Source: Allocoleopsis franciscana PCC 7113 (GTDB lineage Bacteria; Cyanobacteriota; Cyanobacteriia; Cyanobacteriales; Coleofasciculaceae). From it: a stretch of 64,000 bases of DNA. The translations under genes and the position numbers were made by a program. The notes beneath the pieces are model-generated. The model saw only the letters and a list, made by a program, of their open reading frames with translations. It searched no databases and was not told the origin of the DNA. This document shows positions 1 to 64,000 of the stretch, one piece after another (position 1 is the stretch's first letter; each line of letters opens with the position of its first letter). The stretch is taken from assembly GCF_000317515.1 (NCBI RefSeq), contig NC_019738.1, positions 1,745,623 through 1,809,622 of the forward strand. Reading direction: 5' to 3'.

Positions 1-3000
1 ATTGTGTTTGGCCCCAATGCCAGCTTGAACGTTCCAGCTTCGTTCACCGCGACTACAGCGACGGGTATTGGCCTTGATAATAATCAGTTATTCAGCGCCA
101 CCGAACCCAATAACTACGCGACCTTGGTCGGTCAACCTAGTAACTTCAACTTTGCCACATCCCAGACACCAGGGGCAGTGGTGAATATGGGTCAACTGAG
201 TGTCAGCCAGGGGAACAACTTATCTTTGGTGGGCGGTACGGTAGTCAGTACGGGTCAATTAAATGCGCCAGGAGGACAAATTAACATTACGGCTGTTCCT
301 GGTCAGAGTACAGTACTCCTGAGTGCCCCTGGGAACGTGCTCAGCCTAGAGGTTCCAGCCTCAGAAGTCTCCACGATCACTCCTAGTACCTTACCCCAGC
401 TATTGACAGGCAGCGGTCAATCTACGGGTTTGGCAGTTAATAGTTCAGGTCAGGTAGAACTGACGGGGTCGAATATTCCCATCCACAACGGAGATGTGGT
501 GATCAAAGGAAGTGTAACAGCCCAAACAGCCACGGTGTCCGCTCAAAATAATCTGATTTTAGTAGAAAGCCAGTTGCAAACAACAGGTGACTTGAATCTA
601 CTGGCGCAGAATACAGTGATGGTGAGAGATACAGCCACCAATCCTTTCCTCGCCCAGGCAGGAGGGAACCTTTATATTCAGGGTAATTACGAGATTGACA
701 TCCTGGCACTGAATACTCCATATATACCCCCCTTTCAAAGTGGTGGCAACTTGAGTTTTGTCAGTGATGGAATTATTTCTTTTGATAGTCACTCCCAGAG
801 TGGGGGGAGTATCTTGTTTCACAACTTATCAGGCGGCCCCGCCAACGTCTACAGCTATTATGACCCCATCATTACCTCCGGAGGTAATATTGCCCTAGGC
901 AACTACACAGGGGCGGCTCTCAAGGTAGATTCAGGTGGCACTATTACAGCCGGAGATATTACGATTACCCAACCGGATACTCTCTCGATTCCTACTACCG
1001 ATCCAGATTATGTGATTTTGACCACTACTCCATCGCTGATTCTGAAGGCAGCAGGGAGCATTAATGTAGGGAATATCAATACTTCGGATCAAAGTGTAGG
1101 TGATGCTGGGCATGTGAGGTTGACCGCCCAAGGTAACATTACGACCGGCGATATCAACGCCAGAGATTTGGGTGCGGGAAATGCGGGTTCTGTCTCATTG
1201 TTATCCGCTGGGGGCAACATTCAAGTTGAAAATGTCAATACAACCAACCTGAACGCAGGCAATTCCGGTTCTATAACGATGATCGGCGCTGGCACCGTTA
1301 CACACGGCGAATTGAATTGGAATAACTTTGGAACGGGAAATCAAGCAAGCAGCCCTGTAATCATGCAGAATCTAGGGGGCACCAACACTCCTCCACCAAC
1401 AGGCGGTACGACGACTCCCCCACCAGGCGGCACAACTCCCCCACCAGGCGGCACAACGACTCCTCCACCAACGGGTGGTACCACAACTCCCCCACCAGGC
1501 GGCACAACTCCCCCACCAGGCGGTACCACAACTCCAACACCAACGGGCGGTACCACGACTCCAACACCACCAGGCGGCACAACGACTCCTCCACCAACGG
1601 GTGGTACCACAACTCCCCCACCAGGCGGCACAACTCCCCCACCAGGCGGCACAACGACTCCTCCACCAACGGGTGGTACCACAACTCCCCCACCAGGCGG
1701 TACCACAACTCCAACACCACCAGGCGGTACCACAACTCCAACACCACCAGGCGGTACCACAACTCCAACACCAACAGGTGGTACCACAACTCCAACACCA
1801 ACGGGCGGTACCACAACTCCAACACCAACGGGCGGTACCACAACTCCAACACCAACGGGCGGTACCACAACTCCAACACCAACGGGCGGTACCACAACTC
1901 CAACACCAACGGGTGGTACCACAACTCCAACACCAACGGGCGGTACCACAACTCCAACACCAACAGGCGGTACCACAACTCCAACACCAACAGGCGGTAC
2001 CACAACTCCAACACCAACAGGCGGTACCACAACTCCAACACCAACAGGTGGTACAACGACTCCAACACCAACGGGCGGTACCACAACTCCAACACCAACA
2101 CCTACAGGCGGCAGTAAAACGACTCCTTCATCGGGTAGTACAACGACTACCTCCGGTGACAGTATCACTACTCCCGCCGGAGGTAGTAAAGATAATGCTT
2201 CTGGCGGAAGTACAAACAGTACTTCTAATACCTGTCTATCCTGTACGTCCACTGATAGCACTGTGACTACACCCAGTGGCATCGCAAATCATCAATCTAG
2301 TGCCACTACCAGCACGACATCCCGTAGCAGCACAGTGGCTACATCCGATGGCAGTACACCCAATTCACCCAATAGTGGTGGAGCAAATAATCCATCAGGG
2401 CAGGGGAATACTAATCATGTTCATCTGGGTGGAACCAGCGATTCGCCAACAACGAGCTCATCACCACAACAGTTAGTCGGGAACTCGTCTTCAAGTGAAG
2501 TGAAGCCTAATTTAGTGTCTTCTCTGGAAGAACCTTTGACAAATCAATTCGAGCAATATTTTGGGCACCCTGACAAGACTCCGACTGTAACTCTGGCAGA
2601 CGCTCGTAATATTCTTCGTAAAGTGGAGAAAGCAACTGGCGTCAAACCCGCACTCATTTATGCAACCTTTGTGCCTCAACGGATTGTAGCCAATGGGGTA
2701 AGCAATGTATCAACTCCAGACCAAAACTCAAACCTTGAAACTCCAAATTCTTCATACCAGTTGGAATTAGTGTTGGTGACAGGGGAGGGTGAACCGATTC
2801 GTCGTCAAGTAACTGGAGCAACGCGAGAGAACGTTCTCCAAGTGGTTTATCAATTTCAGTCTGAAGTGACGAATGCTCAAAGTGGACGTGACTACGAGGC
2901 TCCTAGTAAACAACTCTATCAATGGCTAATCGCTCCTCTGGATGCTGAGATCAAAGCACGAGGTATCCAAAATCTGTCTTTCATCATGGATAGCGGCTTG

Positions 3001-3786
3001 CGATCTCTTCCCATCGCGGCTCTTTATGATGGTCAACAGTTTCTGGTTGAGAAATATAGCCTTGGCTTGATGCCTAGTCTCAGTCTGATTACTGATACGA
3101 ACTACAAGAGCATTAAAGACTTACAAGTTCTGGCGATGGGAGCGTCAAAATTCCCAGAGAAAAGCCCTTTACCGGCGGTACCTGTCGAGTTATCGCTCAT
3201 TACACCTTCTTTGTGGCAGGGCAAGGCATTCCTGAACGATAACTTTACCCTAGCGAATCTGAAGGAACAACGAGAGCAAAAGCCTTTTGGATTGATTCAC
3301 CTGGCAACCCATGCCACCTTCCGTGCCGGAGCACCAGGCAACTCTTACATTGAATTTTGGGATACGAAGCTACAGCTAGACCAATTGCCTGGGCTAGGTT
3401 GGGGTAATCCACCTGTGGAGTTGTTGGTATTGAGCGCCTGTAAGACAGCGTTGGGAGATCAGCAAGCCGAGTTAGGTTTTGCGGGGTTAGCCGTACAAGC
3501 TGGGGTAAAATCAGCGATCGCATCCCTCTGGTCTGTGAGTGATGAAGGAACTTTAGCCCTCATGACACAGCTATACCAGCAGTTGAAAGTATCACCCATT
3601 AAAGCAGGAGCGCTGCAACAGGCACAAATAGCGATGCTCAGAGGGCAAGTTTCTCTCAAAGAAGGTAAGCTGTTTTCGGGTAAAGAGACTGTACCTTTAC
3701 CACCAGAACTGGTCAAGCTAGGAACCCGGAATTTGACACATCCCTATTTTTGGGCTGGTTTTACGATGATTGGCAGTCCTTGGTAA
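1..3786 (+). CDS. Large secreted protein, 5'-partial: haemagglutinin/TPS-like N-terminal domain, Thr/Pro-rich repeat linker, C-terminal CHAT (caspase-HetF-like) protease domain
   Basis: The ORF is open to the window start. N-terminal Gly/Asn/Thr-rich beta-helix-like sequence (NASLNVPASF...GQINITAVPG) is typical of cyanobacterial 'filamentous haemagglutinin N-terminal domain' proteins. C-terminal region has CHAT hallmarks: LIHLATHATF...ELLVLSACKTALG gives the His/Cys dyad spacing. Cyanobacteria commonly carry haemagglutinin-domain plus CHAT proteins. Confidence 0.8.
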   Translation: MVFGPNASLNVPASFTATTATGIGLDNNQLFSATEPNNYATLVGQPSNFNFATSQTPGAVVNMGQLSVSQGNNLSLVGGTVVSTGQLNAPGGQINITAVPGQSTVLLSAPGNVLSLEVPASEVSTITPSTLPQLLTGSGQSTGLAVNSSGQVELTGSNIPIHNGDVVIKGSVTAQTATVSAQNNLILVESQLQTTGDLNLLAQNTVMVRDTATNPFLAQAGGNLYIQGNYEIDILALNTPYIPPFQSGGNLSFVSDGIISFDSHSQSGGSILFHNLSGGPANVYSYYDPIITSGGNIALGNYTGAALKVDSGGTITAGDITITQPDTLSIPTTDPDYVILTTTPSLILKAAGSINVGNINTSDQSVGDAGHVRLTAQGNITTGDINARDLGAGNAGSVSLLSAGGNIQVENVNTTNLNAGNSGSITMIGAGTVTHGELNWNNFGTGNQASSPVIMQNLGGTNTPPPTGGTTTPPPGGTTPPPGGTTTPPPTGGTTTPPPGGTTPPPGGTTTPTPTGGTTTPTPPGGTTTPPPTGGTTTPPPGGTTPPPGGTTTPPPTGGTTTPPPGGTTTPTPPGGTTTPTPPGGTTTPTPTGGTTTPTPTGGTTTPTPTGGTTTPTPTGGTTTPTPTGGTTTPTPTGGTTTPTPTGGTTTPTPTGGTTTPTPTGGTTTPTPTGGTTTPTPTGGTTTPTPTGGTTTPTPTPTGGSKTTPSSGSTTTTSGDSITTPAGGSKDNASGGSTNSTSNTCLSCTSTDSTVTTPSGIANHQSSATTSTTSRSSTVATSDGSTPNSPNSGGANNPSGQGNTNHVHLGGTSDSPTTSSSPQQLVGNSSSSEVKPNLVSSLEEPLTNQFEQYFGHPDKTPTVTLADARNILRKVEKATGVKPALIYATFVPQRIVANGVSNVSTPDQNSNLETPNSSYQLELVLVTGEGEPIRRQVTGATRENVLQVVYQFQSEVTNAQSGRDYEAPSKQLYQWLIAPLDAEIKARGIQNLSFIMDSGLRSLPIAALYDGQQFLVEKYSLGLMPSLSLITDTNYKSIKDLQVLAMGASKFPEKSPLPAVPVELSLITPSLWQGKAFLNDNFTLANLKEQREQKPFGLIHLATHATFRAGAPGNSYIEFWDTKLQLDQLPGLGWGNPPVELLVLSACKTALGDQQAELGFAGLAVQAGVKSAIASLWSVSDEGTLALMTQLYQQLKVSPIKAGALQQAQIAMLRGQVSLKEGKLFSGKETVPLPPELVKLGTRNLTHPYFWAGFTMIGSPW
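1384..2110 (+). repeat. Near-perfect 27-bp tandem array of about 26 units (ggcggtaccacaactccaacaccaacg and variants) encoding (TTTPTPTGG)n inside the CHAT protein
   Basis: Directly visible in the sequence. The N-terminal units are a PPGG/PPTGG variant and the later units are identical TPTPTGG copies. The repeat also generates three spurious long ORFs on other frames and strands. Confidence 0.95.
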
Positions 3787-3864
3787 GGAGGAATTTTAGA
3801 TGGGATTGGAGTTTCTCCGACCAGTTTTGCCGCTAGTCATGGGAAAGGAAAATTAATCTCAAAA

Positions 3865-4569
3865 CTAAAATCTAACATGAGTTGAATAGGCGGCAAACTG
3901 CTCAATCCAGGCTGTTCGTACACGACCGGCCTGATTCGCTTGCCAGATTTTACCACTGGTCACATCCAAACACGTTAACCAGCCCTTGCTGTAAACTCTC
4001 GTATCAATACAAATCGCGTGCCCCCGATTGACCGGCAAGCCACTTTTTTGACTCGTATGCCCACAAACCATGGTTTTGCCGGAAATGTGTGGGACTGGAT
4101 TGCCAAATTTCTCCCAGAACAACATGCTTGCGGACTGCTTTGCTAGCGGTATATCGGGATGGACGTTGGCATGGACAAAAAAGTGAGTATCGGTTTCGTA
4201 CCAGTCTACACAGACATTTTCTATAAAGTGCCAGTGGCGAGCGGGGATATCCTTAAGCTTAGCCACTTGGTTCGATTTCGAGTAAGATGTGAGCGTCTCT
4301 TTGCCACCCCGACAGCGCCATAGGGATTCCTCCCTACGACTGAAACGTGCCGCCAGCATCATCAGTTCATGATTGCCTCGTAACGCAACAAGCTGTCCTT
4401 TCTGGTGTAGTTTGATTAACCGATTCAGGATGCCTTTCGAGTTTGGCCCTCGGTCTACATAATCGCCAAGGGTGATGATAGTATCGGTTGGCTGTAGCTT
4501 AACCCTAGAGAGCAGGGTATCAAATGCTGTTGAGCATCCGTGAATATCGCCGATGGCAAGAATACGCAT
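3865..4569 (-). CDS. Metallophosphoesterase, PPP-family Ser/Thr phosphatase or ApaH-like diadenosine tetraphosphatase
   Basis: N-terminal MRILAIGDIHGC...LGDYVDRGP...RGNHE motifs (GDxHG, GDxxDRG, GNHE) are diagnostic of calcineurin-like phosphoesterases. Confidence 0.8.
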   Translation of the reverse strand: MRILAIGDIHGCSTAFDTLLSRVKLQPTDTIITLGDYVDRGPNSKGILNRLIKLHQKGQLVALRGNHELMMLAARFSRREESLWRCRGGKETLTSYSKSNQVAKLKDIPARHWHFIENVCVDWYETDTHFFVHANVHPDIPLAKQSASMLFWEKFGNPVPHISGKTMVCGHTSQKSGLPVNRGHAICIDTRVYSKGWLTCLDVTSGKIWQANQAGRVRTAWIEQFAAYSTHVRF

Positions 4570-4654
4570 GGTTAACTTCGGTCAGATTCATCAATTTCAG
4601 TATTGGGCTTCAGGACTAAGCGCTTACTACAAACTGTGCGATCGCATCACCCCA

Positions 4655-6178
4655 TTAGGCTTCTGACGAGATCAGCGATTCCATCGCTTTTTGCAGGTCT
4701 TCAGTGAGATCCGCCACCGCTTGTCGAGCACCCTGACGACTCGCCTGATACATAGGATAGCGTTCTGAAACCGATAGAGGCTGCCCAATGGTCATCTGTA
4801 CCCGTTGTCGGCCTAAGCGAGGGCGCTGAAAAGGGCTATGACCCTTAATGCGAGTGACCATATCCCATAATAGTAAGGTCGTCTCAGCAAATCGCTCTAC
4901 GGTAGGCTTTTCAATCACGTAGTAGCCAGTAACAGCCACAAACGTTTCCACTAAACGCATGTGCCACATCCGCAAGTTGGCTTCCTCCGCAATGCGATCG
5001 GCTAATCCTCTCTCCAAAGGAGAAATGGCTTTAACATTCTTCAACTCTTCTCGATAGATATAATTCCAGCCTGCTTGCTCTAACCGACGACAGCGATCAA
5101 TTAAACTCCCCTTCGCAGACAAGTCAAAATACTCTTCGGCTACCTGTAGCGCCACGTTGAGTAAGGCTTGGAGGCGAACGGCTAACCCTTCATTGAGGTG
5201 GGTTGCTGACTCTGGGGAGGGAGGAGTGGTATCCCCTGTCACCGTTGGCAAGGTTTGATGATAGAAGCGAGTGTAAAACTCTTCCATGAACGACAATAAG
5301 CGATCGCTCAAACGATAAAGCCTGCAATAAAGCCAGTTTTGAGCTTTCGGGGTTAGGGTTTGAGTGGCAGGGGTTAACTCTAAGCTTCCCTCCTCAACGG
5401 GTAAACCACTCGCCGCTTCTAATTCGCTTAACAGCTTTTCTATGGCTTTCCAGGGCGCTTCAACGTAACGATACTGAATTCCGATGGGTAAAATGCACAC
5501 CTCTTGGGTTCGATCTGCTTTGTGTACATCTTCAGCACACCAAAATCCAAATTGTGCAATCCCCGGTTCTAGGGGACTGATAATCTCATTATGTCCATTC
5601 GTCGCTCCTTCAGGGGAAGCCAACATCGGAAACTGACCATTGGCAAATAAGTGACGAATCGAGCGTAACCCCATCCAATCGGCCTTACCCCGCTGGATCG
5701 GAGTGCCACCCAATCGAGAATAGAGCCAAGCCATTTGTGAACCCGCCCACAGAGGAATGCCCCGATCATAAATAAAATGGCTATGAATGGGGGACTGTAA
5801 CGATATCCCCTGTTGTTTGGCAACCTGGGGTACCAACCGCCACAGCAAGTGAGCCAGACAAAGGGGGTCATCAACACTGGGATGCCGAAACGCCATTAAG
5901 AAACGAATTTTACCCTCCTGAAACTGACGATATAAATCGACCAAAACCTCGACGTTGTCTGCTTCAATTTGGCTAATCGCTGTGTGCCGACGCCTCCACA
6001 TCGGCAGCACTTGTTGGGCGACTCTTAGCACTAAGGGATTAAAATTCGGTGGGATAAATTCTAGAGGGGGCTGAGCCTGAATCATCAAATCTGGCAAGGG
6101 GGTTGTCTCCTGAGTGGCGATCAAATTGGGCAGCAGCACTCGTGTGACGCCGATGCTCCTAACATCACTACTGCACAT
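4655..6178 (-). CDS. Phospholipid/glycerol acyltransferase family protein (PlsC-like HX4D acyltransferase with long C-terminal extension)
   Basis: FRHPSVDDP matches the HX4D catalytic motif, and ASPEGATNGH resembles the FPEGTR block of lysophospholipid acyltransferases. The product is larger than canonical PlsC, so exact substrate is unknown. Confidence 0.55.
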   Translation of the reverse strand: MCSSDVRSIGVTRVLLPNLIATQETTPLPDLMIQAQPPLEFIPPNFNPLVLRVAQQVLPMWRRRHTAISQIEADNVEVLVDLYRQFQEGKIRFLMAFRHPSVDDPLCLAHLLWRLVPQVAKQQGISLQSPIHSHFIYDRGIPLWAGSQMAWLYSRLGGTPIQRGKADWMGLRSIRHLFANGQFPMLASPEGATNGHNEIISPLEPGIAQFGFWCAEDVHKADRTQEVCILPIGIQYRYVEAPWKAIEKLLSELEAASGLPVEEGSLELTPATQTLTPKAQNWLYCRLYRLSDRLLSFMEEFYTRFYHQTLPTVTGDTTPPSPESATHLNEGLAVRLQALLNVALQVAEEYFDLSAKGSLIDRCRRLEQAGWNYIYREELKNVKAISPLERGLADRIAEEANLRMWHMRLVETFVAVTGYYVIEKPTVERFAETTLLLWDMVTRIKGHSPFQRPRLGRQRVQMTIGQPLSVSERYPMYQASRQGARQAVADLTEDLQKAMESLISSEA

Positions 6179-6518
6179 CCTAAGATTTAGCTGAAATAAT
6201 GATTATGCACTCTAGCGATACAACCAGTACCTCGACTGTCATAAATTCTTTGGGTCATGCGGCGGAAAGTTCCGAACAACAAACCCCTATCCAGGAAACA
6301 TGAGCAATTCCAGAAAGCTGATTTCTCTGCCTCATGATTGAGCTTTCGGGTGGTATTTCTCTGGAATTATTGCTAGATTAATCCAGGCTTTTTTGAATTA
6401 GAGAACTCAGTCACCTTTGTAACTGTCACACTCACCACAGCAGGAGTGTATAAAATAGTATTTTTGTCTTGTAGTCCCTCGCAACCAGGGATACATATTA
6501 TCTAAAATTTTCCAACAT

Positions 6519-6556
6519 GAAAAAATAATCTCCTCTCAGACAAAGAGAGGAGATAG
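6519..6556 (-). terminator. Rho-independent terminator hairpin downstream of the carotenoid oxygenase gene
   Basis: Perfect 10-bp stem atctcctctc / gagaggagat (6528-6537 and 6545-6554) with a 7-nt loop, followed on the minus strand by a U-run (plus-strand aaaaaataa). Confidence 0.6.
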
Positions 6557-6590
6557 GTTTTGTGTTTAATAACCTTGACTTACGGATTCA

Positions 6591-8321
6591 TCAACGGTTC
6601 AAAACTTGATCGGGTTGGTTGAAGATAAATTCCCTAGGAACTTTGGCTAAACTCCGCAAAGCACAGGAAACCCGATCAACACGATAGGAAGGAGGAGCAG
6701 AAACCAGCTTCTCAAAATACTCAGAATGTAAGGTGAAGCCAAAGTTAACTGTATCTGGCAGAGTCAGCTTGGCAATCGGGCCGTTCTTGAGGTTATCGGC
6801 AGCAAATAACCAGGCTTCCAGATGATTTTCGGCAAATACTTTCGTGAAAATATATCCCTTACCTTGAGGAATATATTGAATACTGTCGAGAAGACAGTGA
6901 TCGGGGAACACATAAAAATCCAGGAATTCATGCCCTAAGCTCGGTAACTCCCGCTCCGGATGTTCTTGTTGTTCTTTTTCCAACTGCTCGGTCAGCATTT
7001 TCCAATCTTCTGCTAGAGGAATGCGAGCTAAAACAGAAGGTAAATTGTGGGTGGGCAGTTTCTGATCAGTCAGGATACGGTTAGGATGATCCCGGAAAGC
7101 AAGGTACTGACGACGGCAGATAAAATCTCGCCAATACCCACTATAGCCTTGGTAAATTGCCGAATAACCTGAAGCGGTAAACTGCTCCCGTGGGTCAGCC
7201 GTATAGAGCATGGTGGAATACCATCCGGGATGGATAAACGCTTCTTCTTGAATGACTTGACCATCACCAATAACTACTTTACGTAGAACACCTGGGTCAA
7301 AACCAAACATCCAGGGAATGCCCCAATATTCCTCGCTGTAGGGTTTGCCCGTAAAGTGCATAACATCACAGGGTTCCAATGATTGAGTCAGGCTAATTGT
7401 TCCCTGTTGGACAGCCACCATCTGAATGTTTCCATCGTTATGGCGGTAGTTACAGAGGAAATGGTAGCTATCACCTGGAAAGGTAACCAGGCGTGCGGGA
7501 ACTTTATAGTTGGCGGCTGTTAAGTCTTTACGGTCTACGACATAGACCTGAGTATGAGGATAAGCATTGGTGGGTGGAACCTTAAGCCCCATGAGTGTGG
7601 TTAAGCCCATTTGGAAAGGCATATCGGGAATCATCGCGCATTCTTCGGTGAGGATGATGGTATGGGGGCTACCATCGAGTCGAGTTCCATCCAACTCCCA
7701 GTGCTTTAACGTGCCTTTACCGTCCCAAACGGTAATATAAACCTGGCTAATCATGTCATAAAACAATTGCCCTGGACGCGGCACACATTTCAATTCGCAG
7801 CTAATTAACTCACCCGTCTCTGGGTCGTAAAAAGGGTGAGCTGTATTTGCCACCATGGGGAAGAATGAGAGGGGAACACTGATGATATGTTCGTCAAAGT
7901 ATCCCACCGGCGTAATCGTTTCTAGGGTGACCGGATCGATTTCCCAGTAGCGTCCCGCATCGGCGGTGAGAAGCAGTCGCCCATTCATATTGACCACTCC
8001 AGTGTTTGCTGGCTCGGCAATACCAAAGAGACTCATTCTTGCCGGAAAAAAAGCTCGCTGCCGCCAAGTGAGGGGAAGCAAATCTTGCCAAAAACTATCC
8101 CAGGTATTAACTCGTTTGCACAGGAGTTTGACTTTCCCATTTTGTGGAGCCAGATCCCAACGGATAGTGACACCCGCACCCCCAAACAAATGACGTTCTC
8201 CAATTTGGTGATAGGGAGCCGCCACGAAAATATGACCCGATAGTTCCTGAGGCCAAGCTCCAGAGATGGTAGCTTCAAATTGACCAATGCTGGAACGAGT
8301 AAAATTTTGAACAGATACCAT
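6591..8321 (-). CDS. Carotenoid cleavage oxygenase (RPE65/CCD family; apocarotenoid oxygenase-like)
   Basis: Contains the family signature TAHPFYDPETGEL (cf. conserved AHPKxDPxTGEL), plus several conserved His and an N-terminal GHIFVAAPY block in the place of the GPG/NGP block. Length about 576 aa is compatible. Confidence 0.7.
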   Translation of the reverse strand: MVSVQNFTRSSIGQFEATISGAWPQELSGHIFVAAPYHQIGERHLFGGAGVTIRWDLAPQNGKVKLLCKRVNTWDSFWQDLLPLTWRQRAFFPARMSLFGIAEPANTGVVNMNGRLLLTADAGRYWEIDPVTLETITPVGYFDEHIISVPLSFFPMVANTAHPFYDPETGELISCELKCVPRPGQLFYDMISQVYITVWDGKGTLKHWELDGTRLDGSPHTIILTEECAMIPDMPFQMGLTTLMGLKVPPTNAYPHTQVYVVDRKDLTAANYKVPARLVTFPGDSYHFLCNYRHNDGNIQMVAVQQGTISLTQSLEPCDVMHFTGKPYSEEYWGIPWMFGFDPGVLRKVVIGDGQVIQEEAFIHPGWYSTMLYTADPREQFTASGYSAIYQGYSGYWRDFICRRQYLAFRDHPNRILTDQKLPTHNLPSVLARIPLAEDWKMLTEQLEKEQQEHPERELPSLGHEFLDFYVFPDHCLLDSIQYIPQGKGYIFTKVFAENHLEAWLFAADNLKNGPIAKLTLPDTVNFGFTLHSEYFEKLVSAPPSYRVDRVSCALRSLAKVPREFIFNQPDQVLNR

Positions 8322-8534
8322 AGCGATTTCTGACGAAGTGGATGCTTACGGCTGAGTTCGAGATTATTTTTGATTCTGATATGCTAACTTAGCCACTCTT
8401 GGCTGGCATCCCATGGTATCCGGCAATACAACCCTTATCGGTGGAGAGGCGAATAGTGAGGACTAAAGTCGTCTTGTGAGGGGCACTCTTTATGCCTACT
8501 ACGAACAGGGGTGCTCACTCCCTAATCGGCAGGG

Positions 8535-9860
8535 TTAAGAATTTAATTCCTGATCAACTGTCGAATTCCGATTAATGACCACTAACACCTTATCAACTCG
8601 ATTGCCGTCCATATCCATCACTTCCAACCGCATATCCCGCCACTCAAAGCAATCAGTCGCCTTGGGAATACGTCCTAACTGAGTAACAACAAAACCACCC
8701 ACGGTGTGATAGTTTCCTCGATGCTCTCCCAGCAACTCCTCAATGTTAAATAATTCAAAAAACTCCTCCACCGACAACATTCCATCCACCAACCATGAAC
8801 CATCCTCACGCTGTACCGCTTGAGGTTGATCACTGGTATCGACCGAAGGAATATCCCCAACAATCTCTTCTAAAATATCGTTGAGAGTTACCAAACCTTG
8901 AATCACACCATACTCATCAACAACGATCGCAATGTGAGTACTGCTTTGCTTGAACAACTCTAAAATTCGCAACCCAGGTGTGCTTTCTGGAACATAAACC
9001 GGGCGATGCAATGCACTCGTCAAGTCAAGGGGCTTATTCAATAGACAGTTGCTGAGCAAATCGTTGACATGGATGATGCCAAGGACATTATCCAGTTCCC
9101 CCTGGCAGACTAAATATCGAGAATGGGCGCTATCCATCATCACCTGCCGATTCGTTTCCGCTGAGTCGTCTAGATCAAGCCAGACAATTTCAGGGCGAGG
9201 CGTCATCAAAGCCCTCACTCGCCGATCGCCTAAACGAAACACCCGTTCCACCATATCTTGTTCGGCTTCCTCAAAGGTTCCCGCCTCAGTGCCTTGAGCG
9301 ATCAAAACCTTAACTTCTTCTTGGGTTACCAGGGGTTCTGTAGAGGGCGTGATGTTCAACAGCCGCATCATGAGCTCCGTGGAAAGACTCAACAACTGAA
9401 CGATGGGGTAAGTCAGTTTAGACAACATCTGCATCGGCATGGCGACAGCCGAGGCAATTTTTTCCGGGTTGTTTAACGCCAACCGCTTAGGCATCAGTTC
9501 GCCAATCACCAGCGTGAGATAAGTAATAATCAAAATCGCTGAGATCGAAGCGATCGCATCACTAAAGGGTGCCAGTGGAGGAACCCACTTTAACAAAGTC
9601 CCTACTCTCGCCGATATCACCGATTCACCAAAAGCACCGGATATGATTGCCAGAAGCGTTATTCCAATCTGAACGGTACCCAGAAACTGATTGGGGGAAT
9701 TCGCCAGTTGTAAGGCAATACCCGCTTGGATATTCCCCTGGTTGGCTATCTGTTGCAGGCGCACCTTCCGGACTGAGACAATCGCCATCTCTGACATCAC
9801 AAAGATGCCGTTAGCAACGATCAGTAGGAAAACAATTAGAATTTCCACAGGGAAAGACAA
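8535..9860 (-). CDS. HlyC/CorC family transporter (DUF21 membrane domain, tandem CBS, CorC_HlyC C-terminal domain)
   Basis: N-terminal four hydrophobic helices, central CBS-pair region (ILGIIHVNDLL, VVDEYGVIQGLVTLNDILEEIVGDI) and C-terminal transporter-associated domain are typical of the CNNM/CorC family. Confidence 0.85.
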   Translation of the reverse strand: MSFPVEILIVFLLIVANGIFVMSEMAIVSVRKVRLQQIANQGNIQAGIALQLANSPNQFLGTVQIGITLLAIISGAFGESVISARVGTLLKWVPPLAPFSDAIASISAILIITYLTLVIGELMPKRLALNNPEKIASAVAMPMQMLSKLTYPIVQLLSLSTELMMRLLNITPSTEPLVTQEEVKVLIAQGTEAGTFEEAEQDMVERVFRLGDRRVRALMTPRPEIVWLDLDDSAETNRQVMMDSAHSRYLVCQGELDNVLGIIHVNDLLSNCLLNKPLDLTSALHRPVYVPESTPGLRILELFKQSSTHIAIVVDEYGVIQGLVTLNDILEEIVGDIPSVDTSDQPQAVQREDGSWLVDGMLSVEEFFELFNIEELLGEHRGNYHTVGGFVVTQLGRIPKATDCFEWRDMRLEVMDMDGNRVDKVLVVINRNSTVDQELNS

Positions 9861-10154
9861 CCTTCTTTTGCTGGTAGTTTCGGTGAACTGAGCCTAGCTG
9901 ATTTAGTATGCGATATTCCAACCCCCTATTCCAGTTGCAGAAGGCAGAGGTGCGGGGTGCAATGATCAGTGTACATCCAAGATTAAACTTGTGTATTTTG
10001 CCTTTTTACTCCTAGTTCACCCAGGCACAAATCACTCCCTTACTACCCCACTCTGCCTCATCTCATCAATTCCCGGCGGCTTCTTTAAAATGAGTGAGAT
10101 AGGCAGCTAGCTTGCCTGCGTTCGTGATCACCCTCTCACACATTCTGTGGACTC

Positions 10155-13100
10155 ATGGCTTTTTCTTCGATCATTCGGGCACTAGAGCGATCGCCCTTGA
10201 CGGGAGAATTGCTCTCGAAGCTGAATCGCACCTCCTCTCTACATCTGAGTGGTATCCCCCGTCTACCCAAGGGATTGGTGGCTTCTGCTCTTTCCAAAGC
10301 TGGTTCTAGCCACTTGTTCGTCGTCTCTAGCACCCTGGAGGAAGCCAGCCGTTGGGCTACCCAACTCGAAGCGATGGGCTGGGAAACTGTCCATTTATAC
10401 CCAACCTCTGAAGCCTCGCCCTATGAGCCATTTAACCCAGAATCTGAGATGACTTGGGGGCAAATGCAGGTGTTAGCCGATTTGGTGAGAACTCAAGAGT
10501 CACGAGGAGGGACAACGCAGGCGACGGGGGCAACCCATAACGGACCGATGGCGATTGTCGCCACCCAAGCAGCACTACAACCCCACCTCCCCTCTGTAGA
10601 GGCTTTTAAACCTTACTGCTTAACACTCAACCGAGGCATGACTTGGGACTCCAAAACGGTGGATCAGAAGTTGGCGCGGCTGGGTTATGATCGCGTTCCC
10701 CTGGTGGAAACGGAAGGTCAATGGAGTCGGCGGGGTGATATTGTGGATGTTTTCCCCGTCTCCGCTGAATTACCCGTGCGCTTGGAATGGTTTGGCGATG
10801 AACTCGACCAGATGCGAGAGTTTGACCCTGCCACGCAACGCTCTCTCGATAAGATAGAGCAGTTGGTACTCACCCCCACAGATTTTGGCCCGATTGTGGC
10901 TGAGGTGCTGAGTACCTCTGGAGTTGAACAAGTCAAAGCCCATCTCTCTGCTGAAGAACAAGACGCTTTGGAGATGGGGACACCCCCAGAAGGTATCCGC
11001 CGTTTTCTGGGTGTTGCCTTCAATCAACCCGCGTCAATCCTGGATTACCTACCCGAAAATACCTTACTTGCAATCGATGAACCAGACCAATGTAGAGCAC
11101 ATAGCGATCGCGCTTACGAACACGCCGAAGAACAACTGGCGCTGATTACTCCATCACTCCCCAAAATTCATCGTTCTTTCGATGATTCCTTAGCTACCGC
11201 ACAACGTTTTAAGCCAGTGTACCTCTCGGAACTGGCAGACGAACAAGGTCTAAATCTTGCCAGTCGTCCCGTACCCGCCACCCCCCACCAATTTGCCAAA
11301 CTCGCCGAGGTGATTCGTGGGGAACGCGATCGCAACTTCTCGATTTGGTTGATTTCTGCCCAACCCAGTCGTTCCGTCTCCCTCCTACAAGAACACGATT
11401 GTCCGGCACAGTTCGTCCCCAATCCCCGCGATTACCCAGCGATTGACAAGCTGCAAATCCAACACACGCCCATCGCCGTCAAGTATTCCGGATTAGCCGA
11501 ACTCGAAGGCTTTATTCTCCCAACCTACCGGATTGTGGTCGTCACCGACCGCGAATTTTTTGGGCAACATACCTTAGCCACACCCAGTTACGTCCGCAAA
11601 CGACGCCGCGCTGCCTCCAAACAGGTTGACCCCAACAAGTTACAGCAAGGGGATTATGTTGTTCACAAAAATCACGGGATTGGTAAGTTCCTCAAGCTGG
11701 AAAGCTTAACGCTGAATTACGAAACTCGTGAGTATTTGGTGATTCAATATGCCGATGGTTTACTGCGAGTTGCGGCTGATCAGTTAGGGGTACTGTCCCG
11801 ATTTCGCGCCACTGGCGAACGTCCGCCCGAACTGAATAAAATGTCGGGCAAAGCTTGGGAAAAAACCAAGAACCGGGTGCGTAAGGGAATTAAGAAACTC
11901 GCGGTTGATTTACTGCAATTGTATGCCCAGCGATCGCAACGCCAAGGATTTTCTTACCCCCTCGATTCCCCTTGGCAGGAGGAGTTAGAAGATTCCTTCC
12001 CCTATCAACCAACCCCGGATCAGTTGAAGGCGGTGCAGGATGTGAAACGGGATATGATGAGCGATCGCCCGATGGATCGCTTAGTTTGTGGGGATGTGGG
12101 TTTTGGCAAAACGGAAGTCGCGATTCGGGCTATTTTTAAAGCCGTGACAGCCGGTAAACAAGTCGCCTTCCTCGCCCCCACCACCATTCTCACTCAGCAG
12201 CATTATCACACCATTAAAGAACGCTTCGCCCCTTACCCCATTCATGTGGGTTTACTCAACCGCTTCCGCACCGCTGAGGAACGCAAGGAAATTCAAAAGC
12301 GCCTTGCGACTGGGGAATTAGATGTTGTCGTGGGTACGCATCAGTTATTAGGAAAGGGGGTAACGTTCCGGGATTTAGGACTATTAGTCATCGATGAAGA
12401 ACAACGGTTTGGGGTGAATCAGAAGGAGAAGATTAAGTCGCTCAAAACTCAGGTAGACGTTCTCACCCTCAGCGCCACACCGATTCCTCGCACTCTCTAT
12501 ATGTCCTTATCGGGGGTACGAGAGATGAGTTTGATTACCACCCCACCCCCCTCACGCCGCCCGATTAAAACCCACCTTTCTCCCTACGATCCCGAAGCCA
12601 TGCGGACTGCGATTCGCACTGAACTCGATCGCGGGGGTCAGATCTTCTATGTGGTACCCCGGATTGAGGGCATTGAAGAAGTCGGTACCCAATTACGGGA
12701 AATGATACCTGGTTGCCGACTGGCGATCGCCCATGGTCAGATGAATGATGCGGAACTCGAAGCGACGATGCTAGCCTTTGGTAACGGTGAAGCGGATGTT
12801 CTCGTGTGTACCACGATTATTGAATCTGGCTTAGATATCCCCAGAGTCAACACGATCTTAATTGAAGATGCCCATAAGTTTGGTCTAGCTCAGCTTTACC
12901 AATTGCGGGGTCGAGTGGGTCGGGCGGGCATTCAAGCTCACGCTTGGTTATTTTACCCGAAACAGAAGGTACTTTCCGAACAAGCGAGGCAGCGCTTACG
13001 AGCGATTCAGGAATTTACCCAGTTGGGTTCAGGGTATCAATTGGCAACTCGCGACATGGAAATTCGCGGCGTCGGCAATTTGTTGGGTGTGGAACAATCG

Positions 13101-13655
13101 GGACAGATGGAGGCGATTGGTTTTGACCTGTATATGGAAATGCTACAAGAGGCAATCAAAGAGATTCAAGGTCAAGAAATTCCCAAGGTGGATGATACCC
13201 AGATTGACCTTAATCTTACAGCCTTTATCCCGGCTGACTATATCCCCGATTTAGACCAGAAGATGAGTGCTTATCGGGCGGTAGCCTCGGCGGAATCCAA
13301 AGATGAGTTAGTCCAAATTGCCGCCGATTGGAGCGATCGCTATGGCCCAATTCCCACCGCCGCCAATCAGTTACTCCGGGTTGTAGAACTCAAACAAATT
13401 GCCAAATCATTAGGGTTTAGCCGCATTAAACCAGAGGGCAAACAGCACGTTATTTTAGAAACCCCCATGGAGGAACCCGCTTGGAATTTACTCAAAGAAA
13501 AGCTACCCGAACATTTGCGATCGCGCTTAGTTTACACGCCAGGTAAAGTAACCGTTCGAGGGTTAGCTGTCCTCAAAGCAGACCAACAATTAGAAAACCT
13601 GATTAACTTCTTAAGCAAAATGCAAGGAGCACTACCAGAACCCGCTCTCGTTTGA
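10155..13655 (+). CDS. mfd: Transcription-repair coupling factor Mfd
   Basis: 1166 aa. UvrB-homology N-terminus, RNAP-interaction region, DEAD-box/RecG-like helicase motifs ([35 protein letters not shown]) and C-terminal TRCF domain. Confidence 0.95.
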
Positions 13656-13666
13656 AATTAAAATAG

Positions 13667-13712
13667 GTGGGTGTAACATCTTTCTTACACCCACTTTCTT
13701 TCCTCTTTTTCC
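13667..13712. terminator. Bidirectional intrinsic terminator between convergent mfd and clpC
   Basis: Perfect 10-bp inverted repeat gtgggtgtaa (13667-13676) / ttacacccac (13685-13694) with an 8-nt loop. It is followed by a T-rich tract on the plus strand and preceded by an A-rich tract, so it could serve both convergent genes. Confidence 0.65.
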
Positions 13713-13769
13713 TCTCTTTCCTCGGTTTTCTCTGCGCCTCTGGAGTTCGTTAACTAAATTAAATAGCTT

Positions 13770-16253
13770 CTATCCCGCTAAAGCTGTTGGAGGCAATAGC
13801 TCCTGTTTATCGCCCTGCAACACTTTAATTTGCCCCTGATCATCGATATCCACAACAACCGTATCTGCCTCTTGAAGGCGACCGCTTAAAATTTCCTCCG
13901 CGAGGCAATCTTCCAACAACCGAGTGATTGCCCGACGCAAAGGACGTGCGCCATAACTGGGGTCATAACCTTCTTCTACCAAGCGGTCCTTAAACCGTTC
14001 AGTAACCTCCAATGTAATGCCTTGTTCCTTTAACCGACTGAACACTTCGTTTAAAAGGATAGAGGCAATTTGTTTAACTTCATTCTTACTGAGTTGCCGG
14101 AAGACAATGATTTCATCCAAACGATTGAGGAACTCTGGACGGAAATAAGCTTTTAGTTCTTCATTCACCAGAGAACTAATGCCTCTGTATTGAGCATCAG
14201 CTTGATTTTCACTCCAATCAAAACCGAGACCACCGCCACCTTTTTCAATTACTTTAGAACCGATGTTGGAGGTCATAATCAACAACGTATTTCTAAAGTC
14301 CACCGTCCGACCCTTAGTATCACTCAAACGACCATCTTCCAAAATTTGTAGCAGCAGGTTGAACACATCAGGGTGGGCTTTTTCAATTTCGTCAAAGAGT
14401 ACAACGGTATAAGGACGACGGCGAACGGCTTCAGTGAGTTGCCCCCCTTCGTTAAAACCCACATATCCAGGAGGGGAACCGATGAGTTTGGAGACGGTGT
14501 GACGCTCCATGTATTCGGACATATCCAACCGAATCATCGCCGATTCAGAGCCAAAAAAGTAAGCTGCCAATGACTTGGCGAGTTCCGTCTTCCCCACTCC
14601 CGTCGGACCCGAAAAGATAAAACTGGCAATGGGTCGATTGGGGTTACTAATACCCACACGGGCGCGACGAATGGCACGAGAAATCGCCTTGACGGCTTCT
14701 TCTTGACCGACGAGTCGCTGATGTAAAATATCTTCCATTTGAAGCAGCTTAGAAGACTCGGATTCGGTTAATTTGTTCACCGGAATTCCTGTCCAAGAAG
14801 CAACAATGTGGGCAATGTCCTCTTGATTGACGATGGGAGCGTAGTCAACCTCATCAGCATCACTCACGTTAGAGGGTTCATTCTGGATGAGCGCCCGAAT
14901 CTCTGCCTGAATTCTTATCTCTTGAGCACGCATTTGTCCGGCTTTACTAAACTCTTGCAAGCCAATCGCGTCTCCTTTATCTTTAAGCACTTGGCGCAGT
15001 TCTTTTTTAAGACTTTTGGCACTGGATGGTACTTTTGAGTTGAGTATCCGGACGCGGCTTCCGGCTTCATCAATTAAGTCAATGGCTTTGTCGGGTAGAA
15101 AACGGTCTGAGATATATCGGTCGGAGAGTTTAGCGGCAGCTTCGAGAGCCAAGTCTGAGATTTTAATCTGGTGGTGCTGTTCGTAGCGATCGCGCAAACC
15201 ATATAAAATTTCAATGGTTTCTTCTACGCTGGGTTCATCTACCATCACGGGTTGAAAACGACGTTCTAATGCCGCATCCCGCTCAATGTACTTACGGTAT
15301 TCATCCAAGGTGGTGGCACCAATACACTGGATTTCGCCCCGCGCTAAGGCAGGTTTAAGGATATTGGCTGCATCGAGGGAACCTGACACGGCTCCAGCCC
15401 CAACTAAAGTATGAACCTCATCTACCATCAAGATGATATTTTGGCACGACCGAATTTCCTCAATGATTTTCTTGAGGCGCTCTTCAAACTCACCTCGGTA
15501 CTTAGTGCCGGCAAGTAGTGAACCTGTATCCAGGGTAAGAACCTGCTTGCCTTGAAGGCTGATGGGAACATCGTTGTTGATAATGCGCTGAGCGAGTCCC
15601 TCTGCTAGTGCCGTTTTCCCAACTCCTGGCTCTCCGATTAAGATTGGATTGTTCTTGGTGCGACGAACCAGAATTTGAATCATTCGTTCCACTTCTTTCC
15701 GGCGTCCCACGACGGGATCGAGCTTGCCCTGTGCGGCGAGCTGAGTCAAGTTGGTGCCACATTCGTCGAGGGTTGGCGTCTTGGTACGGGTGCGACTGGG
15801 CGCATTGAGGGTCGGTTTCGCTTCGGAAAGCATTTCGATGACTTTAGCCCGAACTTCTTTGGAGTCAACTCCTAGGTTTAAGAGTACTCTTGCCGCCACA
15901 CCTTCTCCATCTCGGATTAAACCCAAAAGTAAGTGTTCGGTGCCAACGTAGTCCTGCCCTAGGGTGCGAGATTCTTCGAGGGATAGTTCAAGGACACGCT
16001 TACTCCTGGGAGTGAAGGGAATTTCAACCGCGACAAAGCCCGAACCCCGACCAATAATTTTTTCAATTTCTTCTCTGACTTCTTGAATCGTGATGCCCAA
16101 AGATTGCAAGACGGTTGCGGCGATACCATCGGCTTCTCCAATCAGACCTAACAAAATCTGCTCTGTACCTACAAAATTGTGACCTAGGCGACGTGCTTCT
16201 TCTTGGGCTAGCCGAATCACCTTAATTGCTGTATCTGTGAAGCGTTCAAACAT
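13770..16253 (-). CDS. clpC: ATP-dependent Clp protease ATP-binding subunit ClpC
   Basis: Starts [40 protein letters not shown]. Two Clp_N repeats, two AAA+ modules ([18 protein letters not shown]), a UVR-like linker and a ClpB_D2-small domain. Confidence 0.95.
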
Positions 16254-16512
16254 GGGGGTGTCCTTGTGGAGGGAGTAATTGCTGTTTTGTCTGGGAGGAG
16301 GATTTTAAGCCAGCCAGTTGAACTAAAGCCTCTCGGTGAAACTGAACCACGCAAGCGGATGATTCCCGATAAGACACAGATGTGGAGACTTTTAGTGTGA
16401 TGTTATGCGGCGTCGAGTCTAGTAACCGTTGTACAGTACAGGCTTGCATCTTCCCCTTACAGTAGGCAACGATGCGATCTCCCACCTTTATTTCTAACGC
16501 TTGAATGTTCAT
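16246..16512 (-). CDS. Hypothetical 88-aa protein immediately upstream of clpC (8-nt overlap)
   Basis: Supported only by the ORF and its coupling to the clpC start. No recognisable domain, so it may be spurious. Confidence 0.3.
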
Positions 16513-16807
16513 TCGTACTCACCCTCATGGTCAAGGAATTGGCTCAGTCAGTCGTATCCAGCCTGTAACACCGTTGATTAACACGACTTTACCGAGCAAG
16601 CCGTTTATTTTCCTAGAGGTGTCCTAGTTCGCTACCGCCCTTATCGCCGAAAGCCCGTCAGATAGGAAGAGTAGTATTTCTCGCTCCTAGCTAATGTAGT
16701 GTTTCTTAAGGGTAGCATGTAAATAAAGGTTGAGATTATATCAAAAAATAAATTTTATCGTCAAGTAATACTGTTATACTGAAATTATTATTCATCCTGG
16801 TTAAAGA

Positions 16808-17011
16808 ATGCTGGCTAAGTTAACGACGCCGCACCAATTGCTGACTCACCTGGCAACTCGTCAAAGTCAGCAAAATAAAGTCATAACTCTTGATTACTCA
16901 ATCATGGGTAAACAGACTTGCCCTTGCTGCTCAGACACCTTGCTGCGTCATATGCGTTTTGGAGGACTGTACTGGCGATGTAGCTCCTGTCATCAAGAAA
17001 TGCCCATCTAG
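16808..17011 (+). CDS. Hypothetical small zinc-ribbon protein (CPCC...CSSC)
   Basis: Two CxxC pairs 18 residues apart at the C-terminus of a 67-aa ORF. Confidence 0.35.
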   Translation: MLAKLTTPHQLLTHLATRQSQQNKVITLDYSIMGKQTCPCCSDTLLRHMRFGGLYWRCSSCHQEMPI

Positions 17012-17045
17012 AAACCAGCGCCACAACAGAACTAGCAACCCTTAA

Positions 17046-17378
17046 ATGAAAACAAAAAAAGCGATGAAGACCAGCGAACTTTTAAGCCGATATGCAGTGG
17101 GACAAAGAGATTTTAGGGGCGCGAATCTGATGGGGGCACAACTAAAAAAGGTCAATCTCAGTTATGCCGATTTTAGTGGTGCAGATTTGAGGGGAGCTAA
17201 CTTAACATCTGCGAATCTTAGTTATGCCAATCTTCAGGAGGCCACCCTGACTGGAGCTAATTTAACCGAAGCTAATCTAACAAAAGTCAACTTAACTCAA
17301 ACCCATATTCATGAGGCTAACTTCAGTCGTGCCAACCTGCGTGGGGCAATTATGCCTGATGGCGTGATTCAAACTTGA
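17046..17378 (+). CDS. Pentapeptide repeat protein
   Basis: Tandem A(D/N)LxG/ANL(S/T)x pentapeptides (ANLMGAQLKKVNLSYADFSGADLRGANLTSANLSYANL...). Confidence 0.75.
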   Translation: MKTKKAMKTSELLSRYAVGQRDFRGANLMGAQLKKVNLSYADFSGADLRGANLTSANLSYANLQEATLTGANLTEANLTKVNLTQTHIHEANFSRANLRGAIMPDGVIQT

Positions 17379-17426
17379 TATATTTGTTAGTAAAATTGGT
17401 CGATTCGCAAGTGACTGGAGAATCGA

Positions 17427-18170
17427 TTGACTCAATTGCAACGATTAGTGATTGCCCCTCAACAGCACAAACAGGGGAAGATTTTCTTAACCTCTTCGCA
17501 ACAGCACTACCTCAGTCGAGTTTTACGATTGAAAGCCGGCGATCGCTTTATTGCGATGGATGGACAGGGTAGCTGGTGGGTAAGCGAGTTAGAAGCCAGT
17601 TTGACTCAAGCTAAAATTCTGGAATCCCTGTGTGTACAAACCGAGTTACCGGTAACGGTGACGTTGATGGCAGCACTGCCCAAAGGGAATGGATTTGATG
17701 ATGTGGTGTATCAAGCAACGGAGTTGGGCGTTGCTTGCATCATTCCCTTAAAGAGCGATCGCACCCTGCTCAATCCCAGTCCCCAAAAGCTCGAACGCTG
17801 GCGACGCTTGACTCAAGAGGCTGCTGAGCAATGTGAACGCCCATTTGTGCCCACCCTTCTCGACCCCATAGACTTTACCGCGAGCCTGCAATTACCTGAA
17901 ACCTCAAACGCCTCCCGCTATATTTGTGTAGCACGGGGTGACGCGCCCCATCTTTTGAGTTGCTTGCTGGAACAAAAATTAGCCTCTTCACCCTCCTCCG
18001 TAGTCATTGCCATCGGTCCCGAAGGGGGATGGACACCTGTGGAAGTAGAACAAGCCACAGGTGCTCGATTCCAACCCGTTTCACTCGGACGCCGTATCCT
18101 CAGAGCTGTCACGGCTCCAATTCTGGCTCTATCTTTGGCCTCATCTGTTTGGGAAACGACTCAAACCTAA
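17427..18170 (+). CDS. rsmE: 16S rRNA (uracil1498-N3)-methyltransferase RsmE
   Basis: N-terminal PUA-like block QRLVIAPQQ...IFLTSSQQHYLSRVLRLKAGDRFIAMDGQG and C-terminal SPOUT fold block IAIGPEGGWTPVEVE are the RsmE signatures. Length 247 aa. Confidence 0.85.
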   Translation: MTQLQRLVIAPQQHKQGKIFLTSSQQHYLSRVLRLKAGDRFIAMDGQGSWWVSELEASLTQAKILESLCVQTELPVTVTLMAALPKGNGFDDVVYQATELGVACIIPLKSDRTLLNPSPQKLERWRRLTQEAAEQCERPFVPTLLDPIDFTASLQLPETSNASRYICVARGDAPHLLSCLLEQKLASSPSSVVIAIGPEGGWTPVEVEQATGARFQPVSLGRRILRAVTAPILALSLASSVWETTQT

Positions 18171-18444
18171 TCCCCCAACTTCTTGCCCAACTAGAAGAGC
18201 GGATTGATGCAAATAATTTTTGCGGAAGATGAAATAAACTTCAAAAAAATTTAGAAGTTTGTACAATAAGCGAAATAACTAGATTTTTTACTTCCTGGTA
18301 AGAAAAGTATTGCAAACCTAATCAAACAAATATTGCAATTTACCTCAAACCCTCAAAAGTTGCCCATAATTTAATCAGGCCAGAGATAGAATTCACTTCA
18401 TCTCAATTTCAGCTCATCCTTCAAATCATCAGGAGAGTCGTTTT

Positions 18445-18597
18445 ATGGGTATTTACAAACTGTTTAACAGTATCACCCAATATATCTCTGAAGCGGTAGT
18501 CAGGATTTTTAGTCCCAGTGACGACGCTTATCCGATCATTGGGGTACAGCCCTTTAGTGGTGAACCTTTACAGGGACATAAGAGAGCTGATTGGTAA
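18445..18597 (+). CDS. Candidate 50-codon small ORF (MGIYKLFNSITQYISEAVVRIFSPSDDAYPIIGVQPFSGEPLQGHKRADW) with strong RBS
   Basis: AGGAGA lies 8 nt upstream of the ATG and the reading frame is clean. It is below the 60-aa cutoff of the ORF track and sits inside an otherwise non-coding AT-rich 1.4 kb island. Confidence 0.3.
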   Translation: MGIYKLFNSITQYISEAVVRIFSPSDDAYPIIGVQPFSGEPLQGHKRADW

Positions 18598-19584
18598 CAA
18601 TCAACAAACAGCCATTTCTGACACTTTTCATCCGTCAAAACCTAAGAAGTTGGTGGAGATTTAGCCATTTTCTCCACCAACTTTTGATCATCTATTTCTT
18701 AAAACCTATTGCATACAAAGTTTTTGTTGCTCCCGATGATTCCCCCTATATTCATTGGGGGAAATTTACAAAAAAAATTTATAATAGAATTCTCGGATCT
18801 GATCGAAAGTCTCGACAGAAACTTGAATAAAATAAAACAGCTAAAGTTAATCAACTCATTTCAAATCTTATTAATCCCCTATTGGTTACCACGACAAAAT
18901 CTCCCCTTGAAATAAAATATAAACCCCTAACTCCCCTGAGAGTCAGAGGTTTAATTTTATATTCATATAGCCAGCCTAAATGATTGGTGAGTGCCTCTAT
19001 TCTCTCGTCTGCGTCCTGTTGTGTCCTCTGCGGTTCATCAAAAAGGTCTGTCTCACAAATCAACGTTAGGTTTGCTATCGGGTTTTTTCAGCTAGACCCC
19101 TAAACGTCTACTACCTCAGACCGCTCTGATGGGGAGTTTAGTCCCCCTTTGGTAGTAATAAGGTGAAGGAAGCGACAAAAACTTCACACCGTTTCTAGTC
19201 AGCCGTTTATTTGCACCGTCTGTATATCTGACGTCGCTCTCCTCCGATATACAGTTATGGGCCACTGCGGTATAACTCCCAACCGGTACGATTTCTATTC
19301 GCCTACTAGACTTACAAAGATGCCAATTTGCTCTATCGCTCTACAGGCAGAAGAGCTAATAACTGGCAGTCAGCCTAGGGGGACAAACTCAATTTCACTA
19401 CTGTAAATAATGGCACAAAGTAGAATGTTCTTTTCTTACAAGATATAAAGTTTTTCCTGAGAGGCAGGAGCAAATGCAACGATACCGTAACATTTACTCC
19501 TGCCGCAGGATAGATGAACTTCTATTGCAACCTTTTTTATTCGAGCAGACAGCTAGACGGGATCAATGTGAGCTGCCTTGAAAA

Positions 19585-20277
19585 TCACAAGGACAACTGC
19601 CGAAGTTGGTACTGTTTCTGATTGAATTGTTTTTGTTCTAACGTTAATAGGTTGTACTCAATCGGGGGTCGCATATCCCACTGGACTTCGGCAAACATCA
19701 ATAAGCTGACCGCCATTATGAGGCCGGTGGAGAGAAACTGCAAACTACCTGTATAGGGTAAAGCCGTAATCCCGCCCAGGTGAACAAGTCCAGCCAGGAT
19801 AAAGGCACGCGATCGCATCCCTACTCCCGTACAAAAGTAACCAAGGGCGCTTAACCCTAACCACAGCGGACACAGACGCATTAAGACTTCTCCCCAACCC
19901 AAGAAGATACTCAAATCCGTTACAACAAGACCTCCTAGCATTAGGCTGACCCAACAATACAGCACCCATCGTAAGCGCTCGACCTTGACCCAAAAGTGAG
20001 TCAAGAACACCATCACACTCGTCCCAATCAGGGTGAGGACTGTCCAAATTACAGCTTGAATCATCCAGCTAATGGGAAGAAATTGAGCCGTAATAAAAAT
20101 AACACCTGAAATCAGACCCCAAAGGATAAAAACTTGGTCAATTCGAGTGTAAAAAGCGGAAATTAGAGTCTTATCTCCAATTCCGATGTGAATACGTAAC
20201 AGCCCTTGACGGTCTTGATAATCGAGTGATTCTTGCTTGTTCCGGAGAATGGGTTCTGTGGGATTGAAGAAAGTCAT
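19585..20277 (-). CDS. Hypothetical polytopic membrane protein
   Basis: 230 aa with about 6 hydrophobic helices and no recognisable motif. Confidence 0.5.
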   Translation of the reverse strand: MTFFNPTEPILRNKQESLDYQDRQGLLRIHIGIGDKTLISAFYTRIDQVFILWGLISGVIFITAQFLPISWMIQAVIWTVLTLIGTSVMVFLTHFWVKVERLRWVLYCWVSLMLGGLVVTDLSIFLGWGEVLMRLCPLWLGLSALGYFCTGVGMRSRAFILAGLVHLGGITALPYTGSLQFLSTGLIMAVSLLMFAEVQWDMRPPIEYNLLTLEQKQFNQKQYQLRQLSL

Positions 20278-20618
20278 CAGGCGTCTATCGTTCGGGATAT
20301 GTTGCTGCGGTTATCAGTCAATTCTGGTAATATATCTTCACCTATCTTAAAGATAGTACATAATCTAAAAGAAAAATTTATCCTAATATTCATTAAGACT
20401 ATTCGTCGGTTTGGGATTTAAGGTGATCAGCGTTGCTAGTGCTGTATGCCGTTAAATCTCTCCAAATTAAGTGGCGTAGGGGAGAGAGTCGGTATCAAAC
20501 TATATAGTTTTGAGTATAGTGGGGAGTTCCACCATCCAACTTCAGCAAAATGGCTGAAAACCCAAAGAGAAATTCAGTACTTTGGCTGAGTATGAAAAAC
20601 CCAAAATACTCTAATGCA

Positions 20619-21329
20619 TCAACTGCCCAAGGGAAGAAGCTGGCTCAAGTAATAACCCAGCGCTGCACTCCCCAAAGGAACGGTGAGATTATCAATACCC
20701 AGCTTGGAGACGGATTCTAAAGCCGTGGCTACAATCGCGATCGCCACGGGCACCAACCAAGTTTGCCAAACGTTTCCCTGGACACTCAACAGAATCAAGC
20801 AACTAACGGCATAGCTTACCAGAGCCATGGTCAAAGAGCCTTCCCAGCTTTTTTTCATCCCCCAGACTTCATAGGGATGTTGACCAAACTTCTGACCGAT
20901 CAGTCCAGCGAGTCCATCACCCCAGGCCATCACCAAAATACCCACAGCGGCATAATGGAATTGCTGGAGTGGCCAAAACCAAGCGACAAGGACGCCAATA
21001 CTAATGGCATAAAAGAATGTGCCCAAGCTTTTGCGCCCGACGCTGTTAATACCGGGCAGGATAGGGATGTAATAAGACAAAAGCGCTATCAGACTGGCGA
21101 TAATTGAAGCCGAGATGCCCACCCAAGCCGGGATTTGCAGCCACCAAGCCACCAAAATCACATTGCCGGTGCCGATATGGACGACCTTACGCGCCAGTTC
21201 TGAACTGTTGCCAGTAAGGCGATGTAGGGTCTCTGCAAATAACACAATGGCTCCTAAGCCGAGTCCAACAATACTAATTTGGAGCCATAATTCTGAATTT
21301 GATTCTAACCAGGGTATAGATTGAAACAA
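20619..21329 (-). CDS. CTP-dependent phytol/dolichol kinase family membrane protein (CTP_transf_1-like, VTE5-like)
   Basis: Polytopic protein with [18 protein letters not shown] and C-terminal Gly-rich [16 protein letters not shown] blocks, typical of the phytol kinase / phosphatidate cytidylyltransferase superfamily found in cyanobacteria. Confidence 0.65.
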
Positions 21330-21389
21330 GGACTTCTTGAAAGAGAAATTACAACCTCTTTATCACTGTATCGAGATTTGGTGCCCAGC

Positions 21390-21626
21390 ATGAAAATCTT
21401 ACTCATTTGGCTAATCCGGGGCTACCGCCGTTTTATTTCTCCCCTCTTTCCACCTGTTTGCCGCTTTCAGCCGACGTGTTCGAGCTATGCAATCCAAGCC
21501 ATCGAACGATTTGGGACTTGGCATGGTAGCTGGCTAGCGATTCAGAGAATCTTGCGCTGTCATCCCTTCCATCCAGGAGGATACGATCCCGTACCCCCTA
21601 AGGTGAGTTGCTCGGACGATGAATAA
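21390..21626 (+). CDS. yidD: Membrane protein insertion efficiency factor YidD
   Basis: [69 protein letters not shown] is a near-canonical YidD. The ORF-track start at 21321 is probably an upstream extension. Confidence 0.85.
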
Positions 21627-21905
21627 ACCCAGCCCTATTTAATGGGTAGCTCTGAAGCTTTTTAATGGCACAGTATGCACCATTTTTGTATCGAAAATTA
21701 TATTAGGCGGTGCCATCGGTGCTTACTCAGGATTAGGTCAGGAAAGGTTAACACTGCGGAGCTGTTAAGATTTGCACCAAGACGTGGAGTGAATGCTGTC
21801 AAGGAATCCTCTGAAGCCATGTAGCCTCAGAGAGAATCGCCACAACCACTCAATGCCTAAACGAAGCAAACCGCCAATACTTTACGCACGACATGAAGCC
21901 ACCAG

Positions 21906-22301
21906 CTAAGAAAGCGCTTGATCACTCGGTGTGGGCAAGGGACAGCAGTTGACATCGTTTATACAAACTTTGCCCCACTGTAAAGCCCAACGGACCAATG
22001 CTACCCGGTTATCGGTCGATGTCTTGGTCAGGATGTTACTAATGTGATTATCGACCGTGCGCTTACTAATTTCTAGCTGCTGGGCAATCTCCTGATTGGT
22101 TAAACCAGCGGCTACTAGTTCGATGATTTGTACTTCGCGATCGCTCAGAGACGCGGGGGTGTATGACTCGCCACCAGCCATAGGTATTTTGCCCTTGGTA
22201 TATCTACTTACCATTTTAGAAGATCGTTGATTGAGACTACCTGAGAGAGACTCCAGCCAAGGAATTGATTCAAACCTCTGAGGTAAGAGCTTCCAGTTCA
22301 A
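21906..22301 (-). CDS. LuxR-family helix-turn-helix transcription regulator (stand-alone HTH; start uncertain, possibly Met at 22214)
   Basis: SLSDREVQIIELVAAGLTNQEIAQQLEISKRTVDNHISNILTKT is a textbook LuxR/GerE HTH. There is no receiver domain upstream. Confidence 0.6.
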   Translation of the reverse strand: MNWKLLPQRFESIPWLESLSGSLNQRSSKMVSRYTKGKIPMAGGESYTPASLSDREVQIIELVAAGLTNQEIAQQLEISKRTVDNHISNILTKTSTDNRVALVRWALQWGKVCINDVNCCPLPTPSDQALS

Positions 22302-22523
22302 CTCCTTATTAGGGTGATGAGGCTGTTAAGCTTGCCTAGTGAGGATTCGCCCCGACGCAAGGAGAAAAATTCCTTGATTTATTAAGTATATATACATGAG
22401 TAAAAATATCTATTTTTTTCTAAAAGATTAACTGGGTGTATGAGAAATTTCCCTCTAAAGATGAAGGAAGCAGGATAGAAAGCAGAAGATCGTCACGCCT
22501 CTGGTAGTCTGAAAGCAGTCGAG

Positions 22524-23507
22524 ATGTATGCAGCCGTGACCAATCCTCGTGTACTCTGCCTGGGTGAAATATTGTTTGATCTTCTAGCCGATCAGCTAGG
22601 GCGATCGCTTGAAAACGTTGAATCTTGGACTCCTTATCCAGGAGGTGCTCCAGCCAATGTTGCCTGTGCCTTAGTGAAACTAGGCACCCCTGCGGGCTTT
22701 ATCGGTTGTGTGGGGCAAGATAAAGCCGGAGACGATTTAGTTCAGCTATTGCAGGACGTTGGGGTGGATAGCACCGGCCTTCAGCGCCATCCAACGGCAC
22801 CCACGCGACAAGTTTACGTCGTGCGTTCTGAGCAGGGAGAGCGCGAGTTTGCCGGGTTTGGCGAACTGGATACCTCGAAATTTGCCGACGCCTTCCTCCA
22901 ATCATCCAAGTTACCGGAGTCCTTATTTGAAGCCGCTGATTTTTTAGTGTTAGGAACGTTGGAGTTAGCTTATCCTCAAACACGAGAAGCGATTCAAAAA
23001 GCCCTACACTTTGCAGAACTGTATGATGTCAAAGTATTAGTGGATATCAACTGGCGTCCCATGTTCTGGCCCGACCCTAGCGAGGCTAAGCCACTGGTTC
23101 AGGAGATGTTGCACAAAGTCGATTTTCTCAAGATTGCCAAGGAAGAAGCGGAGTTATTCTTTGATACTACAGATGCGGGTGCGATTACCCATCGTCTTGG
23201 TTCAGTCGAAGGCGTTTTAGTCACGGATGGAGATAAAGGCTGTGCCTACTGCTTAAGTGACCATGAAGATAATATTCCAGCTTTTTCCATGGCTGCCAAG
23301 GATACAACGGGTGCTGGAGATAGTTTTGTCGCCGGGTTTGTTCATCAGTTGTGTCAACATGGGCTGAAGAGCCTTGTTGATGCTGAATCAGCGAAGAATG
23401 TTGTGAAATATGCTAGTGCAGTAGGGGCACTGACGACCTTGAAACCGGGTGCGATCGCGGCTCAACCTACAGCGCAAGAGGTAGAAGCATTTCTCAAAAA
23501 ACAGTAA
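22524..23507 (+). CDS. PfkB-family carbohydrate kinase (fructokinase-like)
   Basis: N-terminal LCLGEILFDLL...GGAPANVACALVKLG and C-terminal DTTGAGDSFVAGF (anion-hole / DTxGAGD motif) are PfkB ribokinase-family signatures. Confidence 0.8.
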   Translation: MYAAVTNPRVLCLGEILFDLLADQLGRSLENVESWTPYPGGAPANVACALVKLGTPAGFIGCVGQDKAGDDLVQLLQDVGVDSTGLQRHPTAPTRQVYVVRSEQGEREFAGFGELDTSKFADAFLQSSKLPESLFEAADFLVLGTLELAYPQTREAIQKALHFAELYDVKVLVDINWRPMFWPDPSEAKPLVQEMLHKVDFLKIAKEEAELFFDTTDAGAITHRLGSVEGVLVTDGDKGCAYCLSDHEDNIPAFSMAAKDTTGAGDSFVAGFVHQLCQHGLKSLVDAESAKNVVKYASAVGALTTLKPGAIAAQPTAQEVEAFLKKQ

Positions 23508-23636
23508 AACGTTGTCTTTAGTCAGGTGAAATTTTACCTGGCTATGTTGAAAATCAGTCGATAAATCAACAGTTGAAACCCGTCCTAAGACAGCATTTTG
23601 TTAGGCGGGTTTTGTATATTTTAATTTGGAATTAAT

Positions 23637-24896
23637 ATGACTACTGACCAACTCCTGCGAAATATAATTGCCAATAAAATTACCACTGAACCCAACCAGC
23701 GAATTACCTTTGCGGATTACATGGACTTGGCACTTTATCACCCAGAACAGGGTTATTACGCAACAGGTGCCGTCAATATTGGCTCAGAGGGTGACTTTTT
23801 TACCTCACCTCACTTAAGTAGAGATTTTGGGGAGTTATTGGCTGAGCAGTTTGCCCAAATGTGGGATATTTTAGGGCACCCAATGCCTTTTACCTTAATG
23901 GAAATGGGAGCAGGTCAAGGGTTGTTGGCGGCAGATGTCTTGTATTACCTGCATCGGCATTACCCAGATTGTTTTAAGGCGTTAGAGTACATCATTATTG
24001 AAAAAGCAGCAGGACTAATTTATCAGCAACAACAACAGCTACATCGGTTAAAAATAGGGGATAAAGCGTTACCTTTACAATGGTGTTCGTTAGAAGAAAT
24101 ACCCGAAAATTCAATTACAGGTTGCTGTTTCTCCAATGAGCTAATCGATGCCTTTCCTGTGCATCAGGTTGTAATTGAAGGGGGGCAAATCAAGGAAATT
24201 TATCTAACAACAGCGAATACGGGTACTGATAGCTTAGCCTTAGATTCGCAAGCCTCATCTAAGATTAACTTTATTGAAGTCACAGATAGTCTATCAACAT
24301 CTAGAATAACCGAATATTTTGAATTCATCGGTATTGACTTATTATCAGATGCCTACCCGGAAGGTTATCGCACCGAAGTTAATTTCGCCGCTTTAGACTG
24401 GTTAAATACTGTTGCAAATCGACTAAAACGAGGATTTTTATTAACCATTGATTATGGTTATTCGGCTGATCGCTATTATCAGCCAGCGCGTCATCAAGGG
24501 ACGTTGCAATGTTATTACCAGCATCAGCATCATGACAACCCTTATTTGTATATTGGACAGCAGGATATTACTGCCCATGTCAACTTTACCGCCCTAGAAT
24601 ATCAAGGAGAGTTGTGCGGTTTGCGTAAGGTAGGATTCACTCAGCAGGGGTTGTTTTTAATGGCATTGGGATTAGGCGATCGCATTGGGGCACTTTCTGC
24701 CAGGGATAGCGATCGGGGAAATGCGATCGCAAAGGGGCAAGATGTGATGAAACTCATGCAGCGTCGTCAGATTTTACATCAATTGATGGACCCGATGGGA
24801 CTCGGAGGCTTTGGTGTTCTACTTCAGAGTAAGGGCTTGACGCAACAGGAAGAGCAAGTGTCGCTCAAAGGATTAACGGTACCGCCAATGTTTTAA
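23637..24896 (+). CDS. Class I SAM-dependent methyltransferase, MidA/NDUFAF7 (DUF185) family
   Basis: LMEMGAGQGLLAADVL (SAM-binding Gly-rich motif) in a 419-aa architecture with the DUF185-typical layout. Confidence 0.7.
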   Translation: MTTDQLLRNIIANKITTEPNQRITFADYMDLALYHPEQGYYATGAVNIGSEGDFFTSPHLSRDFGELLAEQFAQMWDILGHPMPFTLMEMGAGQGLLAADVLYYLHRHYPDCFKALEYIIIEKAAGLIYQQQQQLHRLKIGDKALPLQWCSLEEIPENSITGCCFSNELIDAFPVHQVVIEGGQIKEIYLTTANTGTDSLALDSQASSKINFIEVTDSLSTSRITEYFEFIGIDLLSDAYPEGYRTEVNFAALDWLNTVANRLKRGFLLTIDYGYSADRYYQPARHQGTLQCYYQHQHHDNPYLYIGQQDITAHVNFTALEYQGELCGLRKVGFTQQGLFLMALGLGDRIGALSARDSDRGNAIAKGQDVMKLMQRRQILHQLMDPMGLGGFGVLLQSKGLTQQEEQVSLKGLTVPPMF

Positions 24897-25113
24897 TCAT
24901 TCTGCTGTACAGCATGAATTTAATGTCACCCACATCCAAAAATTGCCTAGGACTCAACAAAAATTCTACTCCAAAAACTCTGCGTTCCTCTGCGCCTTCC
25001 TCTGTTCCCTCTGCGTTAAAAAAAATATTACGAGACTAACGGATGCGACATAAAATAGAAACTTTTGGATGCCACAGAATCATATATTGAGGCAATATCC
25101 AACCCCATCCCCC

Positions 25114-26163
25114 TCAAATCACACTCACCACTGCCGCAGATTCAGACACTTTCATCAAAGCTTCGCGCACCACCTCAGAACCTGCGCCAAGAATACACGA
25201 ATTTTCCGTTAAATGACGCTTCCAAGCTCTACTTCCCGGTTGTCCTGAAAACAATTGCAGCATGTGTCGGGTAATTTTATTCAGCTTCAGTCCCTTTGCT
25301 ACCCACAAATCAATATAGGAACACATCACTTCAGCGACTTCATGACGAGTTAAAGGTGTACCTTCCTCACCGTAAATCTCAGAATCAGCCGTTGCAAACA
25401 AGTAAGGATTGTCGTAAGCCGCACGTCCAATCATCACCGCATCCACAAGTTTTAGCTGTTCTTTCACCTGTTGTAAATTAGTGAATCCCCCGTTAATTTC
25501 AACGAATAAATGAGGAAATTCTTGCTTGAGACGATGCACATCACCATAACGCAAAGGGGGAATATCCCGATTTTCCTTGGGGCTTAAACCCTGAAGCCAA
25601 GCCTTGCGGGCGTGCACAGTAAAACGCTGACAGCCTGCATCCGAGACAATACGGACAAAGTTAACCATATCCTCATAGCGATCGCACTCATCAATCCCAA
25701 TGCGATGCTTGACCGTAACAGGGATATTCACCGCCTCAATCATCGCTTCTACAGCCTTTGCTACCCGTTCCGGTTGCGCCATCAGGCAAGCCCCAAAGTT
25801 GCCATTTTGTACGCGATCGCTTGGACAACCGACATTGAGGTTAATCTCGTCGTAGCCCATATTCTCGGCAATTCGCGCACATTCCGCTAATTCTTCAGAG
25901 TTATCGCCCCCGACTTGAAGCGCTAGGGGTTTTTCTTCCGGGGAGAAACCGAGTAGATGTTCTTTGTCGCCATGTAGAATTGCCGCACTGGTGACCATCT
26001 CGGTATAGAGTAGGGTGCGCTGGGTGATTTGCCGCATGAAATAGCGAAAGTGGCGATCGGTGCGATCCATCATCGGCGCAACACTTAAGGGGTTACCGTC
26101 TAGGGTAAGTGTGTATTCAGTGCTAACCGGATTGGTAAAAATGGCTGTGTCGAGATGGGACAT
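25114..26163 (-). CDS. dusA: tRNA-dihydrouridine synthase A
   Basis: LSVAPMMDRTDRHFRYFMRQIT...NLNVGCPS...KHRIGID are DusA signatures (TIM-barrel flavoenzyme). Confidence 0.9.
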   Translation of the reverse strand: MSHLDTAIFTNPVSTEYTLTLDGNPLSVAPMMDRTDRHFRYFMRQITQRTLLYTEMVTSAAILHGDKEHLLGFSPEEKPLALQVGGDNSEELAECARIAENMGYDEINLNVGCPSDRVQNGNFGACLMAQPERVAKAVEAMIEAVNIPVTVKHRIGIDECDRYEDMVNFVRIVSDAGCQRFTVHARKAWLQGLSPKENRDIPPLRYGDVHRLKQEFPHLFVEINGGFTNLQQVKEQLKLVDAVMIGRAAYDNPYLFATADSEIYGEEGTPLTRHEVAEVMCSYIDLWVAKGLKLNKITRHMLQLFSGQPGSRAWKRHLTENSCILGAGSEVVREALMKVSESAAVVSVI

Positions 26164-26325
26164 TGGATTGTAGATTATGGATTTTGGATGGTTTCCGCTA
26201 TCCAGGGCTTATTGAAGTGATCGTAGCTCTGCCAGCACCTACAGTGGCATATACCACAGGATAAGGGCACGACATGTCGTGCCCCTACAAACTACTCGTT
26301 ATCTTTGTGATTGCAATAGCGCTCT

Positions 26326-26859
26326 TTATTTTTGAGGAATAGGTGGATATTCTAGCTCTGCTTCCCAGAAATAAACCCGATCGCAATATCTGGATTGATT
26401 AGAACAAACCGTTTCAATCGCCACGTTACTGGTGGGCGTGACATCTAACGTTACAACTTCTCCTTGTCCTGGAGAAACAGTTCTCGCTTCAGCCCTTTGT
26501 CCATCCAAATAAACGTTAACATTCACTGAAGGACTACCTTTGTCATTGTCGCGCATCCCGAACGATAACTTCAGTCGTTGAAAGATGACTCCTCCATCAT
26601 TGGGTTGAAGCCTACAAGTCATTGAGGCAGCACGATTACCCGGCCCCATAAACAGTCTTGATGTGTAAACCGCTTTACCGACAGAAACATCTTCAGTCCG
26701 ACGCAACCAGTTACCGATTCCTGTATTAACACACGGTCGTCGAAGGAGAAATATGGATAGGGGTGCCTCTTGAGCCATTGGCTCACCTTGAGGGGCAAGA
26801 GTCAACAACAGTGCGGTACTGGCAAGGATTGCGCTAATTAACTTGGTCTTTTTTTGCAT
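26326..26859 (-). CDS. Hypothetical secreted protein (signal peptide)
   Basis: N-terminal KKTKLISAILASTALLLTLAP hydrophobic leader. No known domain. Confidence 0.45.
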   Translation of the reverse strand: MQKKTKLISAILASTALLLTLAPQGEPMAQEAPLSIFLLRRPCVNTGIGNWLRRTEDVSVGKAVYTSRLFMGPGNRAASMTCRLQPNDGGVIFQRLKLSFGMRDNDKGSPSVNVNVYLDGQRAEARTVSPGQGEVVTLDVTPTSNVAIETVCSNQSRYCDRVYFWEAELEYPPIPQK

Positions 26860-26952
26860 TGAAAAACCGCAAACGCCAATGGGTGTTTACGTACATCATC
26901 CCATATAGGAATTATTCTCTGGCGTATCGGTAAAAGTCGGCAATTTCCTTAG

Positions 26953-27663
26953 TTATGGGGCAGGTGAGACATCAATGATCGCTTTTTGATAAGCTTTGAC
27001 TTGCAAATCAATCCCAGTAATCGCTGTACCCACCACAACAGCATAGGCTCCTCGTTTCAAGGCTTCTTGAGCCATTTGGGGTGAGGCAATACCGCCCTCA
27101 CAAATGACGGGAACATCCAACTGCTCTACGATCTGACTGAGCAAGTCAAAGCCAGGGGGAGAGAGGTGTTGAGTTTGAGCCGTGTAGCCGTAGAGAGTGG
27201 TACCGACGATATCAGCACCTGCTTTTTGGGATGCGATCGCACTTTCAATCGTATCCACATCTGCCATCACCAGCTTACCCAGTTCATCGTGAATACGCTC
27301 AATTATCGTCTCAATCGTTTCTCCACCAGGGCGTTGACGTAATGTCGCATCAATCGCAATGATATCCGCACCCGCCGATGCGATCGCTTCTGCATGGTGA
27401 AACTGAGGAGTAATATAAACGTCAAACCCTGGTAACTGCTGTTTCCATAACCCAATAATTGGAGTCTTTGGACATTGCCGACGTACTGCCTGAACATGAG
27501 CTGGAGTATCAATCCGAACGGCGACAGCACCCTGATTTACAGACGCCTGTGCCATAGCGGCAATCACCAAGGGGTCGTGTAAAGGTGAGTCAATAGGGGC
27601 TTGACAAGAAACAATTAAACCCTTCAAAAAACTTGGAATTAGATTATTAGAATTCGCTACCAT
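26953..27663 (-). CDS. nanE: Putative N-acetylmannosamine-6-phosphate 2-epimerase
   Basis: LKGLIVSCQAP...DPLVIAAMAQA...AVRIDTPAHVQAVR and the C-terminal GTAIT block match NanE (TIM barrel). Confidence 0.8.
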   Translation of the reverse strand: MVANSNNLIPSFLKGLIVSCQAPIDSPLHDPLVIAAMAQASVNQGAVAVRIDTPAHVQAVRRQCPKTPIIGLWKQQLPGFDVYITPQFHHAEAIASAGADIIAIDATLRQRPGGETIETIIERIHDELGKLVMADVDTIESAIASQKAGADIVGTTLYGYTAQTQHLSPPGFDLLSQIVEQLDVPVICEGGIASPQMAQEALKRGAYAVVVGTAITGIDLQVKAYQKAIIDVSPAP

Positions 27664-27980
27664 ACTAGAGATTGGAAGGGATTAGGGACAGTGCCAAGCA
27701 ATTTTAACCCTAGGGCGTATTTTCCACTCCTTCGTGCCCCCAGTCCTCCTAATTAAAGTTTCGGTTAAGAAGTGGGAAAAAGTCGGTCAAAGTCCCCTTT
27801 TTAAGGCAGAGTTAGGAGAATCTCAATCGGATAGAGGAGTTAAGAAAACACAGAGTAGCGAGTTGGCACTCCAGGGAGCATCACGGCTCAAGTTACTGCA
27901 AATTTTTTGCATATCCTCTGTTCTCTCAAGAGATATAGAAATAGAGGCTTGAAAACGTCATCCATTAAGCCCTGAAGAAT

Positions 27981-30275
27981 ATGGTAATGTCTGACGATAA
28001 GACGCCAAGCGTCTACGAACCACTGACTTCCAGAATTGACAAAGTAAAAGTCTATGCAGCAGGTGCAACGGTTACTCGTGTCGCTGACTTACAGCTAGAC
28101 GCAGGCGAAATCCCAGAACAGGTTGAAATGGCGGGATTACCGCTAGCACTGGATGATAGCAGCGTTCGGGTGCGTGTGGAATCTGCATTGGGCGCGAGTA
28201 CGGCAATTGCCACTGATGTTCGGATTGGTTTAGCGGTTCCCCCACGCCAAGCCGTACAAAATTCACCAACCGATGAGGAGGTGCGGGAAGCGAAGGCTGA
28301 GGTACAACAGCTTGAGGATGCGATCGCTTTAATTGAAAATGAAATCGCCATCCTCTATCAACTAGATGTACCAGAACGCCCCGATGGGGAAGAAGGGAAA
28401 GCTCCCCCGCCTTCGCCTCTGACGGCTAGACTCGCCTTGACGAACTTTAAGGATGAACAAGTTCGTGCCCGCATCACAGAAAAGCGCGAAACGACGGAAA
28501 AGTTACGCCAAGCGCAAGAACATCTCGACGACTTACTGCAAAAACAGGCTCGTGCTTCTAATGCTAAAGAGGTTCGCCCCCATGAGCTTCGCAAGACAGT
28601 CGTTGTTCGGTTAAGTAACGAGGGTGAACCCAGTACCCTTGCAGGGCAAAGGTTAGTTGTAGAGTATTTTGTCCCAGGCGCACGTTGGACACCGACTTAT
28701 ATTTGCCGTTTGGATAGTACGGGAAATCAGGCAACAGTAGCAGTACGAGCCTTAATTTGTCAGCGCACGGGTGAAGATTGGTCGGGAGTCAGCTTGGAAC
28801 TTTCGACGGCTGAACCCCTGTCATGGTGTGAGTTGCCCGAATTGCCCTCTCTACGGCTTGGACGCGCTCAACCCAGGTTAAAAACATCGGGCTGGCGTCT
28901 TCCTCCGGTTGGTGCTGAGATTTTGTTTGAGGATTTTGATCGGCAGAAACAGGTAGCGATTTCTGCTGTATCTGTGCACTCCGTCCTCACGGATATCCCT
29001 TCCCCAAGCGTGCCACCGTTACCCAATTTGGCTGTAGAAGTTCTGAAACATCAGGGAATTGACGCCACACAAGTCCCAAAAAAAATGAGTCAGTCACCCT
29101 TGGACACACAAGAAATCTTTGAGAGAAGTCAGGAACTCCGCAAAGCTTCCTTTTCCCAGCAGAGGAGACGGCAGCGAGTCGAGTTAACAACCGATGAACC
29201 TTCTGCACCACGGGATGAATTTGATATCACCTTGATGTCTCCAGGCATGATCGACGCAGGCGAGTATAGCGGATACGCTGAAAGTATGCCTGCGGCAGCT
29301 CCGGCTGTATTTCGATCCCCTTCTAGACCCAAGACAGCCGCATTCCACGAGTCTCGACAAGCACAAGTGAGGGAAGAGGAAGACGCTTTAACCAATCTCC
29401 TCGCCTATAGCTTAATGCGGATGGGAGCCGCCGATGAACCAACCCAACGCGGTAAGTTGTCGATTGAGCAACGGCAAGAAGTCTATTTAGAAATCCTCAA
29501 ACGCCGGAACGTCGTTGTTAGTTTCAATGTACTCACAATAGTGCAACAGGCTGCAATTGATGCACGCAATTGCATTTATATCAATCTACCTCCCGGTGGA
29601 ATTAATGTGCGACAGGTTGCAGGTTCCTTTGACTATGCCTACAGCGCTGATGGACGTATCGATGTCCCTTCCGATGGTGAATTTCATTCTGTCGCTCTAA
29701 CGAGTAACTCGACAGATGTGGATTTGCGCTATGTGGTGGTACCCCGCGAGGATACCAATGTCTTCCGCATTGCTCAACTCAAGAACCCCTTACAAGCTCC
29801 CCTACTAGCTGGCCCTGCGGATGTGTATGTGGATGGCGAGTATATCTTATCGACTAAGATTACTACAGTGCCACCCAAGGGACAAATGGAGTTAGGTCTA
29901 GGGGTTGAGCAAGCCATCAAAGTAGCCCGGAACACGAGTTATCAGGAAGTTCGTTCCGGTGAAACCCTTGTTGCTTTTAACGAACTGCGCCACAACATTC
30001 AAATTGATATTGCCAACCGTTTACCCAGAGACGCGGCAATTGAGGTACGGGAACGAATTCCCATCCCTGACGCAGATGCCAAGGTTGATGTGCAAATTGA
30101 TCGCGCCTCACCGGAGTGGGAGAAATATGAACAACAAGAACGCGGCATACCGATTCGCGGAGGTTACCGTTGGCGAGTACAAGTGCCAGGGGGAGAGCAA
30201 ACAAAGCTATCAGTACAGTACACAATTAAAACGTTTGTGGATAGTGAGCTAATCGGGGGAAATCGACGGGAATAA
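27981..30275 (+). CDS. DUF4140/DUF4139 (TIGR02231, MuiA-like) family protein carrying a long disordered Pro/Ser/Arg-rich central insertion
   Basis: N-terminal domain (VYAAGATVTRVADLQLDAG...VRV), the conserved central block EYFVPGARWTPTYICRL...CQRTGEDWSGVSLELSTAEP and the C-terminal DUF4139-type beta-rich domain. It is a paralogue of the 31010-32596 product. Confidence 0.6.
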   Translation: MVMSDDKTPSVYEPLTSRIDKVKVYAAGATVTRVADLQLDAGEIPEQVEMAGLPLALDDSSVRVRVESALGASTAIATDVRIGLAVPPRQAVQNSPTDEEVREAKAEVQQLEDAIALIENEIAILYQLDVPERPDGEEGKAPPPSPLTARLALTNFKDEQVRARITEKRETTEKLRQAQEHLDDLLQKQARASNAKEVRPHELRKTVVVRLSNEGEPSTLAGQRLVVEYFVPGARWTPTYICRLDSTGNQATVAVRALICQRTGEDWSGVSLELSTAEPLSWCELPELPSLRLGRAQPRLKTSGWRLPPVGAEILFEDFDRQKQVAISAVSVHSVLTDIPSPSVPPLPNLAVEVLKHQGIDATQVPKKMSQSPLDTQEIFERSQELRKASFSQQRRRQRVELTTDEPSAPRDEFDITLMSPGMIDAGEYSGYAESMPAAAPAVFRSPSRPKTAAFHESRQAQVREEEDALTNLLAYSLMRMGAADEPTQRGKLSIEQRQEVYLEILKRRNVVVSFNVLTIVQQAAIDARNCIYINLPPGGINVRQVAGSFDYAYSADGRIDVPSDGEFHSVALTSNSTDVDLRYVVVPREDTNVFRIAQLKNPLQAPLLAGPADVYVDGEYILSTKITTVPPKGQMELGLGVEQAIKVARNTSYQEVRSGETLVAFNELRHNIQIDIANRLPRDAAIEVRERIPIPDADAKVDVQIDRASPEWEKYEQQERGIPIRGGYRWRVQVPGGEQTKLSVQYTIKTFVDSELIGGNRRE

Positions 30276-30345
30276 CAGAGACTTTCCCCAAATACTTGAC
30301 CGAATGTGTTGAACAAAAATCGAGCATCTACTAGGGACATTCGCT

Positions 30346-30990
30346 ATGCAGTCGGAACACCTACAACAAATCATGGATTATTACATTGAGGATGCTCAAA
30401 ACCATCTTGCTATCATTGAGCAGCATTTGTTGAAGTTGCAAAGTACGATTGAAGACCCAGAAATTGTGAGTGAGTTATTCCGCGCTGCACGTTGCGGAAT
30501 TGTTGGCGGAGCTAACTTGCTACCCATCAGTAGCTTTTATATCAACAGCATTCATAAAACGGGCTTTTGCTTAGTCGATTGTTTAAAAGTCATTCAGCAA
30601 CAGGGTTCGATCAAGATTGACCAAAAGCTAAAAGACCTATTAATGCAGGTATTTTACCGCCTCAAATCATTAATTGAACAATTGCGACAACCTTCTAACT
30701 TAAAGGATGATCAGGCTAAGCAAGTAATATCAGAAATTGAGCCAATTCGAGCAGCACTAATAGCACACCTTCATGGATTAAGCCATCAATCAGGAGGTAT
30801 GAATCGGCAAGAAATCGCCCTAACGAAGTGCTGTAATGTTAGCGACATGACCTTACAAGAGTCAGCACATATCGCATCCGAATTGGACGATGACATTCCC
30901 TCCCTAGAAGAGTTGGAATCACTCTTTGATGAACTCTTCCTCGATAGTTCTTGCGCTAATGTAGCCCCCATCAGTCAGGACGAACTGTAA
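30346..30990 (+). CDS. Hypothetical all-helical protein with a degenerate HPt-like segment (ELFRAARCGIVGGANLL)
   Basis: 214 aa between the two DUF4139 paralogues with 19-bp spacing to the next gene. The segment resembles the HPt/CheA-P1 block LFRAAHTIKGSAGM, but the phospho-accepting His is replaced by Arg. Confidence 0.45.
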   Translation: MQSEHLQQIMDYYIEDAQNHLAIIEQHLLKLQSTIEDPEIVSELFRAARCGIVGGANLLPISSFYINSIHKTGFCLVDCLKVIQQQGSIKIDQKLKDLLMQVFYRLKSLIEQLRQPSNLKDDQAKQVISEIEPIRAALIAHLHGLSHQSGGMNRQEIALTKCCNVSDMTLQESAHIASELDDDIPSLEELESLFDELFLDSSCANVAPISQDEL

Positions 30991-31009
30991 TCCAGAGGAA
31001 ACAATATTA

Positions 31010-32596
31010 ATGATGCAAGCCATTGGGCAATCGCCAAACACCATTCAACAACTCACTCTCGATGCACCTGTAGCTACAGTCACGCTCCTAGAAGACCGTG
31101 CCTTAGTGCGGCGAGTGGGTCAAGTTAACCTAACACAAGGATTATGGCGAATTAAAGTCGAGAACGTTGCGCCCGTACTTTCTGATAAATCCCTACGTGC
31201 CGAGTTTACTGGAGACTATTCAGGGGCAAGAATAGACGATGTTCGCGTTCGCCGCCAGATGCGGGTGTTGGAAGAGGAACGATCCGAAGAAATTAAAGGC
31301 TTGCTGGCAGAATTGCGATCGCTGCAAAACACCTTCAACCATCTTACCGAAGACCGCCAACATCAAGAGTATTCCTTTGAGCAAGTCGGCACCATCTTGG
31401 CGCATAGTTTGCAGGAACTCCCCATCGATGCCGTTTGGGGACAACTCGACCCGAAATCCTGGCGCGACCAATTTCAAACCCTATTTAAGCAGTTGCGCGA
31501 ACTGCGTACCGAAATTTTAAACGGTTATCACAATCAGGAAAAGTTAAGGGAGCTCCTTAATGACTTAGGCACCCGAATCCGCGCCCTGTCCAGCCCTGAA
31601 CTACTCTACACTGCCCACATCGAAGCCGATTTAATGGTGAATCAAGCAGGAGAGTATGCCATTGCTTTCGACTACGTGGTTCCTAATGCCATGTGGCGAC
31701 CGTGGCACCAAGCCCGTTTGCTGTTAGAAGAAAAGCCCTCTCTCTCCTTTCGCGTCGATGGTTGTGTATGGCAACGCACTGGCGAAGATTGGAAGAATGT
31801 GGATTTAGTCTTTTCCACTGCCCGTGCTTCCCTGGGCACCGAACCCCCCTTACTTGCCGATGACCCGTTAAATGTGCGGGAAAAATCCAAACAAATCATC
31901 ATTGAAACCCGCGACCAAAAAATTCAAACCACTGGACTCGGTGCAGGTGCAACACCGGGTACTGTTGAGCTACCGGGTGTGGATGACGGCGGTGAAGTCC
32001 GCAACCTACGACCCGCCAGTAAAGCGACGATTCCCTCTGATGGTCGTCCCTACCGTGTTCCCATCTTCTCCTTCTCCTCAGAAGCGGAGGTGGAGTATGT
32101 TTTGATGCCAGAACTGTCTTGTCAGGTTGTCCTTAAAAGCGAGCAGACCAATACCGCCCAATTCCCCATTCTGGCAGGGCCAGTGGATTTAGTGCGCTCA
32201 TCCGAGTTTGTCGGCAAGACATCGGTCGGATTTATTGCACCCGGAGAGAAGTTTGCCTTGGGATGGGGGCCAGATGGGGCAATGCGTGTGCAACGCACTA
32301 CAACCCAGAAAAGAAAACAAGACCATCTCACCAAGTGGAATACCGTCACAACCACGATTGAGTTATTTATCTCGAATATTGGAGCAGAGTCAAGGACGAT
32401 TAAAACCACAGAACGCGTACCCGTTTCAGAGTTGGAACAGGTGAAGGTAGAAGTGATTGCCCAAAAAACGACAGACGGCGTCCAACCAGATGAGAATGGC
32501 TTCTGTACGTGGCATTTCACCCTAGAACCCTACTCTCAACTTCAGGTTACTTTAGTCTATAAAGTCTCAGCCGCACCAGAGGTTCAAGGCTTCTAA
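31010..32596 (+). CDS. DUF4140/DUF4139 (TIGR02231, MuiA-like) family protein, canonical length
   Basis: Shares the conserved block DYVVPNAMWRPWHQARL...WQRTGEDWKNVDLVFSTARA with the 27981-30275 product. Coiled-coil middle section. Confidence 0.65.
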   Translation: MMQAIGQSPNTIQQLTLDAPVATVTLLEDRALVRRVGQVNLTQGLWRIKVENVAPVLSDKSLRAEFTGDYSGARIDDVRVRRQMRVLEEERSEEIKGLLAELRSLQNTFNHLTEDRQHQEYSFEQVGTILAHSLQELPIDAVWGQLDPKSWRDQFQTLFKQLRELRTEILNGYHNQEKLRELLNDLGTRIRALSSPELLYTAHIEADLMVNQAGEYAIAFDYVVPNAMWRPWHQARLLLEEKPSLSFRVDGCVWQRTGEDWKNVDLVFSTARASLGTEPPLLADDPLNVREKSKQIIIETRDQKIQTTGLGAGATPGTVELPGVDDGGEVRNLRPASKATIPSDGRPYRVPIFSFSSEAEVEYVLMPELSCQVVLKSEQTNTAQFPILAGPVDLVRSSEFVGKTSVGFIAPGEKFALGWGPDGAMRVQRTTTQKRKQDHLTKWNTVTTTIELFISNIGAESRTIKTTERVPVSELEQVKVEVIAQKTTDGVQPDENGFCTWHFTLEPYSQLQVTLVYKVSAAPEVQGF

Positions 32597-32610
32597 CCGC
32601 TTTCATTGGT

Positions 32611-32693
32611 GTAGTGCAAGAAGGCAGAAGGCAGGAGGCAAAAGCAGGAGGTAAGAAAGCTTGTACAGTAAGCTTTTTCACCTTTTTCAACTG
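32611..32693. repeat. Copy A of a dispersed intergenic repeat of about 75-80 bp (gtagtgcaagaaggcag...gtacagtaagctttttcacctttttcaactgg)
   Basis: The reverse complement of 59337-59406 matches at about 90 percent over the ends, with an 11-bp internal indel. Confidence 0.8.
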
Positions 32694-32969
32694 GATAATT
32701 ATTTGCGCCACCCTGTACTAGTGATCGAAATCACACGCTCTGGCAGTATCCCGTCACCGGGCTGAATTATTTGCCGTCACAAAAAAATAGCGTTAATTTC
32801 ACGAGTTGCTATAGGATGCCATCACTGTTGGAGGCGGAGGTTCGTGAGAACTTGAAATTGTTAAGTACAACACAGTCCTCGCAGAGACAGTGAACGTGTA
32901 CATCCTTGCTTACAGGTCTTAGAGCTTCCTTAATCTATTCCCTCTAACGCAAAGGATCGCAGACTGACT

Positions 32970-33239
32970 ATGGCAACTTATGCAATTACCGGATTAACTT
33001 ATCTAGAAATTAAAACATTAATTCAATCTCTAAACGCTCTTCACTGGGAGACCGATTACACAGAGTTTTGTCGAATCTTAGGCTTAAGTGAAGGTACATC
33101 CTATAGCTTGCAGAAATATACCGAGTTTGAAGAGTTGTGCAAAGCCTTGAACAACTTTAATATTCCTACACTCCTGAAGCTGATAGAGGCAGGTGCAATG
33201 GCTGACCAACAACCCAAGAGCGTCAGTCTCTTGGATTGA
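32970..33239 (+). CDS. Hypothetical 89-aa protein
   Basis: ORF only; no recognisable domain. Confidence 0.3.
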   Translation: MATYAITGLTYLEIKTLIQSLNALHWETDYTEFCRILGLSEGTSYSLQKYTEFEELCKALNNFNIPTLLKLIEAGAMADQQPKSVSLLD

Positions 33240-33380
33240 GAGATGGGCATAAAGATTGTAGTACTCATAGAATCTTCACATCATTTCATTGAAACTTCAC
33301 ACCGACTTGTCGTTAAATCACAAAAACTAAGTGATAGGGATAACAGAGGGAAAGACCAAAACAAGCAGGGAAAATTACCT

Positions 33381-33794
33381 ATGTGCCTAGCACTTGTTGT
33401 AGACGACGACCCCACACAACAACTCATCATCTCCAAACTGCTCAAAAAGATTGGGCTAGATGTCATTGTGGCAAATGATGGCATCGAAGCCCTAGAGCGA
33501 GTTCAATCTACCTCTCCAGTCCTCGTAATTTTAGATATTCTGATGCCCCGGATGAATGGCTATGAGGTTTGTCAACGCCTGAAGTCGAATGAAAAAACTC
33601 AGCATTTGCCGGTGTTAATGTATTCTGGGCAAGAACAAGAGTTTAAGGCATTGATGAAGGGGAATAAGTCGGGAGCTGATGCTTACCTCTCTAAGCTTTC
33701 TCATCCTCAAGAACTGATCAACGCCATTTATCAGTTGTTACCCAAAAAAAAGAAATCTTTACCTGAGATTGAACCCATTAGAGTTTTTAAATGA
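33381..33794 (+). CDS. Stand-alone response regulator receiver (CheY-like)
   Basis: LVVDDDPTQQ...VILDILMPRMNGYEVCQRLK...PVLMYSGQ...ADAYLSKL has the DD, D (phospho-acceptor), T/S and K positions of REC domains. Start taken at MCLALV rather than the upstream extension at 33243. Confidence 0.8.
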   Translation: MCLALVVDDDPTQQLIISKLLKKIGLDVIVANDGIEALERVQSTSPVLVILDILMPRMNGYEVCQRLKSNEKTQHLPVLMYSGQEQEFKALMKGNKSGADAYLSKLSHPQELINAIYQLLPKKKKSLPEIEPIRVFK

Positions 33795-33863
33795 AGAAAT
33801 AAAAAAGAATTAAGAGATATCTATAAAGTTTGACGCAGTTTAGCTCAGTTTTTCGCATCAGAG

Positions 33864-36260
33864 CTACTTTGCCATCAATTCTGTCACTTGCTGTAATAAC
33901 TGTAAAGGTTCGACAGGTTTAAGCAAGTAATCATCAATAAAAGCACTAAGTTCGTCCTCTTGGTCTTCAGTAATGGTGGACGTGGTTAAAGCGAGAATTT
34001 TGATTTGTTGAGTAGAAGGGGAGTTACGTAGACAATGGGTGACCTCATAACCATCCATTCCCCGTAATTGCCAATCGACAATGACAACATTGGGTTGAAG
34101 CAATTCAATCTGCTGGAAGGCTGTGGAACCATCAATCAACCAAACCACATGATAACCAGCGGCGGTGAGAATTTCGCAGATCGATGTTGCACTTTCTTCC
34201 TGATCTTCCACTAAGACAATACTGCCTTGAACAATAAAATTGTTCTTTTGAAGAGCAGCTTCTCTCATAGAAGTAGAAGACGTTAAAGGTTGATTGGGCA
34301 ACCAAACCGTAAAAAAAGAACCCTGACCCACTACAGATTCAACTTCAATTCGGCCTCCATGGAGTTCTACCAATTGTTTCGTCAACGCTAAACCCAGACC
34401 GGTTCCTTCATAGTTACGTTGATATACCGTTTCTAACTGCTGAAACTTTTGAAACAGTAAGGGTATGTGTTCTTCTGCAATACCGATACCCGTGTCTTCA
34501 ACTTGAAAGACAACCCAATTCTGCTCTCGCCAGATTCGTAGAATCACCTTACCCCCTGAGGGAGTAAATTTGATGGCATTGCCTAAGAGATTAAACAGAA
34601 TTTGCTTAACCCGGCGTTGATCGGCACAAAAGCGATCTTCCTGCCGCCGTGTGCCGTTCATACTTTGTGATTTAACTTGCAAATCCATTTCCAACTTGAG
34701 TTGGCGAAGGTCTGCTTTTTCCTGAAAAGTTCTGATTGTTTGGTGAGCCAAGTTATTTAGAGAAAACTCGCTAATGTTCAAAATAGCTTTCCCTGCCTCA
34801 ACTTGAGACAAATCCAAAATATCGTTAATTAGCTCTAATAAATGTTCCCCACTCTCTTGAATCGTTTTCAAATAGCGTCGCTGTTTGTGCAGAGGAACTT
34901 GTTGTGTACCTTCTTGACCAAAAGACCAGCGTAACAGCGTCGCCGACATTCCAATCACACAGGTCAAAGGCGTCCGTAATTCATGACTCATTGTAGCCAG
35001 AAATTCACTCTTAGCTCGATCAGCCGCTTGAGCCGCTTGTAAGATATCACGAAGTTCTTGTGTGCGCTCGATCACCCGTTGTTCAAGGGTCGTTTTTTGC
35101 TGCTGTAACTGAGCATACAACTGGGCTTGGTGAATGGCGACAGCCAGATGTTCTGCAATCTGTTTGAGAAATATTTTTTCATTTTCCAGCCAATGGCGCG
35201 GCTGAAAACACTGGTTGGCAATGAGTAAACCCCATAACTTTTCCTGAACGATAATGGGTGTAACCAACTTAGCGCGAACCTGATAACGTCGCATCAGCTC
35301 TAAGATGCAAGAAGAATCTGGGTAAGCGGCTTCGACATCATCAATACTTAAAGTTAGCCCTTGGCGATATTTTGTTCTGCAATTCGGTACCTGAAGTAAA
35401 CAATCTTCCTTTTCCACCAAATTCAGGACGGAAGAAATTGCATCGGAAGCTTTAGCTTCGTAGGTAACACGACCCCAGTAAACGGTAGAGTTAAGGATCG
35501 ACCCTTGAGAGGTAAGACGTAAATTTAATGATTCTGTCTTGTCTTGTGTTGAGGGAATGTTATCTGGGTAGATGGCAGAGACACAATTGAATTCATCAAA
35601 TTGATAGATTAACAGTCGATCAACCTGAAGAAAATTTCGCAATTGCTCAACGGCTGTTTCCAGAATGACCGGTAACTCTAGGCTTTGGCGAATTTGGGTG
35701 GTAACCTGATTCAGGAGTCGTTCCTGCTCAATCTGTTGGCATAGTGCCTCGTCAACCAAGGGCTGACAAACGGCTACAGGGCAATGGGCCGAGTCACTCA
35801 TTTCGCCAGAAGCCAAGATTTCCAGCAATGAGAGTGTAAATTCAGTCTGAAGGGTTGGATCATTGGTTCGCAGACGAGTCTGGGATTGATGTAGCGTATC
35901 CAAGGCAATAGGAGGATGGCTAGCATGACGACTCAGTTGGGTGAGGAAGGAGGCGATCGCCTTCGGCTCGAAGGTCAACCCAACCTGATACAATCTCGAC
36001 TGACCGTCATATCCAGCCACCGAGTCTGGCTCTTGTGGTTCCCCGACTAGCAGTACACTGAATCGTAATGACAGCAGAACAGCAAACCGCTGAGTCTCAA
36101 ATTCTGGAGGCGTTGCACTCTTAGATAGACTCTTCTCGTCGGTCAGGAGTAAAGCTTCCTCACCGAGTCTAGACTTCATCTGCTTTAATAGGTCTTGCAG
36201 CCGCTCAAACATAGCCAATGGCAACGTTCGGCTGAATCTTGGATCACCCAGTATAGGCAT
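33864..36260 (-). CDS. Hybrid sensor histidine kinase (N-terminal sensory region, GAF, HisKA, HATPase_c and C-terminal receiver)
   Basis: H-box SHELRTPLTCVIGMS, N/G boxes (LLGNAIKFTP, DTGIGI, GTGLGLALTKQLVELHGGRIEVES) and a C-terminal REC (IVLVEDQEE...VIVDWQLRGMDGYEV). Confidence 0.9.
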   Translation of the reverse strand: MPILGDPRFSRTLPLAMFERLQDLLKQMKSRLGEEALLLTDEKSLSKSATPPEFETQRFAVLLSLRFSVLLVGEPQEPDSVAGYDGQSRLYQVGLTFEPKAIASFLTQLSRHASHPPIALDTLHQSQTRLRTNDPTLQTEFTLSLLEILASGEMSDSAHCPVAVCQPLVDEALCQQIEQERLLNQVTTQIRQSLELPVILETAVEQLRNFLQVDRLLIYQFDEFNCVSAIYPDNIPSTQDKTESLNLRLTSQGSILNSTVYWGRVTYEAKASDAISSVLNLVEKEDCLLQVPNCRTKYRQGLTLSIDDVEAAYPDSSCILELMRRYQVRAKLVTPIIVQEKLWGLLIANQCFQPRHWLENEKIFLKQIAEHLAVAIHQAQLYAQLQQQKTTLEQRVIERTQELRDILQAAQAADRAKSEFLATMSHELRTPLTCVIGMSATLLRWSFGQEGTQQVPLHKQRRYLKTIQESGEHLLELINDILDLSQVEAGKAILNISEFSLNNLAHQTIRTFQEKADLRQLKLEMDLQVKSQSMNGTRRQEDRFCADQRRVKQILFNLLGNAIKFTPSGGKVILRIWREQNWVVFQVEDTGIGIAEEHIPLLFQKFQQLETVYQRNYEGTGLGLALTKQLVELHGGRIEVESVVGQGSFFTVWLPNQPLTSSTSMREAALQKNNFIVQGSIVLVEDQEESATSICEILTAAGYHVVWLIDGSTAFQQIELLQPNVVIVDWQLRGMDGYEVTHCLRNSPSTQQIKILALTTSTITEDQEDELSAFIDDYLLKPVEPLQLLQQVTELMAK

Positions 36261-36425
36261 TGCTTTCGTCTATGTGTGACGCTTCTCTCCTTCGTTGATG
36301 CTATTCGAGACTCGGTGACCCACTTGTAATATATTCTTCAATCTTTATCATTAGCTTCTACCCGCAGACTAAAACAAGAGATAACACATTGCACTTGTCA
36401 TTCGACGAAGCCAGAGGACTACACC

Positions 36426-39400
36426 ATGCACCGTATCGCCGCAACGCCAGGAGGGTGGAACCCTCAAGCCGAAGGCGTCATTTTCATTGAACAGTCAGCA
36501 GCACCCATCGTTTTCCTTACAGCAGCGGACACAGATATTCAGACTCTGGCAGCATCAACATCTCAATTGCCAGTGGGTTTCCCTGGGCTACGGGTAGTCA
36601 ATCTGTTGCAGTTGCAGCAGCAACTCACAATTGATACCTATGCAGAAAATGTCTTATCGTCTGCTCAGATCATTATTTTACGGGTCTTGGGCGGACGTGC
36701 CTACTGGTCTTATGGATTAGAAGTGGTGCTAGACACGGTGCAGCAAACGAGTGCTGCCTTGATTGTGTTGCCTGGAGATGACCGCCCCGACCCCGATCTC
36801 ATGAGTCACTCTACAGTATCACTGACCGTGGTGAATCAGGTCTGGCGCTATCTCACGGAAGGGGGCGTTGAGAATTTTGTAAACGCCCTTAAATTTGTGG
36901 CGGATGTCTGTCTGGAGCAAACTTATCATCCACCCGCGCCAAAACCTGTGCCTCGTGTTGGGCTTTATTCCTGGGGAATTGGGAAGGGGGACAAGGGGGA
37001 CAAGGGGGACAAGGGTGATAATTCTCTCTCTCGCCTTCCTCATCCAAAATCCAAAATCCAAAATCTAAAATCCAAAGTTGGGATTCTGTTCTACCGTGCT
37101 CATTACTTGGCGGGAAACTTATCACCTATTGATGCACTTTGTCAAGCTTTAGCTAAACGACAGTTGGAACCTGTACCTATATTTGTCTCTTCGTTACGTG
37201 ACTCAGATGTGCAAGCAGAATTGTTGACGTATTTTCAGCCCAAAGAGGGTTTTGGAATTGACCTGTTACTGAATACAACTAGTTTTTCTCTAGCGAAATT
37301 GAACGCGGAAACCCCTCAGTTGGAGTTGTGGAAGCGTCTGGATGTGCCCGTGTTGCAGGTTATCTTCAGTAGCGGCACGGTGGAACAGTGGGATTCGCAG
37401 TTTCAGGGACTTACAGCCCGTGATACGGCGATGAATGTAGCACTGCCAGAGGTGGATGGGCGTATCATCAGCCGTGCGGTTTCGTTTAAGTCGGTGCAAT
37501 CCTGGAACCCTGATTTGGAAACCGATGTGGTAGTTTATGAGCCGGTGCCTTGTCGGATTAATTTTGTCGCTGATTTAGCCGCGAGTTGGGTACAATTACG
37601 GCAAACCCCACCCCCTGAACGACGCATTGCTCTGATTTTGGCTAATTATCCGAATCGTGATGGACGCCTTGCTAATGGTGTGGGATTGGATACGCCGGCT
37701 AGCTGTGTGGAGATTCTGAAGGGGTTGCAGCAGGCAGGTTATCGGGTTGAGGATATTCCGGAAACGGGGGATGAGTTGATTGGACGGCTGACGGCTGGGG
37801 TGACGAATGATCCGGAAGGGCGGGATTTTCGCTTGGTGCGGCAGGAGTTGTCTTGGGAAGAGTATGGGGAGTATTTTGAGGGGTTGCCTGCGGAGGTTCA
37901 CAAAGGAATAGGCGATCGCTGGGGAAATCTTGAGCAGAGGACTGAAAATCCTCGTGTCCCATTCCCTATTTCAGGAATTCAGTTGGGGAATGTGTTTGTT
38001 GGGATTCAGCCGTCGCGTGGGTATGATGTTGACCCTAGTTTGAATTATCATGCGCCGGATTTGGAGCCGACTCATGCTTATCTGGCGTTTTATTATTGGC
38101 TGCGGCAGCATTTTGGAATGCAGGCGGTGGTGCATGTGGGGAAGCATGGAAATCTAGAGTGGTTGCCGGGTAAAAGTGTGGCGCTGTCGGGTAAGTGTTA
38201 TCCAGAGGTGGCGTTGGGGGCAATGCCTCATTTATATCCGTTTATTGTGAATGATCCGGGTGAGGGGTCTCAGGCAAAGCGTCGTTCGCAAGCGGTGATT
38301 ATTGACCACTTGACACCGCCGATGACTCGTGCACAGTTGTATGGCCCGTTGCAAAAGTTAGAAGGATTGATGGATGAGTATTATGAGGCGCAAAGTTTAG
38401 ATCCGAAGCGATTGGGTGTGATTAGCGATCGCATTACTCAACTGATCATCCAAGAAAATCTCCACCAAGATTTAGGAATCGAAACGGACGAAATCCAAAA
38501 CCCAGATTCTAATATTCAAAATCGGATTGATGGCTACCTTTGTGAGTTAAAGGAAGCCCAAATTCGAGATGGTCTTCATATTTTTGGACATTGTCCCGAT
38601 GGGCGTCAATTGCGAGATTTAATTGTAGCGATTGCCCGTCATCCAAGTCATGATCGTATCGGTTTAACTCGTGCTTTAGCTGAGGATTTGGGATGGGATT
38701 TCGACCCACTTACGGCTGATTTGTCAGGAGTAGGGGATAATAATTACCGCACGATTGGGGACATGGTTGAAGCACTTGAACAACAAGCGGCTGAATTGGT
38801 AGAACAACTGATCCAAAATCAGATCCCCCCCTTACTAAGGGGGGATAGCGTAGGCAGGGGGTTAGGAGAGGCAAGCAAACGAGAATTAGAATGGATATGC
38901 GATCGCCTCTTGCCTTCTCTGCAACAAACTAACCAAGAAATTACCCAGTTATTACGAGGATTGGATGGGCGATATATCGAAAGTGGGCCATCTGGTGCAC
39001 CAACACGAGGACGCCCAGAAGTCTTACCCACAGGACGCAACTTTTATTCCGTTGATATTCGTGCGATTCCCACAGAAACAGCTTGGGCGGTGGGACGAAA
39101 GGCGGCTGAAGTATTAATTGAACGCTATACCCAAGAAAATGGTGAATATCCCAAAACATTAGGACTCTCAGTTTGGGGAACCTCAACCATGCGTACTGGC
39201 GGTGATGATTTAGCGGAGGCATTAGCTTTATTGGGGGTTCAACCCATTTGGGATTATCCTTCGCGTCGAGTGGTGGATTTTGAAATCTTGCCTGTGTCAG
39301 TTTTGGGGCGTCCTCGTGTGGATGTAACGTTGCGAATTTCTGGCTTTTTCCGCGATGCTTTTCCGAACTTAATTAGTTTATTTGACCAAGCGGTTGCAGC

Positions 39401-40409
39401 CGTTGCCGCTTTGGCTGAACCGCCGGAGGATAATCCTTTAGCTGCCCAAGTTCAGCAAGAAGCCGAGATGTGGCTATCCCAAGGGTTGAGTCAGGAAGAG
39501 GCAAATGTGCGATCGCGCTATCGGATCTTTGGTTCTAAACCCGGTGCTTATGGGGCTGGATTACAAGGTTTAATTGAATCTCAAAATTGGACAGATGAGC
39601 AAGATATCGCCCGCGCTTATATTAATTGGAGTAGTTACGCCTACACGAGTAGCCCCCCTAGGGCGTGTTTTCAAACTTCCCCGCAAAATTCAGATCCCCC
39701 CCTGCCCTCCTTAACAAGGGGGGAGAATTCAATCAAAGTCCCCCTTAAAAAGGGGGATTTAGGGGGATCTCCGGGTTTGAAAGCAGACTCCAACCCTCTG
39801 GGTGGACTAGGGGGGGTAGCCGCACCTGAAGCCTTTAATCAACGTTTGAAACAGATGCAAGTTGTACTGCACAACCAGGATAACCGGGAACACGATTTGC
39901 TAGATTCTGATGATTATTACCAATTCCAAGGGGGTTTAACGGCGGCGGTGCGGGCTTTAACGGGCAAGAATCCCACCATCTATTTTGGCGATCATTCCAT
40001 TCCTGAAAACCCGAAAGTTCGGCAACTCCGAGAAGAAATTGCACGAGTCTATCGTTCTCGTGTTGTCAATCCGAAGTGGATTGAAGGGGTAATGCGGCAC
40101 GGTTACAAAGGTGCGTTTGAAATGTCAGCTACCGTTGATTACTTATTCGCATACGATGCCACGACTACTTGTGTAGAAGACTATATGTATCAAGGTGTAG
40201 CCGAGGCATATTTATTCGACTCAAAGGTACAGGAATTTATCCAACAAAAGAATCCTTGGGTTTTGCGAGATATGGCTGAACGATTGCTGGAAGCCAATCA
40301 ACGAGGGTTATGGAAAGAAGTGAAGGGGGAAGTTTTGGAAGAATTAAGAGCGATCGCGTTGCAAGCGGAGGCGGTGATTGAAGGGACTCATGATCAATCT
40401 TTGAGGTAA
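36426..40409 (+). CDS. cobN: Cobaltochelatase subunit CobN (CobN/Mg-chelatase H family), carrying several in-frame repeat insertions
   Basis: 1327 aa with family-typical N-terminus (IFIEQSAAPIVFLTAADTDIQTLA), central GLDTP...ANYPNRDGRLANGVGLDTPAS and C-terminal blocks. Extra low-complexity segments (GDKGDKGDKGD, HPKSKIQNLKSK, IPPLLRGDSVGRGLG, and about 55 aa at 39650-39830) coincide with repeat DNA. Confidence 0.9.
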   Translation: MHRIAATPGGWNPQAEGVIFIEQSAAPIVFLTAADTDIQTLAASTSQLPVGFPGLRVVNLLQLQQQLTIDTYAENVLSSAQIIILRVLGGRAYWSYGLEVVLDTVQQTSAALIVLPGDDRPDPDLMSHSTVSLTVVNQVWRYLTEGGVENFVNALKFVADVCLEQTYHPPAPKPVPRVGLYSWGIGKGDKGDKGDKGDNSLSRLPHPKSKIQNLKSKVGILFYRAHYLAGNLSPIDALCQALAKRQLEPVPIFVSSLRDSDVQAELLTYFQPKEGFGIDLLLNTTSFSLAKLNAETPQLELWKRLDVPVLQVIFSSGTVEQWDSQFQGLTARDTAMNVALPEVDGRIISRAVSFKSVQSWNPDLETDVVVYEPVPCRINFVADLAASWVQLRQTPPPERRIALILANYPNRDGRLANGVGLDTPASCVEILKGLQQAGYRVEDIPETGDELIGRLTAGVTNDPEGRDFRLVRQELSWEEYGEYFEGLPAEVHKGIGDRWGNLEQRTENPRVPFPISGIQLGNVFVGIQPSRGYDVDPSLNYHAPDLEPTHAYLAFYYWLRQHFGMQAVVHVGKHGNLEWLPGKSVALSGKCYPEVALGAMPHLYPFIVNDPGEGSQAKRRSQAVIIDHLTPPMTRAQLYGPLQKLEGLMDEYYEAQSLDPKRLGVISDRITQLIIQENLHQDLGIETDEIQNPDSNIQNRIDGYLCELKEAQIRDGLHIFGHCPDGRQLRDLIVAIARHPSHDRIGLTRALAEDLGWDFDPLTADLSGVGDNNYRTIGDMVEALEQQAAELVEQLIQNQIPPLLRGDSVGRGLGEASKRELEWICDRLLPSLQQTNQEITQLLRGLDGRYIESGPSGAPTRGRPEVLPTGRNFYSVDIRAIPTETAWAVGRKAAEVLIERYTQENGEYPKTLGLSVWGTSTMRTGGDDLAEALALLGVQPIWDYPSRRVVDFEILPVSVLGRPRVDVTLRISGFFRDAFPNLISLFDQAVAAVAALAEPPEDNPLAAQVQQEAEMWLSQGLSQEEANVRSRYRIFGSKPGAYGAGLQGLIESQNWTDEQDIARAYINWSSYAYTSSPPRACFQTSPQNSDPPLPSLTRGENSIKVPLKKGDLGGSPGLKADSNPLGGLGGVAAPEAFNQRLKQMQVVLHNQDNREHDLLDSDDYYQFQGGLTAAVRALTGKNPTIYFGDHSIPENPKVRQLREEIARVYRSRVVNPKWIEGVMRHGYKGAFEMSATVDYLFAYDATTTCVEDYMYQGVAEAYLFDSKVQEFIQQKNPWVLRDMAERLLEANQRGLWKEVKGEVLEELRAIALQAEAVIEGTHDQSLR
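36981..37080 (+). repeat. Intragenic short tandem repeats in cobN: 9-bp (ggggacaag)x3 followed by a heptanucleotide STRR-like array (ccaaaat x4-5)
   Basis: Directly visible: aagggggacaagggggacaagggggacaagg then tccaaaatccaaaatccaaaatctaaaatccaaag. The reading frame is retained. Confidence 0.9.
38821..38870 (+). repeat. G/C-rich palindromic mini-repeat (agatcccccccttactaaggggggatagcgtaggcagggggttagg) inserted in frame in cobN
   Basis: Hairpin C7-TT-act-AA-G6 followed by aGGGGGtta. Same family as 39691-39817 and 56107-56166. Confidence 0.8.
39691..39817 (+). repeat. Composite of two or three G/C-rich palindromic mini-repeats inserted in frame in cobN
   Basis: cagatcccccccctgccctccttaacaagggggg..., then cccccttaaaaaggggg, then atttagggggatctccggg, then ctagggggggtagc. 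Each is a short hairpin with C5-7 and G5-7 arms. Confidence 0.8.
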
Positions 40410-40525
40410 TCGGTTGAGCATCCTACGACGGTTTAGCTAGATTTTGATGGGTTTGTGGTGAGCGTTTTGGCGCTAAAGCGCCCACTACGAACGGGGCGAT
40501 CGCATCAGCATGTTTCAGGTTATTT

Positions 40526-40972
40526 TTATAACTTTTCAGCTTCTTCACCGATGGCTGAACGGTCAAGCCCCTGTTTAATCCAACTGATACATTCCTGCTC
40601 TGATGTGAAAATTTTGGGTGCAGCAACATTATTTAAATGGTCAGGCTTATAGTGGTCATAAAAATATTTTCCACCTGTTTCATAGACAATAATTAAATTG
40701 TTGCGATACGTATAACGACGTTTAAAGTAATCATCACTACTGACAACCTCTGAATTTTGATCGAGATGTTCTTTGGCAATGGCAATACTACCCTCCAAAC
40801 TACTCGAATAAATACCCACCGGATTTTCTGATTTATGAAATTTGCCTTTATGTCCTAATTCAGATAGTAATTTGTAAGAATAAATAGATTGATTATCAGC
40901 TATGCCAAAAACAAAAGGAATAATTAAATAACCTTTATAAGAAACTGATTTTTCGTAAAGTAACCGACTCAT
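40526..40972 (-). CDS. Hypothetical protein, compositionally atypical (AT-rich) ORF
   Basis: 148-aa ORF with markedly lower GC than its neighbours and no recognisable domain. Convergent with cobN. Confidence 0.4.
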   Translation of the reverse strand: MSRLLYEKSVSYKGYLIIPFVFGIADNQSIYSYKLLSELGHKGKFHKSENPVGIYSSSLEGSIAIAKEHLDQNSEVVSSDDYFKRRYTYRNNLIIVYETGGKYFYDHYKPDHLNNVAAPKIFTSEQECISWIKQGLDRSAIGEEAEKL

Positions 40973-41049
40973 TTTAAAATTCTGTCTTAAGGGTTGCGGT
41001 TAGGGATAAGCTGCGGCGCATCTAAATTGGATATGAAAATTTTTGAAAG

Positions 41050-41077
41050 GGGTGTGGGGTGTAGGGTGTGGGGTGTG
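41050..41077. repeat. STRR-like heptanucleotide tandem repeat (GGGTGTG/GGGTGTA x4)
   Basis: ggggtgtggggtgtagggtgtggggtgtg in the intergenic region upstream of the AT-rich ORF. Confidence 0.85.
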
Positions 41078-41135
41078 AAGGTATACAAATTAAATGCGTA
41101 ACAGCTTACTGATTCAAAATCATATTTTGGGAAAA

Positions 41136-41477
41136 TTAATTAGCCTGAACTGGATTCGTATTCAAGTAGAGTGACGATTTATATAAAACTTGTTCTTGAT
41201 GAGTTTCTAAAGTGCAATCAGACACAGGGTAAGCGACGCAGGTGACGGTGTACCCAGCGGCTAATTCCGATGGTTGCAAAAACTTTTGTTCGCTTTGATC
41301 CACCTCACCACTGACTAGTTTGGCGATACAGGAGGAACAGGTTCCTTCGCGGCACCCCGCAGGTAAACGAATACCCGCTTCCTCTGCCATATCCAGAATA
41401 TATTGATCATCGGGTACCGAGATGGTGCACTCAAGATTGAGTGTTGGATTGACTAACCGAACTTGATAAACAGCCAT
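41136..41477 (-). CDS. Plant-type [2Fe-2S] ferredoxin
   Basis: CREGTCSSCIAKL...TCVAYP has the four Cys spacing and context of plant-type ferredoxins (CRAGxCSxCAGK...TCV). 113 aa with a C-terminal extension. Confidence 0.85.
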   Translation of the reverse strand: MAVYQVRLVNPTLNLECTISVPDDQYILDMAEEAGIRLPAGCREGTCSSCIAKLVSGEVDQSEQKFLQPSELAAGYTVTCVAYPVSDCTLETHQEQVLYKSSLYLNTNPVQAN

Positions 41478-41668
41478 CTGTTATTTCTCCATCGCTCCTA
41501 TTCTCTGTTAAGCCAATTTTGCCAGAAATCCTGAATAAGTTTGTCCAGACTTCCCATCGCTGGAGATTACTCTGAATTGTTTAGATTTTCTCCCTTGACA
41601 TTTTGAAAGTCTTAGGCAGTAGTGATAGGCTATGTAACGAATACGACCAATGACCATCCCCAGGATAG

Positions 41669-42538
41669 ATGACAAATCAAAAGCATATTGAATTACTTGC
41701 TCAAGGAGTAAATGTATGGAATGCTTGGATGGAAAAAAATCACCATTTAATACCTAATCTCCGAGAAGCCAACCTGAGGGAAGCTCACCTCCGATATGTC
41801 AATTTGTGTACAGCGGATTTATCCGAAGCAGATTTGTTTAATGCTAAGCTCAGCGGTGCCGACCTGACGGGAGCGAACCTCACTAGAGCGAACCTCTTTT
41901 TAGTCGATTTCTCAACAGCCGACCTCACGAGAGTTGATCTCACTGGAGCGAACCTCACTAGAGCGAACCTGTTTTTCACCAATCTCACGGGAGCTAATTT
42001 GACGGGAGCTAATTTGACGGGAGCTAACCTCAAAGAAGCCAATTTTAGCAATGCCGGCCTCTGTCGTGCTGACCTTAGTGGTGCTAATCTCAATAGAGCT
42101 GACCTCAGTAAAGCCGACCTAAGAAATATCAACCTGAGTGGTGCTGACCTGAGTGGTGCTAACCTTGGTAAAGCCAACCTGAGTGGTGCTAACCTCTGCG
42201 CGGCTAACCTCAGTGGTGCCAACCTCTGCGCGGCTAACCTGAGTGGTACTAACCTCTGCGCTGCTAACTTCAAAAGAGCTAACCTTAGTGGTGCCAGTTT
42301 GAGCAATACTCATGCGTTGGGTACGAACTTTGAACAGGCAAGACTCACGGGTGTTGAGCTAGAAGATTGGAGTATTAACTCTGACTCCAATTTTGATGGT
42401 GTGATTTGTGACTATGTTTATTTGAAGGCGCAGCATCAAGATCGTCTCCCTATGAGTAGAAAATTTGTCCCAGGAGAGTTCATCAGTTTATTTTCCCGAC
42501 AAATGAACTACCCGAATCTATATTCCAAAGGCGCATAA
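41669..42538 (+). CDS. Pentapeptide repeat protein
   Basis: About 35 consecutive A(D/N)L(S/T)GA-type pentapeptides. The minus-strand ORF 41785-42306 is its mirror-image artefact. Confidence 0.85.
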   Translation: MTNQKHIELLAQGVNVWNAWMEKNHHLIPNLREANLREAHLRYVNLCTADLSEADLFNAKLSGADLTGANLTRANLFLVDFSTADLTRVDLTGANLTRANLFFTNLTGANLTGANLTGANLKEANFSNAGLCRADLSGANLNRADLSKADLRNINLSGADLSGANLGKANLSGANLCAANLSGANLCAANLSGTNLCAANFKRANLSGASLSNTHALGTNFEQARLTGVELEDWSINSDSNFDGVICDYVYLKAQHQDRLPMSRKFVPGEFISLFSRQMNYPNLYSKGA

Positions 42539-42564
42539 GTCGAGTCTCCAATGATGACCGCCTA

Positions 42565-43206
42565 TCAGCTTACATAACTTAAAATCGGTTCCGACAGCGC
42601 CGTCACGACCGCCTTGAGACATCGATCATCAGTCAACATCCAGGAATGGAGGCGAACTGGTACCGTCACCTCTTTCCCAACAGGCATCTGCGAACTATTC
42701 GACGGGACAATGATTAAATCGTAAGGCGTCCAGATCACGGTAAAGTTCAGACGTCCGAGGATACTGATAGCATCTCGATTCAAATCCTGTAAAAACGCAC
42801 TATCTGGACGCATCTGAACACAGCCAGGACGCCAAGACAGATAGCCGGCTAAAGTGCCGTTGTTGGGAGCCGATATACTCACGAAGCGCTTGACTCGCTC
42901 AGCACCCCCCAATCGTTGAATATAGTATCGCGACACCAGACCTCCCATGCTGAAACCAACAATATCAATGGGTTGTTTGGGGTCAAAAGTCTGAGCCACA
43001 TAATCAGCCACTTGCTTGGCCAATAGGTCAAGGCAGCAGTCGCCGTTGTTGGGTATCATGTTGAAGTGATGTACTGACCAACCCCGTCGGCTCAGAGCAG
43101 GAGCCATTTTGCTAAAGACAGCAATTGTGTCGGTAATGCCGTGAATCAGCAATACAGGGTTGCGTTCGGGTTGTGTACGCCTCGTGTAATCGCTTGCACC
43201 ATTCAT
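42565..43206 (-). CDS. Alpha/beta-hydrolase (lipase/esterase-like, GxSxG)
   Basis: VLLIHGITDT...IDIVGFSMGGLVSRYY is a nucleophile elbow (GFSMG) in a compact 213-aa alpha/beta-hydrolase. Confidence 0.7.
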   Translation of the reverse strand: MNGASDYTRRTQPERNPVLLIHGITDTIAVFSKMAPALSRRGWSVHHFNMIPNNGDCCLDLLAKQVADYVAQTFDPKQPIDIVGFSMGGLVSRYYIQRLGGAERVKRFVSISAPNNGTLAGYLSWRPGCVQMRPDSAFLQDLNRDAISILGRLNFTVIWTPYDLIIVPSNSSQMPVGKEVTVPVRLHSWMLTDDRCLKAVVTALSEPILSYVS

Positions 43207-43363
43207 AATTGCTCAAATAACTCATTTAATCTAAGCTTAGTCATCTGTTGATCGATGACTGGGCGAATGTGGTACAGCTACCTCAGTGGCCTAGGTTTGG
43301 CACCAAAGTATGAGATGATTGTAAATATACATAAACAATATGAGCAGCTCTCCCACGCGAAAT

Positions 43364-43377
43364 GTAAACCTGTATAC
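43364..43377 (+). promoter_or_regulatory. Candidate NtcA-type binding site GTA-N8-TAC (tGTAaacctgtaTACt)
   Basis: Exact GTAN8TAC match embedded in an AT-rich region full of TGTAAA/TTTACA half-sites, about 235 nt upstream of the 43610 ORF. Motif match only. Confidence 0.25.
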
Positions 43378-43609
43378 TATTTACAATTTAATTGTAAACT
43401 TTTGCAAAGAAGACCTCACGAGCCTTGCACTGTGTCGCCGTAAAAATTCATAATTCAATCTGGCAGCAACTTTTGGGAAGCTTCATTATTAGAAGTAGCC
43501 ACCGGGGATTGGCAGCCGTAATATATAGTCTTGTATCAAAGATGGCAGAATATTCTTCCATATTTGGCATCTCACATAAATTCATCTAAAAGCGCAGGAG
43601 TATCTGTAA

Positions 43610-44098
43610 ATGTTTGGTTTTATCAAAAACTTGTTCGGCGGAATCGCTGCATTTTTTAGCGGACTTTTCAGTGGTAAAAAATCCAAAGATGGTGAGTCAG
43701 CTCCTAAGGCGAAAAAATCGAAAGAGTACTTCTTGGAGCTAGACGATAGTGGGAGTGTTCCATCAGCTCCTGAAGCCAAAAAGTCGGAACCCATCAAAGC
43801 GAAGGCAGCGGCTCCCGCGAAACAGGCAGAATCGTCTTCTAAATCCGCTGTCGCAACACTTGAACGCCCCAAAACTTCGACCGTTAATGAAGTCCCTTCT
43901 GGGAACGAGAAAGTAAAGGTCGAAGCGCAGCCTAACCCCCCAGCCGCAGCTACCAATGGCAAAGTCGCACCCCAAGAGGCATCGACGTTTGCTCCTAACT
44001 ACTTAATGCCCACGCCTACCAATAGTCGGCGTCGTCCAGGTCCGAACATGGATATGTTCCGGGATATGGCACGTCAGGTCAAAACACCGAATCGATAG
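43610..44098 (+). CDS. Hypothetical Lys/Ala/Pro-rich intrinsically disordered protein with N-terminal amphipathic helix
   Basis: MFGFIKNLFGGIAAFFSGLFSG then low-complexity KAKKSKE/AKAAAPAKQAE sequence. GGAG RBS 8 nt upstream. Confidence 0.45.
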   Translation: MFGFIKNLFGGIAAFFSGLFSGKKSKDGESAPKAKKSKEYFLELDDSGSVPSAPEAKKSEPIKAKAAAPAKQAESSSKSAVATLERPKTSTVNEVPSGNEKVKVEAQPNPPAAATNGKVAPQEASTFAPNYLMPTPTNSRRRPGPNMDMFRDMARQVKTPNR

Positions 44099-44111
44099 TA
44101 CCTCAGGTTTT

Positions 44112-45239
44112 TCATTTTTCCTGAGAAGAATTCTTCAGGAAAACCAATCCACTATATAACTGAAATGCTGGGTCCCAAGGCGTCTCTTTTCGACGGAACA
44201 AGTCGATATGAGAAGGCAGGTTACCCAGCATTTCTCTAAAATCGGTCGCGGTTTCGGCAAAAGTTTTGAAATCTGACCAAACTGGAACTTGAGGTAAGTT
44301 TTGGTTCAGGAAATCGACTAAGTGATTCCAGTTTTTTTGGGTCGTTCCTTGTTCGAGTGAAAGCGCTTTGGACTTCCGGCGTTGATCGGCAAGGGGCTTT
44401 GGAGAAAGAGCGAGTCCCTGCTGGAACTGATAGTTACGAGCGCCGAAACGCAGGATACTCCCTCGCTCTGGTAAATGCAGGTCACAAAACTGGACGTAAT
44501 CCAGAGTTTGGGTTTTGCGCTTAAAATTGCCACGAGCATCCCGATCCACCACTTCGTCAAACAGCGGCAATAGTCCTTCCACTCTTTGAGTGACTTCTGA
44601 CCAGTCGAAAGTCAGAGAACCCAACTGTCCCTGCTCGTTTTTGCAAACCACGGTGGGTTGAGAAGACTGGCTCTCTGGGGAAAAATAATGAACGTTAAAC
44701 ACGTTAATTTTTTTGATATCAGCGATCGCGGCACAAAAGCAAGGAATTGACGCCTCACGCAGAGATGAAACATAAAAGTTGAGTTCTCCCACAGACCCCG
44801 TGCGATACAAGCGCCAGCCGCGCATCGGTAGCTGTAACCGGGCGCTGTAGGCATCGAGTTGCATGATGCGGGCAAACTTTTGCACGGCTTCCGCTTTCGT
44901 TTCAGCCTGGATTGGTTCCAGTACCAAAACCCCCACTTGCCCACTATTCGGGTCAGCCGTTGCCTCCGCCAGAGCTTGTCGCCGTCGCTCTTTCTCCATC
45001 GCTTCTAAGCGCCCCAGTCCCTGACGGGCTTGAGATATGATTTTAGGATTAGTCGTACCCCGTAATAACTGCCGATAGACATTTTCAGCCGATTCCTGCT
45101 TGCCCGTCGCTTCATGCAATCGTCCGATATAAAGCTGAACCCAAAGGTTCTTCGGCTCCTGTTTGACCCACTGCTTGAGTAATCGGGCAGCAGTTCGATA
45201 ATCTTTACGTTCAAAGGCATCAGCCACTTGGTCAATCAT
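44112..45239 (-). CDS. Hypothetical protein with N-terminal TPR-like repeats
   Basis: AFERKDYRTAARLLKQWVKQEPKNLWVQLYIGRLHEATGKQESAENVYRQLL are TPR-type helices. The remaining 280 aa are unassigned. Confidence 0.5.
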   Translation of the reverse strand: MIDQVADAFERKDYRTAARLLKQWVKQEPKNLWVQLYIGRLHEATGKQESAENVYRQLLRGTTNPKIISQARQGLGRLEAMEKERRRQALAEATADPNSGQVGVLVLEPIQAETKAEAVQKFARIMQLDAYSARLQLPMRGWRLYRTGSVGELNFYVSSLREASIPCFCAAIADIKKINVFNVHYFSPESQSSQPTVVCKNEQGQLGSLTFDWSEVTQRVEGLLPLFDEVVDRDARGNFKRKTQTLDYVQFCDLHLPERGSILRFGARNYQFQQGLALSPKPLADQRRKSKALSLEQGTTQKNWNHLVDFLNQNLPQVPVWSDFKTFAETATDFREMLGNLPSHIDLFRRKETPWDPAFQLYSGLVFLKNSSQEK

Positions 45240-45639
45240 GACAGCTCAGGAGTGGGTAGTCACCGCTTGCTAGTTTTCCGGTTGGGCTAGCGAGTCGCAT
45301 CTCGCCTCAAGTTTCCCAGGACGGGGGGAGTCCATACATTCCCTCCTATTGTAAAAGTTTGACCTAGGACAATGATTTTTCGGACAAAAAACCATTAATA
45401 TTTTTGTACAATTTATAAAAATATTTATAAATTCCCTGAGATTTGTGATCGATTCTGTTTAAACGCAACCTCAGATCAAGCGTCCTCTTGGCTCGGAACG
45501 TTAGACAGGCAAAACGAGAGTTGAAACCCTTTATTTTTGGTAATTTTTACTATAATTAAAACCAGAGACTCACTCTTAACGGCGCAAACAACACTTGCCC
45601 ACGAGGACTCTGCCTGCACCCAGACCATCTTCCTGAACT

Positions 45640-47013
45640 ATGAACATTGAAGACCAGGAACTGATACTCGGCGCTGAAGATTACAGTCTGTTGACTGACC
45701 TTTACCAGCTCACGATGGCAGCTTGCTATACGGGCGAAGGTTTTTTTGCTCGACCCGCCTCCTTTGAGCTATTTGTGCGGCAGTTACCCAAAGGCTTTGG
45801 CTATCTGATTGCCATGGGGTTAGCACAGGCGCTGGCATACCTGGAAAAGTTTCGTTTCACTCACAGTCAGTTGGAGGCTTTGCAAGCCACAGGTATTTTT
45901 GCGGGAGTTCCGGAGCAATTCTGGTCAATCCTGGCGGATGGGCGTTTTACAGGCGATATCTGGGCGGTGCCAGAGGGAACAGCGATTTTTGCCTCAGAGC
46001 CATTGTTGCGGGTAGAGGCCCCCCTGTGGCAAGCGCAGATTGTGGAAACCTATCTGTTGAATACGATTAACTATCAGACTTTAGTGGCGACAAGAGCCGC
46101 ACGGATACGAGATGTGGCGGGGCCAGAGGCGCAGTTACTGGAGTTTGGGACGAGGCGGGCGTTTAGCCCTCAAGGCTCTATATGGGCAGCGCGGGCGGCA
46201 ATGGCGGCGGGGTTGGATGCAACCTCAAATGTGCTGGCGGCGCTGAAGTTAGGGCGAAAGCCGAGTGGGACAATGGCTCATGCCTTGGTGATGGCGATTT
46301 CTGCCATAGAAGGTAGTGAGCAAGATGCGTTTAGTGCGTTTTATCGCTATTTTCCCAATGCTGCCTTACTGATTGATACCTACGATACGATCGCAGCGGC
46401 CGAGAAGTTGGCACAACGGGAAAAGGCTGGAGAAATCCAAGTGGCGGGTGTGCGACTGGATTCTGGGGATTTAGTGACTTTGTCCCAAAAAGTGCGATCG
46501 CTCCTTCCCAATGCGACAATCTTTGCCAGTGGTGATTTGGATGAGTATGAAATTGCCAGACTCCAACAAGAAGGCGCTTGCATCGATGGCTATGGACTGG
46601 GAACGCGACTGGTTACCGGAACGCCTGTGAATGGAATCTATAAGCTGGTCGAAATTGATGGCATTGCCACCATGAAGGAATCGAATAACAAAGCCACTTA
46701 TCCCGGACGCAAGCAAATCTATCGTCAAATCATCAAGGGTAAGCTGATCCAAGACCGATTAGCACTCTTTGGGGAAACACCTCTGGAAAATGAGCAGCCT
46801 TTGTTGCAACTGGTGATGAAACAAGGTGAACGGGTACAGCCACCAGAACCTTTAACAGAAATTTCCCAGCGTACCGCCGCCTCTGTGGCAACACTTTCTA
46901 CCTCAATCCGCCAACTGGATGACCCAACTCCACTTGCCGTACAAATCTCAGATCACCTTTTGCAGCTAACTCAAGCGACTCAGCGAAGGCAGATTAGCCA
47001 GTTAACAAGCTAG
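45640..47013 (+). CDS. pncB: Nicotinate phosphoribosyltransferase
   Basis: ILGAEDYSLLTDLYQLTMAACY... followed by the family blocks GTMAHALVMA and VRLDSGDL. 457 aa. Confidence 0.85.
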   Translation: MNIEDQELILGAEDYSLLTDLYQLTMAACYTGEGFFARPASFELFVRQLPKGFGYLIAMGLAQALAYLEKFRFTHSQLEALQATGIFAGVPEQFWSILADGRFTGDIWAVPEGTAIFASEPLLRVEAPLWQAQIVETYLLNTINYQTLVATRAARIRDVAGPEAQLLEFGTRRAFSPQGSIWAARAAMAAGLDATSNVLAALKLGRKPSGTMAHALVMAISAIEGSEQDAFSAFYRYFPNAALLIDTYDTIAAAEKLAQREKAGEIQVAGVRLDSGDLVTLSQKVRSLLPNATIFASGDLDEYEIARLQQEGACIDGYGLGTRLVTGTPVNGIYKLVEIDGIATMKESNNKATYPGRKQIYRQIIKGKLIQDRLALFGETPLENEQPLLQLVMKQGERVQPPEPLTEISQRTAASVATLSTSIRQLDDPTPLAVQISDHLLQLTQATQRRQISQLTS

Positions 47014-47075
47014 CGAGTTATTTCCTCAATCTTCAACGTTCAACCTAAAAAACCATCAACCCTCAACCCTTTTTT

Positions 47076-47666
47076 ATGGTTAACATTGCTTTATTCGGTA
47101 CCAGTGCCGATCCACCAACTGCCGCTCATCAAGTCATTATCAACTGGTTATCTGATCACTATGACTATGTAGCGGTTTGGGCATCGGATAATCCCTTTAA
47201 GTCTCATCAGACACCGTTAGAACATCGATCGCAGATGTTACGGTTATTGATCGAGGGGATTGAACCGCCTCGACGCAACGTGACGCTACACCAAGCCTTA
47301 AGCAGTCCCAGAACCTTGGAAACGCTGGAAAAAGCCAGAGAACACTGGGGAGATCAAGTCAGCTTTAGCCTCGTGATTGGTGCTGACTTAATTAGCCAGA
47401 TGCCGCGTTGGTATCAAATTGATCAATTGTTAAAACAAGTGGAATTGCTCGTGGTACCGCGTCCAGGTTATGAAATAGACGAGGTAGGTTTAGAGGAGTT
47501 GAGGAAACTTGGAGCAAAAGTGGCGATCGCAGACCTGAAAGCACCCGCCGTTTCCTCCACAGCGTATCGTGAGAATGGAGATACACAAGCTGTGACACCT
47601 CCCGTTGAGGACTATATTCATCGAGAACAATTGTACACATGCCAGGACGCGGCACCCAGAAGGTAA
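47076..47666 (+). CDS. nadD: Nicotinate-nucleotide adenylyltransferase
   Basis: [16 protein letters not shown] is an (H/T)xGH-type nucleotidyltransferase motif, and the size and neighbourhood next to pncB fit NadD. Confidence 0.85.
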
Positions 47667-48373
47667 ATAAAAAAGCACTAGCTGACTTTAAAGTTGGAGT
47701 TGATAATGTAATTTTTTCGGTCGATACTCAGCAAAATCGGCTACTTGTGCTGTTGGTGATGCGCCAAGATCAGCCATTCTTAGGTCAGTGGAGTTTGCCA
47801 GGGACATTAGTACGCAATGGAGAATCGTTAGAAGATGGTGCTCATCGAATTTTGGCTGAGAAAATTCGGGTGAATAATTTGTACTTGGAGCAACTCTACA
47901 CCTTTGGCGGGCCAAGTCGTGACCCACGAGAATCCCCTTCTAGCTTTGGTGTGCGATACCTATCGGTTAGTTACTTTGCATTAGTGCGGTTTGAAGAAGC
48001 CGAATTAATCGCGGATGGCGTCAGTGGAATTGCTTGGTATCCCATTAAGCAGGTGCCAAAACTTGCCTTTGATCATAATGAAATTTTGGAGTATGGTTAT
48101 CGCCGTTTACGCAATAAGTTAGAGTATAGTCCTGTTGCTTTTGATGTGTTGCCGGAAGTATTTACTTTAAGTGACCTTTATCAGCTTTATACGACTATTT
48201 TGGGAGAAAACTTTGCCGATTATTCTAATTTCCGCGCTCGTCTTTTGAAGCTGGGTTTTTTGTCGGATACAGGTCTTAAGGTATCACGAGGAGCTGGTCG
48301 TCCGGCGAGTTTGTATCGTTTTGATGCGGAGGCATTTGCACCTTTGAAGGATAAACCCTTGGTATTTATTTAA
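47639..48373 (+). CDS. NUDIX hydrolase with C-terminal winged-helix-like domain (NrtR-like ADP-ribose pyrophosphatase/regulator)
   Basis: Nudix box region [30 protein letters not shown]. The two-domain size and genomic coupling to pncB-nadD (28-nt overlap with nadD) are characteristic of NrtR-family proteins. Confidence 0.7.
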
Positions 48374-48416
48374 AGTCAGAGTAAGCAATGCGTCGAAAAG
48401 AGCGATCGCACTCCAG

Positions 48417-48641
48417 CTACTTTTTTGTATTCTGGCTTTGTGGAGTATCATCAGTAGGCGATTGAGCTGCCTGTTCTGGCAGAGGCGTCATAATCTCCAG
48501 CGTTCCCATATCATAAGCCAGTCGTGCTGCGCGATGTTCTCCCAACTCCTGCAAAATCGTTTCAAATTCTTGCCAACTGACATCTCGTAACAAAACTCGC
48601 TGTCCTGGTGGTACCGATAAACGCTGGAGTTCTAACAGCAT
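48417..48641 (-). pseudogene. Uma2-family (DUF820) endonuclease N-terminal fragment
   Basis: 74-aa ORF ...LLRDVSWQEFETILQELGEHRAARLAYDMGTLEIMTPLPE matches only the N-terminal 60 residues or so of Uma2-family proteins. It is truncated relative to the full-length copy at 56651-57478. Confidence 0.45.
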
Positions 48642-48708
48642 TGTTCAAACCCATTCAATAGTTTTCGTTGAGTAATATCTAGATTTTTTGTACACTATTG
48701 TCTAATAA

Positions 48709-49188
48709 TTACCGATTAGATAAATAATCTTGTAAATCTTTGGTGCGTTGTTTCGTCAATCGCTCTAAACATCCATTGCGGAAAATTTCATAACCTGTCC
48801 CACCCCGGTTGGGATAGACTTCAAAATTACAATTGTTATCGCGAAATCGAATCCATGCCTGTTGTGCCGTCGTCAATAACCCCTTCTGCTCACCTTTTAT
48901 CGATGAAATAACTTTTTGATAAGCCTGATTCAGTTGTTTGTCTGCGGCTTGATAATACTGTTGAGAACAATACTTCATTTCGACTGTAGTTTGTGCGTTA
49001 GAACAGTCAACTCTTTGTGCGATCGCGAAGTTATTGGTGATAGGGGAATTCGCCGCTTGTGATACAGAAGGCGTGGAACTCGCCAAACTTAAGCAGAACG
49101 CGATTATCACCAACATAGATACATGAATCAATTTTTTATACATGGCTCTAATTGAATCCTTAGTATTTGAGCAATTATTTACTAGCAT
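48709..49188 (-). CDS. Lysozyme-inhibitor LprI-like (DUF1311) secreted protein
   Basis: Signal peptide then MKYCSQQYYQAADKQLNQAYQKV...QQAWIRFRDNNC, the DUF1311 helical motif. Confidence 0.65.
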   Translation of the reverse strand: MLVNNCSNTKDSIRAMYKKLIHVSMLVIIAFCLSLASSTPSVSQAANSPITNNFAIAQRVDCSNAQTTVEMKYCSQQYYQAADKQLNQAYQKVISSIKGEQKGLLTTAQQAWIRFRDNNCNFEVYPNRGGTGYEIFRNGCLERLTKQRTKDLQDYLSNR

Positions 49189-49336
49189 TACCTACCCTAC
49201 TACATGACTGAGTGCTAATGACTCGCAGACCCTTGAGCCTAGAATTTCTCCGAAAGTGGAACAAATTACTCTAAAATAAGGTCATTTTAAAATCTCAGTA
49301 ATATCTTCCCTCAGAGAGTAGACAGGGTTACGTCGA

Positions 49337-50737
49337 ATGCAACTCCGTTTCTTAAGCCAGCTATCGCTGTTTCTCGTTATCCTCACTTTCCCTTACTTCC
49401 TGCCTGCCACCCCCAAAGTTATTCGGTGTACGTTTCTGGCTTGGAATGCCCAAGCGAGTGATTTTGGACGGGATGGTCGAAATGGCTCTGATGGGCAAAC
49501 TGGACGACGGGGACGAGATGGTCAAAGTCAAACCATTTTTGCCAACGGTTCTCCGGTGAATTTGGATTTGTCCGGGGAGGATGGCTTGGATGGGGATGAT
49601 GGCAGAGAGGGTGACGATGCCGACTGTGGTAGGCAGCCGCGAGATGTTGACCGTAACCTACGTGCGGCTGATGGCGGGAAAGGTGGCAATGGGGGTAATG
49701 GTGGGGATGGGGGTAATGGCGGTTCGTTGACAATTTATTACACCAATCCCGCCGACTTAAAACAAATCTTTGTGCGTGCGACAGGGGGTAGAGGAGCCAG
49801 AGGTGGTCGAAGGGCTGAGGGGGGTAGGGGTTGCAATTGTCGCGATCGCAACTGGGAAATCCAAACCTGTAAGGGGACTCCAGGAAGTCCTGACTATAGT
49901 TGCAAAACTCGTAAGTTCTCTTGCGAAGATGGTCGGGATGGTAGTAATGGCAGCGATGGGAAGGATGGGAGTGATGGCACTCTGGGTCGCATCACATTGA
50001 TTCAGCGGAGTGAGACACTTGCGGCAGATAACCCAACAGTAACGGTGGGAATGGCTCAACTCAAAGACCAGGTTTTTCCACTGTCTAAAAATATATTCCA
50101 AACTCGCAAGGGTGCATCATCTGTTTTAGCACCCGGTTCGGTGATGGCGGATCAATACCTGGAGTTTGTAGAACGTGCGGAAAGTTCATTTCAGGTGGTC
50201 TGGAATGCCACGCGACCGATTACTGATTTTGCCAGGGAACAGGTAAAGGTGAGTCTGGAAGATGACAAACAGGTCAAGGTTTCTTTCCCGGAAGAGGTTT
50301 GGGTGGATGGTACAACCTCCCAGCAAGGTGGAACGACTCAGTTTATTGCCAGTAATGTCATCCTCAAAAAAGAAGCCACTCAGCTCAAACGAGCCGATTT
50401 TTCGGGGAGTGGGACAGACCTGAATTTTGCTGTAATCGACGCTGCCGGAAAGTCCGATCTGATTACGACTCAGTTTCGGATTAAGTATAAAGTATCCGAA
50501 TCGGGCGATCGCTTTCGTGATCGCTTTGATTATCGCACCCGTTATGAAGGCGATATTCCAGCAGAATTGGTGACTCGTAGCAACAATCGCTTCGTGATCA
50601 ATATCGGTAAATTGCCGATTTCCCCCCAGTACCTCAAATCGGGATTACCCGTGGAAATCGAATTAGTGGCAACTCGCTCTTTTGCGGGACGTTCTGCGGA
50701 GCAAAAAATTGAATGGCGGGGAGAAATCCGGCGCTGA
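49337..50737 (+). CDS. Hypothetical secreted protein with short collagen-like G-x-x triplet runs and Gly/Asn-rich stretch
   Basis: Signal peptide; GRDGRNGSDGQTGRRGRDGQ, GEDGLDGDDGREGDD, GGKGGNGGNGGDGGNGG, DGRDGSNGSDGKDGSDG; Cys-rich segment; about 230-aa C-terminal domain of unknown fold. Confidence 0.5.
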   Translation: MQLRFLSQLSLFLVILTFPYFLPATPKVIRCTFLAWNAQASDFGRDGRNGSDGQTGRRGRDGQSQTIFANGSPVNLDLSGEDGLDGDDGREGDDADCGRQPRDVDRNLRAADGGKGGNGGNGGDGGNGGSLTIYYTNPADLKQIFVRATGGRGARGGRRAEGGRGCNCRDRNWEIQTCKGTPGSPDYSCKTRKFSCEDGRDGSNGSDGKDGSDGTLGRITLIQRSETLAADNPTVTVGMAQLKDQVFPLSKNIFQTRKGASSVLAPGSVMADQYLEFVERAESSFQVVWNATRPITDFAREQVKVSLEDDKQVKVSFPEEVWVDGTTSQQGGTTQFIASNVILKKEATQLKRADFSGSGTDLNFAVIDAAGKSDLITTQFRIKYKVSESGDRFRDRFDYRTRYEGDIPAELVTRSNNRFVINIGKLPISPQYLKSGLPVEIELVATRSFAGRSAEQKIEWRGEIRR

Positions 50738-51022
50738 GATGTTCCTAGAGGAGGATGCGATCTGAAAGAGTAAGTGAAATGCATACTATAGATAAAAATC
50801 AATAGTTGCTATTACTCTTTGCCTATATAAGCAGACGTTACGGTCATGATTATCAAATTCTTTAATTTAATCCTTTTTTTTTTGCCAATCCACTAGTACA
50901 CTCAGTAACAAAGCTTAAAAAAAAATTAATCTAGCGCATTCATCAGTTCTGGTAGTAACAGAACTGGCTCACCATTGCTTTCACAGACGTGAGCATTTCT
51001 CCCTTCAAAACAGGTAAGCTCG

Positions 51023-52888
51023 ATGGCTCAATTCTTCTTGGAAACGGCTTGGTTAATACCTTGCTATGCGTTGATGGGTTCGATTTTAGCGATACCTTGG
51101 TCTCCTAGCCTTATCCGTCGCACGGGACCTAGACCAGCAGGTTACATCAATGCATTAATGACCCTCGTCGCCTTCTTACACGGTTTAATTGCTTTATCGG
51201 CGACTTGGAATCAACCCGCACAAGAAATACTAATTCCTTGGCTTCAAGTGGTCGATCTCGATCTGACCATTCCCTTGGAATTTTCTTCGATTACCATTGG
51301 CGCGACTCTTGTCATTTCAGGAATAAACCTGCTGGCACAAATCTACGCTATTGGTTACATGGAAATGGATTGGGGTTGGGCACGCTTCTATTCGCTACTG
51401 GCATTATTTGAAGCTGGGATGTGTGCGCTTGTCCTCTGCAACTCGTTGTTTTTCAGCTACATTATTCTGGAAGTCCTCACCCTCGGAACTTACCTCTTAG
51501 TCGGGTTTTGGTTCAATCAGTCTTTAGTGGTTACAGGTGCTAGAGATGCATTCTTAACCAAGCGGGTGGGCGATTTATTTCTGCTGATGGGGGTTATTGC
51601 TCTCTATCCCTTGGCAGGAACCTGGAATTTTTCGGAACTCGCCGAATGGGCAAGTACGGCGAACGTAGACCCAAAAGTTGCGGCGCTATTAGGTTTGGCT
51701 TTAATTGCAGGACCGATGGGCAAATGTGCCCAGTTTCCTCTCCATCTGTGGCTGGATTTAGCAATGGAAGGACCAGTTCCCAGCACGATTTTGCGGAACG
51801 CAGTGGTTGTCTGCACCGGTGCTTGGGTACTCATTAAGCTTGAACCCATTATCGCGCTTTCTCCCTTGGCGGCATCAGCCACATTAATTATTGGTGCCGT
51901 GACAGCGTTGGGCGGTACGATGGTTGCGATCGCGCAAATTGACATCAAACGCACCCTTTCCTATCTGGTTAGCGCTTACATGGGTTTGGTGTTTATTGCC
52001 GTCGGCACTGGACAGAGCGAAACGGCCCTAACATTAATGTTGACCTACGCCGTATCAATGGCTCTGCTGGTCATGAGCATCGGTGGTATTGTCTGGAACA
52101 GCATCACCCAAGATGTTACTAAGTTAGGGGGGCTATGGGCTAAAAGACCAGCTTCGGCATTCTCCTACCTCGTCGGTGCTGCTGGCTTAGTGGCGGTACC
52201 TCCTCTAGGTGGTTTCTTTGCTCTATTGCAAGTAGGCGACCATCTTTCTAGCACTTACCCCTGGTTTCTGGGATTATTGCTACTGGTGAATGGTCTAGCG
52301 ACCTTTAGCTTAACCCGTGTATTCGGCTTAGTGTTTGGCGGCAAACCCAAGCCAATGAGTGAGCGATCGCCCGAAGTTCACTGGCCGATGGCGTTACCCA
52401 TGTTGCTCTTAATGGGCTTTACCCTCCACGTTCCGCTCATCCTCCTGCAATGGCAACTGATACCAGACTGGTCAACCTTGAATACAACGGTTGCTGGCCT
52501 GCTAGTTTTGTCTAGTGCAGTGGGTTGTACTCTTGGGTCATTCATTTATCTCAACAACGGCTTTGCCAAACCCGTGCGCTTTGGCAACAAATCCCTGCAA
52601 GACCTCTTTGCCTACGACTTTTACACCCAGAAGGTTTACCGCTTAACCATTGTATTTGTGGTTGACCTAGTCTCCAGAGCTATTTCCTGGGCTGACCGCT
52701 ATATCGTTGACGGTGTGGTCAATTTAGTAGGGATATTAACCGTATTCAGCGGACAGAGCTTAAAGTACAACGTTTCCGGTCAGACCCAGTTTTATGCCCT
52801 AACGATTCTATTTGGAATAGTGTTGTTTGGAATTGTCGTGAGCTGGCCTTTGTTGGCTCGTCTGTCGCTGATCGTTAATGGCTTTTGA
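51023..52888 (+). CDS. ndhF3: NAD(P)H-quinone oxidoreductase subunit F, CO2-uptake type (NdhF3)
   Basis: MAQFFLETAWLIPCYALMGS... polytopic NuoL/NdhF antiporter-like protein of 621 aa, heading an ndhD3-cupA operon. Confidence 0.8.
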   Translation: MAQFFLETAWLIPCYALMGSILAIPWSPSLIRRTGPRPAGYINALMTLVAFLHGLIALSATWNQPAQEILIPWLQVVDLDLTIPLEFSSITIGATLVISGINLLAQIYAIGYMEMDWGWARFYSLLALFEAGMCALVLCNSLFFSYIILEVLTLGTYLLVGFWFNQSLVVTGARDAFLTKRVGDLFLLMGVIALYPLAGTWNFSELAEWASTANVDPKVAALLGLALIAGPMGKCAQFPLHLWLDLAMEGPVPSTILRNAVVVCTGAWVLIKLEPIIALSPLAASATLIIGAVTALGGTMVAIAQIDIKRTLSYLVSAYMGLVFIAVGTGQSETALTLMLTYAVSMALLVMSIGGIVWNSITQDVTKLGGLWAKRPASAFSYLVGAAGLVAVPPLGGFFALLQVGDHLSSTYPWFLGLLLLVNGLATFSLTRVFGLVFGGKPKPMSERSPEVHWPMALPMLLLMGFTLHVPLILLQWQLIPDWSTLNTTVAGLLVLSSAVGCTLGSFIYLNNGFAKPVRFGNKSLQDLFAYDFYTQKVYRLTIVFVVDLVSRAISWADRYIVDGVVNLVGILTVFSGQSLKYNVSGQTQFYALTILFGIVLFGIVVSWPLLARLSLIVNGF

Positions 52889-52975
52889 AACTCGTTTTGG
52901 TCATGAGTCATTAGTGAATCGTTAATGGCAACTACTAACTACTAACAGCTAACAACGAAAAACAAACAAGAATCT

Positions 52976-54493
52976 ATGCTGAGTACCTTGATTTGGCTAC
53001 CCTTATTAGGAGCTGCAATAATTGGGTTTTTCCCAGGAAATGCAGCGGGGACGCGGATACGTTCTATCGCAATTGCGATCGCCGCCGCTATCTTATTGGT
53101 TACGATTTGGCTTGGTTTTCAGTTTGATATAACCAATTCAGGAATGCAGTTTCAAGAATCTTTGCCCTGGATTCCCCAAATTGGCTTAACCTATAAACTG
53201 GGCGTTGATGGGTTATCCTTTCCCTTACTAGCTCTTAGCAATTTGCTGACATTAATCGTCATCTTTAGCGGTCGGATTGAGCTCGATCGTTCTCGCCTCA
53301 AATACGCTCTAATTCTGCTCGTTAATGCTGGTGTTGCCGGAGCGTTTCTCGCCCAGAATTTACTGCTGTTTCTCCTGTTCTACGAAGTAATCTTAATTCC
53401 CCTCTACCTATTAATTGCAATTTGGGGAGGTGAGAAGCGGGAATATGCAGCGATGAAGTTTCTCATCTATACAGCAGTATCCGGGATTCTGATTCTGGGT
53501 GCATTCTTGGGGATAACGTGGCTTTCCCACTCCACCAGTTTCGACTATGGCGCAATTAACACGCAAGGATTATCCTTAACGGTTCAGCTCATTCTCTTAA
53601 CCGCGATTTTGGTGGGATTTGGGATCAAAATTCCACTGGTTCCCTTGCATACCTGGATGCCAGATGCTTATGTTGAAGCTTCTCCAGTGGTAGCGATTAT
53701 TTTAGGTGGCATGGTTGCTAAGTTGGGAACTTATGGTTTGGTAAGGTTTGGCTTGCAGCTATTTCCCGAAACTTGGGCACTTGTGGCTCCGGGACTATCG
53801 ATTATTGGCGTAATCAGCGTAATGTATGGGGCACTGAGTGCGATCTCGCAAAAAGACATCAAGCGCATGGTCGCTTATAGCTCCATCGGTCACATGGGCT
53901 ATATCGTTGTCGCCGCTGCCGCACTTACGCCATTAAGCCTCTTGGGTGCTGTTTCCCAGATGGTGAGTCACGGTTTAATCCTGGCAATTTTGTTTTATTT
54001 GGTTGGTATTATCGAAGCCAAAGTTGGCACCCGCGACTTGGATGTTCTCAATGGTTTGATGAATCCCACGCGAGGTTTACCCTTAGTCAGCGCCCTCCTC
54101 ATTTTAAGTGGAATGGCTAGCGCCGGAATTCCTGGTTTAGTGGGTTTTGTCGCTGAATTTATGGTGTTCCAAGGCAGTTATCTGGCTTTCCCTTGGCAAA
54201 CGCTGTTGTGTATTTTTGCCTCTGGCTTAACTGCCGTTTACTTCGTGATTTTGCTAAACCGCACCTGCTTTGGCAAACTCGACAACAAAACATCGTACTA
54301 TCCCAAAGTCCTGTTCCCTGAAAAAGCCCCTGCTTTCGTTTTAGCCGCCCTCATCTTGTTACTAGGAATACAACCGACTTGGTTAGTGCGCTGGATGGAG
54401 CCGACTACCACAGCAATTATTGCTGCGGCTTCAACTGGAAATAATCAGCAACTAGCGCTCAACTCTCAGCCAAACGTGGCAACAAACAAATAG
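52976..54493 (+). CDS. ndhD3: NAD(P)H-quinone oxidoreductase subunit D, CO2-uptake type (NdhD3)
   Basis: NuoM/NdhD-like 505-aa membrane protein (WLPDAYVEASPV, KRMVAYSSIGHMG) between ndhF3 and cupA. Confidence 0.8.
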   Translation: MLSTLIWLPLLGAAIIGFFPGNAAGTRIRSIAIAIAAAILLVTIWLGFQFDITNSGMQFQESLPWIPQIGLTYKLGVDGLSFPLLALSNLLTLIVIFSGRIELDRSRLKYALILLVNAGVAGAFLAQNLLLFLLFYEVILIPLYLLIAIWGGEKREYAAMKFLIYTAVSGILILGAFLGITWLSHSTSFDYGAINTQGLSLTVQLILLTAILVGFGIKIPLVPLHTWMPDAYVEASPVVAIILGGMVAKLGTYGLVRFGLQLFPETWALVAPGLSIIGVISVMYGALSAISQKDIKRMVAYSSIGHMGYIVVAAAALTPLSLLGAVSQMVSHGLILAILFYLVGIIEAKVGTRDLDVLNGLMNPTRGLPLVSALLILSGMASAGIPGLVGFVAEFMVFQGSYLAFPWQTLLCIFASGLTAVYFVILLNRTCFGKLDNKTSYYPKVLFPEKAPAFVLAALILLLGIQPTWLVRWMEPTTTAIIAAASTGNNQQLALNSQPNVATNK

Positions 54494-54500
54494 CAAGTCT

Positions 54501-54550
54501 CGCAGGGAATTAATTCCCTGCGTCATAGCTAAAGTCCTCTTAAGAGGACT
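54501..54550 (+). promoter_or_regulatory. Two perfect palindromes in the ndhD3-cupA intercistronic region (cgcagggaattaattccctgcg; agtcctcttaagaggact)
   Basis: A 22-bp and an 18-bp perfect inverted repeat start 8 nt after the ndhD3 stop. They are not followed by a U-run on the sense strand, so they are more likely processing/stability or protein-binding elements than terminators. Confidence 0.5.
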
Positions 54551-54764
54551 AAAAAGCAAAATTTAGGACTATCCAAAAAGTGGATTTGAGTTTTGAAACC
54601 ACAGATATCCAGTGATTACTTAAAGAATTTTTCGGATGGGTTATTAGTCTACTAAAGTGGACTTGAGCTATGAGCCGAGAAATTAATTCCTCAGCTGGTG
54701 AAAGCGATAGGTGCAAGATTGGCAACCAGCAAAATCATCATTCTAAGCAAGAGAAATTAAGACC

Positions 54765-56105
54765 ATGACTACAACTCTAGATAAATCTACGGCCAGTGAA
54801 CCAACTAAACCTAAATTACCCCCTTCTAAGCACGAATTTGCTGATGTCATTCACCGCCTAGAAGCAGGTGGTGCCATGATACCGGATACGCCAGAGAATC
54901 TCATGCAAATTATCGGCATTTGGAAGGCGTATGCTGTACCGATGGATTTTTACTGGCGCGACTTGCTTTATATAGGGGAACGTGTCTTTTTAGATCCCCT
55001 TCCCTTCTTTAAATACTTCCTACCCAAAGAGTATTTAGAACTGCACAATCATTACGCTGGCGATGATGCAGACTTGCGAATTTGGCGGGGAGAAGCCACT
55101 GCTCATCCCGAACTTTTGGAGTTTATCGAGAAGGGTGAAACAGGCAAAATGCCCAAGTTGCTCCATCACTTGTGGCATGACCGGATTAATATGGAGTTCG
55201 CTGAAGCTTGTATGCGGGCGATGCTTTGGCATCGGAATATGTATGCGCCAGTGAATCAATTTGACCCCTACTTAGATTCGGAAGAATACAAAGCCAACGC
55301 AGATAGAGCAATTAAGGCTTACTTTAAGGGCAATCCAGTGATGCTGGGACTCCATAAGATGTTCCCAGAGATGTTTTTGGAGCAGTGCCGTCAGGCGTCT
55401 TATTACAGTAACTTAGGGCTATTCTGGGAAGTGATGGCTCCGGTTTTCTTTGAAGTTTCCGACCTTTATGATGAGGGGAAAATTACAACAGTTCCGGAGG
55501 CGATGAACTTTTTGGTAAATGGAATTTTTGCGATCGCCGGTCGTCCCATTTACCACCACGTCTACATCCGGGGTGAATGCTACGAAATTATCCCCAAATC
55601 GAAGGGCTTCACCTGGTTGTATGAAGCCGCACTTCCTTACGTTGAAGCTGTTTTTTATCGCACTGCACCATTTAGGGGAACGAAATCTTATAATGCTCAA
55701 GCTGGAGAAGTTCCGGACGATCAGAAAGACTTCCACTATGGGGTTCTCTACGCCGATAAATTCCCGGTTGGTACGGCGGGTATTCCTCCCACATTACTGA
55801 TGCAGGATATGCTGCATTTCCTACCTCCTTATCTCAAGGAATTTTATGCCAAGCGTTGTCGGGATGAGGATGATATTTTAAATCAAATTGCGGTAACGTT
55901 CCAGCGATCGATGTACTGTGTTACCTCTGCGGTATTCCAAGCGTTGCGGACGGCGTTGCTTTATCCGTTAGATGACCCAAATCCGAAGCATTTGCAAGCC
56001 AATCGGGCGTTTTTTGAGGCGCAATTGGATCGGTTCTGTCGTCCGGAGTATGGGATGCGGAATGCGGCGCGTTTAGGGGCTATTCAGACGGCGGATTATC
56101 GGTAG
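54765..56105 (+). CDS. cupA: CO2 hydration protein CupA/ChpY
   Basis: 446 aa with HRLEAGGAMIPDTPENLMQIIGIWKAYAVP...WHDRINMEFAEACMRAM, typical of the ChpY/CupA family. Position after ndhF3-ndhD3. Confidence 0.85.
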   Translation: MTTTLDKSTASEPTKPKLPPSKHEFADVIHRLEAGGAMIPDTPENLMQIIGIWKAYAVPMDFYWRDLLYIGERVFLDPLPFFKYFLPKEYLELHNHYAGDDADLRIWRGEATAHPELLEFIEKGETGKMPKLLHHLWHDRINMEFAEACMRAMLWHRNMYAPVNQFDPYLDSEEYKANADRAIKAYFKGNPVMLGLHKMFPEMFLEQCRQASYYSNLGLFWEVMAPVFFEVSDLYDEGKITTVPEAMNFLVNGIFAIAGRPIYHHVYIRGECYEIIPKSKGFTWLYEAALPYVEAVFYRTAPFRGTKSYNAQAGEVPDDQKDFHYGVLYADKFPVGTAGIPPTLLMQDMLHFLPPYLKEFYAKRCRDEDDILNQIAVTFQRSMYCVTSAVFQALRTALLYPLDDPNPKHLQANRAFFEAQLDRFCRPEYGMRNAARLGAIQTADYR

Positions 56106-56106
56106 G

Positions 56107-56166
56107 AAGATCCCCCCAACCCTCAATAACATCATATTCCCCCCTTGATAAGGGGGGTTAGGGGGT
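56107..56166 (+). repeat. Third copy of the AGATCCCCCC-type palindromic mini-repeat (gatccccccaaccctc...ttccccccttgataaggggggttagggggtaa), immediately after the cupA stop
   Basis: Same hairpin-plus-AGGGGGTA architecture as the two cobN insertions. Confidence 0.8.
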
Positions 56167-56650
56167 AAAGCGATCACATCTCAAACAAACAGAAAACCTT
56201 ATTCCCGCAGACTGGAAGTCTGGGGCTATACAAACGAAGCCTGCCTCCGCAGGCTCTAAAACTTTTGTTTTCCCTAGGGATTGAGTGACTCTATCGGAGA
56301 TAAGCCTTGATGGGGATTTTGAGCTACATTCAAAATAGTCTCTTGTGTCTTATTTTTGGTTTGAGTTTGACAAGATTCTAGGAGAGATTTATATAGATTT
56401 TTCACTTCCTGCTTCTGAGAAATATGATAAGGAAAATTGCGAATAGAATATCTTTGTGTCGAGGATGAAGGTGAATGCTTTCTAGAGGGGAAATACGGAA
56501 TTATTTTGCTGCCTCAAAAAGTGTTTCCGTGATTATACGGTTGTTATCTCTGGCGAGAGGCGATCGCACTTTAAACTTCTGGCTGGTAGCAATTTCTGTT
56601 TGATGCTAGTGAAAGAGGGAGAAAAAGCGATCGCCCACAACTCCCAAATC

Positions 56651-57478
56651 TCAATTCAGCATTTCAGCATCAATTCCCAAAGCTTGAAGTTGTTCCGGAG
56701 TGAGCGATTTAAGCCGCTGTGCCAACTGCTGCCGCTTTTGCTGCTCTTGCTCTAACTGTTGCAAGGCTTGCTCTTTCTCCTGGCGCTCAATATCTACTTG
56801 CTCATGTCCCGTTAACAACAAATTTCCATCTAAGTCCCACCAACGCAACCAGAGTTGTTCTGGGTTATTCAAGAAGATTCCCCGCCACACTCCCAACTCT
56901 ACTTGCATCGGAGTAATGGAATAGTGTCCCCGCTCATTGGGAGTCATCCTCTCATAGGAGGTATTAACCAAGTGATACATCTCCAGAGTGCCGTGGCTAA
57001 CTATATAGATGCCATAGTAAGGAATTCGCATCACCCGCTCGTAGACCCAAAACTTACCCGGTTTTGTGACTTCTCCCATTTCAGAGCGAGATAACGGAGT
57101 TCTATCTCGTTCCTCACTGCCATCACCAGAGGCAAACTCTAAGGCAATGGTAGGTGTAATGTACTCTCGCCACAGCACATAGGAGCGGCGAATTACACCA
57201 TCTAATCGAGGTGGCACATTCGGCACATAAAACCAGTCAGGTGCCTCTGCTCCTTTCTCCGGTGGTTCAGTCTCTCGCCAGTAAATACCGCAATCTTGTC
57301 CAATGCAATATTGTCCATCTGGATGCAGTCGTTGCAAGGTGGAATTGATTGAATCCGTCAGAATCAGGCTTTGGGGATGCTCCTGAAAATTTTTCACGAA
57401 ACTACCATCGGATTCTGGCAACTGAGTATGGTCGGGGAATGGAGGTGGTAGAGCAATTTCATTTAGTATCTCAGTCAT
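56651..57478 (-). CDS. Uma2-family (DUF820) endonuclease with C-terminal coiled-coil extension
   Basis: N-terminal ...SDGSFVKNFQEHPQSLILTDSINSTLQRL... and the PD-(D/E)xK-like core IALEFASGD; C-terminal Q/E-rich coiled coil ending LGIDAEMLN. Homologous to the fragments at 48417-48641 and 63574-63969. Confidence 0.7.
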   Translation of the reverse strand: MTEILNEIALPPPFPDHTQLPESDGSFVKNFQEHPQSLILTDSINSTLQRLHPDGQYCIGQDCGIYWRETEPPEKGAEAPDWFYVPNVPPRLDGVIRRSYVLWREYITPTIALEFASGDGSEERDRTPLSRSEMGEVTKPGKFWVYERVMRIPYYGIYIVSHGTLEMYHLVNTSYERMTPNERGHYSITPMQVELGVWRGIFLNNPEQLWLRWWDLDGNLLLTGHEQVDIERQEKEQALQQLEQEQQKRQQLAQRLKSLTPEQLQALGIDAEMLN

Positions 57479-57736
57479 ATCAGAGATGAATATTGCAGCA
57501 ACTTACTACTACCATCTTGCCCAATCTACCAAGTTTAGGCTTGCAATCGCCTTGGCTTCAGCTATCTGGAGTACAGGGGATTTTTTAGTAAATCCCCTAG
57601 AACTTTTTCATCCGAGTATCACAAACTGGCGGAGAATTACTCTTTAGAAACTGGTAGCTGATAACTGATTTCCATCGCTTCGGTATGTCATTTTTGGACG
57701 GAACACGAAAAATTCTCTACTTAATCGAAGGTTCAC

Positions 57737-58138
57737 CTATCCCATCAGAATTACTGTATCAATAACATGAATGACACCGTTATCAGCTTCGATATCTGCG
57801 GCTAGAACCGTGGCATTTTTTACCTCAAAACCATCAGAGGTATCAATCCTAATCGATGAACCTTCAACAGAGGTAACTGAATCCACTTTTTCCAAATCAG
57901 CTTTTGTTAACTTGCCAGAGACGACGTGATACTTCAAAATTCGAGTTAGCTGAGGAATGTTCTGCACGAGGGTTTGTATTGTTCCCGGTGGGAGTTTGGC
58001 AAAAGCATCGTCATTCGGTGCAAAGACAGTAAAAGGGCCGGGACTTTTCAGTGTCTCTACTAATCCAGCCGCTTTGACAGCGGTTACTAGAGTCTCGAAA
58101 GAACCCGCGCTAACCGCAATATCAACAATATCAGGCAC
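57737..58138 (-). CDS. Fasciclin (FAS1) domain protein
   Basis: [43 protein letters not shown]...YHVV...TSVEG...AT are the FAS1 H1/H2 signature blocks in a 133-aa single-domain protein. Confidence 0.85.
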
Positions 58139-58304
58139 TTATTTATCCTCAGTTAAAAATGGCTAAAAATCTAATTTATTATTTTACTGGTTAAGGCACA
58201 CAGAAAGCTGTTTTTAGAGATTAATTTTATTGATAAGCTGATAAAGTTTTTGATAAATCTGAATAATTTCTCTTTTGCCCCGAATCCAATAATCATGTAA
58301 ACTA

Positions 58305-59258
58305 TTAGCAATTAGAGAGCGTTTCTAACGCTAACAAGCCAGCCCCATAGGCAGGTTCGTAACGAGGAGAAACTATCTTTACCCCAGGCTTGTGGGTGAC
58401 AAAAGCTGCTTCAAATTGCTCACGCATTAAAGAAAAACCCTGCCATACACTTCCTGTTGTCACCACTTCAACAATGTCGGAAGGGCTAAAAAGGCTATCA
58501 ACAACTACTTGTGTAGCTTTGACTAATTCTTTAACAGCCTCTTCAATAATACCAAGGGCAACCGCGTCTCCTGAGGTCGCTTCTTGAGCCACAATCGGTG
58601 CTAACGCCGCTATGTCTTTAACACTCCACCCTGGCTGATAGATGACATTGACTAACTCTTCTAAACTCGATAAACCGAGATGCTGTTTAAATCGCTCTTG
58701 AAGAGTGGTGGCAGCATCGCATCCATCATAAGCTTTCAGTGCCGATCGCAAACCCGAAATAGCAAGATGATAAGCGCCGCCAGCGTCTCCTAAAAGATGC
58801 CCCCAGCCTCCTACTCGCTTGGTACATCCGGTTGAATTTCGCCCAAAAATAATGGAACCGGTGCCTGCGATCGCAACTACTCCGACACAATGACCCAGTC
58901 CTCCCACTAAGGCAATCAACGCATCGTTCCCAATTACAATCGTTGAGGGTCGCAAAGCCCAAGTGATAGGAAGTGAGTCGCTCAACTGTAACTGTTGTAC
59001 GAAAGTCTCAACGACTTGGATATCGGCGGGGCGATCGACACCGGCTACTCCCAAACAAATGGCTTCAACTGGGACAGCCTGGAAGCTAGCCGTTGCCTGA
59101 GTAATAGCCGATTCAATGGAACACAAAGCCGCTGACTTACCGACACTCTGATAATTAGACGCACCCGCTTCACCCCGTCCCAGCACTTGACCGGTATCGT
59201 TCATGAGGACACAAACTGTTTTGGTTCCTCCCCCATCAATGCCTAACACCAAGCTCAT
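58305..59258 (-). CDS. BadF/BadG/BcrA/BcrD-type ATPase (N-acetylglucosamine kinase-like)
   Basis: LVLGIDGGGTKTVCVL (phosphate-1) and AGTGSI (phosphate-2) motifs of the ASKHA sugar-kinase fold. 317 aa. Confidence 0.75.
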   Translation of the reverse strand: MSLVLGIDGGGTKTVCVLMNDTGQVLGRGEAGASNYQSVGKSAALCSIESAITQATASFQAVPVEAICLGVAGVDRPADIQVVETFVQQLQLSDSLPITWALRPSTIVIGNDALIALVGGLGHCVGVVAIAGTGSIIFGRNSTGCTKRVGGWGHLLGDAGGAYHLAISGLRSALKAYDGCDAATTLQERFKQHLGLSSLEELVNVIYQPGWSVKDIAALAPIVAQEATSGDAVALGIIEEAVKELVKATQVVVDSLFSPSDIVEVVTTGSVWQGFSLMREQFEAAFVTHKPGVKIVSPRYEPAYGAGLLALETLSNC

Positions 59259-59336
59259 GGGACTTTACCCCTTTTACCCAGATTCTCCACCCTCAAGTGT
59301 CACACAAACTAGTGCAGCGTGGCAGAAATAACTATC

Positions 59337-59406
59337 CAGTTGAAAAAGGTTAAAAAGCTTACTGTACAAACTTTCTTGCCTTCTGCCTCCTGCCTTCTTG
59401 CACTAG
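59337..59406. repeat. Copy B of the dispersed repeat of about 75 bp, opposite orientation to copy A, flanked by 11-bp inverted repeats aaactagtgca / tgcactagttt (59307-59317 and 59399-59409)
   Basis: The reverse complement aligns to 32611-32693. It lies in the divergent promoter region between the sugar kinase and the lipoprotein gene. Confidence 0.8.
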
Positions 59407-59596
59407 TTTATGGAAATGGGGAACCCTTATAGTTTTTTCGGGAGTCTATCTATCTATCTTGAGTAGAGGACGCTCTGCGTCTTTACCTGAAAGCCAAGCT
59501 GACATAGGCTATTGCTAGCATAGAAACAGGCAAGGACAAATCTACAGAGAACGCATACAGCAAGGATTTGTTTAAGACAAAAAATTTTGGAGAGAC

Positions 59597-60580
59597 TTGA
59601 TGCAAAAATCATTGTTCGTTGGCTGTCTCGTTCTGCTTATGGCTGGATGCGCCCAAAAGCCTCCCTCTACAACCACCAGTGCTGAAAGTCCGTCCAAGAG
59701 TGCACAGCTTTCCCAGGAGTCCGCCAAAACCCCTGCCGCTGCACAAAGTAACGTCGAACTGATTAATGCCGGAACTGAACCTAAGCAGCAACTGCGTTTC
59801 ACACCTGGGGCGAACACCAAGCAAACGCTACAAATGACTATGGATATGGACATGGCAATGTCTGTAGGAGGGCAAACTCAGCCAGCCTTTGATAGTCCAC
59901 CCATTAAGATGACGATGGAGTCGGAAGTCACAAAAGTGGATGCTAACGGGGATATTCACACAGATTTTTCCTATTCGGATGCAGATGTTGTTGCGGCTAA
60001 GAATACCCCACCTGAACTGGTTAACGCGATGCGATCGCAAGTTAAAAAGCTGGTTGGCTTACGCGGTTCTATGATTGTCGATAACCAGGGAAACACGAAA
60101 CAGGCAAACTTTAATACGCCTGAGACACTCGACCCCAACACGAAAAAAATGGTTGAGCAAATGGTGACTTCCCTCAAGCAACTTTCCTCACCCGTTCCCT
60201 CAGAAGCCGTTGGAGTGGGTGCCAAGTGGAAGATTCCGAACTCGGTTACGGCTAATGGCATGACGATGAATCAGAGTTCCACCTATGAGTTAGTTGATTT
60301 AAAGGATAATGTCGCCTCCTTGCAAGTGAGCATGGAACAGCAGGCAGGAGAACAAAAAATCAACCCACAAGGTTTACCTCCTGGTGCTTCTATTGACCTC
60401 AAATCCATGAATTCTCAAGGCAATGGGAAGCTCAAGTTGGCGTTGAATAAAGTCATGCCCGTTAGTTCCACCATGTCCATGCGTTCTAAGTCACAGATGA
60501 GTGTGAAAGACCCGAACAGTGAAAAATCCACAGCAATGGATATGAATGTATCGGTTGAGATGGCTCTCGAATCTAAGTGA
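59597..60580 (+). CDS. Hypothetical lipoprotein
   Basis: Lipobox LLMAGC after a hydrophobic leader. Ser/Thr/Met-rich mature protein with no recognisable domain. 90 bp upstream of the caspase-like gene. Confidence 0.5.
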   Translation: MMQKSLFVGCLVLLMAGCAQKPPSTTTSAESPSKSAQLSQESAKTPAAAQSNVELINAGTEPKQQLRFTPGANTKQTLQMTMDMDMAMSVGGQTQPAFDSPPIKMTMESEVTKVDANGDIHTDFSYSDADVVAAKNTPPELVNAMRSQVKKLVGLRGSMIVDNQGNTKQANFNTPETLDPNTKKMVEQMVTSLKQLSSPVPSEAVGVGAKWKIPNSVTANGMTMNQSSTYELVDLKDNVASLQVSMEQQAGEQKINPQGLPPGASIDLKSMNSQGNGKLKLALNKVMPVSSTMSMRSKSQMSVKDPNSEKSTAMDMNVSVEMALESK

Positions 60581-60670
60581 TGAGGATGCATTGAGTTTTA
60601 GGGTAGGGGTGCATGGCTGTGCGCCCTTACAGAAGTTTTCTCTTCAAAATACACCCTTTAAAATTAAACA

Positions 60671-61732
60671 GTGGAACACAATCAACAGGATTGGGAACCA
60701 GAGAAAACATGGATTTTTGCGGTAGGAATTCTCGAATGGGAATATGGAGAAACCTGGGCACCTTTCCCAGATGCGGTGGAAGGTCGGTTTGATGAAAAAC
60801 TCGTCGATTTCTTCTATTCTAAGGGAGTTCCAGAGGAACAAATCGTTTACTTGCAAGATGGAGAGGCGACTTTAGATCAGATTCAAGAAAGCTTGACTGA
60901 ACTGTTGTCGAATACCAACGAAGATGACTTATTTATTTTGTATTTTGCGGGTCACGGAGATTGGGATTCTGAATCAGGTGAACATTATTTTATCAATTAC
61001 GATGCCAACCCCGACGACCGAGATAACTATTGGTCTATTCCTTCAATTTATGACGACATTGAGAGCAATTTCAATGGCTCTAAAGTGTTGCTTTTGGCGG
61101 ATTGTTGCTTTTCTGGGGGGTTGATTGATGAACTGAAAAAGCGAGAGACAGACCTTGCTTATGCTTGTGTGACTTCAGCTTATTCTCATAACAGTTCAAC
61201 GGGTGAGTGGACGTTCACAGAGGCTTTATACAAGGGTTTGTTGGGCGATCCAGTGGTTGATTTAGATGGCGATCATATCGTGACGCTCTATGATTTTGCT
61301 CGATATGCTGAATTGGAAATGGCTTTTATCGAGGAACAAAAATCGATGTTTCTCACCACCCATGATTTTGACCCGCAGATGCAGTTAGCCAGTGTGTCAG
61401 ATGAGATTGAACCCATAGAGGGAAAGCGGGTAGAGGTTGAGTACGAAGAAGAATGGTATAAAGCGAAGACTCTGGAACGAAATAATGGTGAAACTTTAAT
61501 TCAGTATCTTGGCTATGATCAGGAACAAGAATGGGTGGACGAGGAGCGAATTCGTCCCTACAAACCGGAAATGTTTGGCATTGGTGAAGCGGTAGAGGTG
61601 GAATATGGAGAAGAATGGTATTCTGCCACTGTAAAAAAGGCTTGGTATGGCCTCCACTGTGTCAGTTATGATGATTTTTCGGAAGAGTGGGATGAATGGG
61701 TAGGGAGCGATCGCATCCGAGAACCCCAATAG
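60671..61732 (+). CDS. Caspase-family (peptidase C14/orthocaspase-like) domain fused to two C-terminal Tudor/Agenet-like repeats
   Basis: Catalytic dyad context LFILYFAGHGD (His) and VLLLADCCFSGG (Cys). The C-terminus has two copies of a motif of about 50 aa: KRVEVEYEEEWYKAKTL...IQYLGYDQEQEWVDEERIRPYK and EAVEVEYGEEWYSATVKK...VSYDDFSEEWDEWVGSDRIREPQ. Confidence 0.65.
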   Translation: MEHNQQDWEPEKTWIFAVGILEWEYGETWAPFPDAVEGRFDEKLVDFFYSKGVPEEQIVYLQDGEATLDQIQESLTELLSNTNEDDLFILYFAGHGDWDSESGEHYFINYDANPDDRDNYWSIPSIYDDIESNFNGSKVLLLADCCFSGGLIDELKKRETDLAYACVTSAYSHNSSTGEWTFTEALYKGLLGDPVVDLDGDHIVTLYDFARYAELEMAFIEEQKSMFLTTHDFDPQMQLASVSDEIEPIEGKRVEVEYEEEWYKAKTLERNNGETLIQYLGYDQEQEWVDEERIRPYKPEMFGIGEAVEVEYGEEWYSATVKKAWYGLHCVSYDDFSEEWDEWVGSDRIREPQ

Positions 61733-61790
61733 TTTTGCACAGCCAAGCTACCACTGCTGAAAAATGGAATATTTTCGGATTTTGTTAAAG

Positions 61791-63573
61791 CCCACATTCC
61801 GCCCTTTGACTGTCACAAGTAGATAATTTAGTGGAGGCAATCGAGGCAAACGCAACGTAAGTGGAGTTAAAGATAGCCTAGCCAGCTTTTTGGCCGAAAC
61901 AGGATAATTGAACGGGAGTGGAAGGGCTAAGTCTTGGGGAGGGGGTGTGAAAGCAGCAGAAATGCAGGTAATGAACCTCGACCACTTGGGTCTGGTGGCA
62001 GGTATTATTGACGAAATCGGGCTGGTGGAACAAATAGACCTGCGGTTGGGGCAAGACAGCCGAGGAAAAGTCAGTGCAGGTCTTGTGGTCAAAGCAATGA
62101 TTCTCAACGGACTGGGCTTTGTGTCAGCCCCACTGTACTTATTTAGTCGATTTTTTGAAGGGAAAGCTACAGAACACCTGATTGGAACCGGAGTCAAGCC
62201 AGAACATCTCAATGATGACCGCCTGGGACGAGTGCTTGATGAACTGTTCCTGGCAGGACTAACCCGTTGCTTCGTCAGCATTGCCATGAAAGCTATCGCC
62301 AAGTTTGGAGTGAGTATTGAGACAGCGCACTTAGACTCGACCTCATTTCATCTGCATGGCGAGTATGAAACAGCCAATGACGAAGTGGTAGTCACTCAAA
62401 AGACAGAAGATGGCACAAGAGTAGAAATTGAGGTAGCGCCGAAAGCGATTCACCTAACGTATGGATATTCTCGTGACCATAGAAGTGACCTCAAACAATT
62501 CGTGATGAATCTGATATGTGGTGGAGAGGGTGGTATACCGTTATTTTTAGAGATGGCAGATGGCAATCAAGACGACAAGACAAAGTTTGCCCATCTGTTT
62601 GAGGAGTTTCAGAAACAGTGGACTTTTGAGGGAATACACATAGCAGATAGTGCTTTGTACACTGCCGACAACCTCAAGCGGATGAAGCAGTTGAAATATC
62701 ACACCCTAGAAGCAGTAGAAATCATTGAGCAAGACCATTACTCCCAACCGGGAAGACCAGCAAAGCAAACTCGACCCACTCACAAAACCTATCACATTCA
62801 AGCCACATTGGTAGTCAATGAAACTGTCCTAGAACAACAAAGACAGCAAGCGGGACGATTCATTCTCGCCACCAATGTCCTAGACAAGGAACAATTGAAT
62901 AATGATGCAGTCCTGAGTGAGTACAAAGAGCAGCAGAGTACGGAACGGGGCTTTAGCTTTCTCAAAGACCCTCTGTTTTTTGCTGATAGTGTTTTCCTGA
63001 AAGACCCAGGTCGCATTGCTGCTGTAGGGATGGTTATGGGATTGTGTCTGTTGGTCTACAACTTGGGACAGGCAGCTTTACGTCAAGCCTTAGTTCAAGC
63101 TGATGAAAGCCTCCCTAATCAATTAAAAAAGCCGACTCAGCGTCCCACCCTCCGCTGGATATTTCAGTGTTTCCAAGCGGTGCATTTGTTAGTGATTGAT
63201 GGGGTTGAGCAAATTGCCAATCTTACCGATGAACGCTTAAAGATTTTGCGCTTTTTCTCTCAAGCTTGCCGGGACTACTATCTATTGTGCTGAGTTCTTC
63301 AAGTCATTGAAATACTTCAACAATTATTTCAGCAAAGTGATGCGTAGACGAGCTTTTTAGTTAACGCATCAGGCTTTTCCTGATAGGAAACAGTTCACTT
63401 TATGTTGCCAGTTACTTGACTTTTTATTGCTACTTGCTGCTTTTTGAGAACAAGCACCCGAAAAAAGTTAGCATCTCTCATCTCTAGAACGTTTCACTCG
63501 ATTGAACTGGCCTGTGTTAGCCTTCAGTTCCACACAATTATCCGCTTGTGACAGTCAAAGGGCGGAATGTGGG
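61791..63573 (+). mobile_element. Intact IS1634-like (IS4 superfamily) insertion sequence with 29-bp perfect terminal inverted repeats and 6-bp TTAAAG target-site duplication
   Basis: Left IR cccacattccgccctttgactgtcacaag (61791-61819); right IR cttgtgacagtcaaagggcggaatgtggg (63545-63573). ttaaag directly flanks both ends (61785-61790 and 63574-63579). A single transposase ORF lies inside. Confidence 0.8.
61908..63293 (+). CDS. IS1634/IS4-family DDE transposase
   Basis: 461 aa. N-terminal MNLDHLGLVAGIIDEIGLVEQIDLRL is typical of IS1634-family transposases. It sits between the terminal inverted repeats. Confidence 0.8.
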   Translation: MNGSGRAKSWGGGVKAAEMQVMNLDHLGLVAGIIDEIGLVEQIDLRLGQDSRGKVSAGLVVKAMILNGLGFVSAPLYLFSRFFEGKATEHLIGTGVKPEHLNDDRLGRVLDELFLAGLTRCFVSIAMKAIAKFGVSIETAHLDSTSFHLHGEYETANDEVVVTQKTEDGTRVEIEVAPKAIHLTYGYSRDHRSDLKQFVMNLICGGEGGIPLFLEMADGNQDDKTKFAHLFEEFQKQWTFEGIHIADSALYTADNLKRMKQLKYHTLEAVEIIEQDHYSQPGRPAKQTRPTHKTYHIQATLVVNETVLEQQRQQAGRFILATNVLDKEQLNNDAVLSEYKEQQSTERGFSFLKDPLFFADSVFLKDPGRIAAVGMVMGLCLLVYNLGQAALRQALVQADESLPNQLKKPTQRPTLRWIFQCFQAVHLLVIDGVEQIANLTDERLKILRFFSQACRDYYLLC

Positions 63574-63969
63574 TTAAAGGGTATCTGGGTCGATATTCAA
63601 CTCCCGTAGTTTCGCGGCTAATCGCTCAGCCCGTTGTGTTTCCTGTTCAGCCCGTTGTGTTTCCTGTTCAGCTCGTTGTGTTTCCTGTTCAGCTCGTTGT
63701 GTTGCCTGTTCAGCCCGTTGTATTTCTTGTTCGGCTACTTCTTCCGGTGTGGGAACTAGCTCACCTTCTGCGGTGAAAAAGCGTAATTGTCTTTGATGAA
63801 TTCCCAAATATAACTGTAGTTGTTGACTCCACAACAATCCTTGAGAATTAGGTTCTAGCGATTGGTATTCACCATCTAATAAATGGAATCCCTCAAATTC
63901 TAAGCTGTCCGGGTCAAACCAAAAGTAATCCGGTGTGCGAAATGTATCTTGATATATTTGCTTTTTCAA
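63574..63969 (-). CDS. C-terminal part of an Uma2-family-like protein with (QRAEQET)n repeats; probably 5'-partial because the N-terminus runs off the window
   Basis: RTPDYFWFDPDSLEFEGFHLLDGEYQSLEPN aligns with RIPYYGIYIVSHGTLEMYHLVNTSYERMTPN of the 56651-57478 product, and both end in L(G/N)IDxxxL. The stop codon lies inside the IS target duplication. Confidence 0.5.
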   Translation of the reverse strand: MKKQIYQDTFRTPDYFWFDPDSLEFEGFHLLDGEYQSLEPNSQGLLWSQQLQLYLGIHQRQLRFFTAEGELVPTPEEVAEQEIQRAEQATQRAEQETQRAEQETQRAEQETQRAERLAAKLRELNIDPDTL

Positions 63970-64000
63970 TCCTCTATCGGTGGCGGCTGTTGAAGAGGAG

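Follow-up and report, generated by a model that had tools for sequence, protein, structure and literature searches.

A 130-bp MITE Inserted in Frame in a Variable Loop of CobN in Allocoleopsis franciscana PCC 7113

The cobN gene of Allocoleopsis franciscana PCC 7113, which encodes the large subunit of cobaltochelatase, contains a complete 130-bp MITE that is read in frame with the protein (site 2, table 1). This element was very probably mobilised in trans by IS5-family insertion sequences and landed in frame in a loop of CobN. Terminal inverted repeats (TIRs), a target-site duplication, filled and empty sites, dispersed copies, insertion sequences with matching ends, and genic copies that all use the same frame were observed. 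The variable surface loops that hold the MITE also hold decayed pieces of elements related to it, and all of these are translated as extra loop residues. A preliminary description of this DNA had proposed that a dispersed repeat family colonised a conserved and still functional enzyme gene in frame, and the sequence comparisons reported here argue for that view. All coordinates refer to the window, that is, the whole stretch of 64,000 nucleotides that was analysed.

Table 1. Features of cobN and of the repeat-derived segments in the window
Feature	Position	Strand	Sequence or basis
cobN (cobaltochelatase large subunit), intact host gene	36426..40409	+	ORF, 1327 aa
Site 0, third hypervariable CobN loop	36984..37076	+	Tandem Repeats Finder
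Site 1, candidate core remnant without terminal repeats	38821..38870	+	AGATCCCCCCC-TTACTAA-GGGGGGAT and G-rich tail
Older hairpin element, left part (CCCCCC) and TA target 39659-39660	39653..39660	+	
Complete 130-bp MITE (site 2)	39661..39790	+	Full length against canonical copies L018, L008, and L005
Left terminal inverted repeat GGGCGTGTTTTCAAAC, 16 nt	39661..39676	+	Exact family match
Hairpin core of the MITE, ~80 bp	39692..39770	+	Inner inverted repeat AGATCCCCC / GGGGGATCT at its bounds
Right terminal inverted repeat, degenerate	39775..39790	+	GTTTGAAAGCAGACTC versus consensus GTTTGAAAACACGCCC
Older hairpin element, right part, translated NPLGGLGGV	39793..39819	+	ACCCTCTGGGTGGACTAGGGGGGGTAG
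Intergenic candidate core remnant without terminal repeats	56107..56170	.	AGATCCCCCC...CCCCCCTTGATAAGGGGGG-TTAGGGGG

The Host Gene

The cobN gene had been described as intact, and this was confirmed: residues 140–1300 of its product give a full-length match to the Pfam CobN-Mg_chel family (PF02514, profile positions 1–1087 of 1090), which together with orthology to CobN places the protein in this family. The reading frame is kept at both site 1 and site 2, as had been stated. Orthologs share 84–89% identity and conserved synteny. Between the window gene and its ortholog in L001, identity is 0.948, 0.987, and 0.816 at the first, second, and third codon positions, which indicates purifying selection on cobN.

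Structure of the Element at Site 2

The hairpin core is centered on GAATTC (39725–39730) and contains two internal hairpins of the form CCCCCCTTnnnAAGGGGGG, at 39705–39723 and 39739–39757; the in-frame translation of the whole element is RACFQTSPQNSDPPLPSLTRGENSIKVPLKKGDLGGSPGLKADS. The region 39691–39817 had been taken for a composite of two or three copies of a short hairpin-forming element. Instead, it largely belongs to one 130-bp MITE with TIRs and a target-site duplication, in which the hairpins are internal modules; this MITE, and not a hairpin of ~25 nt, is the mobile unit at site 2. TA precedes the element (39659–39660), and a degenerate CA follows it (39791–39792) where the family has TA; L006 keeps ...CAGACCC-TA at this right junction. 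Because both the right TIR and the right TA are degenerate, the cobN copy is probably immobile now. It is the single TIR-bearing copy in the window, as no terminal repeats of the MITE were found elsewhere in these 64 kb. Its RNA is predicted to fold with −61.1 kcal/mol (z = −4.4 vs. shuffles).

The flanking sequences suggest that the MITE is nested in an older hairpin element. It would have entered the TA of this G/C-hairpin element, which already occupied the loop flanked by WSSYAYT and AAPEAF. Among the ~35 closest CobN proteins, many have PPLxKGGLGGV immediately ahead of AAPEAF, and minimal site-2 forms, such as WSSYAYSGSGKGHAASEVF in P0018, are without it.

Dispersed Copies, Target Sites, and Empty Sites

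Copies of the MITE were detected at 15 loci in six MAG assemblies and in at least 120 metagenome stretches. They occur in related Coleofasciculaceae-type genomes, both in intergenic regions and in frame in genes; 6 of the 13 distinct copies in the genome scan are genic. In L018 and L022, which are canonical copies located between genes, the 16-nt TIRs are perfect (GGGCGTGTTTTCAAAC / GTTTGAAAACACGCCC), and the modal length of oriented copies is 130 bp. Among 21 oriented copies whose right end could be recognised, 17 are flanked by TA on both sides, as are 44 of 48 elements of 90–1300 bp bounded by the TIR pair, including those of insertion-sequence length. These 44 elements have C at position −1 in 35 cases and G at position +1 in 41. 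The target is TA, mostly inside CTAG, and the TA is duplicated on insertion.

A comparison of filled and empty sites was possible in a kinase gene. The Allocoleopsis gene in L005 reads GGCAA-TA-[130 bp]-TA-GGGACGC, whereas the orthologous kinase gene in L147 reads GGGAG-TA-GGGACGC, and L148 likewise has a single TA. The difference is +132 nt, or 44 codons, at one TA, and the orthologous protein P0121 is shorter by exactly 44 residues (950 vs. 994 aa). In cobN itself, the allele of L002 is ACCCCCCC-TA-ACCCCCCGTTAGTCAGGGGC, which we read as an unoccupied MITE site, and L003, L004, and L005 have TA at the site-2 position without the MITE. The insertion is also present in the independent assemblies L001, L006, and L007, and is therefore not an artefact.

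Partner Insertion Sequences

Elements of 861–888 bp that have the MITE TIRs and one ORF of ~240 aa were found in L023, L040, L068, and L095; some of these intact insertion sequences come from metagenome contigs. They carry TA flanks, as the MITE does. A degenerate copy of 929 bp in L073 matches DUF4096, and its match to DDE_Tnp_1_2 is below the Pfam cut-off (26.4 vs. 29.2 bits). The terminal repeats of the MITE match those of 860–930-bp insertion sequences of the IS5 family. The element has no transposase, at most one open frame (44 codons), and no start codon of its own; this small size, the TIRs, the target-site duplication, the dispersed copies, and the ends in common with insertion sequences together identify it as a MITE. 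An IS5-family DDE transposase from insertion sequences with the same ends would cut and paste it in trans. Neither the window nor the cobN relatives yielded a transposase gene with the MITE TIRs; therefore, we only infer the mobilising enzyme in this lineage, that is, which transposase acts on the MITE.

Reading Frame of Genic Copies

Only one of the six frames of the MITE is free of stop codons (RACFQTSP...), also in the intergenic copies L018 and L008, and all genic copies are translated in this frame. These copies lie in CobN, in the HATPase_c region of a histidine kinase, in the AMP-binding domain of an NRPS, between domains of MenC, in an XdhC-like protein, and in the remnant of an FAD-oxidoreductase. 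In this subfamily, the 130 bp and the TA duplication add up to 132 nt (44 codons), so that insertion is frame-neutral.

Two explanations had been offered in advance, namely insertion in multiples of three nucleotides and selection after insertion. The former is true of this subfamily but fails for the wider TIR family, in which (length + 2) modulo 3 is 0, 1, and 2 in 14, 12, and 15 of 41 elements with the same terminal repeats. Similarly, elements with the hairpin core show no excess of open frames (0.68 stop-free frames each vs. 0.58 in shuffled sequence). Because neither bias exists, selection after insertion is favored, and the in-frame copies are best explained as its survivors. An insertion in the right orientation and phase in a permissive loop would yield a protein with 44 extra residues rich in Pro, Gly, Ser, and Asp, which are probably disordered. 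Insertions in other phases, orientations, and places would be purged, which may be why all genic copies are seen in the same frame. We infer that such insertions are lost to selection and that the peptide encoded by the MITE is functionless.

Variable Loops of CobN

Sites 0, 1, and 2 are hypervariable loops of CobN, whose repeat-derived peptides differ between cyanobacterial lineages. Over 121 cyanobacterial CobN sequences, the loops span 0–155 aa at site 0, 11–107 aa at site 1, and 3–80 aa at site 2. Site 0 contains a 9-nt tandem repeat (AAGGGGGAC, 3.6 copies, 36984–37015, translated GDKGDKGDK) and a heptamer repeat (ATCCAAA, five copies, 37042–37076, translated KSKIQNLKSK); the MITE-core peptide DPPQPPLKRGEN is found at this site in other lineages.

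The site-2 loop has 57 aa in the window gene (minimum 3, median 16 among the 121 sequences), and 31 of the 121 site-2 loops fit a hairpin-peptide pattern. In a phmmer alignment with the solved CobN structure 9uk9, the query advances from 1075 to 1130 while the chain advances only from 1064 to 1068, leaving a gap of ~3 residues in 9uk9. These comparisons give ~51–54 added residues, compared with the ~55 proposed earlier. The ~20 residues proposed for site 1 did not hold up: its loop has 23 aa versus a median of 20, and the alignment with 9uk9 shows no extra length. The lineage-specific feature of site 1 is the content of the loop rather than its length. A structure model of moderate quality only (mean pLDDT 63.7) predicts a coil at site 2, where pLDDT is below 50, and a loop between two helices at site 1.

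It might be argued that no insertion took place and that these segments are low-complexity loops of ancestral origin in cyanobacterial CobN, with only a superficial likeness to repeats, since variable loops exist at these positions in all 121 sequences and site 1 has no net gain in length against 9uk9. We consider this highly improbable. The segments are lineage-specific, as had been expected, and neither distant CobN sequences nor solved CobN structures contain them; alleles with an unoccupied site exist; and the loop contents of other lineages are unrelated and match other repeat families. For site 2, an ancestral loop is refuted by the TIRs (the left one exact), the target TA, and full-length identity with copies in unrelated genes and intergenic DNA.

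Solo Hairpins and the Mobile Unit

The hairpin sequence CCCCCCTTNNNAAGGGGGG matches the window at 38826–38844 and 56139–56157 without mismatch, at 39705–39723 with one mismatch, and at 39739–39757 with two. A fifth match, also with two mismatches, lies at 727–745. In total, five matches were found versus 0.01 expected by chance. Site 1 contains a perfect palindrome (38823–38846) and is translated QIPPLLRGDSVGRGLG; an orthologous hairpin was detected in L001, L003, L004, and L006 by sequence comparison and in L001, L003, L005, and L006 by a hairpin scan. The intergenic segment begins 2 nt past the stop codon of the ORF at 54765–56105, which encodes a ChpXY/CupA-type CO2-hydration protein (chpY/cupA), in agreement with the third copy placed right after the cupA stop by the preliminary description. 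Alignment with the MITE is limited to a hairpin module of ~15–20 nt at site 1 and restricted to the hairpin-plus-tail module in the intergenic segment. The solo hairpins at site 1 and 56139 fold no better than shuffles and could not be tied to any TIR-bearing parent. Both segments are probably what remains of the core of related elements after decay and loss of the terminal repeats.

Alternatively, the G/C hairpin of ~20–25 nt (CCCCCCTTnnnAAGGGGGG, with or without the TTAGGGGG tail) could be the mobile unit, a small dispersed repeat like those in Nostocaceae that inserts into genes and MITEs, the MITE being just one of its hosts. In favor of this, solo hairpins without terminal repeats exist (site 1, 56139, and L114 121), and the TIR family includes MITEs with unrelated, hairpin-free cores (L037, L078, L082, and L142). 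In distant cyanobacteria, the same hairpin core bears different outer ends, for example in plasmids of Nostoc, Pseudanabaena, Kovacikia, Synechocystis, and others; sister copies differ precisely at the hairpin arm (CCAGAGTTAAAAAGGGGGG in L018 vs. CCCCCCTTAACAAGGGGGG in L005); and a hairpin-encoding unit is multiplied in tandem at site 2 of P0009. On the other hand, the solo hairpins are without defined ends or target duplication, no filled and empty pair was found for them, and of the 64 distinct hairpins in the 920 kb sampled, 57 have a MITE TIR at a distance of 130 nt or less, in a sample that was chosen by TIR and is therefore biased. Moreover, the L001 version of site 1 (AGATCCCCCCCTACCCCCCCTTAAAAAGGGGGG) resembles, by visual comparison, ~36 nt of the left half of the Nostoc plasmid core, which exceeds the hairpin and fits a decayed larger element. 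Thus, a mobile hairpin is unlikely, and the 130-bp MITE is the preferred unit.

Divergence and Possible Co-option

Between the window and L001, the MITE has diverged by 7.7%, compared with 25.3% at four-fold degenerate sites of cobN (P = 2e-7); third-position divergence near the MITE is ~0.15. Such low divergence is not predicted for pure neutral junk; possible causes are constraint, recombination, and gene conversion by other copies. The loop alleles are common to relatives in a mosaic pattern, which points to recombination.

Another reading is co-option, in which the RNA hairpins or Pro/Gly-rich loops would now serve cobN and be kept by selection. They might pause translation while the protein folds, as the preliminary description had suggested for pausing or RNA structure, or they might stabilise the mRNA or form an interaction loop. 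In line with this reading, the MITE RNA folds much more stably than shuffles, its divergence is below that of synonymous sites, the substitutions between the window and L001 fall mainly in hairpin loops rather than stems, and the element is still full length in at least two lineages. However, strong folding is intrinsic to any palindromic MITE, and the low divergence is partly local. Identities of the MITE at codon positions 1, 2, and 3 (0.886, 0.909, and 0.977) show no pattern of selection at the protein level. Close relatives in which CobN is equally conserved are without the MITE (L002–L005) or have lost half of it (L006), and minimal orthologs and solved CobN structures have no loop at site 2. 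Co-option is therefore quite improbable.

Comparison with Known Systems

Short dispersed G/C-rich palindromes, sometimes paired into a larger hairpin and targeted by other mobile elements, are features that the repeats described here have in common with REP/REPIN sequences. In contrast, REP/REPINs are extragenic, are moved by RAYT proteins, which are Y1 (IS200/IS605-like) enzymes, and have neither TIRs nor a TA duplication (PMC3116915, PMC3733652). Neither a RAYT gene nor the GTAG/CGTC tag was seen here.

SDRs are very short hairpin-forming repeats of cyanobacteria with a unit of 21–27 nt, nested in larger repeats and in genes. SDR1–8, small dispersed repeats of Nostoc punctiforme and relatives, are said to go back to Elhai et al. 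2008 (Genome Res 18:1484). Judged by their description, they differ from the mobile unit found here, which is a 130-bp MITE. SDRs are reported only in Nostocaceae (PMC5861425).

Rickettsia palindromic elements (RPEs; Ogata et al. 2000, 2002) are described as palindromes of ~105–150 bp that lie in frame in unrelated conserved protein genes, with a sizeable genic share, and contribute a stretch of peptide that fold and function tolerate (PMC10969869). The cobN MITE is likewise a palindrome of ~100–150 bp in frame in unrelated protein genes, with a sizeable genic share and an added peptide of this kind. RPEs belong to a different phylum, and the likeness, drawn from descriptions, would be one of analogy only. 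Unlike in RPEs, the mobility mechanism is identifiable from the DDE-type TIRs, the TA duplication, and the matching insertion sequences, and the family gives no sign of open-frame enrichment.

The closest resemblance is to bacterial MITEs that are moved in trans by the transposases of insertion sequences. These are non-coding elements of 120–170 bp whose TIRs are the same as in full-length insertion sequences; they duplicate a short target, are predicted to form a stable hairpin, show filled and empty sites between relatives, and occasionally fuse with host ORFs. In cyanobacteria these include Nezha (Anabaena/Nostoc), MaeMITEs (Microcystis), and MITEa–e (Anabaena PCC 7120, with ORF fusions), and Nezha is reported to have ends in common with ISNpu3 (PMC3184786, PMC10969869). 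According to the description of Nezha, the cobN MITE differs from it in its TIR (GGGCGTGTTTTCAAAC) and its DUF4096/DDE_Tnp_1_2 (IS4/IS5-type) partner. The diagnostic strings of the cobN MITE had no match in the literature searched. What is new is the host lineage (Coleofasciculaceae-type) and the set of genic insertions; the phenomenon itself is known, and the cobN MITE adds a clean example of it.

Host Gene and Hairpin Matches in the Window

The window DNA is cyanobacterial, and in its 64 kb the HIP1 motif GCGATCGC was counted 51 times, with copies at ~38901 and ~39510 in cobN. The nearest CobN homologs belong to Stenomitos and Allocoleopsis MAGs (84–89% identity) and have the same gene neighborhood. 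The pattern CCCCCCTTNNNAAGGGGGG, with two or fewer mismatches, matched the window five times against 0.01 expected: at 38826, 39705, and 39739, at 56139 (a hairpin 2 nt past the stop codon of the ChpXY/CupA gene), and, with two mismatches, at 727–745. The hairpins which the preliminary description placed in cobN and after the cupA stop codon are thus present there beyond chance. An Rfam scan of 38700–39900 gave zero family matches, even at E <= 1. Tandem repeats also occur elsewhere in the window (see table); the 15-nt period at 41864–42294 suggests that this region codes for pentapeptide repeats.

Features of the window and genic copies of the site 2 MITE. Positions are those of the window unless a comparison DNA locus (L number) is named.
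Feature	Position	Size	Description
cobN	36426–40409	1327 aa	Intact ORF; full-length Pfam CobN-Mg_chel match
CobN loop, site 0	Query residues 182–217	0–155 aa	Length range in 121 CobN
CobN loop, site 1	Query residues 797–819	11–107 aa	Length range in 121 CobN
CobN loop, site 2	Query residues 1075–1131	3–80 aa	Length range in 121 CobN
Site 0 tandem	36984–37015	9 nt x3.6	AAGGGGGAC, read as GDKGDKGDK
Site 0 tandem	37042–37076	Heptamer x5	ATCCAAA, read as KSKIQNLKSK
Site 1 hairpin			AGATCCCCCCC-TTACTAA-GGGGGGAT plus G-rich tail
Complete MITE, site 2	39661–39790	130 bp	Begins GGGCGTGTTTTCAAAC; ends with degenerate reverse complement of GGGCGTGTTTTCAAAC
Intergenic copy	56107–56170		Keeps AGATCCCCCC; 21 nt further, hairpin then TTAGGGGG
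Tandem array	1387–2100	27 nt x27.6	85% matches; consensus ACTCCAACACCAACAGGCGGTACCACA; Thr/Pro/Gly-rich if translated
Overlapping periodicities	41864–42294	15, 30, 45, 75 nt	E.g., AACCTGAGTGGTGCT x10.9
Tandem array	63626–63732	21 nt x5.1	93% matches; TCAGCCCGTTGTGTTTCCTGT
Genic MITE, CobN	Window; L001 13269–13398; L007		
Genic MITE, sensor kinase	L005 22603–22732		
Genic MITE, NRPS	L015		In adenylation domain
Genic MITE, MenC	L019		Between its two domains
Genic MITE, XdhC-like protein	L020		Copy with nested insert
Genic MITE, FAD oxidoreductase	L013		Truncated remnant

A 130-bp MITE in CobN

The cobN DNA of the window was compared with that of seven relatives, and scans of a collection with one genome per species and of a metagenome collection then followed. 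The two mini-repeats within 39691–39817, previously taken for separate units, proved to be internal modules of one 130-bp MITE at site 2. This element is a long imperfect palindrome centered on GAATTC, whose RNA is predicted to form a long stem bearing both small hairpins (-61.1 kcal/mol, z = -4.4). In the canonical intergenic copies (L018 and L022), the 16-nt terminal inverted repeats (TIRs) are perfect, and TA is present at both flanks. TA likewise adjoins either end in 17 of the 21 oriented copies with a recognizable right end, and their modal length is 130 bp. In a target logo of 44 elements, C precedes TA in 35 and G follows it in 41, indicating that the target is CTAG and that TA is duplicated. 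A scan of viral contigs for the right end of the MITE gave 0 matches.

Target duplications of 3 or 4 bp (TAG or CTAG) were ruled out because the base preceding TA differs between the two sides of the copy in a sensor kinase gene and because the TIRs stay in register only with a 2-bp duplication. An assembly artifact was dismissed, as the identical cobN insertion is present in independent assemblies.

Comparison of the arms of L018, L008, and L022 with those of L005 and the window revealed two states. The first is a pairing of CCAGAGTTAAAAAGGGGGG with CCCCCTTTTTAACTCTG that spans the element, and the second has a perfect local hairpin in each arm (CCCCCCTTAACAAGGGGGG and CCCCCTTTTTAAGGGGG). The core, i.e., the ~80-bp hairpin interior (39692–39770), was also found in two orientations, read as GENSVKVPLFKGDLGGS or KSPLKRGTLTEFSPLKKGGWGGS. 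These arm states and orientations hint at quasi-palindrome correction or core inversion.

Mobility and Probable Mobilizing Enzyme

A copy of the MITE is located in a PAS/HisKA/HATPase_c sensor kinase gene of an Allocoleopsis MAG. The filled allele (L005) reads GGCAA-TA-[130 bp]-TA-GGGACGC, whereas an empty allele (L147) reads GGGAG-TA-GGGACGC, and the element and its duplication therefore add 132 nt. The closest kinase ortholog (protein P0121) has 950 aa versus 994 aa, exactly 44 aa shorter, and the protein alignment contains a clean gap of 44 residues. This filled/empty pair is proof of MITE mobility within coding sequence.

Elements of 861–929 bp with the MITE ends and TA flanks contain a single ORF of ~240 aa (L023, L040, L068, and L095). 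Two transposase domains of the IS4/IS5 family were matched by a degenerate copy in L073: DUF4096 and, with a score short of the Pfam cut-off (26.4 vs. 29.2 bits), DDE_Tnp_1_2. It is likely that these insertion sequences supply the enzyme which mobilizes the MITE. Other MITEs share its ends and have unrelated interiors (L037, L078, L082, and L142), as would be anticipated if a single transposase had several passengers. No 861–929-bp insertion sequence with matching ends was found adjoining cobN, and we therefore infer the link between this enzyme and the cobN lineage. IS630/Tc1-type mobilization, first suggested by the TA/CTAG target, was rejected because the TIR-bearing insertion sequences encode DUF4096/DDE_Tnp_1_2 (IS5-family) proteins.

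Reading Frame of the Genic Copies

The canonical MITE has just a single stop-free frame out of six (RACFQTSP..DSDPPQPPL.RGENS.KVPLFKGDLGGSPGLKT.P), which stays open in the intergenic copies of L018 and L008 as well. All genic copies found use this RACFQTSP frame in the same orientation. The preliminary description had proposed either selection after insertion or an element that inserts in multiples of three. Selection is retained, with survivorship as the simplest reading of the in-frame copies, and the design in multiples of three is disfavored by two statistics: In a set of 41 elements bearing both ends, of which no more than three or four are genic, (length+2) mod 3 is 0, 1, and 2 in 14, 12, and 15 elements, respectively, and open frames per hairpin-core element number 0.68 versus 0.58 in shuffles. 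The same statistics rule out an "ORF-adapted" element; G/C-rich hairpins favor open frames because stop codons are A/T-rich. Under survivorship, approximately one in six insertions into a tolerant loop would leave a working protein, and the others would be purged. The confidently genic elements of L005, L020, and L120 have frame-keeping lengths; a fourth element (L037), whose through-ORF is weaker, does not.

In the XdhC-like gene of L020, an insert of ~51 nt is nested in the right hairpin arm of the MITE copy (2226–2406), and the host frame is kept (181 + 2 = 183 nt). In L120 (1094–1223), a MITE with a flipped core variant lies inside a stop-free stretch that joins a glycosyltransferase-like to a haemagglutinin-like region, both judged by eye from the sequence. 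A fusion of ORFs mediated by the MITE is one possibility here, and an intergenic copy that is merely open is the other.

CobN Loops

Alignment of 121 cyanobacterial CobN sequences revealed three hypervariable loops separated by invariant blocks. Relative to a solved CobN structure (9uk9), site 2 is an insertion of ~54 residues at chain residues 1064–1068, and site 1 has no added length. In an AlphaFold2 model of residues 701–1327, whose mean pLDDT of 63.7 indicates moderate quality, site 2 is a predicted coil between two helices with pLDDT below 50, and site 1 is a predicted inter-helix loop.

The repeat-derived loop peptides vary by lineage and include TNNQQPT and TDNGQLT heptamer repeats, KIQNPKSKIQN, and ICVHPRASAVK, as well as the PPLxKGGLGGV and DPPQPPLKRGEN of the present case. 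The source of ICVHPRASAVK is a different palindromic MITE-like repeat at site 1 of L007 (5365–5523), translated as NHRWTQMNTDNQSLSICVHPRASAVKKIQN. Peptides of this type match site 1 in 13 of the 121 CobN sequences, and thus separate repeat families colonized one loop independently. Throughout the phylum, the three loops are places where several unrelated repeat families recurrently land or are stored, and repeat-filled loops explain the length spread of cyanobacterial CobN (1247–1529 aa among the closest homologs). Such permissive loops are possible places for tagging or engineering.

Site 1 and the Intergenic Copy

The site 1 hairpin is common to L001, L003, L004, and L006, and a hairpin scan detected it in L005 too. 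Visual comparison suggested that site 1 of L001 resembles ~36 nt of the left half of the core. No terminal repeats or duplication were found at site 1 or at the intergenic copy, and our reading of the two is that they are core fragments in decay. An alternative is a mini-hairpin that moves independently, like the small dispersed repeats (SDRs), which we consider rather unlikely; in the 920 kb sampled, 57 of 64 distinct hairpins sit inside TIR-bearing MITEs, the sample itself having been chosen by TIR. Whole decayed MITEs were rejected for both places, as local alignment supports only a hairpin module of ~15–20 nt.

History and Divergence at Site 2

At the insertion point, the MITE-free relatives L002–L005 read ACCCCC(C/A)C-TA-A..., and L002 goes on as ACCCCCCC-TA-ACCCCCCGTTAGTCAGGGGC; the Nostoc plasmid core used for comparison is AGATCCCCCCTAACCCCCCTTAAAAAGGGGGG. 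Judging from these sequences, we read the L002 site as a hairpin-core copy, such that the MITE would have entered an older, broadly similar element. Copies within ...CCCCCC-TA-GCCCCCC... of another core were observed in L125, L065, L083, L020, and L136.

The distribution of the MITE in cobN is patchy. It is present in the window and L001, represented by its right half only in L006, and absent in L002, L003, L004, and L005, although synonymous sites place L003 and L004 no farther from the window. The far more distant L007 has the MITE at the identical left junction, with the other core variant. Loop alleles are combined differently as well: In the window, site 0 resembles that of P0004 (a comparison protein) and L005, site 1 that of L003, and site 2 that of L001. 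Such a mosaic points to recombination between related lineages, to reuse of a single TA, or to a combination of the two.

Between the window and L001, 10 of the 130 MITE sites differ (0.077), which is lower than the 0.253 at four-fold degenerate sites of cobN (p = 2e-7); the local third-position difference is ~0.15. The substitutions have no codon-position pattern and are mostly located in hairpin loops. Recombination could account for the low divergence, as could gene conversion with other copies as donors or a constraint on nucleic-acid structure.

Distribution and Comparison with Known Systems

In the genome collection, the MITE with an exact left end was detected only in Coleofasciculaceae-type MAGs (Symplocastrum, Allocoleopsis, "Stenomitos", "Aphanothece" CMT-3BRIN, and others). 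By itself, the ~80-bp core has a much broader range and occurs in intergenic regions of plasmids of Nostoc, Anabaena, Pseudanabaena, Kovacikia, Leptolyngbya, Oscillatoria, Synechocystis, and Picosynechococcus, where its outer inverted repeats are different each time. A more far-reaching explanation, which we regard as very improbable, is that this core (AGATCCCCCC...hairpin...GAATTC...hairpin...TTAGGGGGATCT) is a phylum-wide module captured repeatedly by different transposon ends, whose genic copies, such as that in cobN, are kept by selection at the nucleic-acid level; examples could be mRNA structure tuning translation, or recombination/gene-conversion hot spots. If so, protein loops of cyanobacteria would have an RPE-like way to evolve, one that includes a functional component.

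The cobN element has all the MITE properties tested. A literature search with diagnostic DNA and peptide strings found no description of this MITE family; key work on SDRs and the MITEs of PCC 7120 (Elhai 2008; Wolk 2010) was outside its reach. Annotators and users of alignments should be aware that Pro/Gly-rich stretches like RACFQTSP...KGDLGGSPGLKT are transposon-derived. Palindromic repeats inserted in frame in protein genes are established for the RPEs of Rickettsia, and in-frame insertion is on record for several MITEs too, among them those of Anabaena PCC 7120 (PMC3184786, PMC10969869). The MITE in cobN is real and well explained, and the kind of system is already known. It represents a transposon fragment that turned into part of conserved enzymes, for which there are defined ends, TA duplication, a filled/empty coding pair, and insertion sequences that match. 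Although it is no member of the RPE family, the cobN MITE behaves alike and is a cyanobacterial analog of the in-frame palindromic elements of Rickettsia.

Follow-up and report, generated by a model that had tools for sequence, protein, structure and literature searches.

Does a run of 7-nt repeats inside an intact cobN gene act as a switch for cobalamin biosynthesis, or is it an insertion that the protein simply tolerates? The question is raised by a 64-kb stretch of DNA from a filamentous cyanobacterium (64,000 nucleotides, the window hereafter), in which a nonamer and a heptamer array lie close together within one long open reading frame. A sequence-only reading of the window had left both outcomes open. 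Our analysis favours the tolerated insertion over the switch, since the array is static in relatives: very probably, the repeats were inserted into a loop of CobN that is permissive and predicted to be disordered, and their heptamer part is old, interrupted, now static and not a switch. The features concerned are the following.

36426 to 40409, plus strand: cobN coding sequence, cobaltochelatase subunit CobN, 1327 aa, intact (ORF list, translation, Pfam, TIGR02257).
36951 to 36968, plus strand: 5′ loop anchor, codons PRVGLY (aa 176-181; homologue alignment, AF2 strand 178-180).
36969 to 37076, plus strand: hypervariable loop, aa 182-217 (SWGIGKGDKGDKGDKGDNSLSRLPHPKSKIQNLKSK), almost all short repeats.
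36984 to 37015, plus strand: nonamer array, (GGGGACAAG)x3 and partial units, encoding (K)GDKGDKGDKGD (Tandem Repeats Finder).
37016 to 37041, plus strand: spacer between the arrays, GDNSLSRLPH, including (TC)5 at 37023-37032 (sequence).
37042 to 37076, plus strand: heptamer array, 5 units, encoding PKSKIQNLKSK (Tandem Repeats Finder).
37077 to 37103, plus strand: 3′ loop anchor, codons VGILFYRAH (aa 218-226; predicted beta-strand 216-223, AF2).

The open reading frame at 36426-40409 is clearly CobN, and the gene is intact. It matches the CobN equivalog model TIGR02257 over its full length (1657.7 bits; cut-off 822), broken solely at a second insertion (aa 1076-1130), and PF02514 across aa 140-1300 (1421.6 bits). 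A PDB search with the protein sequence returned the CobN structures 9uk9 and 7c6o as top matches, and M. tuberculosis CobN 7c6o was the top fold match of its AF2 model. The nearest named homologues come from Microcoleus FACHB-1, Allocoleopsis and Stenomitos, all of them non-heterocystous and filamentous.

Both arrays are in frame of this gene, as the sequence-only reading had held, and the peptide that it gave, beginning GDKGDKGDKGD, agrees with the translation, which runs across the two arrays as ...GIGKGDKGDKGDKGDNSLSRLPHPKSKIQNLKSKVGILFYRAH. Tandem Repeats Finder resolves the nonamer array into 3.6 copies with 100% matches at period 9, and the heptamer array into 5.0 copies with 92% matches at period 7. 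An earlier count of four to five CCAAAAT units fits this copy number, but only three units are perfect: in the phasing used there, three CCAAAAT units are followed by CTAAAAT and CCAAAGT, and no perfect tract extends beyond three units and 3 further nt (37042-37065), unit 4 being interrupted by a C-to-T change. Lys217, a nearly invariant residue, has its codon within the final CCAAAGT. Between the arrays lie 26-30 nt, depending on unit phasing, where 25 nt had been given before. In dinucleotide-preserving shuffles of the window, the two-unit pattern is expected 0.06 times for the heptamer and 0.00 times for the nonamer. Four heptamer arrays with at least 3.5 copies occur in the 64 kb, of which that in cobN is the sole genic one and the others (at 26164, 32619 and 41049) are intergenic; the first of these (26164-26189, minus strand) is a second, degenerate CCAAAAT-type array in the 5′ leader directly upstream of the dusA ATG. 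A scan of the window also gave a two-unit CCAAAAT-type match at 5540.

Since nine is a multiple of three, gain or loss of nonamers leaves the reading frame as it is. The heptamer array can shift it, and the earlier claim that gain or loss of one unit would inactivate cobN held up in silico, where one or two units added or removed lead to stops at aa 212-238 and three keep the frame. Programmed ribosomal frameshifting was rejected: there is no X XXY YYZ slippery heptamer in frame, and the gene requires no shift. Neither array gave a signal in a scan for promoters and terminators. On the minus strand, an open reading frame of 80 aa with a TTG start (36819-37061) overlaps both arrays; we consider it a by-product of a repeat unit without stop codons.

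The loop that holds the arrays is bounded by conserved residues. PRVGLY is kept in nearly all of 120 aligned homologues, with G179 and Y181 invariant (alignment A1), and on the other side L221 to H226 are invariant and the conservation of K217 reaches 90% or more; between these anchors the consensus has no majority residue. In 124 CobN proteins from cyanobacteria, the loop between PRVGLY and KVGILFYRAH is 9-155 aa long (median 35), and its length and sequence differ in essentially every one examined. Microcoleus FACHB-1 has a loop of 15 aa (QESEVRSQEQSTKAK), and the matching segment in the solved non-cyanobacterial CobN 9uk9 is shorter than that of the window. Six loops of at least 10 residues vary in the window CobN, and this one (aa 182-217) is the most length-variable. 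AF2 gives residues 186-212 a pLDDT of 30-34 (<50) and no secondary structure, with confident strands at 178-180 and 216-223 on either side, which predicts that this segment is disordered. A tolerated insertion fits such a setting, since the array lies in the most length-variable loop of CobN and one predicted to be disordered. Elsewhere short DNA repeats fill the loop again and again, be they nonamers, C5/G5 hairpin units or heptamers, the last being read as 7-aa periods. In a scan of genome contigs, the matches listed, drawn by the low-complexity pattern DKGDKGDK, were relatives of at most 77% identity, and they showed how diverse the loop is. Two further observations concern the loop: its C5/G5 hairpin units are also seen in an intergenic position of the window, at 56139, and assemblies often break within it, many N-terminal CobN fragments stopping there. 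Our literature search turned up no account of this loop, nor of heptamer arrays within the cobN genes of cyanobacteria.

Comparison of orthologous cobN genes spoke against the contingency switch that had been suggested. Heptamer arrays with the same interruption position and frame occur in five lineages (the window, L001, L029, L024 and L025-28), which share 79-89% nucleotide identity over the gene and 86-97% in the array itself. CTAAAAT stands at the same position in L024 and L025, the loop of the latter also including CAACAGT and CAAAAGT units; L001 has CGAAAAT as unit 2 and TTAAAAT as unit 4, both synonymous, and L029 has CCAACAT as unit 2, a K-to-N change inside the motif. Unit number differs in L024 alone, which lacks one unit at the 5′ edge; all other differences among these arrays are point substitutions. 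In a sixth lineage (L032/33, 69% amino-acid identity) the 3′ two units remain, CAAAATCTAAAATCCAAAGT. In P0123, a variant within a 90% cluster, three amino acids of the loop have changed and the heptamer array is unchanged. A metagenome scan with CCTCATCCAAAAT N7-37 CCAAAGTTGGGATT, the gap of which spans alleles from two units shorter to two units longer, gave one contig, with the same gap as the window. Among the related CobN proteins and contigs searched there were no out-of-frame alleles of the window-type array, searches by protein being biased against frameshifted alleles. As the relatives share unit number and interruption and differ by point substitutions, the heptamer array appears to be old and static.

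The nonamer array behaves otherwise. Three copies in the window stand against one GDK in L029, an in-frame difference of 18 nt, and L001 has three units in a diverged form (GNQ); the spacer GDNSLSRLPH is kept in both with point changes. To judge from these lineages, the nonamer array still grows and shrinks, always in frame. The unit GGGGACAAG is read as GDK in the window CobN and as QGG, in another frame, in L017, and it lies in reverse orientation in L011; repeats in CobN loops behave as units at the DNA level. The nearest relatives overall (L030, L031 and P0130; 93-94% amino-acid identity outside the loops) carry an entirely different loop, made of CAGGAGT/CCGGAGT heptamers, in an intact CobN. 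Therefore, either the loop may be replaced wholesale, and faster than the apparent age of the array suggests, or the window loop may have been gained by recombination; nucleotide identity between the window and L031 falls just 3′ of the loop, which does not settle recombination.

Several known repeat systems resemble this locus in part. Three tandemly repetitive heptanucleotides, the STRR heptamers, were described in Calothrix PCC 7601 (cited in PMC4692102), and heptamers are the over-represented repeat class in such cyanobacterial genomes (PMC4692102, PMC4679880). The cobN array may be set beside these and, more generally, beside long simple-sequence repeats of 5-11 nt. The cobN array is likewise a head-to-tail tandem heptamer in a filamentous cyanobacterium, with a degenerate copy of its unit in an intergenic 5′ leader (26164-26189). 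The STRR consensus units are CCCCAGT (STRR1), TTGGTCA (STRR2) and CAACAGT (STRR3); compared by hand with these, CCAAAAT agrees at no more than 4/7 positions in any rotation. Unlike STRR, too, the cobN array is translated, short and interrupted, and the window organism appears to be non-heterocystous, so that the earlier label 'STRR-like' suits the kind of repeat and not its sequence. TAACTGA-type heptamer direct repeats lie upstream of start codons in Beggiatoaceae and cyanobacteria (PMC4679880), a placement shared by the dusA array; their unit sequence is another, and the cobN array is gene-internal. The G-rich GGGGA(C/T)T heptamers of Nostoc have G-quadruplex potential and are mostly non-coding (Rehm et al. 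2015, PMC4692102). By sequence pattern the sense strand of the cobN nonamer array (GGGGACAAG) similarly has four G-tracts or more, but its unit is 9 nt long and within a coding sequence, and the G-tracts are not kept in L029. There is a likeness, too, to in-frame VNTRs and low-complexity insertions in the surface loops of conserved proteins: the array sits in a predicted disordered loop between conserved strands, and loop lengths differ by multiples of 3 nt that track repeat units (the nonamer in L029; mostly so in Trichocoleus/Funiculus). Here, unlike in usual in-frame VNTRs, the building block has 7 nt, with the result that intact genes show mainly unit triplets, and the window heptamer array itself no longer varies.

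Phase-variable contingency loci, simple-sequence repeats in coding regions of pathogens (PMC3315296), are the system that the switch would require: slipped-strand mispairing would add or remove one or two heptamers, turn cobN reversibly off and on and give mixed producers and non-producers of B12. The resemblance is real as far as it goes: the unit is not a multiple of three, it lies in the N-terminal fifth of the coding sequence, and adding or losing one or two of them ends CobN early, at aa 212-238, three units restoring the frame. In another lineage, moreover, heptamer arrays in the same loop change copy number between near-identical strains, and out-of-frame contigs exist there (L036, L035 and P0251). 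Those contigs concern other arrays in other lineages, however, and are possibly artefacts. The window array offers three perfect units and an interruption rather than a long perfect tract, and its unit number and interruption were kept in five lineages, L024 lacking one 5′ unit, while substitutions accumulated, which is the opposite of a hypermutable tract. The lineages compared do not amount to a copy-number polymorphism, P0123 keeps the array, and off alleles of this type were absent from the related hits searched. CobN is also a biosynthetic housekeeping enzyme and not a surface or restriction-modification protein, outside the classes that are typically phase-variable. We regard a contingency locus in the window as highly improbable. 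Still further from what we would credit is a sequencing or assembly artefact: assemblies do break in the loop, where many N-terminal fragments end, but the reading frame is intact across the array and the same array recurs in independent assemblies (L001 from NCBI, L029 from JGI, L024 from ENA and L025-28 from four samples).

Retention of the array for a function deserves more weight, and it too is improbable. The array could encode a Lys-rich tether, KSKIQNLKSK, for CobS/CobT docking or solubility, or be an mRNA or DNA element, such as an inter-domain translational pause. The window shares an unchanged KSKIQNLKSK with P0004, P0006 and P0013, at 78-84% amino-acid identity, and the array keeps identical codons more often than same-amino-acid codons elsewhere would predict (9/9 against 57% in L024, 10/11 against 62% in L025), a signal drawn from about 11 codons with little synonymous choice in non-independent lineages. 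The adjoining nonamer array has five G-tracts on the sense strand and is G-quadruplex-capable by sequence pattern (cf. PMC4692102). Yet the motif is present in just 6 of 124 loops, the nearest relatives have an intact CobN without it, and L029 has both the K-to-N change within it and no G-tract pattern. Rfam gave no match at E <= 1 across 36000-37400, and the RNA fold of 36975-37085 is ordinary, no better than that of shuffled sequence (z = -0.41). A different origin, by insertion of copies of genome-wide dispersed families (STRR-type or small mobile repeats) rather than by local slippage, is unlikely but has more in its favour: the second CCAAAAT-type array upstream of the dusA start codon, the recurrence of GGGGACAAG in distant genera, both inside and outside CobN loops, where its frame and orientation vary, and the C5/G5 hairpin units found both inside cobN and at 56139. 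Against it, the heptamer array has neither target-site duplications nor terminal inverted repeats at its flanks, and the 3′-most unit is the native codon context of Lys217, which reads CCAAAGTT or CCAAAATC even in loci without the array and fits local seeding; the codons xCC-AAA-RTy for (S/P)-K-(I/V) give CCAAAAT or CCAAAGT in array-less genomes as well. Dispersed-family insertion and local slippage are compatible, and either origin gives the same present state.

For the tolerated insertion, we envisage that slipped-strand duplication of native sequence at the boundary of loop and strand gave rise to the heptamer array, and that selection would have spared only those products whose total length keeps the frame. 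Repeat mutability climbs steeply as a tract lengthens (PMC3315296); the interruption, together with the scarcity of perfect units, may have lowered the slippage rate here and so fixed the array. KSKIQNLKSK would then be a passenger in a flexible linker, with no catalytic role. The above-average synonymous conservation of the array is not what pure neutrality would predict.

Longer heptamer arrays in the same loop are found in Trichocoleus/Funiculus, where CobN proteins that are 96-98% identical differ in array length from strain to strain, mostly by whole 7-aa (21-nt) periods. The few out-of-frame metagenome contigs there, L036 (GCA_034690445.1) with (CCCCAAT)x14, L035 (ERZ27286124) and P0251, may be artefacts or misassemblies, because they end 45-110 nt past the array or come from error-rich assemblies. 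Other candidates for frameshifted alleles were set aside. P0094 (1129 aa) begins exactly at LFYRAH, but its gene starts 131 nt from the contig end, and we took it for an assembly break; L034 (P0233) has cobN in eight pieces and a split adjacent kinase, and was rejected as an error-rich assembly; and in L037 (P0219) the frameshift lies in a C14 homopolymer encoding PPPP, not in heptamers. P0121, P0122, P0126 and P0128 were uninformative, their fragments ending or beginning far from the loop or showing local double frameshifts elsewhere. Whichever of the three frames a heptamer array is read in, it gives the same 7-aa periodic peptide, and the exit frame alone changes, which would make such arrays unusually cheap inside genes. 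It is a speculative and improbable extension that the CobN loop is a clade-wide hot spot where heptamer arrays arise, expand and decay, that long perfect arrays, such as (CCCCAAT)x14 in L036, might give reversible cobN-off subpopulations, and that the window array is a decayed, locked-on end state.

For the window itself, a tolerated insertion is of little consequence. To annotators it means that repeats in the CobN loop signal neither a pseudogene nor a switch, and that the loop is a practical nuisance where many assemblies break or shift frame. Its evolutionary interest is modest: one loop of a conserved enzyme of 1300 aa gathers short repeats that spread in the host genome, some with unit lengths that three does not divide, and selection passes mainly the combinations that preserve the frame. 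If the out-of-frame alleles elsewhere were real, cyanobacteria would offer a rare example of a biosynthetic 'public good' switched by repeats, and if the hot-spot reading were true, a free-living phototroph would be phase-varying a vitamin that is costly to make and can be shared.

The open reading frame that houses the repeats is a CobN, as identified by Pfam (PF02514, 1421.6 bits) and the NCBIfam equivalog TIGR02257 (1657.7 bits versus a cut-off of 822), and its best PDB sequence matches are the solved CobN structures 9uk9 and 7c6o. The sequence-only reading had placed two repeat arrays inside this frame, which Tandem Repeats Finder (TRF) and translation of the frame bore out:

36426-40409, + strand: cobN ORF, 1327 aa, with Pfam, NCBIfam and PDB matches
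36984-37015, + strand: nonamer array, 9-nt unit x3.6, 100% matches (TRF)
37042-37076, + strand: heptamer array, 7-nt unit x5.0, 92% matches (TRF)

In shuffles of the window, the chance expectation of such two-unit patterns was 0.06 for the heptamer and 0.00 for the nonamer. In the phasing of the earlier reading, the heptamer units are CCAAAAT x3, CTAAAAT and CCAAAGT, a perfect tract of three units, and the encoded peptide runs ...GIGKGDKGDKGDKGDNSLSRLPHPKSKIQNLKSK/VGILFYRAH. Between the arrays lies a further small slippage-prone tract, a (TC)5 run at 37023-37032, of which shortened versions occur in an Allocoleopsis MAG (L001) and a JGI contig (L029).

The repeats occupy the space bounded by two conserved anchors: PRVGLY at 36951-36968 and, on the 3' side, KVGILFYRAH, whose codons end at 37103. 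We aligned the window CobN with 120 homologues, all cyanobacterial and of 1129-1529 aa (the full-length ones 1247-1529). Across 124 proteins this loop spans 9-155 aa (median 35) without a consensus; the window protein has six variable loops of 10 residues or more, and none of the others varies as much in length. The AlphaFold2 model for aa 1-460 (pTM 0.73) comes closest in fold to M. tuberculosis CobN; it has confident strands at residues 178-180 and 216-223, while residues 186-212 have a pLDDT of 30-34 and no secondary structure. In the solved CobN 9uk9, the segment aligned to the loop is shorter.

In the DNA of about 30 loci, the loop has been built again and again from short repeats. These include other heptamers (AGTCAGG, GGGAGCA, CCCCATG, CCCCAAT and CAAAAGT/CAACAGT) that translate as 7-aa periods such as SGVRSQE or SPIPNPQ, nonamers, a 24-mer x11 (L012), and hairpin units of the C5/G5 type, which give PPLKRGE or PLKKGDLGG. 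The window nonamer GGGGACAAG itself recurs in a Nostoc loop (L017), where a different frame makes it QGG, and in reverse orientation in a Pelatocladus loop (L011). Since the repeats are of several kinds, frames and orientations, they are repeats of the DNA, translated only incidentally, and not conserved peptides. The arrays match no Rfam family at E <= 1, their RNA fold is ordinary (z = -0.41), and we found no promoter-like or terminator-like site at them; recoding by frameshift was rejected, as the in-frame reading contains no slippery site and cobN needs no recoding. The sense strand of the nonamer array, G3-AA-G5-ACAA-G5-ACAA-G5-ACAA-G3, contains four or more G-tracts and by pattern qualifies as a canonical G-quadruplex motif inside the coding sequence (cf. 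PMC4692102); L001 shares the pattern and L029 has lost it.

The earlier reading proposed that gain or loss of a heptamer unit would inactivate cobN, which in principle is right: in silico, a one- or two-unit change leads to stops at aa 212-238, the interruption CTAAAAT providing a TAA in one alternative frame, and a three-unit change retains the frame. Its further suggestion of a contingency switch is unsupported for the window array, where we saw no evidence of slippage. The orthologue comparison that it had called for points the other way, as four other lineages have the same array in an identical position and frame:

JGI contig L029: unit 2 is CCAACAT, a K to N change
Allocoleopsis MAG L001: unit 2 is CGAAAAT and unit 4 TTAAAAT, both synonymous
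L024: CCAAAAT x2, CTAAAAT, CCAAAAT, then CGG
L025-28 (four samples): CCAAAAT x3, CTAAAAT x2, then CGG

A sixth lineage (L032/33, 69% aa identity) retains CAAAATCTAAAATCCAAAGT. The unit-4 interruption common to the lineages marks the arrays as orthologous and older than the split of lineages whose cobN is now 79-89% identical in nucleotides. Array change since then has consisted of point substitutions, the unit number differing only in L024, which is one unit shorter at the 5' edge; in identity the array (86-97%) equals or exceeds the average for the gene, and two proteins of one 90% cluster (P0123 and P0013) differ at three loop residues and share the array. The mutability of a repeat tract depends steeply on its uninterrupted length (PMC3315296). 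The heptamer array, static in these alignments, is the opposite of a hypermutable tract, and the other option of the earlier reading, a tolerated insertion, is supported. The nonamer array does vary between lineages, with one GDK in L029, three in the window and, in a diverged form (GNQ), three again in L001; its unit number cannot shift the frame.

As to origin, the 3'-most heptamer unit is the native loop boundary itself, at which Lys217 is at least 90% conserved. Even where the array is absent (as in L006, L004, L011, L017 and L031), CCAAAGTT or CCAAAATC stands at this boundary and codes for (S/P)-K-(V/I). The simplest explanation, we infer, is that this heptamer was duplicated locally by a slipped-strand event. 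The array may instead be an insertion of a dispersed repeat family, because a degenerate CCAAAAT-type array also occurs on the minus strand at 26164-26189, immediately before the start codon of dusA. There the units CCAAAAT, CCATAAT, CTACAAT and CCAATG abut the ATG of a dusA-like dihydrouridine synthase gene (25114-26163, PF01207), the 'normal' leader position for repeats of this type. The closest relatives overall (L030, L031 and P0130, of the Microcoleus FACHB-1/ZQ-A2 group), 93-94% identical in aa outside the loops, carry a different loop of 15 aa with CAGGAGT/CCGGAGT heptamers. Either the loop was replaced in that sub-lineage or the window loop was gained by recombination; nucleotide identity to L031 drops just after the loop (0.90 versus 0.93-0.98 elsewhere), a suggestive, not decisive, observation.

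The window holds other repeats. A second large in-frame cobN insertion (39654-39819, aa 1076-1131; 56 aa versus a family median of 15) is built of nested C5-7/G5-7 palindromes (GATCCCCCCC...GGGGGATC; CCCCCTTAAAAAGGGGGA), read as ...PPLPSLTRGENSIKVPLKKGDLGGS...; it breaks the TIGR02257 match, and those to the PDB, into two parts and has homologous counterparts in P0130 and P0007. Two more hairpin units of this type (C5-N-G5) lie in another variable cobN loop (38826-38844, read as PPLLRGD) and, terminator-like in appearance, in intergenic DNA (56139-56157) just past the stop of an ORF ending at 56102. A 27-nt unit x27.6 (1387-2100, 85% matches) encodes a Thr/Pro/Gly-rich 9-aa repeat in a very long ORF (1-3783, +) extending past the window start, and a 21-nt unit x5.1 (63626-63732, 93% matches) lies close to the window end. 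TRF periodicities of 15, 30, 45 and 75 nt at 41864-42294 are due to a pentapeptide-repeat protein (41669-42535; PF00805, 8 stretches). A GAF-HisKA-receiver hybrid kinase (33864-36260) adjoins cobN divergently, a layout kept in L001, L025, L030 and L031, and a closely spaced paralogous DUF4140/DUF4139 pair (27969-30272 and 30965-32593) lies upstream of the two-component genes flanking cobN.

With the first 260 aa of CobN as query, we retrieved many N-terminal fragments that end inside the loop at contig ends and several that continue out of frame across the conserved strand, most of which can be accounted for otherwise. The L034 assembly is rich in errors, its cobN falling into eight pieces, and the shift in L037 sits in a C14 homopolymer, not in a heptamer; this tract (~5005-5018 of a 21-kb contig) encodes the conserved NPPPP just upstream of PRIG and splits cobN into ORFs of 219 and 1046 aa, by sequencing error or homopolymer frameshift. 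In Trichocoleus/Funiculus sociatus, seven full-length CobN (P0080, P0254, P0256-P0258, P0260, P0261) are 96-98% identical outside gaps, and their loops differ for the most part by complete 7-aa periods (SPIPNPQ roughly x2-5, GLGTRDK about x1-5), an in-frame VNTR made of heptamer triplets. In metagenome contigs of this group (L036, L035, P0251) the reading frame is not kept from one side of the array to the other:

L036 (GCA_034690445.1 contig, 1670 nt), ~1380-1480: (CCCCAAT)x14 abutting the PKIG codons of cobN
L035, ~4230-4300: shorter degenerate array from a related population, with the same frame offset

In L036 the N-terminal domain and the cobN body are in different frames; one unit more or two fewer would bring them back into one frame. 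L035 and L036 may be real off alleles; misassembly of the period-7 tract (98 nt) is a serious alternative because both contigs stop 45-110 nt past the array, and we regard them as a lead, not a finding.

The window arrays add a new case to a familiar type of feature, the low-complexity loop that derives from repeats and stays in frame, with the unusual detail that, because the repeat units are 7 nt, mainly frame-preserving combinations survive. For the window itself this is of low interest; the behaviour of the CobN loop across cyanobacteria merits modest follow-up.

Follow-up and report, generated by a model that had tools for sequence, protein, structure and literature searches.

A window of 64,000 nucleotides from Allocoleopsis franciscana PCC 7113 (contig NC_019738.1, positions 1,745,623 to 1,809,622) contains a complete gene for a caspase-like cysteine peptidase that is followed, on the same chain, by two Tudor/chromo-like barrels, the second of which has a fully aromatic cage. 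The architecture is that of a known and widespread family; what goes beyond the description of that family published in 2018 is a leaderless, extremely acidic cyanobacterial clade in which the complete cage is found only in barrel 2, and to which the window protein belongs. Our reading is that the product is probably a cytoplasmic Cys-His endopeptidase that the cage-bearing barrel would guide to a cationic, possibly methylated peptide, and we regard this as about evenly balanced between right and wrong. The open reading frame agrees with its description in the initial annotation: it begins with GTG, encodes 353 amino acids, has its stop codon within the coordinates given in Table 1, and contains both the LYFAGHGD motif with His95 and the ADCCFSGG motif with Cys145-Cys146. 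The window holds no paralogue of the peptidase-barrel gene.

Table 1. Features of the peptidase-barrel gene and its upstream flank, in coordinates of the window
Feature	Position	Strand	Basis or detail
Lipoprotein ORF, DUF6263	59597..60580		Lipobox LMAGC; DUF6263 32.8 bits (Pfam)
Two in-frame TAA stops	60659-61, 60665-67	+	5' of the GTG by one and three codons
Caspase-like peptidase with two Tudor/chromo-like barrels, complete gene	60671..61732	+	ORF list, Pfam, homologues, AlphaFold2
Caspase-haemoglobinase-fold peptidase domain, residues ~8-235	60692..61375	+	Foldseek against PDB, profile against PDB
Putative catalytic His95 codon (FAGHG)	60953..60955	+	Aligned to His of AtMC4 YSGHG
Putative catalytic Cys146 codon (second Cys of DCCFSGG)	61106..61108	+	Aligned to AtMC4 DSCHSGG
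Tudor/chromo-like barrel 1, residues 251-299	61421..61567	+	Five AlphaFold2 strands; best Pfam Agenet stretch
Tudor/chromo-like barrel 2, residues 303-351	61577..61723	+	Five filled aromatic-cage positions

The assignment of the N-terminal part to the C14-type Cys/His peptidases, which had been made from the two motifs, is borne out by several kinds of evidence. The Pfam family Peptidase_C14 (PF00656) matches residues 66-190 with 29.1 bits against a curated cut-off of 21.4. When the protein was compared with the PDB by phmmer, YSGHG and DSCHSGG of Arabidopsis metacaspase-4 (AtMC4) paired with FAGHG and DCCFSGG (E 4.6e-6), and the C-to-A mutant chain of the same enzyme (6w8r) aligned at the same position as Cys146, so that the dyad is predicted to consist of His95 and Cys146, the second cysteine of the doublet. 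Metacaspases-4 and -9 are both among the PDB matches, and the family profile reaches metacaspase-4 with an E value of 5.1e-10. Residues H95, C146, D144, G94 and G96 are invariant in all 105 homologues aligned, at identities down to 45%, and C145 is nearly invariant. The invariance of the dyad across these homologues argues that the protease has been under selection as a catalyst, and the window enzyme is probably active as a peptidase. The C14 score is too modest for the sequence to reveal the P1 specificity.

The predicted structure leads to the same assignment. A full-length AlphaFold2 model built from the 105-sequence alignment is very confident (pLDDT 92.7, pTM 0.91), and a Foldseek search of the PDB with this model returned, for the N-terminal part, caspase-haemoglobinase-fold enzymes only. 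The best of these was the MALT1 paracaspase (E 1.4e-10); the metacaspases 7qp1 and 4f6o, from Candida and yeast, matched with a TM-score of about 0.64 on the target, Geobacter GSU0716 and legumain were also matched, and all of the matches listed had a probability of 1.00. The window protein combines the metacaspase-type D-x-C-x-S-G motif with a caspase fold. The net charge of its peptidase domain is -37.

The C-terminal region had been proposed to consist of two Tudor/Agenet/chromo-like barrels, and Pfam, the strands of the AlphaFold2 models and profile comparison with the PDB agree on this. Agenet (PF05641), like Peptidase_C14, scores above its curated cut-off (34.5 bits against 27) and does so over two stretches, with weaker matches to Tudor_4, Tudor-knot, SAWADEE and the MORC2 chromo-like domain over the same region. 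The two repeats, which are 43% identical across 46 amino acids (E 8e-10) and span the last ~105 residues, are each modelled as a five-stranded SH3-type barrel, and in the confident full-length model, of which there is one, both are predicted to be docked on the catalytic domain. The fold matches of the barrels are UHRF1 tandem Tudor, RBBP1, PHF20L1 and EAF3, then dozens of other readers of methyl-Lys or methyl-Arg. The family profile finds MRG2 (7.2e-6), MRG701 (1.7e-5), MRG15 (2.9e-5), PHF20L1 (6.5e-5) and the FMRP tandem Agenet (3.6e-4), and the EAF3 chromo barrel is among the PDB sequence and profile matches of the window protein.

Five cage positions were mapped onto the barrels from the alignment to the MRG-type chromo barrels of MRG701 and EAF3. 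All five are aromatic in barrel 2 of the window protein (Y312, Y317, Y333, F336 and W340, aligned to the H/Y/Y/W/W positions of MRG701), and four of the five are aromatic in barrel 1 (Y258, Y263, Y279 and Y282), where the loop is shortened and position 5 is lost. In most of the cyanobacterial clade barrel 1 retains three of the five positions; its loop is one or two residues shorter, and positions 4 and 5 are missing in 44 of 50 members. Barrel 2 of the same clade keeps Y317, Y333, F/Y336 and W340 in 42-50 of the 50 sequences, with position 1 variable. In other lineages it is barrel 1 that has the full loop (Y-x-x-[YF]-x-x-S-W-D-E-W), and position 5 of barrel 2 is often Ser or Thr. Judged by alignment, the complete cage is thus distributed reciprocally, in barrel 2 of the cyanobacterial forms and in barrel 1 of the exported forms. 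Barrels 1 and 2 of the window protein have net charges of -5 and -9, and this acidic character, together with the -37 of the peptidase domain, favours cationic ligands over nucleic acid.

Only seven residues precede the conserved Trp8 of the window protein, and the in-frame TAA stops ahead of the GTG leave no room for an N-terminal signal peptide; a longer N-terminus with a hidden signal peptide was considered for the window gene and is ruled out by these stops. A short N-terminus of 2-11 residues before Trp8 is common to most cyanobacterial loci (2-7 residues in L002, L006, L011-L014, L017, L019-L022 and L024-L027, and 10-11 in L025 and L034) and to two Chloroflexota groups. As it recurs in most loci of the clade and again in a separate Chloroflexota clade, a fixed trait seems more likely than a start called wrongly. 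Hydrophobic leaders of 20-50 residues, some with a lipobox, are carried by the homologues from Planctomycetota, Acidobacteriota, Verrucomicrobiota, Chitinophagaceae and Ignavibacteria, and one Phormidiaceae branch (L016, L018) has the Tat-like leader MSKLSRRKFTQ. In a rough neighbour-joining tree without support values, the cyanobacterial clade that lacks leaders falls among leader-bearing sequences. The mean charge of the catalytic domain is -32 in this clade and -14 in the exported forms, which, with the rearranged cages, suggests that the clade has adapted to another compartment or ligand. The lack of a leader does not by itself prove residence in the cytoplasm.

The initial annotation had called a fusion of this kind uncommon in bacteria, and this proved to be wrong. 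A protein search with a limit of E<=1e-3 recovered 247 homologues, almost all of which match both Pfam families, and this sharing of the architecture is far above chance; some of them bear NCBI or UniRef names such as 'agenet domain-containing', 'caspase family', 'Tudor domain-containing' or 'Tudor-knot domain-containing protein'. With one genome scanned per species, relatives were found in at least 332 species-level genomes of about eight phyla, which comprise cyanobacteria, Chloroflexota, Planctomycetota, Acidobacteriota and Verrucomicrobiota, as well as Myxococcota and other delta-proteobacteria, Chitinophagaceae, Ignavibacteria and one Sericytochromatia MAG. The closest among the matches listed comes from a Stenomitos MAG (92%), and planctomycete members with a signal peptide are 45-50% identical to the window protein over the full length. 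An exhaustive HMMER search with the barrels only gave 705 cluster representatives, the best 150 of which carry Agenet (139), Tudor-knot (136) and Peptidase_C14 (46); EF-hands or ankyrin repeats occur in a few of these relatives, and many consist of the tandem barrels alone. That the tandem barrels occur alone or beside unrelated domains is what a portable binding module would show.

The fusion is also not new. Kaur, Iyer, Subramanian and Aravind (2018, Sci Rep 8:6196, PMC5906684) placed the combination of a caspase-like peptidase and chromo-like barrels among the commonest architectures of bacterial chromo-like domains, gave planctomycetes, cyanobacteria, bacteroidetes and chloroflexi as the lineages in which it occurs, and predicted secreted enzymes whose barrels recognise, by way of the cage, methyl-lysine-like moieties of murein or matrix peptides; the bacterial proteins with such domains were generalised as 'consistently secreted'. 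The window gene is another member of this family. The architecture is shared, as is the order of a caspase-like peptidase before tandem chromo/Tudor-like barrels with cage aromatics. The Kaur et al. proteins, however, are described as secreted, whereas the genes for the window protein and most of its clade have no space for a leader; the clade is also much more acidic, and, in comparison with the other lineages of the family, its complete cage has shifted to barrel 2 from barrel 1. The literature searched contained no later or experimental work on the fusion. The main text of a survey of 473 cyanobacterial orthocaspase proteins makes no mention of Tudor, Agenet or SH3 accessory domains, and in two orthocaspase reviews the word 'Tudor' occurs solely within 'Tudor staphylococcal nuclease'.

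In the mechanism that we favour, the window protein would act as a stand-alone clan-CD cysteine endopeptidase of the caspase/metacaspase type, and the C-terminal barrel pair would most likely be its targeting or substrate-recognition module. The acidic barrel-2 cage would trap a cationic group on a peptide, either the side chain of Lys or Arg, perhaps in methylated form, or some other primary or quaternary ammonium group, and the target, thus delivered to the active site, would be cleaved. In Allocoleopsis this reaction would take place in the cytoplasm. Homologues with a Sec leader, a lipobox or a Tat leader (in Planctomycetota, Acidobacteriota, Bacteroidota, Ignavibacteria and a few cyanobacteria) would play the same part in the envelope or extracellularly, which is the setting proposed for such proteins by Kaur et al. 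(PMC5906684).

A rather unlikely alternative is that the window protein is itself an exported envelope or matrix peptidase, anchored by its barrels to a methyl-lysine-like or otherwise basic moiety of murein or matrix peptides and entering the periplasm by a route that is invisible in the sequence. Export has been predicted for exactly this architecture, cyanobacteria included (PMC5906684), Sec or lipoprotein leaders are found on nearly all non-cyanobacterial homologues, a cyanobacterial sub-branch has the Tat-like SRRKF leader, and the next gene upstream encodes a lipoprotein. Nevertheless, the stops leave the window gene no space for a leader, the short N-terminus is shared by most loci of the clade and by the Chloroflexota one, the charge of the catalytic domain is about -32 instead of -14 with the cages rearranged, and the adjacency to a lipoprotein gene is not conserved. 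It is a little less probable still that the barrels are not peptide readers at all, so that the aromatic residues would serve the fold and the barrels would be structural or autoinhibitory lids, or would bind nucleic acid, a polysaccharide or a polyamine. The pTM of 0.91 for the full-length model against 0.66 for the barrels modelled alone indicates tight docking on the catalytic domain, and the barrels could equally be autoinhibitory instead of targeting; moreover, some domains of the Royal family or SH3 fold do bind DNA or RNA (PMC5906684), and cage positions have been lost from barrel 1 in most of the clade. Against such a role, the negative charge of both barrels speaks against nucleic acid, the conserved aromatics are those of the cage and not merely of the core, one full cage is always kept, and the tandem module is also found alone and with unrelated domains.

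Caspase-fold proteases serve as effectors in several bacterial defence systems. The initial annotation had raised the possibility of a ligand-gated cell-death or defence effector. In such an effector, which might be antiviral, the barrels would sense a modified peptide or small molecule and release the caspase activity, perhaps together with the lipoprotein, and this we consider quite improbable. PADLOC has a 'caspase' model that matches the window protein at 27 bits, and the gene is located amid mobile or variable genes (Uma2, IS1634 and, in Cylindrospermum, toxin-antitoxin genes) and shifts its position among close relatives. However, that generic match was all that PADLOC returned for the protein and four neighbours, and the best NCBIfam match, to the EACC1-associated caspase (caspase_w_EACC1), reaches 48 bits and is thus far under the model cut-off of 140. 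A sensor NTPase, TIR, CHAT, gasdermin or EACC1 partner is lacking, no neighbour is kept in 85 loci, full-length copies are absent from viral contigs and plasmids, and the pairing with the lipoprotein is restricted to three near-identical genomes. Most family members are exported, and export signals fit poorly with an intracellular suicide switch.

Metacaspases and orthocaspases (MEROPS C14B; AtMC4 6w8s, Yca1 4f6o and Microcystis MaOC1) share with the window protein the fold and the His-Gly and D-x-C-x-S-G motifs, and many cyanobacterial orthocaspases are likewise a single chain with an accessory C-terminal domain; the sequence similarity is nevertheless weak, with 29 bits against the Pfam C14 profile and about 15% identity when the structures are aligned, and the window protein differs in having a Cys-Cys doublet at the active site. 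In the MALT1 paracaspase (3uo8, 7ak0), too, a small beta-domain comes after the caspase domain and packs on it. The MALT1 C-terminal domain, however, is Ig-like and not Tudor-like, the identity is 12-15% and the full-length rmsd is high, so that the likeness is an analogy of layout only. The eukaryotic chromo-barrel, Tudor-knot and Agenet readers (MRG15 2f5k, MRG701 5in1, EAF3 3e9g, PHF20L1 6l0x and FMRP 4qw2) operate in a chromatin context, whereas the window protein is bacterial and fused to a protease, and the cage loop of its barrel 1 is shortened in comparison with theirs. In bacterial SH3b-targeted cell-wall hydrolases, a small SH3-fold barrel docks the hydrolase onto a specific peptide epitope. 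The parallel between these enzymes and the chromo-like barrels was drawn by Kaur et al. (PMC5906684); the SH3b hydrolases differ in that they belong to another SH3 superfamily, are cage-less and are extracellular, whereas the window protein is apparently cytoplasmic.

It has been proposed that the eukaryotic readers of methyl-lysine and methyl-arginine descend from bacterial chromo/Tudor-like domains, and no ligand of any such bacterial domain was reported in the literature searched. The proteins of the present family are small and soluble, are modelled with confidence and include an enzyme of assayable activity, and so offer a practical entry to this question. A natural comparison is that of the exported with the leaderless clades, in which the intact cage lies in different barrels. 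A more specific and rather unlikely proposal is that the leaderless, hyper-acidic cyanobacterial clade, with its Chloroflexota counterpart, consists of cytoplasmic reader-proteases, in which the barrel with the complete aromatic cage recognises a methylated or otherwise cationic Lys or Arg mark on intracellular proteins and so has them cleaved. If true, protein methylation would be read out by proteolysis in a prokaryote, through a system descended from exported envelope enzymes, and this would serve as a living model for the origin of the eukaryotic readers of methyl marks. No candidate methylated substrate or methyltransferase was found near the gene when the flanks of the 85 loci were clustered. 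For the annotation of the genome the gain is modest, namely an uncharacterised stand-alone protease of known architecture with no identifiable defence system, and what remains of interest is the clade that is hyper-acidic, lacks a leader and has one complete aromatic cage.

The lipoprotein gene upstream is separated from the peptidase gene by 90 bp, as had been noted, and was put forward as a possible partner. With the DUF6263 protein as query, we ran tblastn and phmmer on 90 related loci and on 2,591 flanking ORFs. A homologue lies near the peptidase gene in 3 of 85 non-redundant loci (L011, L056 and L012, all from MAGs and 86-92% identical), and an identical Logan contig also has the DUF6263 gene adjoining the peptidase gene. 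The DUF6263 gene of L056 is duplicated; that of L012 lies 1.5 kb downstream with a kinase gene between. Two other loci of 86-87% identity (L013, L014) lack DUF6263 and have a HEAT-repeat protein upstream instead, so that the pair is already gone at that distance, and in Cylindrospermum the gene upstream encodes an unannotated protein of 309 aa with no relation to the DUF6263 lipoprotein. The lipoprotein was rejected as a partner because the pair is confined to three close relatives among the loci searched, and the peptidase gene is a stand-alone gene and not one half of a two-gene module.

The wider neighbourhood agrees with this. All-against-all clustering of the 2,591 flanking ORFs within 6 kb of the gene in the 85 loci yielded no family-wide neighbour, and the clusters obtained were promiscuous families (ABC ATPases, histidine kinases, kinases and DUF1501-like proteins) or reflected lineage-local synteny. 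The gene has entirely different surroundings in Cylindrospermum, Desertifilum, Aerosakkonema, a further cyanobacterium and a planctomycete. A scan of 59300-62000 for promoters and terminators gave no more sites than shuffled sequence, and none within the 90-bp gap. Between close relatives the block of homology extends over 60663-61733 and thus coincides with the ORF, which indicates that the gene moves as a single unit.

Among close relatives, the DUF6263 lipoprotein gene keeps company with the BadF-like kinase gene and not with the caspase-Tudor gene, whose location differs when the window is compared with the loci L012, L013 and L014. The window reads in the order kinase, lipoprotein, caspase, Uma2 and L012 in the order caspase, kinase, lipoprotein, Uma2. 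In the comparisons with these three loci, the homology block (window 60663-61733) has limits that fall within a few bases of the caspase-Tudor open reading frame, and because it stops so close to the ORF, the gene looks as if it had moved as a cassette. In L056, from an Allocoleopsis MAG, two tandem DUF6263 lipoprotein paralogues (7638-8648 and 8836-9816; 60% and 82% identity to the window lipoprotein) lie upstream of the caspase-Tudor gene.

When the loci are compared, window 61791-63571 (~1.78 kb) proves to be inserted DNA with respect to L011, L013 and L014, all close relatives. The insertion carries the ORF of an IS1634-family transposase and lies 58 bp downstream of the caspase stop codon, between the caspase-Tudor gene and a Uma2-family gene. 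A short target duplication at this site is hinted at by the alignment ends, which overlap at L011 4909-4916. The region as a whole is bordered by two Uma2-family genes. The called length of the downstream one is only 131 aa, compared with 252 aa in L014, and its tail contains a 7-aa repeat, (QRAEQET)n, that varies in copy number between relatives and reads as PVVFPVQ repeats on the opposite strand.

Features of the window surrounding the caspase-Tudor gene
Feature	Coordinates	Strand	Details
ChpXY CO2-hydration protein gene	54765..56105	+	Pfam 542 bits
Uma2-family gene	56651..57478	-	putative restriction-endonuclease-like
BadF-like kinase gene	58305..59258	-	
DUF6263 lipoprotein-like gene	59597..60580	+	lipobox LMAGC; Met-rich C-terminal half
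IS1634-family transposase ORF	61908..63293	+	DUF4277 + DDE; NCBIfam 310 bits
Uma2-family gene	63574..63969	-	putative restriction-endonuclease-like

Large ORFs at 51023..54493 lie upstream of the ChpXY gene on the same strand, and together with it they look like a cyanobacterial CO2-uptake NDH-1 cluster, a feature that points to a cyanobacterial origin of the window. The closest DNA to the window is that of a Stenomitos MAG, at ~92-96% identity.

The orthologue in Cylindrospermum stagnale PCC 7417, Cylst_3944, is surrounded by toxin-antitoxin genes (ParE/PhdYeFM, PIN), with an AAA_15/AAA_21 ATPase gene likewise nearby (L002 4758-9635), in what looks like a variable island; in the gene-context comparison the other genomes lacked this toxin-antitoxin/ATPase setting.

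The Phormidiaceae-type homologues of L016 and L018 begin with an N-terminal twin-arginine (Tat-like) leader, MSKLSRRKFTQLILQFAAAAG...AKSWAA, whereas their sister cyanobacterial proteins have none, so that export status, as predicted from these N-termini, is not uniform inside one cyanobacterial clade.
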